From a virus: a stretch of 33,551 bases of DNA. Position 1 is the first letter of the stretch. Every line of letters begins with the position of its first letter. A program made the position numbers and the translations under genes. Location: IMG/VR virus record IMGVR_UViG_3300045988_094565; one strand, written 5' to 3'. Under the pieces are notes generated by a model. It was given only the letters and a program-made list of their open reading frames with translations. It was not told the DNA's origin and searched no databases. Shown piece by piece: positions 1-33,551 of the stretch.

Positions 1-141
1 TCTTTTTTTATTTCTTCGTCCAGGCTATCAAGTGAAACTTTCAACCTTTCCCCACCCTTTCCGCAATATACAACTCCGTTTTTCCGTTGCTCTTCGGTCC
101 GTAGGTTCTGTATACCGCATAACGCTTTCCGTCTATGGAAA
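1..141. repeat. Exact 141-bp duplicate of 33411..33551 (overlap from circular assembly, or terminal redundancy)
   Basis: Base-by-base comparison of the first 141 nt with the last 141 nt shows identity. The repeat lies inside head-tail connector genes rather than at a packaging site. Confidence 0.9.
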
Positions 142-328
142 CTTCCGTTTGCCCGTCATATTCAAAGTCCCAAACTTCCAATTGTGATGTTGCTTTATAA
201 CCCAATTGCCCGGCGGCTGCGAACTCGTCACGCCCCACCGGGTTAATTGATGCTATTACTTCCGTTTCCTGGTATTCTGTTTGGTTCTTTTTAATCAATA
301 GTTTTATTGGCTTCTCTATGATACCCAC
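41..328 (-). CDS. Head-tail adaptor / head-closure protein (SPP1 gp16-like)
   Basis: 95 aa, positioned after the gp6-like connector. The C-terminal pattern ...KRYAVYRTYGP..GKTELYIAERV is typical of head-tail joining proteins. Its stop overlaps the start of the next gene across the circular junction. Confidence 0.55.
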   Translation of the reverse strand: MGIIEKPIKLLIKKNQTEYQETEVIASINPVGRDEFAAAGQLGYKATSQLEVWDFEYDGQTEVSIDGKRYAVYRTYGPKSNGKTELYIAERVGKG

Positions 329-602
329 CGCCTTTTATCTTGGTACACATTGCATTATAGGATGCAAGTAACTGTGTCTGATTATCCGGGCTTCCAAAAT
401 TAGCGTGACAATATAACAAAACGGCTTCAATGATTAAGGGGTCTTTTATGTCTGCTTCATCCAAATAAGAACTATGCACACCGATACGTTTTAAGTCTGC
501 AAGGGCAACTTCTACAAGCTGCCCCACATCTTCATCCAACATATCACTTGATGTTTTTCTAATTCTCAATTTGGCTTTCGCAATCAATTGTTCCTTTGTC
601 AT
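291..602 (-). CDS. Head-tail connector protein (gp6-like)
   Basis: 103 aa, immediately after the major capsid gene. The N-terminal AKAKLRI...DEDVGQLVEVALADLKR and ...IIEAVLLYCHANFG pattern resembles gp6-type connectors. Confidence 0.6.
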   Translation of the reverse strand: MTKEQLIAKAKLRIRKTSSDMLDEDVGQLVEVALADLKRIGVHSSYLDEADIKDPLIIEAVLLYCHANFGSPDNQTQLLASYNAMCTKIKGGGYHREANKTID

Positions 603-620
603 GCTTTAGCCGCCTTTCTC

Positions 621-1838
621 TTACGCTGACGGGTTCTTTACACGGATAAAGCCGTTTCTTGCAACAACATTTCCGCCCATGAATACGCTTGCCTTATAAG
701 CAATCTGGCCCTGTTTAAACTTGTACTCTGTTGATTTCTGTGCATCAATATCAGAGAATACGGCAACTTCGTAATTGGATAACGGACCGTAAGCCATGCA
801 ATAAGCATCTTTTGTTCCGCCGATTTCTGTACAAGCGGAATTGATGATATAAGGCACTTCGTCAATTGTTCCGGTATTGCCGTGGTTTACGATTGTGTAA
901 ACCTTTCTGCCCTGCTTATCTCTCAACTTCGCAAACTTCTTTAAGTCTTTCTTGTTGAGGATTAACACGGCCATATCTTCCACCTCTTCATCCCCACCGA
1001 ATGAATAAATAATTTCATCCAGGGTATCATCCGCAACCGCCGTAATGGTTGTAATGTCCGTTGTGCGGTCGATAATATCATTTGCCGAATTTTCCGGGTT
1101 GTAGAAAATGCCACGGAATTTTCCCGTGCCGCCCTCTCCTACTAAAATCTGACGGGATGCGTAACGCTTGATTGCTCTTGTAACGCTATCTTCTACAACG
1201 CCGTCATAGTCTGCATCCGGTAACTTCTGCATCTCTTCCGGCTCTTCTGCGTATGCCGTGATTTTCTCACGCACAATATCCGCATAACCAAATTCCGGTT
1301 CAGATGTGTTGTAATCTGCCCCCTCTGCGGTACTGCCGGCCCCGTCCCCATATGATTTCACATAAGGACGCTGATAACTTTCGCCGCCTACAAGCGGAAC
1401 GGTCTTTACTCTGTCGATAAGGGACGATACATTGTTGAATGTAGGGGAAATATCCGGGCTTGTATGGTGTGGCATCACAACGCCCGTTGCGGTTGTGATT
1501 GTGTTTAAGGGCTTTGCAATGGCTTTTGCCTTGAATTTAACGGCTTTGCCATTCTTTAAGGCTTTGCCGCTTTCCGCTCTTGCCTTATCCTTGGTTTCTG
1601 CACCCTCGCCGCCCTTTGTATCATCTTCCGGCTCTTCTCCCTCTGTTGCCGCCGCTGCTGCGGCTCTTGCAAGTTCCTCACGGGCTTTAATCTCGTCCAG
1701 GATTTCCCCAATGGTCTTTGCTTCATCCATGAGGGCGGTTAATTCCTCGCCGCTCTTGTCCTGGGCTTCTTTACCCACTGTAACAAGGCGTGCTTTTAAC
1801 TCTTTCTTGCTCATTTTCATTAACTGTTCTCTGTTCAT
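621..1838 (-). CDS. Major capsid protein, HK97-like, with N-terminal delta/scaffold-like domain
   Basis: 405 aa following a ClpP-like prohead protease. It has a charged coiled-coil N-terminus followed by a capsid-fold-sized body. Confidence 0.85.
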   Translation of the reverse strand: MNREQLMKMSKKELKARLVTVGKEAQDKSGEELTALMDEAKTIGEILDEIKAREELARAAAAAATEGEEPEDDTKGGEGAETKDKARAESGKALKNGKAVKFKAKAIAKPLNTITTATGVVMPHHTSPDISPTFNNVSSLIDRVKTVPLVGGESYQRPYVKSYGDGAGSTAEGADYNTSEPEFGYADIVREKITAYAEEPEEMQKLPDADYDGVVEDSVTRAIKRYASRQILVGEGGTGKFRGIFYNPENSANDIIDRTTDITTITAVADDTLDEIIYSFGGDEEVEDMAVLILNKKDLKKFAKLRDKQGRKVYTIVNHGNTGTIDEVPYIINSACTEIGGTKDAYCMAYGPLSNYEVAVFSDIDAQKSTEYKFKQGQIAYKASVFMGGNVVARNGFIRVKNPSA

Positions 1839-1856
1839 GCTGCTTTCCTCTCTTTC

Positions 1857-2636
1857 TTACTCCATGTGTTTAATTGTTAATGTTGCAATTTTGCTTCTGA
1901 TTTCTTTTTCTTTGGCTGTTGCCTGGTCCTTGGTATCGTCCGGCGGATTTCCCCCGGCTAATGCTTCCGGCGTGTTCTTGCAATATAATTTCGTGTAGTC
2001 TTGGACTGCTGCAACGGCGGTATTTTCTTCCCCCACCGACACGTTAAAGTATTTTGCGGCTTCCTCGCCGCTCAACCATGTTTCCGCTTCCATTAACTCT
2101 TTTATCTGCTCGATTGTTACGCCCTCTGCTAAATGTTCCTCGTAGATGCTCCGAATTCCGGCTTCTACGGCTTCCAATGCGTCCGCCATTTTGCGTAATT
2201 CGTTAGCGTTGCCCTCGCAATCGCACCACGGCTTATGTATCATCAAATAGGCGTTCTTTGGAATTGTTGGTTTGTCACTATCCACAAACGGAAAAAGTGA
2301 TGCTATCGAACCGGCCAGGGCATCCACAAAACAATGTTTCTTTCCCTGGTAGCGTTTAAGCATATTGTAAATAGCAATTCCGGCAAATACCGAACCGCCG
2401 CCGCTATTGATGTAAATGTTTAAATCTCTGCCGTTTGCTTCTGCAAGGAAATTTTTGATTGCATCCGGGTATTGGTCCTCTTCTTGCCATGCTCCCCACC
2501 AATCCGAAACAATATCCCCGTAAAAATAAAGGTCCGCCGTTGTATCTGTGATGTTTTTAATCTCACAAAACGGCTTTACGGTTGCGGTCTTGGCGTTTTT
2601 GCACGCAATAAACTGTTTTATCTGTGGCATTTCCAT
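1857..2636 (-). CDS. Prohead (head maturation) protease, ClpP-related S14
   Basis: INSGGGSVFAGIAIYN, ALAGSIASL (Ser) and MIHKP (His) motifs. Located between the portal and capsid genes. Confidence 0.85.
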   Translation of the reverse strand: MEMPQIKQFIACKNAKTATVKPFCEIKNITDTTADLYFYGDIVSDWWGAWQEEDQYPDAIKNFLAEANGRDLNIYINSGGGSVFAGIAIYNMLKRYQGKKHCFVDALAGSIASLFPFVDSDKPTIPKNAYLMIHKPWCDCEGNANELRKMADALEAVEAGIRSIYEEHLAEGVTIEQIKELMEAETWLSGEEAAKYFNVSVGEENTAVAAVQDYTKLYCKNTPEALAGGNPPDDTKDQATAKEKEIRSKIATLTIKHME

Positions 2637-3841
2637 TAACCCCCTTTCATAATCTGCATATAGGCACGGGCGGCCGCTTGCATTGCCCGTTTTTCTCTGT
2701 CATTTGCTCCGGTATCATCCGGCGGCTCGTTCTGCTGCCCTACCTGGTACAATGATTGGTCCCCAACCTTGACATAGTTTAGAGATACCAACCTTTGGTC
2801 CCCGTCCTCTACCGGGCCGTAATACATAAGTTCTCTGTATTCGTTAATTGTCAACGCTCCACGGTCAAACATTCCGCCGCCTATGGTTTCCCTTGTCTGC
2901 AATGTGGCATACTGTAAAAGGTTTGCCACAAAATCAATGCGGTTTCCGTAACCAATTTCACGGGGCGTTAAGAGTTTAAATGTAAACTCATAGGACAATT
3001 GCACGCTGATAGGTTCAATTACATTCTCGTAAAATGAAATAAACTCGGTATCGTTTAGCGTGGAAGTCAATATTTTGTCATTCACGCCGTAATAACGGTA
3101 TATGTTATCCCGTAAGAATGTAATTTGGTTTGTCGGTATGCTCGGCGTTCTCTGTGAGATTTCTTTAAACTCCACCGTGTTATCAATTGCGGCAATTCCC
3201 CCGGCGTTGTCCTTGTTCATATAGGCATCCTGGAAATTCCGGGCTATTTCTTTCAATTCTTCATCATCTGCGATATTGTTATATTTCAAATACCCGGCTA
3301 AAGAATTTGAACGGTTTACAATGTTCTTTATGGTTTCCCCGGATGTTTCTATGAGGTCCAGGCTTCTTTTTAACTCCATATCCGGCGTTGTTCCCAGGAA
3401 ACGGCGTTTATTATATCTCGCCTTAACATGGATTACATTTTGGTATGGCACGGTGTACGTTTTTCCGTCATAATCCCAACGGAAGCGGAAAAGGATGTTA
3501 TTTTTATCATCCTCAAAAATCCTATATGATGTTGTGGTAATCGGTTGGATGCTCTCAACCCTGGTAAAATCCTTGTTCCAAAAAATCACGGAAAAGGAAT
3601 TGGATGTATAAACCAAATCAACGGCAATACGGTATAAAAAATCATAGGTTGACATTTCCGGGCATGGGCGTAAAGATAAAAGCCTTGCAATGTAATCATT
3701 TTTAATTACCATGCCTTTTTCATCCTTACGGATTACCTGGGGTTTCAACTTGCCAACATTCTTTCCGATTGCATCCGCAATTGCTCCCACAATGTCATTA
3801 TCCCGTAATGTTCCCGTTGGCTCATACTCTCCACGGCTCAA
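2636..3841 (-). CDS. Portal protein (HK97 family)
   Basis: 401 aa between terL and the protease. The track start is a TTG. The frame stays open upstream to 3916 (see findings). Confidence 0.85.
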   Translation of the reverse strand: MSRGEYEPTGTLRDNDIVGAIADAIGKNVGKLKPQVIRKDEKGMVIKNDYIARLLSLRPCPEMSTYDFLYRIAVDLVYTSNSFSVIFWNKDFTRVESIQPITTTSYRIFEDDKNNILFRFRWDYDGKTYTVPYQNVIHVKARYNKRRFLGTTPDMELKRSLDLIETSGETIKNIVNRSNSLAGYLKYNNIADDEELKEIARNFQDAYMNKDNAGGIAAIDNTVEFKEISQRTPSIPTNQITFLRDNIYRYYGVNDKILTSTLNDTEFISFYENVIEPISVQLSYEFTFKLLTPREIGYGNRIDFVANLLQYATLQTRETIGGGMFDRGALTINEYRELMYYGPVEDGDQRLVSLNYVKVGDQSLYQVGQQNEPPDDTGANDREKRAMQAAARAYMQIMKGG

Positions 3842-4018
3842 TAGTAGGGGTCTGTACTTTGCCCGGAATGAATTTAATACATTTGCGATAATTCCCGTTT
3901 TCTTCTCCCCCTTTCTTCAAAAATAGGGCCAGTTTTCCCACACCAACATTCTATAATGTTTCGTGTTGAAATTCTGACCCACTTTAATACTGCTGCCGCA
4001 ACGCATTTTCCCTTGCAT

Positions 4019-5689
4019 CTATGCGGTTTCTTTGCTTATATTCAATAATTTCTTGCCTATCTCATTGTGGTACTTGGAAACCATTGTGAGGGCATCAAAC
4101 ACACTCATAGCCCCGTCTATCCTCATACGCTTTTCAATTTTTACGGGTTTCATTCTGCTATCGTTTAGGTTAATATCCACCGCCACGTTAAGGAAATGTG
4201 CCGCCAACATGGAATTGTCCCCAAAATCAAAAAGCCCGTCTTTTAAATTCCCCTCAAACTCATGTAATATAGGTGTGAGGTTCGTTCCCTGGTATACATC
4301 ATCCGTGTGAAACCCGGCGGTTTTCAAATCTTCCACAAGGTAATTTGCCGAATACCTATCATAGCCGATTTTTAGCGGTTTGATTTTATACACTTTCACA
4401 AGTTCGATAAACCAATTGTAAACATCCTTATAGTCCACCTGGTTTTCCCCGGATATGAACAAAAAACCCCGGTCCCTATATATGTTGTACGGCGTGTTGT
4501 CCTCGTTAATTGCCACTTCATACCGCTTTTGTGGCATATAAAACCGTGTGAATATATGGTTTATTCCGTCCCGGTTTATTACAATGCTTGCTGCGGTTAA
4601 ATCCGTGGTTCTTGATAGGTCGATACCGCCCACACAATAGCATCCTTTAAAATCTTCCAGGGATAATGGCTTTTCTTCGTGTACGCATTTCATAACATCC
4701 CAATAATCCAACCATGCCACGGCTGAATTTTGTTTGATGTTACAAAACTTTGTCATAAACTCAACCTTTTTCGAGATTGAATTTCTTGCAATCTCTATTT
4801 GCTCCAAATAGTATTCCGCCGATACGGACACGCCCAAATTTGGGTTGCTCTTCTTTAATTCCTCTATGCTATCCCATTTCTCTATATCGTCTATCATGTA
4901 AATAAAAGGCAAAAGCCGCTTTTCTCTGCTATTGCCCTTTAGAAATGCCGTTGCCCTTTTAAATAATTCATCAAAAATTCCGTCATTCACATATCCGGCG
5001 GTTGCAATGGATATTATTAACGGCTGTTTTCTCGCTCCCAGGGCGGAAGTCATAACCTCGTATTGCTTCAATCCTTGGTCTCCCGGCCACGCTTCCATTT
5101 CGTCATTGACTACCAATTGAGGGTTGAAACCGTCCGATTTCTTAGAGTTGAAAGCAATCTTTTTTACGCTCGTATTGAAAGCCTTTATGTAAATATCACT
5201 CCGGCGTTTTTTTGTGATACTGTCCAATTCATCATCTGATTGCACAATCTGATAAAAGGCATCATACACTAAATCCGCCTGGTCTAACTTCGGTGCAAGG
5301 AAATAAACCTTTGCCCCATATTCCCCGTCTATATATGTCATGTATGCGGCTATTGCAGCGGCAAAAAGCGTTTTGCCGTTCTTACGGGCAACAATTATAA
5401 AAACCTCTCTAAACTGCCTATACCCGGTTGTTTTGTCCATAATGCCAAATATGGCGGACACAATAGCCTTTTGCCACAATTCCAGGTGCAAAAGGTCACT
5501 CCGCCCCTCTGAATGGTGGCAAAAATTTTCTATGAATTTTATAGCCTTGTTCGCTTTTTTCTCGTTAAATTCCCACTCGCCATTTAATAGCCCGGTTGTC
5601 AAAATCTCAAAACACAACCGCACCCATACACCCACAATTACTTCTTTTTTTTGGATTGCTTCATGGTATTTAAAAATCCAATTATCCAT
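4019..5689 (-). CDS. terL: Terminase large subunit
   Basis: 556 aa with Walker A-like VARKNGKT, a VVNDE Walker B-like motif and a C-terminal nuclease-sized domain. Adjacent to terS and HNH. Confidence 0.9.
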   Translation of the reverse strand: MDNWIFKYHEAIQKKEVIVGVWVRLCFEILTTGLLNGEWEFNEKKANKAIKFIENFCHHSEGRSDLLHLELWQKAIVSAIFGIMDKTTGYRQFREVFIIVARKNGKTLFAAAIAAYMTYIDGEYGAKVYFLAPKLDQADLVYDAFYQIVQSDDELDSITKKRRSDIYIKAFNTSVKKIAFNSKKSDGFNPQLVVNDEMEAWPGDQGLKQYEVMTSALGARKQPLIISIATAGYVNDGIFDELFKRATAFLKGNSREKRLLPFIYMIDDIEKWDSIEELKKSNPNLGVSVSAEYYLEQIEIARNSISKKVEFMTKFCNIKQNSAVAWLDYWDVMKCVHEEKPLSLEDFKGCYCVGGIDLSRTTDLTAASIVINRDGINHIFTRFYMPQKRYEVAINEDNTPYNIYRDRGFLFISGENQVDYKDVYNWFIELVKVYKIKPLKIGYDRYSANYLVEDLKTAGFHTDDVYQGTNLTPILHEFEGNLKDGLFDFGDNSMLAAHFLNVAVDINLNDSRMKPVKIEKRMRIDGAMSVFDALTMVSKYHNEIGKKLLNISKETA

Positions 5690-5692
5690 TAA

Positions 5693-6082
5693 CTATTCAT
5701 CCCGTAACGCCGCCAAACGGTCCACTTTTTCTTTTTCTTTTGGCGGTAAATACTCAATGAGTGAGTGAATAATTGCGGTATATTGGCGTGAATATTTCTC
5801 GTAAATTTGGGTTGATGGGTGGGCTTTTACAAATTTCTGTGATGCGTTCACGGTTTCCGTTGTAAGGCCCTCTTTTTTCAATTCTTCTTTCGCCTGGAAA
5901 CAAGCCACTTTTAAAAATGCCGCTTCCTCAATCAGCGAATTTATAAGGGTTTTCTTGTTTTCATCATCAACCCCAACAAACATTTTTTCTAAAAACTCTA
6001 TCTCTTTTTTAATCCTCGCATTTGTTAATTTGTTCGGTCTTTTTTTCTTATTTTCTGTTAAATCATTCTTGCTTTCTGCCAT
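5693..6082 (-). CDS. terS: Terminase small subunit (P27-like)
   Basis: 129 aa, basic N-terminus, immediately upstream of terL. Size and pattern are typical of P27-family small terminases. Confidence 0.65.
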   Translation of the reverse strand: MAESKNDLTENKKKRPNKLTNARIKKEIEFLEKMFVGVDDENKKTLINSLIEEAAFLKVACFQAKEELKKEGLTTETVNASQKFVKAHPSTQIYEKYSRQYTAIIHSLIEYLPPKEKEKVDRLAALRDE

Positions 6083-6089
6083 AAATATA

Positions 6090-6098
6090 CCCCCCCCC
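6090..6098 (-). repeat. G9 homopolymer (C9 on plus strand), 7 nt upstream of the terS ATG
   Basis: Read directly. The minus strand is TGA-GGGGGGGGG-TATATTT-ATG, between the HNH stop and the terS start. Confidence 0.95.
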
Positions 6099-6503
6099 TC
6101 ATATGCGTGCGACCTTGCAGAGTTTTTTTGAGGTAACTCCCTCGGTTCTTTTACCCGGTGTCAAATTCTGTACCCCGGGGGTGTGGTCTGATTTATTATT
6201 TTCTTTCGGCGGTAATAAATTTCCGTTTGCATCATACTGATAACGCATTGGTGTATGTACTGCCTTGTGTTCTTTGTTGTGGCAATCCTCACAAACATAT
6301 TCCAGGTTGTCCAGGTTCAATGTGATGTTTGGATTGCTGATATTGCCCGGCGTAATATATTCTTTGTGATGCACAATGTAACCCGGCTTATATATTCCTC
6401 TCGCCTTGCACCGCTCACACAATCCGTTGCTCCTGGTTATTACTTGCTGCCTTGCTCTCTTCCATGCGGCGGACTTATAAAAGCCCTTTGCATATTCTTT
6501 CAC
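6099..6503 (-). CDS. HNH endonuclease (packaging-associated)
   Basis: CERCKARG...HHKEY...NLEYVCEDCHNKEH motif. The position just upstream of terS/terL is typical of HK97-like cos phages. Confidence 0.85.
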   Translation of the reverse strand: MKEYAKGFYKSAAWKRARQQVITRSNGLCERCKARGIYKPGYIVHHKEYITPGNISNPNITLNLDNLEYVCEDCHNKEHKAVHTPMRYQYDANGNLLPPKENNKSDHTPGVQNLTPGKRTEGVTSKKLCKVARI

Positions 6504-6588
6504 GGTCCCACCGCCCTTTCTGTAAATGGTTTATGGGTTATGTGTATTGCTACCCCATAACCCAATTATAAATTCTTTTGCCTTGCTA

Positions 6589-6963
6589 TTATGTCCCCGT
6601 TGTACTGCTGCATCCGGTATTCCTTTTAGTCCTGCTGCCTGGCAACATTCCTAGCCCCTCGGCAACTGCGGTTATAAATTCATTGCGGTAATCGTAGAAT
6701 TGACGGCGGCCACACATCACATCATAAATACTTTCATACGGCGTACAATGAACCACGCTTTTATATATTTGTTTCTGCATCTGCTCCCGTGCCGCTTCGC
6801 TATCTATGTTGTGGCATGAATTATTAAGGGCTTCATTTATCACGCTATAAGCCATACGGTCAAATGCTGATGCGTTCCCGTTAAGCATCCGGCGTTTGCG
6901 TTTCTCGTTGCCCTGGATAATCTTTTTTACTGTGGCTTTAATATCATCATCAATTCTTTGCAA
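6589..6963 (-). CDS. Hypothetical protein (position typical of a late-gene regulator, not demonstrated)
   Basis: 124-aa ORF with a TTG start, preceded by a G9 tract plus a 6-nt spacer. Confidence 0.4.
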   Translation of the reverse strand: MQRIDDDIKATVKKIIQGNEKRKRRMLNGNASAFDRMAYSVINEALNNSCHNIDSEAAREQMQKQIYKSVVHCTPYESIYDVMCGRRQFYDYRNEFITAVAEGLGMLPGSRTKRNTGCSSTTGT

Positions 6964-6968
6964 TACTG

Positions 6969-6977
6969 CCCCCCCCC
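6969..6977 (-). repeat. G9 homopolymer, 5 nt upstream of the TTG start of 6589..6963
   Basis: Read directly as C9 on the plus strand. Confidence 0.95.
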
Positions 6978-6983
6978 AATCCG

Positions 6984-7376
6984 CTATTCTTCGTAGGTTG
7001 TCTTTTTGTTCTCCGACCGTTCAACCTTAATACTTTCTTTCGCCATTTTAGAAACCTTTGCTTTTACGCCATGCCCCACATCAACGGTAATCCCTTTCAT
7101 GTGTTTATCCTCGATTGCATCAACGGTTGCAATTAAAAGATTAACCACATCTTCCGCAACGGGCTTTTCTGCACCGCCACCAAATAATTCATTTACTCTT
7201 TTCTTTGCCTTGTCCTTTCTCTCTTTTGCTTTTGCGTATACTTGTGCTTGCTCACATTCGCACTCGCACGTTACCGCTTCGTTAATCTGCCCTTGCTCCC
7301 ACTCTTCCGGGACCTGTATTATTTTGGTCTGTCCACAAAAGGAACATGAACCCGTTTTATCTGCTTTTGCACTCAT
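6984..7376 (-). CDS. Hypothetical Cys-rich protein
   Basis: 130 aa with CSFCGQ ... CECECE. Preceded by the conserved AGAAAGCGAGGA start-associated sequence. Confidence 0.5.
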   Translation of the reverse strand: MSAKADKTGSCSFCGQTKIIQVPEEWEQGQINEAVTCECECEQAQVYAKAKERKDKAKKRVNELFGGGAEKPVAEDVVNLLIATVDAIEDKHMKGITVDVGHGVKAKVSKMAKESIKVERSENKKTTYEE

Positions 7377-8122
7377 GCTTTTATCCTCGCTTTCTTTCCT
7401 ACTTCGTAGGCTTTCATAGCAACCGTTAATACTGCTGCCGACTGCTCCACGGTTAATTCATTGCCTTTTACCATTCCGCCCAATGTGGCGTTGATAATCT
7501 CCAATGTATCTTCCATACTCTCAATCTTTTTATTTCCCGTCTGACCGCATGAAAGATTTATAATTGCTTGCTTTATTTCTCTCTTTTCCGGGTGTTCGCT
7601 TAAAATCTCGTTTATTATTCTTTCTTCTCTTCCCGGATTAAAATTCTTACACCCTCTGCACTCTTCCCGGCTAAACATTCGTGACGGTAAATTGATACCG
7701 TCACACTTTCCGTTAATCCACGGTGCATTTACACACGCTTTCTTTGGCATCCGTCCCGGTTCTGTGAGATATGCCAATATCTCTTCCCCGGCTTCCTCTG
7801 CCCCATAGCACACCGCCGTTTTATAGCCTTGTGCATTAAGCATTGCCATATACTCTTCCTGGGCTTTGGTTGCCTTATTCTTTCCAAACTTTAATTCGAT
7901 ATACAACCCGTGAAAGCCGTTATTTGCAACGGGTAGGCATATATCCGGCACGCCGCTTTTAAGTCCGGCCGCCTTTAATATTCCGCCATTGCTCCTTTTG
8001 CCCTCGTTTGGCACATGGTACATCAACGCCAATTCCGGCAATATGCTTTCTGTCCGCTTCGCCCAATTGAAAAGGGCTATTTGCTCCGTTGTTTCGCTTC
8101 TCTTCATGTTCTGTATACTCAT
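7373..8122 (-). CDS. VRR-NUC domain nuclease
   Basis: EQIALFNW...PNEGKRS...GVPDICLP...GLYIELKFGKNKATKAQEEY, a PD-(D/E)xK VRR-NUC pattern. Confidence 0.8.
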   Translation of the reverse strand: MSIQNMKRSETTEQIALFNWAKRTESILPELALMYHVPNEGKRSNGGILKAAGLKSGVPDICLPVANNGFHGLYIELKFGKNKATKAQEEYMAMLNAQGYKTAVCYGAEEAGEEILAYLTEPGRMPKKACVNAPWINGKCDGINLPSRMFSREECRGCKNFNPGREERIINEILSEHPEKREIKQAIINLSCGQTGNKKIESMEDTLEIINATLGGMVKGNELTVEQSAAVLTVAMKAYEVGKKARIKA

Positions 8123-8289
8123 GTTTCATATTCCGCCTTTTCTTTCCGGTATTTGCAGTAATGCCACACGCAATTTACCTTGTATTGATTTTCGTTGTAT
8201 TTCTCGCTTGCACACGTTCCGTTGTTCCTGGAATAAATACACCTTTTGCAATAATCCGGGTGCGTGGGGAATAATATAATTTCCCCCAT
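8119..8289 (-). CDS. Small Cys-rich hypothetical protein (56 aa, below the ORF-track cutoff)
   Basis: Hand translation gives MGEIILFPTHPDYCKRCIYSRNNGTCASEKYNENQYKVNCVWHYCKYRKEKAEYET. Its stop overlaps the VRR-NUC ATG (ATGA). Confidence 0.4.
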   Translation of the reverse strand: MGEIILFPTHPDYCKRCIYSRNNGTCASEKYNENQYKVNCVWHYCKYRKEKAEYET

Positions 8290-8295
8290 ACCCGT

Positions 8296-9222
8296 TTAAT
8301 CTTCCTCTAAGGCGTATTCACGCTTGCGGCGTTTGCAATCTTCCAACATCCGTTCCAAAATGCCCGTTTCCTCTTCGGAAAGATAGATATAATATTTTTC
8401 AAGCATTTTTACGGCGTGTAATTTCTTGGCATTTGCCTTTTCTTCCTCGGATGTGTCGGTATCTGACACATTTTGTTCTTTGGCTATGTCCTCGGCGGTC
8501 TTACGCTTCTTTTTCTTCTCTTCTGACATCTGTTTTATCTCTTCGCTCTTTATATCCGCCCCGGCTTCAACTGCTGCTGCAACTTCTTTTTGTGCATCCT
8601 CGGATAATCTACTTGTTTCATAGGCACTTGTAATTTTCATATTGCCTTTTTCAAACTGCTCTTTTACCTCTTCCGTGGCATTGTTGTTAATTGCTTCCAA
8701 CTGTGCAATCTTGGTTGGTTTCTCCCCCAGGACTGCCGCCACATAATCCCTAACCCTTTTTCCCTCTTCCAGGACTAACAATTTTTCCTTTCTCGCCTGG
8801 GTCAATACCTCTTTCCAATCCGCCGCCTGGTTCATTAAATCGTAATCGGTCATTTTTCGGTTAAAGGTATTGCCGATTAGCAAGGATAATCTAAATTGCG
8901 TTTCCGTCATGTCCTTAAAGCGGCACGGGATGTTCTGCGTAATCTCCGTGTGTCCCTCGTTCTGCAAAATAACAAGGGCTTCACGCCGTCTATGTCCACC
9001 GGAAAGAAGATACTCCCCGTTTACCCGGCCAATGATTAACGGCTCTTGCAATCCGTCCATAAGAATTGATGTTGCCAATTCTTCCAAATCGTCCATGCTA
9101 TAACGGTTGTGCTTCGTAACTTTGATTTCGTCCAGGTTAAGGGTTATTGCTTCGTAGTTGTCTACGCCCTCAACTGCTGCCCTGGTTGCTCCGTTCATAA
9201 GGTCCATAATATTAAAGCCCAT
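8296..9222 (-). CDS. parB: ParB-like partition / nuclease-domain protein
   Basis: ParB N-terminal box LLSGGHRRREA, directly downstream of parA. Confidence 0.8.
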   Translation of the reverse strand: MGFNIMDLMNGATRAAVEGVDNYEAITLNLDEIKVTKHNRYSMDDLEELATSILMDGLQEPLIIGRVNGEYLLSGGHRRREALVILQNEGHTEITQNIPCRFKDMTETQFRLSLLIGNTFNRKMTDYDLMNQAADWKEVLTQARKEKLLVLEEGKRVRDYVAAVLGEKPTKIAQLEAINNNATEEVKEQFEKGNMKITSAYETSRLSEDAQKEVAAAVEAGADIKSEEIKQMSEEKKKKRKTAEDIAKEQNVSDTDTSEEEKANAKKLHAVKMLEKYYIYLSEEETGILERMLEDCKRRKREYALEED

Positions 9223-9223
9223 G

Positions 9224-10054
9224 TTATCCCCTCTCTTTCTGCTCTGCTGCCATGTGTGGTTTATTCATGTATTCCAGGATGAAATTTTTATATCCTTGTG
9301 CCGCTCCGCTTCTCACGCAATAGGCTATTGGCGTTTTGTGGTAAAATGTACTGTCTTTTACTTTCTTGGAATGGCGTATGATTGTATTAAATACGGGCAA
9401 TCCGCTTTTTTCTCTCAACCATGTTTCCGCCGCTTCGCTTGTGTCTGATTTCTCATAGTCCGTAATAAGCACCCCGGCAATGTGGGCTTTGCGGTTCAAC
9501 TGCCTAACATTGTTTACCTGGTCCACCAATTCTTCCAATCCGTCCAGAGAATAGCAATCTAAATTCACGGGTATAACAATTTCATCCGCTGCCACAAGGG
9601 CGTTTATTACATTCATGCCTAAATCCGGGGCGTTGTCTATGATGCAGTAATCATAATTTCCAAATGGCGGCGTATTTTTTAATTCTTCAAATGCCCGGCG
9701 GTATCTGTCATGTTGTGGCGTTTCCGCGTCCGCCTTAATCTCTAATTCCGCCAACTCCATAAAATAATTGCATGGTACAATGTCCAAATTCTCAATTTTC
9801 GTGTGTCTTATTGTGTTTCCCCGGAATGTGGCTCTTTTTAATACTGCTGCCGCCGGGGCTTCTGTGTCCCCCATGTATTGATTAAATAAGCGGCTTGCGT
9901 TTCCTTGCTTGTCATTGTCGAACAAAAGGACTTTTCCCGGCTCAACTGCTCCACGCTTTGATTTAAACCCGGTTGCTAATAACTCCGCCATGCTGACCGC
10001 CGTTGTAGTCTTGGCACATCCGCCCTTTAGGTTTAGTGTGCAAATAATTTTCAT
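9224..10054 (-). CDS. parA: ParA-family partition ATPase
   Basis: Deviant Walker A NLKGGCAKTTT and a Walker B-like IIDNAPDL. Confidence 0.9.
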   Translation of the reverse strand: MKIICTLNLKGGCAKTTTAVSMAELLATGFKSKRGAVEPGKVLLFDNDKQGNASRLFNQYMGDTEAPAAAVLKRATFRGNTIRHTKIENLDIVPCNYFMELAELEIKADAETPQHDRYRRAFEELKNTPPFGNYDYCIIDNAPDLGMNVINALVAADEIVIPVNLDCYSLDGLEELVDQVNNVRQLNRKAHIAGVLITDYEKSDTSEAAETWLREKSGLPVFNTIIRHSKKVKDSTFYHKTPIAYCVRSGAAQGYKNFILEYMNKPHMAAEQKERG

Positions 10055-10971
10055 GCTTTGTTCCCTCGCTTTCTTTTTTGTGGCTTGCCTTTCGGCTTCT
10101 CGCCCTTTTTAACCATACGGGCGTATATGTAAAAGGCTGCGTTTACTCCGTTGTGCTTTACCTCTGCATCCAGGAATGTAAAGCCCGGATATGCCTTTTC
10201 CATTTCTGCTTGTAACACGCTACTATCAAAGGCCATTTTCTCCACCTTTGCTTTTCTGAATTTTGAGTAACTGCGTTTTGGTTCATCCGGTTTTTTCAAA
10301 TTCTTGGACGGACACCAACGCTTTGTTCCGTGTGGGTTCTGTGTTATGTAGGTAGCAAGTCCGGTTAATAAAAAATTCTCGTCCGGGCTTATGTTCCTGG
10401 TGTTTGGTCTATCGCACTTTCCCCACATTCTTTCTAACTCGTCACGGTCTATTCCGCCGGATATGAGTAAATGAAAATGTGGGCGTGTGTATTCCTCAAA
10501 TGCGATTATGTAAATATACTTTGCATTTTCTAACCCTAACTTTTTACGCTTGCGGTTTATGCGGCGTATGAAATTAACCACATCTTTTTTTGCATCCTCG
10601 TAGGTTTCCGGCAATAACCCATTATTCCAACCAAACGTAGCCCATATATCCCCTTTCCCAAAATTGATATTGGCTAAACGGATTAAATACCGTCTTGCGT
10701 TCTTATCGTTGAGGTTTGATTGTGACGGGCTTGTTTCTCTCTTCTTTTCCGTCTTTGGCATATCTGCTTTGAATTTAAAGGACGGGTACACCATACTTTC
10801 AAGCAATGTTGTGTTGCTCTCTGTATTGGTGCTTTTGTATGTGGATGTTCTGTATAGGCAGTTTACCCACCCCTCTTTCATCCACCTTTCCATTTCTGCT
10901 TCCTCTAACTTCTTGCATTGTTCCTTGTATGCTTCCTCATAATCGTAATTGTCATAATATCTTTTACCCAT
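10051..10971 (-). CDS. Putative HUH-type (rolling-circle) replication initiator
   Basis: IWATFGW (motif 1-like), RPHFHLLISGG (HUH) and GLATYITQNPHGTK (catalytic Tyr-like), with a basic C-terminus. The assignment rests on motifs only. Confidence 0.55.
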   Translation of the reverse strand: MGKRYYDNYDYEEAYKEQCKKLEEAEMERWMKEGWVNCLYRTSTYKSTNTESNTTLLESMVYPSFKFKADMPKTEKKRETSPSQSNLNDKNARRYLIRLANINFGKGDIWATFGWNNGLLPETYEDAKKDVVNFIRRINRKRKKLGLENAKYIYIIAFEEYTRPHFHLLISGGIDRDELERMWGKCDRPNTRNISPDENFLLTGLATYITQNPHGTKRWCPSKNLKKPDEPKRSYSKFRKAKVEKMAFDSSVLQAEMEKAYPGFTFLDAEVKHNGVNAAFYIYARMVKKGEKPKGKPQKRKRGNKA

Positions 10972-11101
10972 TGCCCCACCTTTTCACTTATCTATCTAAA
11001 ACCCACCTATCCAGGCAGATATAAACATATATTTCTATAATGGTTGATATGTTAAGGCCCATTACAAGGACGGCTAAACCCGGTTGCACCGTCAAAAAAA
11101 A

Positions 11102-11437
11102 TTAAAATCTACGGTCCCAATCTTCAAAAAGCCGCGCCCATGCCTGTCGGACTTTCAAAAATCCTATGAACCATAAAGCGGCAAGCGTGAAAAATCCCGT
11201 TGCCGTAACTGCTGCAATTATGGTAATAACCCTTGTGACCATGTAAAACCAACCTTTCCAATGCGGTTTCTTCCTATATATAGAAAAACCGCATTTACAA
11301 ACACTATATATTGTGCTATACTCTCTTTGTTGAGTTCCAACCCCTATTGTTTTAGGTCCCCACCTTTGCAATAGGGGTTCGCTTTTTCTATGCTTCCGGT
11401 ATTTTTTCAAACTCTGTTTCGTAAATATCCGGTGCAT
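11102..11437 (-). CDS. Hypothetical; probably only the 46-aa membrane peptide starting at ATG 11242 is real
   Basis: The C-terminal half MVTRVITIIAAVTATGFFTLAALWFIGFL is a clear TM helix. The N-terminal part overlaps the preceding gene. Confidence 0.35.
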   Translation of the reverse strand: MHRIFTKQSLKKYRKHRKSEPLLQRWGPKTIGVGTQQREYSTIYSVCKCGFSIYRKKPHWKGWFYMVTRVITIIAAVTATGFFTLAALWFIGFLKVRQAWARLFEDWDRRF

Positions 11438-11690
11438 ATCTCATTAAAAGGCTTTTTGCTTCCTCTTCTGTTATGGCGTGTCCTACTTTCGTGTTGTAGT
11501 CCTCTGTATGTGTCAAAAGCCAATTTCCTTTTTCGCTTCTCCACAATTCACAATCGTATGTAGTTCCTACCTCTTCATTTCCGTAAATTGCCTTAACAAG
11601 TAGGCTATTGGTTTTATACCATTTCTTCACATTCGCTATTTTCTTCATTTTATCCGTATCGTACTTTAATCCCTGGATAACAAACTTCAT
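11388..11690 (-). CDS. Hypothetical protein
   Basis: 100-aa ORF, tightly packed with its neighbours. Confidence 0.5.
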   Translation of the reverse strand: MKFVIQGLKYDTDKMKKIANVKKWYKTNSLLVKAIYGNEEVGTTYDCELWRSEKGNWLLTHTEDYNTKVGHAITEEEAKSLLMRYAPDIYETEFEKIPEA

Positions 11691-12040
11691 TACTGCACCC
11701 CTCTTTCCGCCTTTTCCTCACATTTCCAATAATATTTATTGATAATCAACATTTCTTTGGATAAAAGCATGGATAACCCTAAAGGAACGGTTATAAATGC
11801 TATTGTTGCATCTCCCTCTAAAATCTTGATTGCTACGGCCGTGAAAATCAGCAACGCAACGCCGTTTAACTTCTGCATGGCAAAATACTTTTTTCTTTCC
11901 CGGCGTTCCCTGGCGGCTCTTCTGCGGCTTCTCTCCTGGTTCATGGCATCCGTGTAGCCTATCATATAGGCTCGGTCCAACATTGCTTTATATGGGCTAT
12001 TCTGTTCGCTTATCTTCTGTACTGCCGCCGTCTGCATCAT
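11690..12040 (-). CDS. Hypothetical membrane protein (start moved to ATG 12040)
   Basis: The conserved AGAAAGCGAGGGAACACAAC-ATG start context sits at 12040. It has a basic N-terminal half and two hydrophobic segments. Confidence 0.5.
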   Translation of the reverse strand: MMQTAAVQKISEQNSPYKAMLDRAYMIGYTDAMNQERSRRRAARERRERKKYFAMQKLNGVALLIFTAVAIKILEGDATIAFITVPLGLSMLLSKEMLIINKYYWKCEEKAERGVQ

Positions 12041-12503
12041 GTTGTGTTCCCTCGCTTTCTGTTTCTTCCGCTCTGCTTTCGTCCCCACGTAATGGCGGAA
12101 TTAGTAATTTGCTTAATATTGCGTTTTCTGCTTCTCTGTTTTCTCTGATTACCCTTAATTCCTCAATTCGGTTTTTGCTTAAATCATCTATAAGCCTATG
12201 TAATCCGGCCGCTGCACTCTCAACGCCGTTTTCTTTCTCCCAGGCTTCAAAAATTGATACCACCGCCCCGGTTATCTGTTCATATTCCGTTCTAAATCCG
12301 GTTTCCTCTTCCTCTGCATCCAGGGTATTAAGAAAATCCGGCTTTTTCCCGGTAATCATTGCTTGGATGTAGTACCCCGGCACTTCCGCATTGACCGCAT
12401 TTGTGATTAACTCCGCTTTGGCTGCTTCCTTTACCATTCCGTAATAATCCGGCTGTTTTGCTGTTACCGGGCTATCTGATGTAAAATTGTCCATAAATCC
12501 CAT
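11997..12503 (-). CDS. Hypothetical acidic protein
   Basis: 168-aa ORF preceded by a conserved start-associated sequence. Confidence 0.5.
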   Translation of the reverse strand: MGFMDNFTSDSPVTAKQPDYYGMVKEAAKAELITNAVNAEVPGYYIQAMITGKKPDFLNTLDAEEEETGFRTEYEQITGAVVSIFEAWEKENGVESAAAGLHRLIDDLSKNRIEELRVIRENREAENAILSKLLIPPLRGDESRAEETESEGTQHDADGGSTEDKRTE

Positions 12504-12794
12504 TTATTTATCCTCGCTTTCTGCATCTTCAAAAAAGAAACTTCCTAATCTATTTTCATTTCCCAAATCATCCGTGAAAATAAAGTCCGAAACATCCCCG
12601 TAGCCATTTACCGCATGGATTTCATAAACCTTTCCAATCGTCACATCTTCCACCTGGCTAAAGTTTGGCGTTCCGTCAAAAAACTTTCTTATGTACTCGG
12701 TGTTTTTAATTCTTGCTTTGAACGGCATTGATAGTTTTCTTAATCCCGTAAAAGGGTGTTCGTCCAAATCCATATAATCTTTAAACTGTCCCAT
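12504..12794 (-). CDS. Hypothetical protein
   Basis: 96-aa ORF preceded by a conserved start-associated sequence. Confidence 0.5.
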   Translation of the reverse strand: MGQFKDYMDLDEHPFTGLRKLSMPFKARIKNTEYIRKFFDGTPNFSQVEDVTIGKVYEIHAVNGYGDVSDFIFTDDLGNENRLGSFFFEDAESEDK

Positions 12795-12812
12795 GTTGTG
12801 TTCCCTCGTTTT

Positions 12813-13172
12813 CTACTCTGCCATTTCTTCCATAATCTCTTTTATTTGGTTCATGGTGCTTTCCACTTGGGCTATTGTCATGTTCTTATCGTCTATGTAA
12901 TAATCCGCATAGATTTTTCTTGTATCATTGCCCCACCGCTTTATCTGCTCCGGTAATGGCTCATTCACGGCATCAAATACAATCCCTTGCAATCTGCACC
13001 ACTCCACGGCATTTTCCAGGTCTGCCCCGGCTCTGCTTGTCCATAATATTATTTTGTGTCCCTGGGCTTTTACCGTTTTCGCAAAAGCAACCATTTTTTT
13101 GTTGGGGGCTATGATTTCCGGGAAACGGGTAATAGCCAACGTGTTATCAAAATCAATTGCATATATTGCCAT
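12813..13172 (-). CDS. HAD-superfamily hydrolase-like protein
   Basis: N-terminal DxDxT motif (AIDFDNTL), WTSR, and C-terminal YIDDK. Confidence 0.6.
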   Translation of the reverse strand: MAIYAIDFDNTLAITRFPEIIAPNKKMVAFAKTVKAQGHKIILWTSRAGADLENAVEWCRLQGIVFDAVNEPLPEQIKRWGNDTRKIYADYYIDDKNMTIAQVESTMNQIKEIMEEMAE

Positions 13173-13516
13173 TATTCGCCCTCTCTTTCTGCTGCCGGGT
13201 TAAGGCTCATTTCATATTTCATAAGCATAGCGGCCGTCTGTACGGCTTCGCACGCAAGGTTAATTGCGTAATCTGCAATTTTAAGCGGTGTTATCTCTTC
13301 TTTCAGATAACAAGGCGTTTCTTTCCCTCTCACATCATCCCATAAGCACTTAAAGGATGCTTCTAACTCTTCAAGGGCTTCTTTGCTCTCTTCCAATTCC
13401 TCATAGGCAACCGCCACGCCCTCATGTTTTGATGTAAATAACGGGAATTGCTCATTTGCCCGGTTTAATTCTCTGTTGGCTGCTGCCGTGATTTCTTCTT
13501 TTAATTTCTGCATCAT
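13172..13516 (-). CDS. Hypothetical protein
   Basis: 114-aa ORF preceded by a conserved start-associated sequence. Confidence 0.5.
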   Translation of the reverse strand: MMQKLKEEITAAANRELNRANEQFPLFTSKHEGVAVAYEELEESKEALEELEASFKCLWDDVRGKETPCYLKEEITPLKIADYAINLACEAVQTAAMLMKYEMSLNPAAEREGE

Positions 13517-13549
13517 GTTGTGTTCCCTCGCTTTCTGTACTGCTGCACC

Positions 13550-13870
13550 CTAAACCATGTAAGGGGCTGCAAATTCATATACCGGCCTATCTGCTGCCGG
13601 GCTCATCTGCTCCGGTTTGGTATAAAGTTTTAATGTGATTGCCGGGTTTCCGTCTGTATCCGTTCCCCGTGGGTTGAAATTATACTTAAATCCCAAATGG
13701 CTATTCATGGATGCACCTTTTAAGGTAAAGGCAAAATTGCTTAATTCCCTTGCCCCAATCGTCACGCCCTGGGTGTTTAAATCTCTCCACCGCTTAAAGG
13801 TGCTTTTGATGTGTTCTAAAAAATCCGGCTCAATCTGATTGTTAATAGGCATCATTGCTTTTTCTTCCAT
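13550..13870 (-). CDS. Hypothetical protein
   Basis: 106-aa ORF with a start-associated sequence variant (TCCTCACTTTCT on the plus strand). Confidence 0.5.
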   Translation of the reverse strand: MEEKAMMPINNQIEPDFLEHIKSTFKRWRDLNTQGVTIGARELSNFAFTLKGASMNSHLGFKYNFNPRGTDTDGNPAITLKLYTKPEQMSPAADRPVYEFAAPYMV

Positions 13871-14007
13871 GTGCTATTCCTCACTTTCTTTGTCCTTGCG
13901 TGATTTTTCCAGGCACGCCGCCTTTGTATTTTTTCGTACCGCTTCAATAGCCTTTGGACTTCGGGCATATCCAAAACGGTAATTTCCAACTTTCCAATTT
14001 CCGCCAC
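13852..14007 (-). CDS. Small basic hypothetical protein (51 aa, GTG start, below the track cutoff)
   Basis: Hand translation gives VAEIGKLEITVLDMPEVQRLLKRYEKIQRRRAWKNHARTKKVRNSTWKKKQ. Preceded by GCGAGGAATAAGCC. Confidence 0.35.
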   Translation of the reverse strand: MAEIGKLEITVLDMPEVQRLLKRYEKIQRRRAWKNHARTKKVRNSTWKKKQ

Positions 14008-14010
14008 GGC

Positions 14011-14313
14011 TTATTCCTCGCTTTTCAATATGATTTCCCGGTATATAGTCAACTGCAAATCTGAAAAACTGTAATTTGGTGTTTCTTCCGGGTGTAATGG
14101 CTGCGTTAGTCCCAATTCCTTATATCTTTTATGGGTTATGTCCACTTTTTCTTTTATCCGTGTGACCTCTTCCGCCATAATGGCTTCATATTCCGGCGTG
14201 CGTACCATGTTCCCTAAATACCCGGCGTATAGTTCCGCTTTGCCTTTCATAATCCGCACACGGTCCGGGCCGGACATAACACCCACAATGTCCGCCAATG
14301 TCATACGCTGCAC
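14011..14313 (-). CDS. Hypothetical protein
   Basis: 100-aa ORF. Confidence 0.5.
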   Translation of the reverse strand: MQRMTLADIVGVMSGPDRVRIMKGKAELYAGYLGNMVRTPEYEAIMAEEVTRIKEKVDITHKRYKELGLTQPLHPEETPNYSFSDLQLTIYREIILKSEE

Positions 14314-15012
14314 CTACCTTGTGGCTTCTACAATGGCGTTGTATAAATCCGGTGTTCTTTCTCCGGCTTCCAACCGTTCTTTTAACGGGGTAAGTAATGG
14401 ATAAATGATTTTTCCCATATATCCGCCCGGTGCATATTTTGAAAGCATATCATTGACGGCGTTTTGTGCCGCTTCCCAATCTCTCAATATCTCCGGTGTT
14501 TCCCCAATCGTTATTCCGTCCAATTCTTCTTTAATGTGCTTTGCAAACATCTTTTCTGTTTCATCCGTTACGCACGCACTCGCTACGATTCCGCTATCAA
14601 GAAGAAACTGCAACATCCCGTTGGCTAATGAGTTCGGTGTTATGGTTTCCTTTGCCGGAATTGCTGTTTTAGTTGTTTCTTCCCGTTCTGCTTCCACCTT
14701 GGCTTCTGCTTCCGCTGCTGCCAAAATGCTTTCCGCCGTTGGCTTCTCTTCCGGTTCATTCATTCCGGTAAAATTCTTGTTTTCTGCTTCCATGTTTTGT
14801 TCCTCGCTTTCTTCTGCTGCATAAATGCTTTTTGCTATCTCTTCCGCTATTGCGGTAAAAACCGTTGTAGTTACTGCGTTACCAAATTGTTTATATGCCT
14901 GGCTATCTGAAACAACTTGTTTCCAATCGTCCATAGGGAACGCTTGTAAAATTCCGTATTCTTTAGGTGTCAACTTTCGCACCCTCAACCGCTTTGTATC
15001 AAATATTTTCAC
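14314..15012 (-). pseudogene. C5 cytosine methyltransferase C-terminal fragment (motifs IX-X), read through into a downstream ORF
   Basis: RKLTPKEYGILQAFP (motif IX) and YKQFGNAVTTTV (motif X). No stop precedes an internal start-associated sequence plus ATG at 14793. Confidence 0.75.
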
Positions 15013-15021
15013 TTTCCTTTG

Positions 15022-15028
15022 CCCCCCC
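15022..15028 (-). repeat. G7 homopolymer at the junction of methyltransferase fragments
   Basis: C7 on the plus strand. G6 would join ...GIAPTLTTSGG to QRKVKIFDTKRLRVRKLTP. Confidence 0.9.
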
Positions 15029-15308
15029 GGATGTTGTAAGGGTTGGTGCTATTCCGTCCGTTGAATACACCCGGCGGCATTGGTCTTGACCTTTTATGTC
15101 AAGCATCCCCACCATTTGGCAACCCTGGTTGTTGGCTCTTTCCATTGTCTTGTTCCTTTCGCTCTTCTATAACTGCTATCATGTCTTTCTTTCCGGCGTA
15201 CCCTTTATAATCCCTTGCGGTAAGGCACGGGGAAACATCCGCAATTTTTAAAACATTTCTTCCGCACTTATTGACCGTTACCGTTATGGGAAACTCTGTT
15301 GCTCTCTG

Positions 15309-15316
15309 CCCCCCCC
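15309..15316 (-). repeat. G8 homopolymer inside the methyltransferase target-recognition region
   Basis: C8 on the plus strand, at a frame-break point. Confidence 0.9.
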
Positions 15317-15365
15317 TGGATTGACAATAACGTGTTGGTAGTTATGTTTCTTTGTGATGCTTCCG

Positions 15366-15374
15366 CCCCCCCCC
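15366..15374 (-). repeat. G9 homopolymer inside the methyltransferase
   Basis: C9 on the plus strand. The fragment stops 22 nt downstream in the present frame. Confidence 0.9.
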
Positions 15375-15846
15375 AACTCGTAATGTTTTTCCGCAACTGT
15401 TAGGGTCTAAAAGCCCGGTTTCCTCTGCAATGTCCGTAACAACGCTTTCTTCCGTCTGTTCATCTTCCAGGATGATAACGCCGTGTAAATCCTGGGCGGT
15501 AAGTGTAAACATTGGCTCGTCCTCTGCCTTTGCCCTCGGTCCGTTCTGCCGCTTGTTGATACGGTCCGGCGTAATGCACGCATGGCACTTTCCTAAACCC
15601 TCTAGTTTCTCTAACGCCTGGGCTATAATGGTTTGTGCCTTTTCATCCGGCAAGTAATATTTTTCCGGTACATCTTTTTCCAGGTAATCCGATAACTTCG
15701 GTACAAATTCGTGTTGCTCTTTCGGAAATGTAAATGTTAGGTTCTTTTTATTTCTGGTCCCTACTACTGCGTAACGGTCCCGGTTCTGTGGCACGTTCCA
15801 ATATTTGGAATTAAACATTTCAATATGTGCCGTGTACCCGTGGCGT

Positions 15847-16353
15847 TCATATTCCAGGCGTAACACTGGCAGATACGGGCGTAACCCTCGCACATTCTCC
15901 GCAATGATAACGGCCGGCATGGCGTGTTCTCTCTCTCTCTGTTTCTTCAAGTAATCGCATCATTTCAAAGAAACATCCGCTACGGCTCGCCGCCTTAAAA
16001 TTGTTACTGCTGCACTTGGGGCAAATGGTGTTGCCCGTGTACTCTTCCGGGTTTATCTCTATTTCCTCGCCGCAATCCTCGCATTTTAAAATCATGCCCC
16101 GTTGCTTTCCGGCAACGCTCAAATCCTGGCACGGGAAACCAAACGCCCACACATCCGCTTGTGGGATGTCTGCTTGGTGCAATTCCTTAATGTCTGCTTT
16201 CTGTGCATGGTCCCCTACGTTTGCCCGGTAACTCTCCACGGCGTATTTATCAAAGTCCCATGCCCCGGCTATTTCATACCCGGCATTTTTAAATGCAATA
16301 CCCATTCCGCCGCATCCACAAAAGAAGTCATTAACCTTTAATTTTCTTTTCAT
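15847..16353 (-). pseudogene. C5 cytosine methyltransferase N-terminal fragment (motifs I-V) with a CxxC...CxxC insertion
   Basis: DFFCGCGG (motif I), GFPCQDLSVAG (motif IV), CEDCGEE...CPKCSS insertion and RSGCFFEMMRLL. Confidence 0.85.
15928..15940 (-). repeat. (GA)6 dinucleotide repeat at the frame break between methyltransferase motifs V and VI
   Basis: TCTCTCTCTCTCT on the plus strand. One extra GA unit gives ...LLEETEREREHAMPAVIIAENVRGL in frame. Confidence 0.9.
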
Positions 16354-16363
16354 CTGCTGCCAC

Positions 16364-16588
16364 CTACGCTTCCCGGAATAACGGTTTTGCTTCTACTGCA
16401 ACCATTGCTGAATACTCCACCTTGTAACCCGTTACCTTATCCCCTCGCATCTGCGGCACTACTGCCGTTTGATACTGAACCGTTGGCGTATGGAAAAGTG
16501 ATTTTACCTTTTCCACCTCTTCCAACTGCTTATTTATCTTTTCTTCCAATGTTTCCGGGTCTGTCCCTCGTAATATCCACACTTCCAT
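16364..16588 (-). CDS. Hypothetical protein
   Basis: 74-aa ORF. Confidence 0.45.
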   Translation of the reverse strand: MEVWILRGTDPETLEEKINKQLEEVEKVKSLFHTPTVQYQTAVVPQMRGDKVTGYKVEYSAMVAVEAKPLFREA

Positions 16589-16623
16589 GTTGAGTTCCTT
16601 TCTATACTGCTGCCGCCTGGCAT

Positions 16624-16818
16624 TTATAAACTTCTCTGTGCTACTTCTGCCCGGTATGGTGTTCCCCCACGCTTCAATTCGTTATAAATCGTTGCTCTGT
16701 GAAACCCAACCGCCTTTGCAATATCTGTAACCTTTGCCCCGGTTCGCTCCATTGCTTCAATCTTCTGTCTGTCGGCGTATGTAATACGCTTATCTCCTTT
16801 TTTCACGTTTCCGCCCAC
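16624..16818 (-). CDS. Stand-alone helix-turn-helix protein resembling the N-terminal DNA-binding domain of IS30 transposases
   Basis: ITYADRQKIEAMERTGAKVTDIAKAVGFHRATIYNELKRG parallels LSQNDRISMETLLNKGHSVQEVADYLHVHRSTIYREMKRG in the neighbouring transposase. The true start may be the GTG at 16806. Confidence 0.55.
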   Translation of the reverse strand: MGGNVKKGDKRITYADRQKIEAMERTGAKVTDIAKAVGFHRATIYNELKRGGTPYRAEVAQRSL

Positions 16819-16845
16819 CTTTCCTTAAAAATTGGCAAAATAAAA

Positions 16846-16881
16846 AGTGCTACAAGAGTTTTTTAATTCTCTTGTAGCACT
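16846..16881 (-). terminator. Intrinsic terminator (13-bp perfect stem, T-run on minus strand)
   Basis: AGTGCTACAAGAG / CTCTTGTAGCACT stem, followed on the minus strand by TTTTTATTTT. Confidence 0.7.
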
Positions 16882-16901
16882 CATATTTTCCACAATAAAA
16901 A

Positions 16902-16940
16902 ATCAAGTGCGATAGAGTTATTAACCCTTGTCGCACTTGA
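16902..16940 (-). terminator. Intrinsic terminator (11-bp stem, T-run on minus strand)
   Basis: ATCAAGTGCGA / TCGCACTTGAT stem, followed on the minus strand by TTTTTTATT. Confidence 0.65.
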
Positions 16941-16961
16941 TTTTACAACTTAGCTTTATAT

Positions 16962-18079
16962 TTTGTCAATAGTTTTGCGACAAGTTTTTGAAAAAATATT
17001 ATGCCGTGATTTTTTCCAACTCTTCTTTAAATAATTCTTCTGATGTTCTAAAACCAAAAATACCCCGTGGGTATGTGTTTATCCAATTTTCTATAAATTC
17101 AATGTCCCTATCTTGCTTTTCGTCAAAATCTTCCCCTTTAGGGATATGGCGGCGTATTAGTTTGTTGGTGTTCTCGTTGGTCCCTCTCTCATAACTACTG
17201 TATGGGTGGCAGTAGAATAGATATGTGCGTTTCTCCCCTGGTGTCAACGCCGAACGCTCCATGCCCTTACAATCCGAAAACTCCACGCCGTTATCTACCG
17301 TGATGCTTCTAAACACTTTAGAAAACATATCTCCCCATTTTCTTTCTAAACGGTCCAGGGCATCCACCACGCTTTCCGCCTTTTGGTCTTTTAGTTTAAA
17401 TATAATCTCGTCCCTGGTCTTTCTCTCTGTTAATACAAGCATACATGATTTTGTAACGCCTTGTTTGCCCTTTACGGTGTCCATTTCCCAATGTCCGAAT
17501 GTTTCACGGGTTGCTACTTCATCCGGGCGGTTCTCTATGCTCTCCCCGGCCGCTGCTCTCTTCTGCACCTGGACTTTCTTATTTTTCTTTTTCTTCTTGC
17601 CCTTAACGGGTAAATGTTTGTTGGTAAGTTTAAGGAATATGCCGTTGTCAATATAGCGGTATAGGGTTCTTACGCTTATAGTGGTACTAAATTCTATCCC
17701 GCTTGTTGCTACTGCTGCCAATGCTGCTTCCGGGCTATATTTATTTTCCACAATCTTATTTTCTATGTATTCCGCCAATTTAATATCATTGCCTATTTTA
17801 ATGTTTCTGCCTTTGCCCTGGGCGTTCCAATCATGGGTCTGTTGCCCCTTATCACTACTATAACGCACCTCTTCCGTATAGTCTGAATTTCTATGTACAT
17901 ACTCGCCCCGTTTCATTTCTCTGTAAATGGTGCTTCTGTGAACGTGTAAATAGTCCGCAACTTCTTGTACGGAATGACCTTTATTAAGTAGTGTTTCCAT
18001 TGATATTCTATCATTTTGGCTTAACTGTTTGTATTTTCTCCCCATAAAAATAACCCCCTTGATACGGCAATAGGGACAA
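16962..18079 (-). mobile_element. IS30-family insertion sequence (ends approximate)
   Basis: A single transposase ORF fills the element. The candidate imperfect terminal inverted repeats TTGTCAATAGTTTTGCGACAAG (16962-) and the reverse complement of 18058-18079, TTGTCCCTATTGCCGTATCAAG, match at 13 of 22 positions. No target-site duplication was confirmed. Confidence 0.4.
16999..18045 (-). CDS. IS30-family DDE transposase
   Basis: N-terminal HTH ...HRSTIYREMKRG. The catalytic core shows FGHWEMDTV (D), ITVDNGVEF (D) and YSSYERGTNENTNKLIRR (E). Confidence 0.85.
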   Translation of the reverse strand: MGRKYKQLSQNDRISMETLLNKGHSVQEVADYLHVHRSTIYREMKRGEYVHRNSDYTEEVRYSSDKGQQTHDWNAQGKGRNIKIGNDIKLAEYIENKIVENKYSPEAALAAVATSGIEFSTTISVRTLYRYIDNGIFLKLTNKHLPVKGKKKKKNKKVQVQKRAAAGESIENRPDEVATRETFGHWEMDTVKGKQGVTKSCMLVLTERKTRDEIIFKLKDQKAESVVDALDRLERKWGDMFSKVFRSITVDNGVEFSDCKGMERSALTPGEKRTYLFYCHPYSSYERGTNENTNKLIRRHIPKGEDFDEKQDRDIEFIENWINTYPRGIFGFRTSEELFKEELEKITA

Positions 18080-18127
18080 CCCGGAATAATCCGTTGTTGT
18101 CCCCGTCTGTTTCCTATGTTCCTTTAT

Positions 18128-18659
18128 TTATTCTGCGATTTCTTCTTTATAGGTTATTTCAATGGTAATACTAAATTCTTTTTCTAATTCATCATAGTAA
18201 TATACATCTTTTCCGGCATCATACCTTAAATGTTTATAGTTGCCGCCGGAAACCTCGGACCATATATTTTCTATGTTTCCCTTTTTCAAAAGGTTCTTTA
18301 CTCTGCTTATGCCGCCCTTTTTAATATCTCCAATGTGGGTATTACATACAAATACTTGTAGTTGCTCCACCCCCCCCCTCACAAGATATAGGGGTTATTG
18401 TGGCTTTTTCGTTCAATTCATATTCATAGATGTTTTCATCTTCCCTATTTTCTTCTATGAGGTCTTTCTTTTTTAACTTGTAATCCTCGTTTTTCTCCAC
18501 AAGGTCCATAATATCTTCCATGTGGTCTTTTACATTATCCAGGATAAAGCGTTGACTTTTTACAATATATCTTGGCTTTTTTTCTTCCGGCATCTGTACG
18601 GGCTGCGGTTGTGCTGCTGCCGTGTTCTTTTTTGAAAATAGGTTGCTAAATAATCCCAT
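18128..18659 (-). pseudogene. Hypothetical gene split by a frameshift in a G9 tract (ORFs 18342..18659 and 18128..18382)
   Basis: Both ORFs read the same GGGGGGGGG as Gly codons. G8 fuses ...TITPISCEGG to VEQLQVFVCNTHIG.... Confidence 0.7.
18370..18378 (-). repeat. G9 homopolymer at the frame break of 18128..18659
   Basis: C9 on the plus strand. Confidence 0.95.
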
Positions 18660-18684
18660 GTTGTGTTCCTCGCTTTCTTCCGTG

Positions 18685-18852
18685 CTACCTTCCTTTAATT
18701 TGGCGTATCAATTTCCACTTTTGCCACCAATTTAAAGTAGGGTTTCTTTTTATAAGTTCTATATCCTCTTTCCCTGGCGGTGGTAATAATCGCATGGCGG
18801 CGGTTAATGCTTCTGTGGCTTCCTTTGCCGTTATTCCGTATTCATTAGGCAT
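18685..18852 (-). CDS. Small hypothetical protein (55 aa, below the track cutoff)
   Basis: Hand translation gives MPNEYGITAKEATEALTAAMRLLPPPGKEDIELIKRNPTLNWWQKWKLIRQIKGR. Its ATG overlaps the stop of the RHH gene (ATGCCTAA). Confidence 0.4.
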   Translation of the reverse strand: MPNEYGITAKEATEALTAAMRLLPPPGKEDIELIKRNPTLNWWQKWKLIRQIKGR

Positions 18853-19045
18853 TGCTTGTATTCTCCATTCTCTGTTTAATAGCCTGGTTAATATATTCGT
18901 TCACGCTTTCCCCGGCGGCTGCTGCCCTTTCTTTAATAACGGCTTTATCTCCCTTTGGTACGGTCAAGTTGATGCGGTCATACTTCTCATTTATAAACTG
19001 ATTTTGGTATTTCACTTGGTCGAACTCTTTTTTTGTTTTTGGCAT
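18845..19045 (-). CDS. Ribbon-helix-helix (Arc/CopG-like) DNA-binding protein
   Basis: RINLTVPKGDKAVIKERAAAAGESVNEYINQAIKQRM shows a beta-strand plus two-helix RHH pattern. Confidence 0.6.
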   Translation of the reverse strand: MPKTKKEFDQVKYQNQFINEKYDRINLTVPKGDKAVIKERAAAAGESVNEYINQAIKQRMENTSNA

Positions 19046-19143
19046 CCGTTGCCCTCTTCCTTTCTCTTGCCTTATGGTATATAATAGGTTTTACAGTTTG
19101 GGCGGCTTTGGCAAGTCCACCGCCCTTTCTGCATCCCTAAAGC

Positions 19144-19284
19144 CTATTCATTAGGCTTTTCTTCATTTCTTGGCTTCGCATCCACAATTCTTCTGATTAA
19201 ATCCAAAATCTCATGTTCGCTATGCCCTTTCTCGTCACACCACTCAATGACTTCTTTAATTTCTTTCTTGTCCATATCTTCCAT
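19144..19284 (-). CDS. Small hypothetical protein (46 aa), first gene after promoter P1
   Basis: Hand translation gives MEDMDKKEIKEVIEWCDEKGHSEHEILDLIRRIVDAKPRNEEKPNE. GAAAGGAG lies upstream of the ATG. Confidence 0.4.
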   Translation of the reverse strand: MEDMDKKEIKEVIEWCDEKGHSEHEILDLIRRIVDAKPRNEEKPNE

Positions 19285-19349
19285 GTTATTCTCCTTTCTC
19301 TGCCGCCCAGGTACTCGTTAGGTTTTATGTATCTCCCTTAACTGTCTTT

Positions 19350-19378
19350 ATTATATATCATATTACGCAATATGTCAA
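19350..19378 (-). promoter_or_regulatory. Promoter P1: TTGACA-17 nt-TATAAT (perfect sigma70-type consensus) with operator-like repeats
   Basis: The minus strand reads TTGACA (19378-19373), a 17-nt spacer, then TATAAT (19355-19350). It lies inside a 61-bp module (19337-19397) that is repeated at 20289-20349. Confidence 0.75.
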
Positions 19379-19728
19379 TACATATTACGCAATATTTATA
19401 AATTTATTTTTATGTGCAATAAGCCCGGCGGAATGTGCCAGGCTTAAAAGTGCGTGTATTTACCATTGATAAAATCACAGAAACAACGGGTTTCAATATA
19501 TAGTTGCATCATATAGGCGTTTTGGGTTTCCGGGCATTGGTCTAAACGATTGTGTATATAAGCAATGCACCCTTGCCCGGTGTATACCTCATTGCTTCCC
19601 CGTTTCACATTAAAACGTGGGTTAAAACTTGTCAGACAGTACCGCAACGCCTATTGTTGCAACCCCTCAACGGTTTATAGTGGCTTGGGACACTCACACC
19701 CGTTCACGGTGTGGCCGTTTTAGTTGCT

Positions 19729-19757
19729 GCCCCGGCATTGCCGCCGGGGTTTTGTTT
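19729..19757 (+). terminator. GC-rich hairpin plus T-run, oriented as a plus-strand intrinsic terminator
   Basis: CCCCGGC-ATTGCC-GCCGGGG (19730-19749), followed by TTTTGTTT on the plus strand. On the minus strand it lies right after the stop of 19756..20052 but has no U-run. Confidence 0.5.
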
Positions 19758-20052
19758 ATCTTTTTCCATTTTTTAATTTTATGTATGCTTCTATTTCATC
19801 TTTGCTTGGAAAATTTCCCCAAAAATCACGCTTCCAACCGCCGTTAAAAAATCTTAATCCGGTAAAATCTTCTTTTTGTCCTTTTATTTTTATATTTCTA
19901 AAATCTACGCCCGTTCTTTTTTCAATTTTATAAATCATTTCTTCCGCATACATCATATCATTATCCAGGCAGAAAACAAATTTTTCATTCCATTCTAATG
20001 TTATGTAATTGTGTCCACTACATCTTATTGTCCATTCGTCTTTTTTGCTCAT
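19756..20052 (-). CDS. Hypothetical protein
   Basis: 98-aa ORF. Confidence 0.5.
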   Translation of the reverse strand: MSKKDEWTIRCSGHNYITLEWNEKFVFCLDNDMMYAEEMIYKIEKRTGVDFRNIKIKGQKEDFTGLRFFNGGWKRDFWGNFPSKDEIEAYIKLKNGKR

Positions 20053-20095
20053 TTTGTTTTTCCTTTCTGCCGGGGACTTTGCCCCGGCTCAATGC

Positions 20096-20257
20096 TTATA
20101 ATGCAGTTTCGATAAGCTCAACCGCTGCCTTTATGGTTTTGAATGTGTGGAACTCTCTAAAGCCTTTCCCCTCTCTTACTGATACATGGTAAGCACCACG
20201 GCTTCCAACCATTCTTGTTATATCATATCCTTTTACTGTTTTTACTACTTCCCACAT
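20096..20257 (-). CDS. Small hypothetical protein (53 aa), first gene after promoter P2
   Basis: Hand translation gives MWEVVKTVKGYDITRMVGSRGAYHVSVREGKGFREFHTFKTIKAAVELIETAL. An AGAGAGGAAAAG RBS lies upstream. Confidence 0.4.
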   Translation of the reverse strand: MWEVVKTVKGYDITRMVGSRGAYHVSVREGKGFREFHTFKTIKAAVELIETAL

Positions 20258-20301
20258 TTTCTTTTCCTCTCTTTCTTTGTGTTCCTCTCTTAACTGTCTT
20301 T

Positions 20302-20330
20302 ATTATATTGCATATTGCGTAATATGTCAA
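20302..20330 (-). promoter_or_regulatory. Promoter P2: TTGACA-17 nt-TATAAT (perfect consensus), second copy of the 61-bp module
   Basis: The minus strand reads TTGACA (20330-20325), a 17-nt spacer, then TATAAT (20307-20302). It differs from P1 at 4 of 61 positions. Confidence 0.75.
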
Positions 20331-20371
20331 TACATATTACGCAATATTTTTAAAAAGTTTTATTTATAAGA

Positions 20372-20400
20372 AAAAGCACACTTTTTAAAGGTGTGCTTTT
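20372..20400 (-). terminator. Intrinsic terminator closing the late/lysis operon (A/T-flanked, potentially bidirectional)
   Basis: AAGCACAC / GTGTGCTT stem flanked by an A-run and a T-run, 64 nt downstream of the endolysin stop. Confidence 0.7.
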
Positions 20401-20463
20401 AGTTCCGTGATATACATTATTTCCTTGCTCTTTTGGTAGCCAAATTCCTAAAGGCGGCGTTGC

Positions 20464-21408
20464 TTATGCTGCTGCTAAATTGGCGGCGTTTACTGCTGCC
20501 GTCACGGTGTTACCGATACCAATAACAATTCTGTCATTCTTAACCTCGATAACATCATATTTACTGTACCAACACTTAAACATATTACCGTAGTAATCGT
20601 AAGCATTGATAACCTTTACTTTCTGCCCTACCTTGAAACCGTGGGCGTTCTCCGTTTCTTCCTGGGTCGGAATGTCGGTTGGTACTTCTGCATCCGCCGG
20701 GGCTTCTGCAATCTCTTCATCCTTTGCAATGTTGGCGGCGTTTACTGCTGCCGTCACGGTGTTGCCGATACCGATAACAACACGGTCCCCGTTTACCTGG
20801 ATAACATCATATTCATCATAATAGGTTGCAAAACGCACCCCGTTGTATGTGATGTTGTCAATCACTCTTACCTTGTCCCCCACCTTATAACCGTGGGTTT
20901 CCTTGTTCGCCGGTCCCTGGTTCTCTCCGTCCCATGTATCATACTGTGTAAGGTTGTAAGAATTGATGATGTTCATTACATTCTTAATGTATGTAGGGCT
21001 TGTTGCATATCCGCCGTTTTTGATTGCGGTAATGGCACTTTCGGCGTTTCCGTTGTTTACTGCTCCGGCATAACGGGAACTTCCGCAAATCAGATTGTAA
21101 TAATCCGCCACGCTCTCTTCTGGGCTATCATAAGCACGGAAAGCGGCGGTAATCTGCGTGTATGTCTTACCGTCATAGCACTCGTTTGTTTTACTACTGT
21201 AAACCTTGCCTTTCCAACTGCTTCCGGCCTTGATGCCAAAAAACGCATTAGCCTTTGTCATAAGCCCGGATGTTCCCCACCCGGTTTCTAATGCGGCCTG
21301 TGCGATACATACAGACGGTAAAACCCATTTATCACGGGTTAAATATTCTTTTCTTGCGATTGCTGCCAATTTTGCAATAAAGGCGTTTACCTGGTCTTTT
21401 GTTGCCAT
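20464..21408 (-). CDS. Endolysin: N-terminal glucosaminidase-type muramidase domain plus two 84-aa SH3-like wall-binding repeats
   Basis: CIAQAALETGWGTS...AFFGIKA motif. There is a tandem internal repeat with a 252-bp period (KVGDKVRVI...GNTVTAAVNAANIA / KVGQKVKVI...GNTVTAAVNAANLA). Confidence 0.8.
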   Translation of the reverse strand: MATKDQVNAFIAKLAAIARKEYLTRDKWVLPSVCIAQAALETGWGTSGLMTKANAFFGIKAGSSWKGKVYSSKTNECYDGKTYTQITAAFRAYDSPEESVADYYNLICGSSRYAGAVNNGNAESAITAIKNGGYATSPTYIKNVMNIINSYNLTQYDTWDGENQGPANKETHGYKVGDKVRVIDNITYNGVRFATYYDEYDVIQVNGDRVVIGIGNTVTAAVNAANIAKDEEIAEAPADAEVPTDIPTQEETENAHGFKVGQKVKVINAYDYYGNMFKCWYSKYDVIEVKNDRIVIGIGNTVTAAVNAANLAAA

Positions 21409-21411
21409 GTC

Positions 21412-21840
21412 TTATTCCTCGCTTTCTTCTTTTTCTTCCGCTTTCGCTGCGTTCTTGTCCCTTAACTGCAAAAGCACATCTTTTAACTGCTGCGGTATGT
21501 TGATAAATTCCGCCGCATTTTCCAAAATGGAAAGTGCTTCATTGCAGATAAAGAAAACAATAACAATTTCCCTTAATGGTATTGTGTCCCCGGTCATTCT
21601 CTGCACGTTGTAGGCAACTGCGATAACCACAAATACCATGATTTTTTTTACAATCCCCTTAAATCCGATTGCACTTGAAAGTTCTTTTTTATAGACTGCT
21701 TTCAAAATGCCCGTGAAATAATCCAGGATAGCAAAAAGCAATATTGTGTATAACATCACATCCCAACCGCCGAACAACGAAACGATAAAACCGCCAACCA
21801 ATCCGCCAATCACGGAAATAAAGTTAAACATTTTCTCCAT
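21412..21840 (-). CDS. Holin (phage_holin_4-like, multi-TM)
   Basis: FGGWDVMLYTILLFAILDYFTGILKA plus further TM segments and a charged C-terminus. Immediately upstream of the endolysin. Confidence 0.8.
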   Translation of the reverse strand: MEKMFNFISVIGGLVGGFIVSLFGGWDVMLYTILLFAILDYFTGILKAVYKKELSSAIGFKGIVKKIMVFVVIAVAYNVQRMTGDTIPLREIVIVFFICNEALSILENAAEFINIPQQLKDVLLQLRDKNAAKAEEKEESEE

Positions 21841-21911
21841 TGTTCCATGCTCCTTTCCTTGTTTTTTACAAGTAAATCATATAATGGAACGGCTTTTTAT
21901 TCTGACCCTTT

Positions 21912-22952
21912 TTACGCCGTTGCTTCCAGGCGTTCCCATTCATAGAATAACAATTCGTATTCAACCGCCTTTGCAATGTGGTATGTGTCGGCGTGTCCTA
22001 AATGTCCCTTTCTGCTTTCATACTTCTGGTTAAATTCTTCCGGCGGCAATTCGCCCAACTCATACGCCTTTACATCTTGCTTTAACTTTCTGATAGATGA
22101 TTTTCTTACTTTCTTGTGGTCTGCATAGTGGATATATCCGCAAAAATCTATGCCATTCCCGGCGTATAGGATTGTGCTTTTAGGGTTAATATGCAAAAGC
22201 ATTTCATTTTCCAAAAATTCTTCTATTCTCTTAACCCATTCTTTTAACTGTTCCAAATCATCCGATAGGATAATAAAATCATCCATGTACCGCACAAAAT
22301 ACGGAATATGTAAAACGTGCTTGCAAAATTTATCTAACTTATTGCCGTACACATTCGCAAATAACTGACTTGTGAGGTTTCCAACGGGTATTCCCACGCC
22401 GTCCGGCAATATGCCGTTGTGGTCTATAATATCATCCATTAACATAAGGGCTTTCTTATCCCCTATATAGCGGCGGTTTTCATCCTTTAATTTGTCATGC
22501 GGTATAGATGCAAAATACTTTGATATATCCCCTTTAAAGGCATACATCCTTAACCCTTGCTTTACCTCTGTTTCATACATCCATTGATACAATGTATCAC
22601 TTGCGGCGTGCATCCCCTTACCGCTCCGGCAAGCGTAAGAATGGTAATAAAATCCGTTTTCAAATACGGGTTGAATAGCGTTACAAATCATGTGTTGCAC
22701 CACTCTATCATAGAACGGTAACGCCATAATAAGCCGTTCTTTTGGCTCAAACACCTTAAATATCTTATATTCCCCTTGCCTATATGTTAAATTCTGTATT
22801 TCCTCGGTTGCTCTTAAAAGTTCCTCTTCCTTAACCATAGAAAAAGCCAATACCTCATTCGTGTACCGCTTGCACCTTGCCGCCTGGTGGAATGAAGTAT
22901 TGGCATTTTCAAAGGTCCCCATTTTCTCATGTAGTCCCTTTACTGTTTTCAT
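21912..22952 (-). CDS. DGR reverse transcriptase
   Basis: RT motifs include RYMDDFIILS (YMDD) and the DGR-diagnostic PVGNLTSQLFANVY ([LIV]GxxxSQ). It lies 160 nt downstream of the TR. Confidence 0.9.
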   Translation of the reverse strand: MKTVKGLHEKMGTFENANTSFHQAARCKRYTNEVLAFSMVKEEELLRATEEIQNLTYRQGEYKIFKVFEPKERLIMALPFYDRVVQHMICNAIQPVFENGFYYHSYACRSGKGMHAASDTLYQWMYETEVKQGLRMYAFKGDISKYFASIPHDKLKDENRRYIGDKKALMLMDDIIDHNGILPDGVGIPVGNLTSQLFANVYGNKLDKFCKHVLHIPYFVRYMDDFIILSDDLEQLKEWVKRIEEFLENEMLLHINPKSTILYAGNGIDFCGYIHYADHKKVRKSSIRKLKQDVKAYELGELPPEEFNQKYESRKGHLGHADTYHIAKAVEYELLFYEWERLEATA

Positions 22953-23111
22953 TTAATCCCTACCAATTTTCAAATATTCTATTTTACTAAAAGGTGGTTT
23001 GCTTTGTTAGTTTGTCCGGTATCGCACCGGAACGGGCAAACCGTCTGACTTACTTAAAATGTAAATCTTTGCTAGTGGCCGCTTGGGCTTCTATGTCTAT
23101 AAAATTGTAAA
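22953..23111 (-). ncRNA. Putative DGR RNA spacer between TR and RT (non-coding, contains nested stem-loops)
   Basis: No ORF. On the minus strand, GTTTG...CCGGT-GCGAT-ACCGG...CAAAC pairing occurs around 23010-23042. The role is inferred by analogy with characterised DGRs. Confidence 0.4.
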
Positions 23112-23238
23112 GTCACACACGCACCGCACACCAATGTTCGTGTTCACGTTCCACGGGTAATTGTTGCAATTGACGGCACGGCTACCGCAATGCACGCCGT
23201 TGTTCCAATTGCCGCCGCCAATGAGGGCGTGCAAGGCT
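23112..23238 (-). repeat. DGR template repeat (TR), 127 nt
   Basis: Aligns without gaps to 23766-23892. All 10 mismatches are at T on the plus strand, which is A on the coding strand of the TR. Confidence 0.92.
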
Positions 23239-23307
23239 CAGAAAGTTCCGTGAACTGGCCCGGTGCATATTAACAGTTTCCCCAAAATAAAATTGGCAAT
23301 GCCAACA

Positions 23308-23697
23308 TTATTTCCAATTTCCATTCTTTACGGCTTCGATTATTCCGCCAATGATACATCCTAATTCTGTCATTTTCTTGCTCAATACTTCGTATCTGTG
23401 TTTGCTCATTGCCGGATATTCCAAATCGTAGGAAAGCCGTATGAGGGTTTTGATAAACTGCAACTCTACATCTGCGTTATATATATGGCTCTTTGTCCCG
23501 GTCTTTCTAAATCTGATTACTGATTTAAGCATTTCAAAAACCGCCGTTTTAATTTGGCTCTGCAATGCGAATTTCTCAAATTTCGGAAACTGTGACAATA
23601 TGGGATAAAGGTATAAAAGAAAATCATAGGTCTTTTGATACGCTTTCATGCTCTCCATATACGCATCCGCTTGATTGCTTTTCTTGTTCTCTGCCAT
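23308..23697 (-). CDS. avd: DGR accessory variability determinant (Avd, four-helix-bundle family)
   Basis: 129 aa, helical and basic, positioned between the target gene and the TR. The pattern resembles Avd / 23S rRNA-IVS family proteins. Confidence 0.8.
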   Translation of the reverse strand: MAENKKSNQADAYMESMKAYQKTYDFLLYLYPILSQFPKFEKFALQSQIKTAVFEMLKSVIRFRKTGTKSHIYNADVELQFIKTLIRLSYDLEYPAMSKHRYEVLSKKMTELGCIIGGIIEAVKNGNWK

Positions 23698-23729
23698 GTT
23701 TTTATCCTCGGTTTATATATTTTTCTATG

Positions 23730-23749
23730 GGGTGGGCTTTCGCCCACCC
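23730..23749 (-). promoter_or_regulatory. 8-bp GC-rich hairpin with GAAA tetraloop, 16 nt downstream of VR
   Basis: The minus strand reads GGGTGGGC-GAAA-GCCCACCC. It lies between the target stop codon and avd. Confidence 0.75.
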
Positions 23750-23756
23750 TGGCAGA

Positions 23757-24851
23757 TTACAGACTGTCACACACGCACCGCACACCAATGCTCGCGCCCA
23801 CGTACCACGGGTAAGTGTTGCAAATGACGGCACGGCTACCGCAACGCACGCCGTTGTTCCAACCGCCGCCGCCAATGAGGGCGTGCAAGGCTGTTTGTGA
23901 CGGCATATAAATTTGACCGTAGCCGGACATAACATTGTACCAATTCCAGGATGCAGCGGTTGGGTCTAAACACAACTCGTTAAGCCACTCCCACACGTTC
24001 CCGGCAATATCCATAATATTTTTTACAGAAATTGCATTTTTGATTTTTCCAACGGCGGTTCTTGCGGTGTTTGTTGTTGCGGTCCAACCGTTTGTATTGC
24101 TACCGTCTAATCCCTGGGGGCTTCCCTCTGCTGCAATTAACCACTCTGCAAAGTCCGGTAAACGCTTTCCGACACGGGCAGCCTTTTCATTGGCAATATA
24201 CCAATTTAAACCCTCTGTACCCGTAATAGGCGTTGCATTATATACAGATTGTAAGCCGTTCGCCCCATCATCTGATGCAAGGTAAATATCAGCCCACAAA
24301 CCATTCCCCAGGTATGCCATACCGGACGGGTCGCACTTCGGACGGTGTAAGGCGGTCCATACAGAGTTAGGGGCAATGTCCTCACGCACGTTACTTTCCC
24401 AACCGCTACCACGCACACTTCCACTTGTATTTACTTCTCTGCCGTATTCATCCACATTTCTAACAAAGCCATAATGGAAACCGCCAATTTTACGGGTGTT
24501 TGTATCGTCCCATTCCACGCCGTCCGGGAATGTGGAATTTTCAGAGATTAAATAAACCTCGTTTGAACTGTCCTTGCCATTGTTGCATAAGTAAATGTAA
24601 TAATCTTTGCCGTGTGCAAAGCTGCTTGCACCGTCCAGGTTGGCGGCGGAAAGCGTTGTTTCTTCGGTCTGAAAAATGGCATCCCCTACCGCAATAACTG
24701 CCCCGGCAAGCACGGTTAATTGTCCGGCTGCGGAATACTGTATAAACGCCTTTTCACTCGCTACAATGTCCGATACGGCGGCCATTTTAGCAACTGTGAT
24801 TTTCGCCCTCTCGTCCGTCATATTCTCGTCATAAACAAATAATCTTCCCAT
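23757..24851 (-). CDS. DGR target protein: tail-fibre-associated receptor-binding protein with C-terminal C-type-lectin / FGE-sulfatase-like fold
   Basis: GNVWEWLNE motif. The C-terminus GGGGWNNGVRCGSRAVICNTYPWYVGASIGVRCVCDSL carries the VR. Last gene of the tail module. Confidence 0.88.
   Translation of the reverse strand: MGRLFVYDENMTDERAKITVAKMAAVSDIVASEKAFIQYSAAGQLTVLAGAVIAVGDAIFQTEETTLSAANLDGASSFAHGKDYYIYLCNNGKDSSNEVYLISENSTFPDGVEWDDTNTRKIGGFHYGFVRNVDEYGREVNTSGSVRGSGWESNVREDIAPNSVWTALHRPKCDPSGMAYLGNGLWADIYLASDDGANGLQSVYNATPITGTEGLNWYIANEKAARVGKRLPDFAEWLIAAEGSPQGLDGSNTNGWTATTNTARTAVGKIKNAISVKNIMDIAGNVWEWLNELCLDPTAASWNWYNVMSGYGQIYMPSQTALHALIGGGGWNNGVRCGSRAVICNTYPWYVGASIGVRCVCDSL
23766..23892 (-). 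repeat. DGR variable repeat (VR), 127 nt, encoding the last ~42 codons of the target gene
   Basis: 117 of 127 positions identical to the TR. The differences are confined to TR adenines. Confidence 0.92.
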
Positions 24852-25345
24852 TATGCTAACTCTCCTTTCATCTGCTCCACTTCCTCTTCTGTAATTCCCA
24901 GGCGGTCATAAAATGTAACCTCTGCCGGAATACCGATTGTAGCCGCATCCGCCGCAATAGCCTTTGAAAGTGTTAAAATTGTGTGCTTGGTCTGATTGTT
25001 ATTTGTGGTTGTTTCGGTATCTGCTGCCGCCGTTCCCTCTGTTGCTGCCGCTTCCTGGTCTGCTTCTGCTGCCTTTTCAACCTCAATATGCTCCACGGTC
25101 TTAACGGTTGCGGTCACGTTCCCGGCTTTTACCTTGTCCCCCTCTGTAACCTCGTTTACAAACATAAGGGTAACGCCCTTTCTGTCCTCGGTTTTCTCCA
25201 GGATAGGGCAAAAGATGAAATTCTGATTTTCCAACTTCTCAACTGCTGCCAACCAATCTTCTTTCTTCAATCTGCCTTTCTTTACAAGTTTGTAAGTGTT
25301 GACTAAATCCGCCTTTGTCTTAATTACTTTTGGAAATCCTACCAT
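24851..25345 (-). CDS. Hypothetical tail-module protein with an Ala/Thr/Glu-rich low-complexity linker
   Basis: 164-aa ORF with start/stop overlap to its neighbours. Confidence 0.5.
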   Translation of the reverse strand: MVGFPKVIKTKADLVNTYKLVKKGRLKKEDWLAAVEKLENQNFIFCPILEKTEDRKGVTLMFVNEVTEGDKVKAGNVTATVKTVEHIEVEKAAEADQEAAATEGTAAADTETTTNNNQTKHTILTLSKAIAADAATIGIPAEVTFYDRLGITEEEVEQMKGELA

Positions 25346-25366
25346 TGTTTAATCCTCTCTTTCTTT

Positions 25367-26407
25367 TTATTGTGCAATAAATGAACCAATATAATTTCCG
25401 ATATAGCCCAGGTTTGAACCCTCACGCAATGTAATATTCTGCGTTGTCATAAGATTATCGTTTGTAACCTTAAAGGCTTTCGGTGTAACCATAACGCTTT
25501 CCAAATCCGCTTCCACGGTGTATTCTCCGGCTTCCGTGACATAAAAGCCCATTTGGCTTTTTGTAACAGTAACCGTCTGCATGGTCCCCGTGGTCTTATT
25601 CGTAAGTTTTACCGTTACCGGGCTTGTAATCTGCTCCAATGTGCTAATGATGTAAACCTTAAAGGCAATGTTGTAAACCTTTTCTTTTACATCATCAATC
25701 TGTAATTGCAGTTTCCCGGCAATGTCCCCGGAAAGTTCCGTTTGCTTCTCTTTAAACCACTTATTCCATTGTGCTTCCTGGTCCGTCATAAACGCTTGTG
25801 TCATTTCGGCGTATTCTTCAATGAAATTTGCATGGTCTTGTTCCATGCTCTTTTTTTCCAGGGCGAACCATGCGTTAAATTGCTTTGTGAACTGTGAAAA
25901 ATCAAAATCCTCAAACTGTGATGCAATGAAACCGCACAATCCCGTGTCTGCCCTGGTGTCTGTAATATCACTTTGGGATATTGCCACCGCTCCGGCTGCC
26001 ACATAAATTTCCGCCAAACATTTTTCCTGGATTGTGTCATTGTTCGTAAGTTCCGGCGGCTGCGGATTGCTTGAATATGCCCCCTCTAAAATAAAAATGC
26101 TTGGTTTTCGCTCTGTTTCATCATTCCGCAATATTACACGGTCAATTCTTGGCAATGTACCGTTCGAACCGCTCACGGGCAATTCTAGGACTGTTGTATT
26201 ATGGATTGTGTGCAAGTTGATGTATGCGTACCCGGTACGGCTTCCGCCGTCCACCTTTACCGCCATACTTTCCCCGTCTGCGGTTACTTGCAAATGTCCA
26301 TACGCCACACCCTCTTTATAGAACGGGGCTTTGTCCTCGTTCATATCCTGGCCGTTGTATAAGCGGTCTTTATTTACGGAATTGTAAAAAAATCCTCTTA
26401 CTGCCAT
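25367..26407 (-). CDS. Putative tail fibre / baseplate structural protein
   Basis: The N-terminal pattern ...DRLYNGQDMNE...PRIDRVILRND...ITDTRADTGLCGF resembles conserved N-termini of Firmicutes prophage tail-fibre proteins. Located after the Tal-like gene. Confidence 0.5.
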   Translation of the reverse strand: MAVRGFFYNSVNKDRLYNGQDMNEDKAPFYKEGVAYGHLQVTADGESMAVKVDGGSRTGYAYINLHTIHNTTVLELPVSGSNGTLPRIDRVILRNDETERKPSIFILEGAYSSNPQPPELTNNDTIQEKCLAEIYVAAGAVAISQSDITDTRADTGLCGFIASQFEDFDFSQFTKQFNAWFALEKKSMEQDHANFIEEYAEMTQAFMTDQEAQWNKWFKEKQTELSGDIAGKLQLQIDDVKEKVYNIAFKVYIISTLEQITSPVTVKLTNKTTGTMQTVTVTKSQMGFYVTEAGEYTVEADLESVMVTPKAFKVTNDNLMTTQNITLREGSNLGYIGNYIGSFIAQ

Positions 26408-26426
26408 TTGCTTTTCCTCTCCTTTC

Positions 26427-27473
26427 CTAATTGTCCCAATTTATGGTTGTGGGTAGGGCATCCCCAAAAGTAGGAACAACATACATTCCGCCGTATTCGT
26501 AAACCTCGCAAAGTTCCGTAATGCGTAAATTTAATACTTTGTTCCATTTTGCCTTTTCTACTGTCACAATGTCCCCTAAATCGTAATCCGTGCCATAGAT
26601 AAAATTAACCTCGGCTTCCACTTCGGCTTCTATGTTCTCAATCACGGCGTTTTCCGCTTTGTACTGCTCCCCCCGGATGCGTAACGCTTCCAGGTATTCC
26701 GCATTGGTTGAAAAATCATCTTTATTTATGTCTTTGGCATCCAAAAACTCTTCCCGTAAATCAAACCCCGTTCCGCCGCCTACCGTTACATAAATACGGT
26801 CCGCACCGTCCCCGGCCCCACCTACAACAATCTTTGTTTTGGCGGTTTCGTCTGAATAGGTATGTTTTGCACGGTTTAGGTTGTTGTAACTCTCTGAAAA
26901 GATTACACGGGGCTTTGTGCCTTGCTTCGTGGTTCTGTCTATGCCTTTATATGTTTCAAAGGTCATTTTCTTACCCTTAAAGTCCGGCACTACTCTAAAG
27001 CCCAATTCACAATACCTGGCAATCTTAGAAAGATAGGTTAATACATTCTTATAGGTTGCCTGGAATGTTATTTTGGTTGCATCCCCTATTCCTGGGGCCA
27101 CTTCCAACAACGGTACTGCTGCCATGCGGTTAATCATATAACGCATAGCATCTTCACACGTTCCGTTAAATGTAAACATGGGACCGGTCAATCTGTCATT
27201 AAAATATATAGGCAGAAAATAGCCATTTCGCACAATCTCATTTACAAGGGTGCTTTCCTCTTCTGTCTGGTCCCCACGGATAACGGCGGCTTCATCCTTT
27301 CCCTTTGGCCTTATTACATTACCCGGCTGCAAAAGCCTTATGTTGTCCTCTGTTGCCGGGGCGTGTAACTCAAACGTGCCACACTCGTAATATTTTCTAT
27401 GCCATTGTAAGGATGTATGGTTTTCAATCGTCCCCAGGCGGTACAAATTGCGGTCATATACAATAATTTCCAT
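26427..27473 (-). CDS. Tail-tip (Tal-like / Gp37-like) protein; start moved to ATG 27473
   Basis: MEIIVYDRNLYRLGTIEN...LQWHRKYYECGTFELHAP pattern. Follows Dit. The upstream extension in the track overlaps Dit. Confidence 0.55.
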   Translation of the reverse strand: MEIIVYDRNLYRLGTIENHTSLQWHRKYYECGTFELHAPATEDNIRLLQPGNVIRPKGKDEAAVIRGDQTEEESTLVNEIVRNGYFLPIYFNDRLTGPMFTFNGTCEDAMRYMINRMAAVPLLEVAPGIGDATKITFQATYKNVLTYLSKIARYCELGFRVVPDFKGKKMTFETYKGIDRTTKQGTKPRVIFSESYNNLNRAKHTYSDETAKTKIVVGGAGDGADRIYVTVGGGTGFDLREEFLDAKDINKDDFSTNAEYLEALRIRGEQYKAENAVIENIEAEVEAEVNFIYGTDYDLGDIVTVEKAKWNKVLNLRITELCEVYEYGGMYVVPTFGDALPTTINWDN

Positions 27474-27477
27474 GCTC

Positions 27478-28431
27478 TTACACCCCCAAATATGAAATGC
27501 GATAATATACGGACACGGATAAATAGTTAATGCCGCTTTCTGCATTGTATGTAATGGTGTTTGTGCCGTCCTGCAACTGTATAAAATCCCCGTCCTCGTC
27601 CAAATACTGATTTATGATTGTTCCGTACATAGAAACAACCGTTTCCCAATCAATCATTCCGTAACGGTCCTTGTGTTCCTCAATTTCTGCCTGGCTCACA
27701 CCGTCCAAAAGGTATATATTTTTCTTTCCGGTGTGCGTGAAAATAACCACATATTTGCCGCTTTGCAATTCAAAATCATTTCCGGCATAACCGACTTTTA
27801 TATATTTCCCGCTCTCTGAATGGTAAATAGCCGGATTTTTTACAATGCCGTCCGCTCTGAATATTGCAGTTATTCCGATATTGTCCGCACCGTTGTTATT
27901 TTCAATTTCCTTTACCAACTCGGCTTCCCGGTGTCCAAATTCCACGCCGTTAATATCAAACCCGTTTTCAAAGTACCAATCTGATACCCAACTTGCCATT
28001 ACCACTTCCACATCTGACAGGTCCTTAAAATACGGGTCGGTGCAAATAAGGCTAATTGTATAATCCCTTACAACGCCCGTTGTTGCCCCTGGTGTCACGC
28101 TTTCCACTCTGTAAGTGATTGTTTTTATATCCCCGTCCTCGCTATATTCAAGCGTTCCGGTTCTACCCTTTGGGAACACTCTATACAGTAATTCCCGGTT
28201 CTTTCTGTAATCTCCGTCAATCTCTGCGGTTATTACAATGTTTCTTTCCTTTGCCGTGCTTCCCTGGTATGTGCTGCCGTCTGTTGTGGTGTTTTCTGAT
28301 GTGGTAACATTGCAATCATAACCATATATTCCGTCAAGCCCTAATAGGTGGAATGGGTTATTGTCCCAATCCCACCTAAAGGCAATAGAAACATTTTTAT
28401 CATTTGTGCAAGTAACTGTAATATCTGCCAT
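27478..28431 (-). CDS. Distal tail protein (Dit)
   Basis: 317 aa directly downstream of the tape measure, with a typical siphovirus tail-component N-terminus. Confidence 0.65.
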   Translation of the reverse strand: MADITVTCTNDKNVSIAFRWDWDNNPFHLLGLDGIYGYDCNVTTSENTTTDGSTYQGSTAKERNIVITAEIDGDYRKNRELLYRVFPKGRTGTLEYSEDGDIKTITYRVESVTPGATTGVVRDYTISLICTDPYFKDLSDVEVVMASWVSDWYFENGFDINGVEFGHREAELVKEIENNNGADNIGITAIFRADGIVKNPAIYHSESGKYIKVGYAGNDFELQSGKYVVIFTHTGKKNIYLLDGVSQAEIEEHKDRYGMIDWETVVSMYGTIINQYLDEDGDFIQLQDGTNTITYNAESGINYLSVSVYYRISYLGV

Positions 28432-28434
28432 AAT

Positions 28435-31400
28435 TTACCCCCTCTGCATTGCAATAACCATTGCACGGGTCTGTATTCTCGTTTGTCTTGCTACTTCATA
28501 AGGGGATAGGGCTTTAGGACTTGTAATATTGATTTCCTGGTGGAAACCGCTATTGTTGCCCTTTAGGTTGTCTGCTGCCGTGTTTACCGCCGAACCCGTA
28601 AGCGGTGTTACAACTGCCTTTCCGTTTACCATGCTTAAAAGTTCCGGTCCGGCTTCTGCTACCATTGCCGTACCCTCTCTTAATACACCGCCTTTTGCTA
28701 ATCTTGGAAGTGAAAGTGTATCTATTTTTGAAAGTGAAACGCCCGGTATCTCATTGATAATTCCAATTACTCCGTTAATCATACCGATAAACTTATTTAC
28801 AACGCCCTCTATGGTTGATAAACAACTGTTGATTGCCGATTTAAAAGCATCCCCAACCGCTGAACCGATAGCCACACCGACATTTACGAAACAACCTTTG
28901 ATTTTCTCCCATAAATCAGAGAAAAAGGAAGTTACATTGGCAAATGCGTTTTTTATGTTCGTCCATGCGTTATCAAACTGTGTTTTAAACCATGTTGGAA
29001 CGGATGCAAGGGCGGTTTTTATCTCCGTCCACCTTGCCCCGAACCATGAACCGATTGCAGCGAATACATTTGTTACATTGGTGTATGCGTTTGTGAACAT
29101 AGTTAAAAACCATGTGGCTACTGCTGCAAGGGCGGTTTTTATGTCGTTCCACCTGGCGGCGAACCATGAACCGATTGCAGCGAATACGTTTGTTACATTC
29201 GTATAGGCATTTGTAAACATGGTAAGAAACCACGTTGCCACGGTCGCAAGGGCGGTTTTTATGTCGTTCCACCTGGCGGCGAACCATGAACCGATTGCAG
29301 AAAAAATTGTGGTTATTGCGTTCCATGCTTCCGTAAATCTGTCACTGAACCACTGACCCACGCCCTGGAATACGGCAACAATGCTATTCCAAATATTGGT
29401 AAATAATGTTTTTACATTTACGCCGAACCCCTCTAAAAATCCGATTATGAAATTTATAACCGCCTGGATGATGTTTTTTACAAACGATATTGCACTATTA
29501 AACGCACCTTGCAGATACGAAAAGAAACCGTCAAAATCTCCATGTAATAACGCTATAATGGCATTTATGATATTGGTAACAAAATCAATCACATTTTGGA
29601 TTGCTGCAATTATCGGTGCTGCTGCATTGATAACCCCATTTACAATACTTGCTATGTATGTAAGAACAAATTCAAATACGGGTTTTAATGCAGCCATGAG
29701 GTTAATAAACGCTTGCTTTAGGCTCTCCAAAAGCGGTTGTATGGTTGTCCACATCTGTGAAAAGGCATCCTTTACCTTTCCTATGGTCCCGTCCACTTTC
29801 TCTTTAAATTCATCATTCGTTTTATATAAAGCAATGAACCCGGCGGCAAGTGCCGCTATAATAGCAATCACTATTCCAACCGGTCCCGTGAGTGCTGATA
29901 AAACACCACTCATTCCGCCTATTTTGCTTGTTAATCCCGTTACGGTTTTTATTACCCCGGATATTCCCGTTGACATTTTCCCAAATATGATTAAAGCCGG
30001 GCCGATAGCCGCAACAATCATTCCGATTTTTACAATCATCTGCTTTGTGTTGTCGTCCAGGTTTTTAAACCATGTTGTAAACTCTTTTACCTTGTTCACA
30101 ACCTTATCAATTGTTGGCTGCAATGTGGTTAAAATGGAACTTCCCAGGTCTGCCCCGGCAAGTTTCAAATTGTTCATTGCTACGGCTGCATCATCCCACG
30201 GGTCTAATGTGGTTTCAAATGTGTCACTTACCACATCCCCATAGTCTGATAAAGCACCGCTTAAATCGTCTACGGATAAACGCCCCTCACGGATTGCCTG
30301 GGTCATTTCCGCCGCACCTTTCTTTCCGAAAAGGTCGGATGCAATGGTTAAGGCTTCCGTTTCTGTCTTTGCGTTTTTAATGCTATCTATTGTTTCGGTC
30401 AATGCTTCGTCTGCACTCTTGCCGTCTGCCGTTGCGTTCTGAACCGCTTTTTTCATTCCGGCAAGTGCGGTTGAAACATCAACGCCGCTTGCTTCCATTT
30501 GTGCAAGCAAATTAACGGATGATGTTAAATCAAGCCCCATTTCTTTAAGGCTTGCACCGTTGGTTGTAAGTGCGGTTTCCAATGTTTCCATTGAAATACC
30601 CGTGTCCTGGCCCGCTTTTGTCATAAGCCCCAACACATTTTTTGTCTGTGAAGCATCAACGCCGAATTTTGTCATAACACTGTCCACGCTATCAATAGCC
30701 GTGTTTAAATCCGTTCCGTTGATGTTTGCAAATTTAATAAATTCTTTTGAAAGATTTTCTAACTCTGTCCCGGTTGCCCCGAACCTTGTATTTACTTCTC
30801 CAACCGCTACGCCCACATCATCCATTGTAGTTGGCATATCTGAAAATACATTGTCCGCTACTGTCGTAAGGCTTTCCAGGGCTTCCCCGGTTGCTCCCGT
30901 CTTGGTAATAATGGTGTCATAGCCGTTATCTAATTCCATAGATGCAGCAACCCCGGCTGCTCCTAATGCGGTTATTCCGGCCGTTACGGGCATCATCTTT
31001 TCCCCGGCTTTGGTTGCCTTATCCCCTACCGTTCCAAAAGCATCCCCCACCTTTGCAAGCGTTGAATTACTCGCCTTTGCTTGCTCTTCCAGGTTTTTAA
31101 GTTCTGCTTCCGTTGCGATTACTTCACGTTTGATTGCCCGGTACTGCTCCTCGGATGCTTCGCCGTTTTTAAACTGCTGCTCCACCTGGGCTTCTGCCGT
31201 TTTTAATACATCTAATTTATCTTTGGTTTCGCCTACTGCCTTTGTAAGCAACTGTTGTTTCTGTGCTAAAAGTTCGGTATTCTTGGGGTCTAATTTCAAG
31301 CCCTTTTCAACCTCTTTTAACTCATTCTTGGTACTTTTGAGGTCCCCGTTTACACCCTTTAAGGCATTTTGCAACTTGGTTGTATCTCCGCCAATCTCAA

Positions 31401-31452
31401 TAGTAATACCCTTAATGTTGTTAGCCACTTGATTTTCCCCCTTTCTTTCCAA
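28435..31452 (-). CDS. Tape measure protein
   Basis: 1005 aa with a coiled-coil N-terminus, a hydrophobic central region and Trp/Phe-periodic tandem repeats. Follows the G/T chaperones. Confidence 0.9.
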   Translation of the reverse strand: MERKGENQVANNIKGITIEIGGDTTKLQNALKGVNGDLKSTKNELKEVEKGLKLDPKNTELLAQKQQLLTKAVGETKDKLDVLKTAEAQVEQQFKNGEASEEQYRAIKREVIATEAELKNLEEQAKASNSTLAKVGDAFGTVGDKATKAGEKMMPVTAGITALGAAGVAASMELDNGYDTIITKTGATGEALESLTTVADNVFSDMPTTMDDVGVAVGEVNTRFGATGTELENLSKEFIKFANINGTDLNTAIDSVDSVMTKFGVDASQTKNVLGLMTKAGQDTGISMETLETALTTNGASLKEMGLDLTSSVNLLAQMEASGVDVSTALAGMKKAVQNATADGKSADEALTETIDSIKNAKTETEALTIASDLFGKKGAAEMTQAIREGRLSVDDLSGALSDYGDVVSDTFETTLDPWDDAAVAMNNLKLAGADLGSSILTTLQPTIDKVVNKVKEFTTWFKNLDDNTKQMIVKIGMIVAAIGPALIIFGKMSTGISGVIKTVTGLTSKIGGMSGVLSALTGPVGIVIAIIAALAAGFIALYKTNDEFKEKVDGTIGKVKDAFSQMWTTIQPLLESLKQAFINLMAALKPVFEFVLTYIASIVNGVINAAAPIIAAIQNVIDFVTNIINAIIALLHGDFDGFFSYLQGAFNSAISFVKNIIQAVINFIIGFLEGFGVNVKTLFTNIWNSIVAVFQGVGQWFSDRFTEAWNAITTIFSAIGSWFAARWNDIKTALATVATWFLTMFTNAYTNVTNVFAAIGSWFAARWNDIKTALAAVATWFLTMFTNAYTNVTNVFAAIGSWFGARWTEIKTALASVPTWFKTQFDNAWTNIKNAFANVTSFFSDLWEKIKGCFVNVGVAIGSAVGDAFKSAINSCLSTIEGVVNKFIGMINGVIGIINEIPGVSLSKIDTLSLPRLAKGGVLREGTAMVAEAGPELLSMVNGKAVVTPLTGSAVNTAADNLKGNNSGFHQEINITSPKALSPYEVARQTRIQTRAMVIAMQRG
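28990..29300 (-). repeat. 120-bp (40-aa) tandem repeat, about 2.6 copies, inside the tape measure gene
   Basis: Units start at 28990, 29110 and 29230 (IGSWFAARWNDIKTALA.VATWFLTMFTNAYTNVTNVFAA). Confidence 0.9.
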
Positions 31453-31708
31453 ATCTTTCTCTTAATCCCTCACGGTCCGGTTTTGTCTGCTCCATACGGA
31501 AGCAATCTTTTAAATATTTCCGTCCCTCTTCGGTCTGTGAATTTTCAAAAATCATTGCTTCCCGTAAGAAGAAAAGGTAAATATCTATTTCCATTTCCTG
31601 GACTTCGTAAATATTGATATGGCAATAGTCCATAACCAATTTTTCCGGGCGTGTAAGGATTGTATACGGGATTTCGCCCTTTTTATCTTGGCGTGGATAA
31701 TAGGGCAT
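31421..31708 (-). CDS. Tail assembly chaperone, -1 frame extension (gpT-like part of G-T fusion)
   Basis: Lies in the -1 frame relative to 31711..32061 and is open across the junction. A CCCAAAC heptamer sits at the end of the upstream ORF. Confidence 0.6.
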   Translation of the reverse strand: MPYYPRQDKKGEIPYTILTRPEKLVMDYCHINIYEVQEMEIDIYLFFLREAMIFENSQTEEGRKYLKDCFRMEQTKPDREGLRERFGKKGGKSSG

Positions 31709-31710
31709 TT

Positions 31711-32061
31711 TTAGTTTGGGTTTGCTTTTAATTCATCCACAAACTCCATGTATGCGTTAAGGATTGCCGTACACTCTTCAATGTCGTAACTCTCTACCTC
31801 TTCGGCTGAAACTTTCACATTTCCCATATTGTTGTTTAATACTGCTGCCACAAGGTTATAAATGGTTGATGTATCGGCATCCTCGCCCGTTCCGTTGGCT
31901 TCTACATCCTTTATTGCTTCAAAAACGCCCTTTTGTGGCATACGGACAATAATTTTCTTGCCTTTTTCAACCACATTTCCGTTTTCATCCTTTTTATCTT
32001 TTAGAGTAAACGGCCAAAAGGTGCGTTTAATTTTGTTCATGTTAAATTCTTTTACTGCCAT
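31711..32061 (-). CDS. Tail assembly chaperone (gpG-like); start moved to ATG 32061
   Basis: Positioned between the major tail protein and the tape measure. A conserved start context precedes 32061. Confidence 0.65.
   Translation of the reverse strand: MAVKEFNMNKIKRTFWPFTLKDKKDENGNVVEKGKKIIVRMPQKGVFEAIKDVEANGTGEDADTSTIYNLVAAVLNNNMGNVKVSAEEVESYDIEECTAILNAYMEFVDELKANPN
31714..31720 (-). promoter_or_regulatory. Candidate -1 programmed frameshift heptamer C_CCA_AAC
   Basis: X_XXY_YYZ pattern in the zero frame, immediately before the stop of the gpG-like ORF. The -1 frame continues as PKLKMPYYPRQ.... Confidence 0.55.
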
Positions 32062-32142
32062 GTTGTGTTCCTCTCTTTCATGTAATAAGGCGGCTCGATT
32101 TTTCAACCGGCCGCCCGTTCTTATCGTTGGCCCGTGTTTTGG

Positions 32143-32697
32143 TTACTCTGTTTTGTCAATATCCTCTGTGTAAAGGATTAAAGTACCCTCTTTGTCCATA
32201 GGCTGTGCTTTAAATTCTGCATCAATAACGGTTTCGCTATCCTTTGCAAAGGCAATTGTAAAACCGGCCTGGTTGTTACCAACAATCGTTACACGGATAT
32301 TTCCATCCTGGGTATCTTTATGGACAAATCGCAAAAGGTATTTCTTACCCGTTGCGTTGCCGATACCGCCGATTTTGACCGTCCTAATTCCCTTTGTTTT
32401 ATCTTCTGTCACTCTTGCGGTCTGACATAACTTTTCAAGCGTTGTTCCGCACCATGTCATAATTCCGCTTTTAAGGGTGGCTTCCTCTTCTGTAATAATT
32501 ACTTTGGAAACCTTACCCATATCGTCTTTTGCTTCGTAAAACTCCGGTGCATACTCGATTTCCGCACCGCCCTTAATATGTCCCAGGCGGTTATCTTCCG
32601 TTTCAATCACTGTATCATCCGGGATTGCTTCGTTTGTTCCCTGGAAGTCTGTACAATACAAATCTCCGCTACCTAAAACAATGCTTTCTTTGTCCAT
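32143..32697 (-). CDS. Major tail protein; start moved to ATG 32697
   Basis: 184 aa and beta-rich, upstream of the chaperones. A conserved start-associated sequence precedes 32697. Confidence 0.7.
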   Translation of the reverse strand: MDKESIVLGSGDLYCTDFQGTNEAIPDDTVIETEDNRLGHIKGGAEIEYAPEFYEAKDDMGKVSKVIITEEEATLKSGIMTWCGTTLEKLCQTARVTEDKTKGIRTVKIGGIGNATGKKYLLRFVHKDTQDGNIRVTIVGNNQAGFTIAFAKDSETVIDAEFKAQPMDKEGTLILYTEDIDKTE

Positions 32698-32699
32698 TC

Positions 32700-33059
32700 T
32701 TATTTCCTCGCTTTCCTCAATAATCCCGTGACTTCGTAGGCCGTTTGAAAACATTCCTCACTATCCACATAAGCCACAAATTTAACATAGTCCACATCAT
32801 GTAAAACCTCGTTTTCAATCCGTGTTCTGATTTCTTCCGCCGCTTCATCATCTGCAACGGTGTAAAGTTCCAATTGCCAATCATCCGCCATTAGATTATT
32901 TGGTCTACTATCCGCCCCGGCGGTTGCTTCCCGTGGCAAAAGGTAAACCATGTAAGGTAATGGCGGCACGGGGTTTTCTAAAGTCCCCTCAAAGGCGTTT
33001 TTTGTTATGGGTAGTCCCAGGCTTTCCGCCCTCTCTGTTAATACTGCTGCCGTTGCCAT
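32700..33059 (-). CDS. Tail completion / tail-to-head joining protein (gp17-like, tentative)
   Basis: 119 aa between the gp10-like protein and the major tail protein. Assigned by position only. Confidence 0.4.
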   Translation of the reverse strand: MATAAVLTERAESLGLPITKNAFEGTLENPVPPLPYMVYLLPREATAGADSRPNNLMADDWQLELYTVADDEAAEEIRTRIENEVLHDVDYVKFVAYVDSEECFQTAYEVTGLLRKARK

Positions 33060-33061
33060 TT

Positions 33062-33454
33062 TTACCCCCTTAATTTGCTTTCAATCTTTCCGGTTACCAT
33101 TTCGCCCAATTGTTCATTGACCGGGGCAATGTGGCTAAATGCCTTTACACGGCCCCCTTTTCTGCTTTGGTGTCCGTTTTCCAAAAGGTGGGTTAATTGG
33201 TAATGCTTCTTGTTATAAACGCTATATCCATTTAACCCGGTAACTACACTTGTCCGGCTTCCTCGCTTGTCAACCGCCCAATCTTTTGTGTATGCTCCGG
33301 TTCTTTCCTGGTACGGTCCGCCTTTTTTTAACATTTCTGCGGCTTCTTTTGCCGTTTCCTGGAAACTGTCATTTGCTGCGTTTATCACTTCCGCATTGAA
33401 ATTTTCCAATTCTTTTTTTATTTCTTCGTCCAGGCTATCAAGTGAAACTTTCAA
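33062..33454 (-). CDS. HK97 gp10-family head-tail joining protein
   Basis: ...YQLTHLLENGH... motif and size. Its start lies inside the 141-bp terminal duplicate, showing gene continuity across the junction. Confidence 0.6.
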   Translation of the reverse strand: MKVSLDSLDEEIKKELENFNAEVINAANDSFQETAKEAAEMLKKGGPYQERTGAYTKDWAVDKRGSRTSVVTGLNGYSVYNKKHYQLTHLLENGHQSRKGGRVKAFSHIAPVNEQLGEMVTGKIESKLRG

Positions 33455-33551
33455 CCTTTCCCCACCCTTTCCGCAATATACAACTCCGTTTTTCCGTTGC
33501 TCTTCGGTCCGTAGGTTCTGTATACCGCATAACGCTTTCCGTCTATGGAAA
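33411..33551. repeat. Second copy of the 141-bp terminal overlap (identical to 1..141)
   Basis: Direct comparison. Confidence 0.9.

Follow-up and report, generated by a model that had tools for sequence, protein, structure and literature searches.

Does the region between the tail and lysis genes of this phage genome hold a complete diversity-generating retroelement (DGR), and if it does, is a receptor-binding protein being diversified? The open reading frame (ORF) list and a repeat search of the window, i.e., the whole 33,551-nt stretch of DNA that was analysed, placed all four parts of a DGR cassette on the minus strand: a target gene encoding 364 aa (23757..24851), which ends in the VR (23766..23892); avd, the accessory variability determinant, encoding 129 aa (23308..23697); a 127-nt TR with 27 adenines (23112..23238); and a reverse transcriptase (RT) gene encoding 346 aa (21912..22952). 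The initial annotation had given coordinates for these four parts, and every one was correct when the ORFs and the repeat were rechecked. It had also likened the cassette to mtd-avd-TR-brt of phage BPP-1 and set it between tail and lysis genes, and both the gene order with its orientation and the placement were borne out. On the coding strand, the tape measure, Dit-like, and Sipho_Gp37-like genes and two further tail-module ORFs lie upstream, and the target is the final gene of the tail module, followed downstream of the cassette by a holin (21412-21840) and a glucosaminidase endolysin (20464-21408). Each of the four parts is backed by an independent test, which confirmed the element as a complete BPP-1-type DGR. 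We consider it highly probable that this DGR is functional and belongs to the tail module of a siphovirus-like, temperate phage whose hosts are human-gut Clostridia/Lachnospiraceae.

The two 127-nt repeats are 92% identical, and the identity ends sharply at either side. The RT-proximal copy has 27 adenines, and each of the 10 mismatches is at one of them (hypergeometric p = 4e-8), so that the TR and VR proposed from the sequence stand, with differences at adenines only. The VR covers codons 320-362 of the 364 target codons, in agreement with its earlier assignment to the last ~42 codons, and its end is 6 nt from the target stop codon. When any base was allowed at the TR adenines, the TR pattern matched only the TR and VR sites in the window (chance expectation none), and thus no second target was found there. 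Of the TR adenines, 26 of 27 are at codon position 1 or 2, nine AAY codons are present, and no stop codon can be reached by substitution at these adenines. The RT-templated change would touch up to 16 codons, and with 26 mutable adenines the computed number of variants is 4.5e15 for DNA and 6.3e14 for protein.

The 129-aa protein, initially described as Avd-like, passed the equivalog cut-off of NCBIfam NF033474 DivGenRetAVD (93.8 bits, cut-off 80) and matched Pfam bAvd (3e-25, 89 bits, cut-off 40), Bbp7/Avd in PDB (4e-5), and phrog_3206, 'Avd protein of DGR'. Its exact sequence is found in RefSeq as 'MULTISPECIES: diversity-generating retroelement protein Avd [Lachnospiraceae]', and it is equal residue for residue to ASN95743.1, CBK90587.1, EDP15694.1, and EEQ60011.1. 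The identical protein is present on >1000 contigs.

The RT carries the motifs VRYMDDF and PVGNLTSQ, so the YMDD and GNLTSQ reported for ORF 21912-22952 were confirmed. Its best PDB match is BPP-1 bRT (8ub7_A, E 5e-51, 177 bits), followed by retron-type and group II RTs at about 55 bits (E about 1e-13, 5e-14 or worse), and it matches phrog_1423 at 4e-116. It is 35% identical to Brt over residues 5-331 and keeps the equivalents of bRT K29, F66, R74, I76, D138, G182, and Q187 as well as YMDD; bRT I181 is replaced by V, with VGNLTSQ aligned to IGSLTSQ in the motif-4 signature [I/V]GxxxSQ of DGR RTs. It is extremely improbable that the enzyme is a prokaryotic RT of a different class (group II intron, retron, or Abi/DRT) and that the partial duplication of a gene, unrelated to it, produced the 127-nt repeat. 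Such an origin would agree with a Pfam result limited to the generic RVT_1 family and with a group II intron RT as the top NCBIfam match. However, this model, for which the cut-off is 300, reached only 113 bits and tops the list because NCBIfam has no DGR RT model, and the other non-DGR RT models of NCBIfam, including Drt and retron, were all far below their cut-offs. Furthermore, no maturase/X domain, endonuclease domain, intron RNA, or Rfam match was found at the RT locus, an Avd equivalog adjoins the RT region, and the adenine-only mismatches described above also argue against such a duplication. Assignment to a group II, retron, or Drt type was rejected on these PDB and NCBIfam scores; the refuting outcome named in the initial annotation, an RT that clusters with non-DGR RTs, did not occur, bRT being the nearest relative in PDB and those RTs far from it.

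The target protein consists of an N-terminal region, an Mtd second domain (Pfam Mtd_2nd, 9e-30, 103.7 bits, cut-off 24.6), and a C-terminal FGE-sulfatase/C-type-lectin-like domain ending in the VR (Pfam FGE-sulfatase, 3e-10, 40.6 bits, cut-off 23.3). In a phmmer search of PDB, residues 30-364 aligned to residues 58-378 of Mtd 1yu4 (E 4e-15), and five Mtd structures were the sole significant Foldseek matches (E about 1e-13, TM about 0.56). The protein also matches phrog_11262, 'tail protein' (2e-71). The VR scaffold residues W, GSRA, P, and IG.R.VCD align with their Mtd counterparts. The domain architecture of the target is that of the Mtd family of phage receptor-binding proteins, and its scaffold, which the initial annotation had thought might be new, is the known Mtd scaffold. 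BPP-1 DGR proteins are therefore the best solved-structure relatives of the RT, the target, and Avd alike. The AlphaFold model, with a mean pLDDT of 65.6 and values below 50 over residues 328-364, is weak where it covers the lectin/VR part, and the variable residues are predicted to be surface-exposed from the sequence alignment to Mtd.

The position of the gene points to a putative trimeric receptor binder at the tail-fibre tip that acts through these variable residues, and homology together with gene position suggests that the DGR would drive tropism switching. A working DGR could instead diversify something other than the primary receptor-binding protein, e.g., a protein for variable glycan or mucus binding or a secondary adhesin. 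Two tail-module ORFs of unassigned role (346 aa and 164 aa) directly upstream of the target leave room for such a role, as does the poorly modelled lectin domain. However, the homology to Mtd, the proven tropism determinant of BPP-1, is full-length and includes the Mtd-specific second domain; moreover, the VR scaffold residues align with those of Mtd, and the target gene is the last of the tail module, ahead of lysis. We regard the alternative role as unlikely and the Mtd-like receptor binder as the preferred reading.

Downstream of the VR, a hairpin/cruciform on the minus strand (23730..23749), GGGTGGGC-GAAA-GCCCACCC, has an 8-bp GC-rich stem and starts 16 nt past the end of TR/VR homology and 7 nt past the target stop codon. 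Its DNA fold has an energy of -11.2 kcal/mol (z = -4.5), which was equalled by none of 200 shuffles. The functional rule for the BPP-1 hairpin is a 7-10 bp GC-rich stem with a 4-nt GRNA loop, 4-34 bp from the VR (Guo et al. 2011), which the hairpin here matches in stem, loop, and distance. Relatives have a G-rich stem of varying sequence and a GRNA loop (GAAA, GATA, GGCA, and others), with 18 distinct perfect stems. No BPP-1-like IMH/IMH* pair, i.e., a 21-bp segment with few mismatches, was found: the identity stops at GTGTGAC and the following 21 nt are unrelated. Past the last variable adenine, TR and VR share only a 23-nt G/T/C-rich block, with no IMH*-like partial similarity downstream.

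The 159-nt spacer between TR and the RT start (22953..23111, minus strand) has an order of elements that matches the BPP-1 DGR RNA (Handa et al. preprint). These are a stem-loop H1 (23073-23093), a candidate Avd-binding element; a primer strand AGUCA (23046-23050) with a predicted priming adenosine at 23046; a Stop-duplex strand (23033-23045); a short stem-loop (23015-23031) followed by CAAA; an A-rich single strand; and a 3' region with conserved AGUA(G/A) and GAAA. The core reads GGUCA(56)GCCGGUU in BPP-1 and AGUCAGACGGUU here, which align as GGUCA56-GC-CGGUU and AGUCA-G-ACGGUU, with the priming motif GTCAG common to both. An H1 hairpin was predicted in every relative though the sequences differ. 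All 18 relatives have AGTCAGA unchanged, and its pairing partner, the TR end TGAC plus T, is equally invariant (18/18); since this helix does not vary, covariation cannot support it.

Covariation is found in a second duplex, which brackets the TR. The spacer Stop-duplex strand pairs over 12 bp (-16.6 kcal/mol) with UGGGGAAACUGUU at 23272..23284 on the minus strand, 34-46 nt 5' of the TR; the counterpart of this upstream segment in the BPP-1 'cPRT Stop' duplex is the avd strand. A bracketing duplex of 12-16 bp is present in 18/18 relatives in 10 different sequence versions, and cognate strands pair at a mean of -19.7 kcal/mol versus -12.2 kcal/mol for non-cognate strands. Compensatory changes occurred across relatives in this duplex and in the short stem-loop, and RNAalifold independently predicted the bracketing duplex in part, along with the TR-end:AGUCA helix. 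The proposed structure has 82% of cells paired where shuffles have 74%, and it scores 0.251 for covariation, which none of 500 shuffles reached, versus 0.131; slid registers of the structure were far worse. For the 3' part of the spacer, no consensus structure was found among relatives, the 3' RT-binding stem-loop was likewise absent from the prediction, and the spacer RNA had no Rfam match. The spacer has the BPP-1 RNA elements in their BPP-1 order, each with a predicted role.

To what extent the VR varies was compared between samples, across 57 independent contigs or assemblies, which came from a metagenome scan anchored solely on the VR 3' flank with viral contigs and one genome match added. 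All 57 VRs were distinct, and the TR was identical in 37 of 54 related contigs. Mismatches to the TR were found at 41.6% of A sites versus 1.05% of other sites in the 57 VRs, and at 41.2% versus 1.08% in the 48 contigs with both repeats, where the non-A mismatches came mostly from three poor assemblies. Non-adenine differences concerned about 0.4-1% of VR positions, with one per VR in ~1/3 of contigs. The 300 nt upstream of the VR diverged by 4.6%, and the non-A positions of the VR were thus more uniform than the remainder of the target gene, as expected if the TR repeatedly overwrites the VR. Within the sampled lineage the RT was 98-100% identical. In 90%-identity protein clusters, distinct sequences numbered 12,503 for the target, 4,022 for the RT, and 822 for Avd, making the target cluster 3-15 times richer than the other two, and when 15 members of the target cluster were compared, residues 320-364 contained 21 of the 31 variable positions. 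As the initial annotation had anticipated for reads mapped to a live element, the VR varied almost solely at A-templated positions, with a constant TR, in this comparison of 57 independent assemblies between samples. The hypervariation of the VR alongside a near-invariant TR is strong indirect evidence for mutagenic homing in this lineage.

It should be noted that the between-sample diversity shows diversification of the lineage, as distinct from current activity of this copy. A relic, intact in sequence but with mutagenic homing lost and VR differences that are historical, would be compatible with variation examined between samples only and with the lack of a recognisable IMH/IMH* pair. However, the three ORFs are full length with the catalytic and template-contact residues kept, the hairpin and RNA elements are conserved, and the VRs are all unique beside a nearly invariant TR in a lineage of almost identical RTs. 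The uniformity of the VR non-A positions relative to neighbouring gene sequence furthermore needs recent, repeated copying from the TR. A relic is therefore very unlikely, and in this lineage the DGR is evidently active and probably still rewriting the tip of the putative receptor-binding protein.

By homology with BPP-1, we infer the following course, including the priming nucleotide, the cDNA start, homing, and the consequence for tropism. A transcript covering the avd-TR intergenic region, the TR, and the 159-nt spacer would fold about an RT-Avd complex. The spacer AGUCA would pair with the 3' end of the TR (UGAC and the next U) and the neighbouring spacer strand with the segment upstream of the TR, so that two duplexes bracket the template. 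The cDNA would be cis-primed from spacer adenosine 23046, start opposite TR G123 (23116), and proceed 5' through the TR, with the RT misincorporating opposite the 26 adenines upstream of the cDNA start. The mutagenised cDNA would then replace the VR in the Mtd-like gene, with target recognition probably aided by the GC hairpin with its GAAA loop downstream of the VR. Up to 16 codons would change as a result, and at the protein level the tail receptor-binding protein could display about 6e14 variants of its C-type-lectin face, presumably with changed receptor specificity.

The element shares with BPP-1 (Liu et al. 2002; Guo et al. 2011; Handa et al. 2018-2024) an Mtd-type target with the VR at its extreme 3' end, Avd, an RT that matches along its full length at 35% identity and in which active-site and template-contact residues are retained, an AAY-rich TR, a GC hairpin of 8 bp that follows the VR and has a GAAA loop in both elements, and the order of spacer elements with the near-identical core GUCAG-(C/A)-CGGUU. 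However, the TR has 134 nt and 23 A in BPP-1 and 127 nt and 27 A here, the cDNA starts 17 nt from the TR end in BPP-1 and is predicted to start 4 nt from it here, and the first spacer stem-loop here has a pentaloop. The upstream bracketing strand, which is inside the avd 3' end in BPP-1, is intergenic here in the 69-nt gap between avd and TR, and beyond the common GTGTGAC there is no IMH/IMH* similarity. The hosts also differ, being Pseudomonadota there and Bacillota/Clostridia here, as do the phages: BPP-1 is a short-tailed Rauchvirus, and the tail module here is siphovirus-like and includes a long tape measure.

The DGR is a member of a well-known, abundant class and is not novel. Related RTs were found on >580 IMG/VR contigs, about 66 of 73 related IMG/VR loci have the order VR-avd-TR-spacer-RT with adenine-biased mismatches, and an RT 99% identical is in a 1.19-Mb contig of Clostridiaceae bacterium Marseille-Q4145. 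We found no paper describing the DGR of this phage, but the suggestion that this particular element is new did not hold, as Lachnospiraceae RefSeq genomes already list the identical protein as a DGR Avd and hundreds of relatives have the same layout. CBK90587, one of the entries with the identical Avd, is presumably from Eubacterium rectale DSM 17629, given its accession range. Guo et al. 2011 (Fig. 5) depicted a phage-related DGR of E. rectale DSM 17629. PHROG families 1423 and 3206, present here, were also reported for LM41 phi3 of Clostridium clostridioforme, and the comparison with DGRs of gut Lachnospiraceae/Clostridia prophages covered Avd, RT, and PHROG families. The Mtd domain, the VR in a C-type-lectin fold, and the flanking phage genes are those of the Mtd-type 'category a' (CLec1 VR) of Wu et al. 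2018; such targets were rare in that GenBank survey (12/372) and are very common in gut metagenomes. From its literature description, Hankyphage of Bacteroides (Benler et al. 2018) also has a DGR on a tail protein and is a globally widespread temperate gut phage for which a broad host range was linked to the DGR, whereas its host phylum and phage lineage are different.

The phage itself is a circular and probably IS30-mobilised ('IScream'-type) element that is very common in the human gut. One prophage end carries an IS30 transposase of full length that faces outward (NF033563, 235.8 bits, cut-off 80), and a 64-aa remnant related to the IS30 N-terminus spans the circular junction (E 7e-9). Integrated copies, in which one prophage end was observed, were found in 11 contigs at 11 different chromosomal sites, with ends at window positions 16955-16957 and unrelated flanks. 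In all 11 insertions a sigma-70-like promoter lies beyond the phage end, with its -35 box about 26 nt downstream of that end. Among the profiled ORFs, a subset of all ORFs, neither a tyrosine nor a serine integrase was found. The phage chassis, as distinct from the DGR, resembles the IScream phages (Wirbel et al., bioRxiv 2025) in its outward IS30 transposase at one end and a truncated IS30 presumably at the other, its Clostridia hosts, its many integration contexts, and the lack of another integrase among the ORFs profiled here. That preprint mentions neither a DGR in these phages nor a target-site preference, and we found no earlier description of promoter-adjacent insertion preference in the literature. 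The identical Avd occurs in several Lachnospiraceae species. We tentatively propose, as a possibility on the doubtful side, that DGR variation of the Mtd tip lets one lineage adsorb to and lysogenise different genera while the IS30 enzyme removes the need for a host-specific att site, which together, as two devices of low specificity, would explain the cross-genus 'lysogenic host range' recently reported for such phages.

Conceptually, the DGR is nothing new but a clean, abundant Mtd-type example from Gram-positive gut anaerobes, and the IS30 chassis with its promoter-adjacent insertions is the more unusual feature of this phage. Marseille-Q4145 is an isolate that may carry the element as a prophage, Lachnospiraceae genomes with the identical Avd also exist, and with thousands of natural VR variants public, the lineage is suited to linking VR sequence with gut host range. 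The priming core GUCAG-N-CGGUU and the covarying TR-bracketing duplex are common to a Bordetella podophage and a Clostridia siphophage, which supports the view that cis-priming, as seen by cryo-EM for BPP-1, is a general mechanism and yields a precise prediction here, with adenosine 23046 as the priming nucleotide and G 23116 as the first template base.

The diversity-generating retroelement (DGR) of the window is encoded entirely on the minus strand. ORF calling returned the three genes of the initial annotation at the same coordinates, namely a target gene of 364 aa (23757-24851), an avd gene of 129 aa (23308-23697), and a reverse transcriptase (RT) gene of 346 aa with the motifs VRYMDDF and PVGNLTSQ (21912-22952). 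A repeat finder detected one long direct repeat of 127 nt with 92% identity, whose copies are the RT-proximal template region (TR, 23112-23238) and the variable region (VR, 23766-23892) at the 3' end of the target gene. Identity between TR and VR stops abruptly on either side, and all ten differences fall at TR adenines on the coding strand, which number 27 in 127 nt (hypergeometric p = 4e-8). With up to three mismatches allowed, the A-to-N pattern of the TR matched two sites in the window, the TR and the VR, where none would be expected by chance, and the window therefore contains a single target. The VR comprises codons 320-362 of the 364-codon target gene. Codon position 1 or 2 holds 26 of the 27 TR adenines, nine codons of the TR/VR design are AAY, and no substitution at TR adenines can produce a stop codon. 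The 26 adenines located 5' of the predicted cDNA start affect 16 codons and allow 4.5e15 DNA variants and 6.3e14 protein variants.

Profile and structure searches assigned all three proteins to the BPP-1 type, named after the Bordetella phage with the reference DGR (mtd-avd-TR-brt). In Pfam, the RT matched RVT_1, the 129-aa protein matched bAvd (89 bits, cut-off 40), and the target matched the Mtd second domain (104 bits) and FGE-sulfatase; the Avd also cleared the NCBIfam DGR-Avd equivalog cut-off (93.8 bits vs 80). Among all PDB sequences, the top match of the RT was BPP-1 bRT (E 5e-51, 177 bits), followed by retron-type and group II RTs at ~55 bits. Scores with the NCBIfam non-DGR RT models were all far under cut-off (113 of the required 300 bits for group II, and likewise for Drt2-5, Drt3a, and retron models). 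Compared directly with Brt of the BPP-1 record, the RT showed 35% identity over residues 5-331 and kept equivalents of bRT K29, F66, R74, I76, D138, G182, and Q187 together with the YMDD aspartates, with valine at the position of bRT I181. Because the RT is closest to bRT and the non-DGR models fall far below their cut-offs, these matches argue against a placement with group II, retron, or Abi RTs and favor the DGR reading proposed initially. The top PDB matches of the Avd were Bbp7/Avd. The target matched Mtd variants best, with an alignment that spans its residues 30-364 (E 4e-15). A 32-sequence alignment yielded an AlphaFold2 model of the target of only moderate confidence (mean pLDDT 65.6), which was good at residues 30-170 but poor where the lectin domain and the VR lie and served for fold search only. 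In a Foldseek search of the PDB with this predicted model, five Mtd structures were the sole significant matches (E ~1e-13, TM ~0.56), which is consistent with an Mtd-like fold.

Diversification of the VR was assessed across assemblies. IMG/VR was scanned with the A-to-N pattern of the TR, and metagenomes were scanned with an exact 44-nt pattern made up of the last 8 nt of the VR, its unique 3' flank, and the adjoining hairpin, which was chosen because the VR had to stay unconstrained and which matched 49 human-gut contigs. One genome match was added, and the VR was then read without constraint. All 57 VRs in 57 contigs were distinct, and the TR was identical in 37 of 54 contigs. In the 57-contig set, VR and TR mismatched in 41.6% of A-templated cells vs 1.05% of other cells, with A sites read as A (58%), G (26%), T (9%), or C (6%). 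When each VR was compared with the TR on the same contig (48 contigs), the values were 41.2% at A sites vs 1.08% elsewhere, and three assemblies that are poor or divergent account for most of the latter differences. Against the window, the 300 nt preceding the VR showed a mean difference of 4.6%, so that the non-A positions of the VR vary less than the remainder of the target gene, as would result from repeated copying of a conserved TR into the VR. Among the proteins, the 90%-identity clusters contained 12,503 distinct target sequences vs 4,022 for the RT and 822 for the Avd, and 21 of the 31 variable positions among the 15 listed members of the target cluster lie in residues 320-364. The expected restriction of variability to A-templated positions was thus borne out between samples, rather than at read level, with a TR that is mostly constant. 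A few TRs depart from the consensus: those of contigs L004 (407-532) and L008 (616-741) differ at one adenine (A to G and A to C, respectively), and several TR adenines are replaced in the low-coverage assemblies L039 and L048. These four variants are probably TR/VR assembly chimeras, but they could alternatively reflect rare mutagenized cDNA landing in the TR.

Homing of the BPP-1 DGR needs a hairpin with an 8-bp GC-rich stem and a 4-nt loop just downstream of the VR, in which the stem sequence can vary freely whereas the GAAA loop is fixed; phage DGR hairpins in general have 7-10 bp stems and GRNA loops and lie 4-34 bp from the VR (Guo et al. 2011). The window has the hairpin GGGTGGGC-GAAA-GCCCACCC at 23749-23730, which obeys all of the hairpin rules of Guo et al. 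(2011) and lies 7 nt past the stop codon and 16 nt past the point where TR and VR cease to be identical. As DNA, it folds with -11.2 kcal/mol (z = -4.5), an energy matched by 0 of 200 shuffled sequences. A strict search for perfect stems of at least 6 bp in 56 related loci found hairpins in 24, with 18 different stems and exclusively GRNA loops (GATA, GGCA, GAAA, GGTA, GGAA, and GACA). In many of the remaining loci, this hairpin could be recognized by eye with a single mismatch or bulge. However, unlike BPP-1, the window element has no recognizable pair of IMH/IMH* target-site segments, as the flanks of VR and TR are unrelated beyond a common GTGTGAC.

The RNA elements of the BPP-1 DGR have been defined by cryo-EM (Handa et al., bioRxiv 10.1101/2023.10.23.563531). 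They include an Avd-binding stem-loop right after the TR, the priming adenosine A56 of the spacer paired beside the first template base (TR G117), and an adjacent second duplex, the 'cPRT Stop', between spacer 59-70 and the avd 3' end, as well as a short stem-loop with adenosines after it, a single-stranded 'thumb ring', and an RT-binding stem-loop (bioRxiv 10.1101/2023.10.23.563531). Relatives of the window element were gathered by RT profile search, and more than 580 IMG/VR stretches encode one; about 66 of the 73 loci examined have the VR-TR-spacer-RT layout and adenine-biased mismatches. For the spacer we compared 18 non-redundant relatives with RT identities of at least about 43%. A single-sequence MFE fold of the upstream-TR-spacer RNA was uninterpretable, with the TR paired with its own flanks, and the comparative analysis was preferred.

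The motif AGTCAGA is invariant in the 18 relatives and complementary to the invariant TR end TGAC and the next T. This primer helix was predicted unaided by RNAalifold and is paired in all 18 sequences; since it never varies, it is supported by conservation and BPP-1 homology rather than by covariation. The sequence around A56 of BPP-1 is GGTCA-GC-CGGTT, compared with AGTCA-G-ACGGTT in the window element. Next to it, spacer GACGGTTTGCCCG (23045-23033) pairs with TGGGGAAACTGTT (23284-23272), 34-46 nt upstream of the TR. This bracketing duplex of 12-16 bp occurs in 18 of 18 sequences, for two of which (L120 and L121) the upstream segment was picked with the complementarity already known, and it exists in ten sequence versions (e.g., GGGGTAGCTGT/ACGGCTATCCC, GGGCAAAGCGTT/AACGCTTTGCCC, and TGGTTAATAGT/ATTATTGACCA). 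The linker length differs by 1 nt between subgroups. Per-sequence duplex energies were used because counting column by column gives too low a score for the 5' half of the duplex (65% paired), and they averaged -19.7 kcal/mol for cognate vs -12.2 kcal/mol for non-cognate strands. A short spacer stem-loop at 23031-23015, followed by CAAA, covaries, and a hairpin is predicted directly after the TR in every relative, with unrelated sequences and, in more distant relatives, often a UNCG-type tetraloop. In the whole proposed structure, 82% of cells were paired vs 74% in shuffles, and its covariation score of 0.251 vs 0.131 was reached by none of 500 shuffles; slid registers were down to 32-52% paired. 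RNAalifold gave no consensus for the 3' third of the spacer, and an Rfam scan of the cassette (E up to 1) gave no match and no curated DGR RNA family.

By homology with BPP-1, cDNA synthesis would be primed from the adenosine at 23046, and the first template base would be the G at 23116 (TR position 123). The predicted site agrees with the variation, since the last varying adenine is TR position 104 and the adenine at TR position 126 was constant in the small number of VRs that left this position unconstrained. Loci L122-L160, whose RTs are about 38-45% identical, keep the VR-TR-RT layout and the GRNA-loop hairpin (mostly GATA or GGCA, ~33-40 nt after the VR). The AGTCAGA primer motif is absent from their spacers, which instead have the order CCAGAAG, stem-loop, TCCAGTGC. 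A promoter and terminator scan of the cassette performed no better than chance, and we assign no promoter to the TR RNA. The same chance-level scan reported a terminator-like hairpin on the minus strand at 23292-23306 (GTTGGCATTGCCAAT and a subsequent T-run), directly 3' of the avd stop codon and just 5' of the strand pairing with the spacer. This hairpin could delimit or influence the 5' end of the TR RNA.

The cassette lies between tail and lysis genes, as described in the initial annotation. PHROG and Pfam matches indicated a siphovirus-type tail module with a tape measure (28435-31452), a Dit-like protein (27478-28431), and a Sipho_Gp37-like protein (26427-27545), and the cassette is followed by a holin (21412-21840) and a glucosaminidase endolysin (20464-21408). 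Directly upstream of the target are two minus-strand ORFs, one of 346 aa (25367-26407), whose PHROG matches are labelled 'head protein' despite its position in the tail module, and one of 164 aa (24851-25345), whose stop overlaps the target start codon and which had no match in Pfam, PHROGs, or NCBIfam. These two ORFs may encode a fiber or adaptor carrying the Mtd protein. No tRNA genes were found.

An exact 141-nt direct repeat at the ends of the window (1-141 and 33411-33551) shows that the genome is circular and complete, with a length of 33,410 bp. An IS30-family transposase is encoded at 16999-18045 (minus; NCBIfam 236 bits, cut-off 80), and the profiled ORFs included no tyrosine or serine integrase. 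In 11 integrated copies from metagenome and genome contigs, similarity to the window is lost at 16955-16957, a point that the transposase faces and that lies 42 nt past its stop codon. The copies share the phage end ...CTTGTCGCAAAACTATTGACAAAATATA, beyond which the 11 flanks are mutually unrelated. Across the circular junction, a 64-aa ORF (16624-16818) related to the transposase N-terminal HTH (E 7e-9) is an IS30 remnant, and the IR core CTTGTCGCA occurs on both sides of the junction (~16956). The junction of IS circles is known to create a promoter. Since the joined phage ends read TTGACA-N18-TAAAAT (window ~16930-16990), the junction of the phage circle may create one as well.

The IS30 organization fits that of the IS30-bound 'IScream' phages described by Wirbel et al. 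(2025). On the minus strand, we also observed a ParA-like AAA_31 protein (9224-10054, 1.4e-34), weak matches to ParB_N (8296-9222) and Rep ORF2/G2P (10051-10971), and a VRR-NUC protein (7373-8122); this plasmid-like maintenance and replication set (7373-10971) fits the 'phage-plasmid ancestor' idea of the IScream preprint. A C5 cytosine DNA methylase is apparently split over three consecutive minus-strand ORFs (14314-16353), with FCGCGG and FPCQ-type motifs recognized by eye in the first (15847-16353) and matches to the middle and the C-terminal end of PF00145 in the second (15342-15950) and third (14314-15012), respectively. This arrangement could stem from frameshifts or an insertion, or the gene could be truly split.

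The host flanks beside the phage end ...TTGACAAAATATA were compared in contigs L014, L018, L034, L040, L045, L046, L054, L055, L057, L061, and L063. All 11 carry a sigma-70-like -35/-10 pair whose distance from the phage end hardly varies, and the -35 box starts 25-27 nt from that end in nine. The hexamers matched at 9-12 of 12 positions, whereas 1,400 random 80-nt windows drawn from these flanks averaged 7.5; at least ten positions matched in 7 of 11 flanks vs 1.4% of the random windows. As unrelated flanks all have such a pair at a near-constant distance and above the level of random windows, their sequences suggest that the phage inserts next to promoters. The preprint of Wirbel et al. (2025) mentions neither promoter-adjacent insertion or any other target preference nor a DGR in IScream phages.

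An RT with 99% identity was found on a contig of 1.19 Mb from Clostridiaceae bacterium Marseille-Q4145, and one with 98% identity in a Clostridia MAG from the Hadza gut. An identical Avd is present on more than 1000 contigs, the longest of 6.57 Mb, and is annotated in NCBI as 'MULTISPECIES: diversity-generating retroelement protein Avd [Lachnospiraceae]'; one identical accession, CBK90587.1, is presumably from the Eubacterium rectale DSM 17629 genome. The hairpin of a phage-related DGR of this strain has already been drawn (Guo et al. 2011), Mtd-type targets with CLec1 VRs form category 'a' of Wu et al. (2018), and the same PHROG pair appeared in a study of C. clostridioforme prophages. A megablast of the cassette against 50,697 GenBank phage records returned nothing at 85% nucleotide identity or above, which places the phage outside the cultured or named phages deposited there at this level, and a literature search found no paper naming the identical-Avd accessions. 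Given the annotated identical Avd and the related DGRs and Mtd-type targets already described, the DGR is one more, and very abundant, representative of an established kind, and its parts are already machine-annotated in public genomes. The DGR is complete, belongs to the BPP-1/Mtd type, and diversifies in nature, and we infer that it would drive tropism switching. The DGR itself is little new, and the phage chassis that carries it is the more interesting part.

Follow-up and report, generated by a model that had tools for sequence, protein, structure and literature searches.

Adenine-specific divergence between template and variable repeats points to a canonical, BPP-1-type diversity-generating retroelement in a siphovirus-type phage of gut Clostridia

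The window analysed here, the whole 33,551-nt stretch of DNA in IMG/VR virus record IMGVR_UViG_3300045988_094565, is a complete 33.4-kb phage genome whose ends overlap by 141 nt. Between a siphovirus tail module (a tape-measure ORF, Dit and a Gp37-like Tal) and the lysis genes (holin and endolysin) lies a cassette encoded entirely on the minus strand, ordered along transcription as a target gene containing a variable repeat (VR), a hairpin, avd, a template repeat (TR), a spacer and a reverse transcriptase (RT) gene (Table 1). The genome also carries ParA, ParB, a Rep initiator and a transposase-like gene, and a tRNA scan of it found none. Megablast of the cassette against GenBank phages returned no match, and in BLAST-type identity the RT reaches no more than about 42% with the nearest GenBank phage RTs, which are those of Aeromonas phage phiARM81mr, Clostridium phage Saumur, Vibrio phage VP585 and Faecalibacterium phage FP_Lagaffe. 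Judged by these comparisons, the lineage is one that has no close relative among GenBank phages and that occurs many times in IMG/VR, as well as in one Clostridiaceae isolate genome.

All three cassette proteins match solved proteins of the Bordetella phage BPP-1 system, namely Mtd, bAvd and bRT. The target is matched by the Pfam families mtd_2nd (9e-30) and FGE-sulfatase (3e-10), by PHROG 11262 'tail protein' (2e-71) and by the PDB structures of Mtd (1YU0-1YU4/2IOU, E ~4e-15), with residues 30-364 aligned and the VR included, and homology thus places the VR within a protein-coding target, at the C-terminus of a predicted C-type-lectin-fold domain. The avd product matches Pfam bAvd (3e-25), PHROG 3206 'Avd protein of DGR' (2e-27) and the PDB entries 4DWL (4e-5) and 8UB7_B (3e-4). 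The RT matches Pfam RVT_1 (1e-18) and PHROG 1423 (4e-116), and its best PDB match is bRT (8UB7_A, 5e-51 over residues 6-328), compared with 5e-14 for retron and group II RTs. It carries VGNLTSQ at residue 190, which is a form of the [I/V/L]GxxxSQ motif defined as the signature of diversity-generating retroelement (DGR) RTs (PMC7826257), YMDD at residue 222, and a conserved arginine equivalent to R74 of bRT. By these motifs and best matches, the RT is assigned to the DGR clade. The RT, avd and target ORFs are all intact, and the catalytic motifs are kept.

Table 1. Position and character of the cassette features in the window.
Feature	Position	Strand	Description
DGR target gene, 364 aa	23757..24851	(-)	Mtd-like tail/receptor-binding protein by homology; predicted C-terminal C-type-lectin (FGE-sulfatase) fold
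VR	23766..23892	(-)	Target codons 320-362; ends 2 codons (S, L) ahead of the stop
IMH-like VR 3' end TTGGTGTGCGGTGCGTGTGTGAC	23766..23788	(-)	A-poor, G-rich (G/T-rich); identical to the TR end at 23112-23134
Hairpin/cruciform GGGTGGGC-GAAA-GCCCACCC	23730..23749	(-)	8-bp GC stem, GRNA tetraloop; starts 16 nt past the VR
avd, accessory variability determinant, 129 aa	23308..23697	(-)	Assigned by Pfam bAvd, PHROG and PDB
Upstream RNA box GGGGAAACUGU	23273..23283	(-)	5' strand of the long-range duplex bracketing the TR; cPRT-Stop-like
TR	23112..23238	(-)	Intergenic; 27 A, 25 of them at codon positions 1/2 in the VR frame
Whole TR-RT spacer, 159 nt	22953..23111	(-)	Presumed Sp part of the DGR RNA
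Spacer stem-loop UAG-AA-GCC...GGC-CA-CUA	23073..23093	(-)	18 nt past the TR; candidate Avd-binding stem-loop
Spacer stem-loop GAUUUAC...GUAAGUC	23047..23067	(-)	From the covariation alignment
Duplex 3' strand ACGGUUUGCCC	23034..23044	(-)	Pairs with 23273-23283
Stem-loop UCCGG...CCGGA	22997..23031	(-)	Directly past the duplex strand, then the A-rich tract CAAACUAACAAAGCAAAC
DGR reverse transcriptase, 346 aa	21912..22952	(-)	Assigned by Pfam, PHROG, PDB and motifs

An independent repeat search recovered the TR and VR as a 127-nt direct repeat, 92% identical with a spacing of 654, and the similarity between the two copies breaks off sharply at either end. An earlier note, made from the sequence alone, had aligned the copies without gaps and had reported that they differ at adenines of the TR only. 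Scripted re-alignment agrees with this throughout: it contains no gaps, 10 of the 127 positions differ, and the mismatches fall at the TR positions that had been listed (23137, 23141, 23143, 23144, 23150, 23161, 23170, 23191, 23209 and 23210), each a T on the plus strand of the TR, that is, a coding-strand A. The plus strand of the VR shows C at seven of these positions, A at two and G at one. A mismatch at a TR base other than adenine, which would speak against the reading given there, was looked for, and there are zero in the window. The TR holds 27 coding-strand adenines, as counted before, and the exact hypergeometric probability that all ten mismatches fall on them is 4.0e-8 (the binomial estimate of 0.21^10 offered earlier evaluates to 1.9e-7), such that chance, which the earlier note had called very unlikely, is ruled out. 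A tandem duplication in the endolysin gene of the same genome (family D2; 20473-20561 versus 20725-20813) serves as an internal negative control, and its copies mismatch at all bases.

In the target frame the TR reads ...GGGNWNNGVHCGSRAVNCNNYPWNVNTNIGVRCVCD and the VR ...GGGGWNNGVRCGSRAVICNTYPWYVGASIGVRCVCD, translations that are unchanged from those first proposed, as are the eight changed codons (N>G, H>R, N>I, N>T, N>Y, N>G, T>A and N>S). Six of the eight are AAY codons and carry 8 of the 10 substitutions, which bears out the statement that changes lie mostly in such codons. Seventeen complete TR codons contain at least one A, again the number given before, and nine of these are AAY; the first base of the repeat is also an A, and it fills position 3 of a boundary codon. 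A stop codon cannot arise from any A-to-N change in the TR codons. With 25 of the 27 adenines at codon position 1 or 2 and nine AAY codons, and with stops unreachable, the template could specify up to ~2.5e15 protein variants on the ligand face while keeping the C-type-lectin scaffold. Strict and relaxed pattern searches of the genome for further or remote VRs found none, and the system as such has a single VR.

The comparison of VR alleles in related genomes that the earlier note had proposed was made with about 40 related loci, which IMG/VR yielded in two scans and the GTDB genomes in one; among them is a prophage region of Clostridiaceae bacterium Marseille-Q4145 (L022). In the close group, made up of the window plus those 14 loci from the first scans in which both repeats are present (RT 81-100% identical), 149 of 155 TR/VR differences in the 15 pairs lie at TR adenines, with a spectrum of 82 A>G, 43 A>T and 24 A>C. 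All 15 VRs are distinct, and there are only 6 TR variants. Locus L020 has 10 of 11 differences at A, and 17 more distant loci (RT 76-81% identical) have 189 of 200. In the pool of 32 pairs, namely the window and 31 related metagenomic or prophage loci, TR adenines account for 348 of 366 differences; non-adenine differences of a similar order are known in 23% of catalogued DGRs. The TR itself is nearly invariant, being 100% identical in 11 of the 18 loci with a TR copy and 99.2% in four more.

The divergence of the VR stands out most clearly against the DNA that surrounds it. Among close relatives the VR is 87-91% identical, and the flanks (RT, avd, spacer and intergenic sequence) are mostly 99-100% identical, with lowest values of 93.3% for avd (L012) and 97.1% for RT (L016). 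L001, the nearest relative, differs from the window at 13 VR positions, every one of them a TR-A site, and at one of the neighbouring 813 nt (Fisher p = 3.6e-11). Pairs of phages with 0-3 differences in the 813 nt beside the VR have 12-16 within it, nearly all at A sites; L022 was left out of this comparison, since an indel upsets ungapped comparison. In near-identical phages, VR divergence is 10- to 100-fold above that of flanking DNA, and such a contrast implies that diversification is younger than the split of the near-identical genomes. On the time scale set by how far these phages have diverged, the earlier suggestion of recent DGR activity is thus well supported.

A-to-G changes dominate the substitution spectrum, and it is dA that bRT most often inserts opposite A in vitro. 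The excess of A-to-G over the in vitro preference of bRT may reflect selection; an RT with a misincorporation preference of its own, unlike that of bRT (dC opposite A, seen as A-to-G), is a weaker possibility. Two further peculiarities are seen among the related loci. L019 contains a 440-nt mosaic block identical to the window; the 100% conservation of its spacer was considered as a sign of strong selection, and this was rejected because the block also spans the first 240 nt of the RT gene. In two related contigs that are independent of each other, L013/L030 and L048, the VR-side flank is joined straight to the TR-side spacer and RT, and avd is missing. That these contigs are real products of recombination between VR and TR, rather than of assembly collapse, seems to us quite unlikely. 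If the joins were real, they would provide a natural route for a phage DGR to inactivate itself, or for the template to be 'reset' with a mutagenised copy.

Candidate DGR cis elements lie in the shared 3' end of the repeats and in the DNA beyond it. The 23-nt IMH-like end is free of mutation in all 15 loci of the close group, where variable adenines span TR coding indices 9-104 and the adenines at indices 1 and 126 are invariant. As mutated sites stop at index 104, the 3' limit of mutagenesis lies inside this A-poor shared end, and so, probably, does the start of the cDNA. IMH and IMH* do not differ within the repeat, and TR and VR sequences part only past it; identical IMH and IMH* are on record for some DGRs (PMC5758913). 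Discrimination between target and donor would then have to draw on the hairpin past the VR or on sequence lying outside the repeat, as far as can be judged from the sequence. This hairpin has a DNA fold of -11.2 kcal/mol (z = -3.9), is kept in every relative with a loop of GAAA or GGAA only, and is absent after the TR. Experimentally derived criteria for the inverted repeats of phage DGRs describe a GC stem of 7-10 bp with a 4-nt GRNA loop, located 4-34 bp from the VR (PMC3240598), and the 8-bp stem, GAAA loop and 16-nt distance found here all fall within them.

Around the TR, covariation points to a conserved RNA structure. The published RNA elements of the bRT-Avd RNP, namely the cPRT Stop duplex, the Avd-binding stem-loop and the TR:Sp primer duplex (bioRxiv 10.1101/2023.10.23.563531), were used as a guide, and the alignment comprised 12 distinct sequences, each made up of the upstream box and 132 nt of spacer. 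A long-range duplex between the upstream box and its 3' strand in the spacer brackets the TR with 11 pairs, and 99% of its cells are paired. The core of the upstream box is unchanged in 12 of 12 distinct relatives, with columns 3-12 invariant and column 2 a U in L035/L036. In these two loci each strand of the duplex is one base shorter (GGGAAACUGU / ACGGUUUCCC), with the loss of one pair, and this shortening appears in the gap-free alignment as a change on both sides at columns 2/117, and as G-C at 5/114. The stem-loop nearest the TR (23073-23093) has 6 pairs, 4 of them compensatory, and the next (23047-23067) has 7, of which 1 is compensatory and 1 shows a change in a single strand; in both, 100% of cells are paired. 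The stem-loop directly past the duplex occurs as the compensatory variants CCGGU/ACCGG, CCGGCG/CGCCGG and CCUGG/CCAGG. Besides the long-range duplex, this post-duplex stem-loop and the stem-loop 18 nt past the TR, there are two further small helices. The explicit structure of 33 pairs has 98.7% of cells paired, and compensatory changes occur at 8 of its pairs, a result that 0 of 500 shuffles attain, and slid partners are 35-59% paired with 0-1 compensatory pairs, statistics that are optimistic because the structure was drawn by eye from the same 12 sequences, which are few and related.

The long-range duplex, the adjacent stem-loop and the A-rich tract appear to resemble the published cPRT Stop arrangement, and the helices flanking the TR resemble, by analogy, the published bRT-Avd RNA elements, with helix-to-protein contacts that would follow from the same analogy. 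A template-primer (TR:Sp) duplex with its priming adenosine was sought in the spacer RNA, and no consistent candidate was found. The avd-TR-spacer RNA as a whole is no more stable than shuffles (z = -1.3), such that thermodynamics alone is uninformative and support for the RNA comes from covariation. In the MFE fold the 3' end of the TR showed a 10-bp complementarity to a box that precedes the TR (AUAUGCACCG), and this pairing was dropped, since it is lost in diverged relatives. An Rfam scan of the whole window, cassette included, matched zero families.

Three other accounts of the repeat pair need to be weighed. Direct repeats are common in phage genomes, and with one of them in the endolysin gene of this very phage, the TR and VR might be thought an ordinary duplication or gene-conversion tract that has diverged by random point mutation. 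Such divergence would not place ten of ten differences on one base of one copy (p = 4e-8), nor repeat the same adenine bias in 31 more loci, nor leave one copy invariant among relatives while the other is hypervariable, and the endolysin repeat itself is without such a base bias. Random divergence, which the earlier note had named as a reading that would overturn its own, is rejected on the p value together with this contrast within one genome, and we regard the probability of an ordinary duplication as negligible. It could also be proposed that the DGR is decayed or dormant and its VR differences old and merely inherited, and the L013/L030 and L048 contigs, without avd and with VR joined to TR, could be seen as products of such decay. 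This is very improbable for the window, given its intact RT, avd and target ORFs with their catalytic motifs, the conservation of the cis hairpin and the RNA helices among relatives, and the 12-16 VR differences found between phages that differ at 0-3 positions in the neighbouring 813 nt.

The remaining alternative concerns the allele rather than the mechanism. The source is evidently a metagenome-type circular contig, with its 141-nt terminal overlap, and repeat-related mis-joins seem to occur in related contigs, such that the VR of the window could be a consensus or chimera that assembly made from a mixture of VRs rather than one real allele. The VR is in frame, however, its differences from the TR are at A sites only, and its scaffold is intact, and we therefore consider this unlikely. 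Even a chimera, if its parts were real alleles, would speak for DGR activity, and the main conclusion would be unchanged.

Taken with the complete and intact cassette, the adenine-specific pattern supports the interpretation first given to it, as the probable signature of adenine-specific mutagenic retrohoming. We consider it highly probable (roughly 93%) that the cassette is a canonical DGR of the BPP-1 type, carried by a siphovirus-type phage of gut Clostridia. In the mechanism that we propose for this DGR, an RNA consisting of the avd end, the TR and the 159-nt spacer would fold into an RNP with the RT and pentameric Avd, a fold that we infer from covariation and from homology to BPP-1. The RT would copy the TR to cDNA, starting inside the A-poor TR 3' end and misincorporating opposite template adenines only. 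The cDNA would then take the place of the VR in the 3' end of the gene for the Mtd-like tail protein, presumably guided by two elements, the IMH-like end that both repeats share and, 16 nt downstream, the GC hairpin with its GAAA loop. Homology and established knowledge of DGRs suggest each of these steps, namely assembly of the RNP, cis-primed reverse transcription with mutagenesis at A, and replacement of the VR under the direction of IMH and hairpin, and it is by the same analogy that we infer retrohoming in vivo, cDNA synthesis and its priming site, and binding of a receptor by the target protein. The biological role of the system is likely to be altered or broadened recognition of host receptors.

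The DGR of Bordetella phage BPP-1 (mtd-avd-TR-brt) is the closest model for this system. The two share the gene order of target, avd, TR and RT, a target homologous to Mtd along its whole length with the VR scaffold included, Avd and RT proteins homologous to bAvd (4DWL) and bRT (8UB7), a C-terminal VR with a TR rich in AAY codons, an 8-bp GC hairpin with a GAAA loop past the VR, and a predicted RNA with a long-range duplex around the TR, an adjoining stem-loop and an A-rich tract. They differ in that sequence identity is low, the host of the window phage is a Gram-positive member of the Clostridia whereas that of BPP-1 is a proteobacterium, the IMH and IMH* of the window are indistinguishable within the repeat, its hairpin begins 16 nt past the VR, and the spectrum of its lineage is led by A-to-G, in contrast to the A-to-T expected from the in vitro dA preference of bRT.

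Other DGRs resemble it in part. Those of gut Firmicutes/Bacillota phages and prophages, such as Faecalibacterium phage FP_Lagaffe and Clostridium phage Saumur, are likewise phage-borne, have C-Lec tail targets and come from the gut (PMC8144416). This comparison set includes the viral DGR clades 1, 4 and 6 of Roux et al. 2021 (PMC8144416), and the RT of the window is 38-40% identical to those of FP_Lagaffe/Saumur-type phages. Cellular DGRs such as those of Legionella LdtA and Treponema TvpA also perform adenine-specific mutagenic retrohoming into a VR of C-Lec fold. Such DGRs reside on chromosomes or ICEs, they diversify lipoproteins of the surface, and their targets may be several or remote, unlike the one target in the window, which is adjacent and belongs to a phage tail module.

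Gut phages of Firmicutes, Bacteroidetes and Proteobacteria abound in DGRs that have C-Lec tail proteins as targets (PMC8144416), and with the abundance of such phage-borne DGRs in the human gut already documented, our data leave the knowledge of DGRs unchanged. What they add is a well-resolved example, in which a complete circular genome is accompanied by the natural TR/VR pairs of 31 related loci, an allele series that gives the per-site usage of the 27 template adenines. They also bring covariation support, in a phage of the Bacillota, for the RNA elements of the Bordetella bRT-Avd RNP, and could aid the choice or engineering of compact DGRs for Gram-positive hosts.

Positions 1-141 and 33411-33551 of the window are an exact 141-nt repeat. 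The window thus spans a complete genome, circular or terminally redundant, with a length of 33,410 bp, in which the minus strand carries every long ORF. The presence of ParA-like, ParB-like and replication initiator genes together with a transposase-like gene, with no integrase seen among the window ORFs searched, suggests a phage-plasmid or transposable lifestyle. The related locus L022, a prophage region in Clostridiaceae bacterium Marseille-Q4145, nevertheless sits within a 1.19-Mb Clostridiaceae contig. The endolysin has two tandem repeats at its C-terminus with a period of 252 nt (20473-20561 versus 20725-20813, 84% identical), which are probably duplicated cell-wall-binding modules and which served as a negative control for the TR/VR comparison.

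Replication, partition, transposase-like and endolysin genes of the window
Feature	Position	Match or domain
ParB-like gene	8296-9222	
ParA-like gene	9224-10054	
Replication initiator gene	10051-10971	
Transposase-like gene	16999-18045	phrog_4646, 6e-140
Endolysin	20464-21408	glucosaminidase domain

When the VR of the window (23766-23892) was considered together with the VRs of the related loci L001-L057, A-to-G was the leading substitution, accounting for 82 of 149 changes in the close loci (the window and 14 relatives, RT 81-100% identical) and 124 of 189 in the 17 distant loci (RT 76-81% identical). This is in contrast to the bRT-Avd complex of Bordetella phage BPP-1, for which dA was the commonest misincorporation in vitro and would appear as A-to-T; the spectrum reported here may reflect selection, enzyme bias or both. 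The adenines of the TR were used unevenly: index 95 (numbered along the repeat on the coding strand) was variable in 14 of the 15 close loci, and indices 48 and 56 in one of the 15 each. Within the TR itself, single substitutions at adenine sites were found in two close relatives, A>G at index 56 in L002 (position 406) and A>C at index 48 in L014 (position 615), and these may be rare TR polymorphisms or small VR cross-overs arising from assembly.

Two related IMG/VR contigs, L013/L030 (positions 1-134) and L048 (positions 2241-3332), lack avd. In both, a copy of the repeat links the VR-side 5' flank, which is the end of the target gene, with the spacer and RT of the TR side. The fused repeat copy is nearly TR-like in L048; that of L013 carries 17 changes at adenine sites, which places the crossover within the last 25 shared nt. 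Such fusions reflect either genuine recombination between VR and TR or assembly collapse. A similar choice applies to L019, on a contig shared with L037. Here the 3' end of the TR, the entire spacer and 240 nt at the start of the RT gene form a block of ~440 nt that matches window positions 22710-23150 at 98-100% identity, while the rest of the cassette is just ~60-85% identical; either diverged DGR cassettes have recombined into a mosaic, or the assembly is chimeric.

At window positions 22953-22990, the final ~20 nt of the spacer ahead of the RT start codon are UAUUUGAAAAUUGGUAGGG, a sequence that is invariant in all relatives, down to an RT identity of 74%. This conservation exceeds the need of a ribosome-binding site alone.
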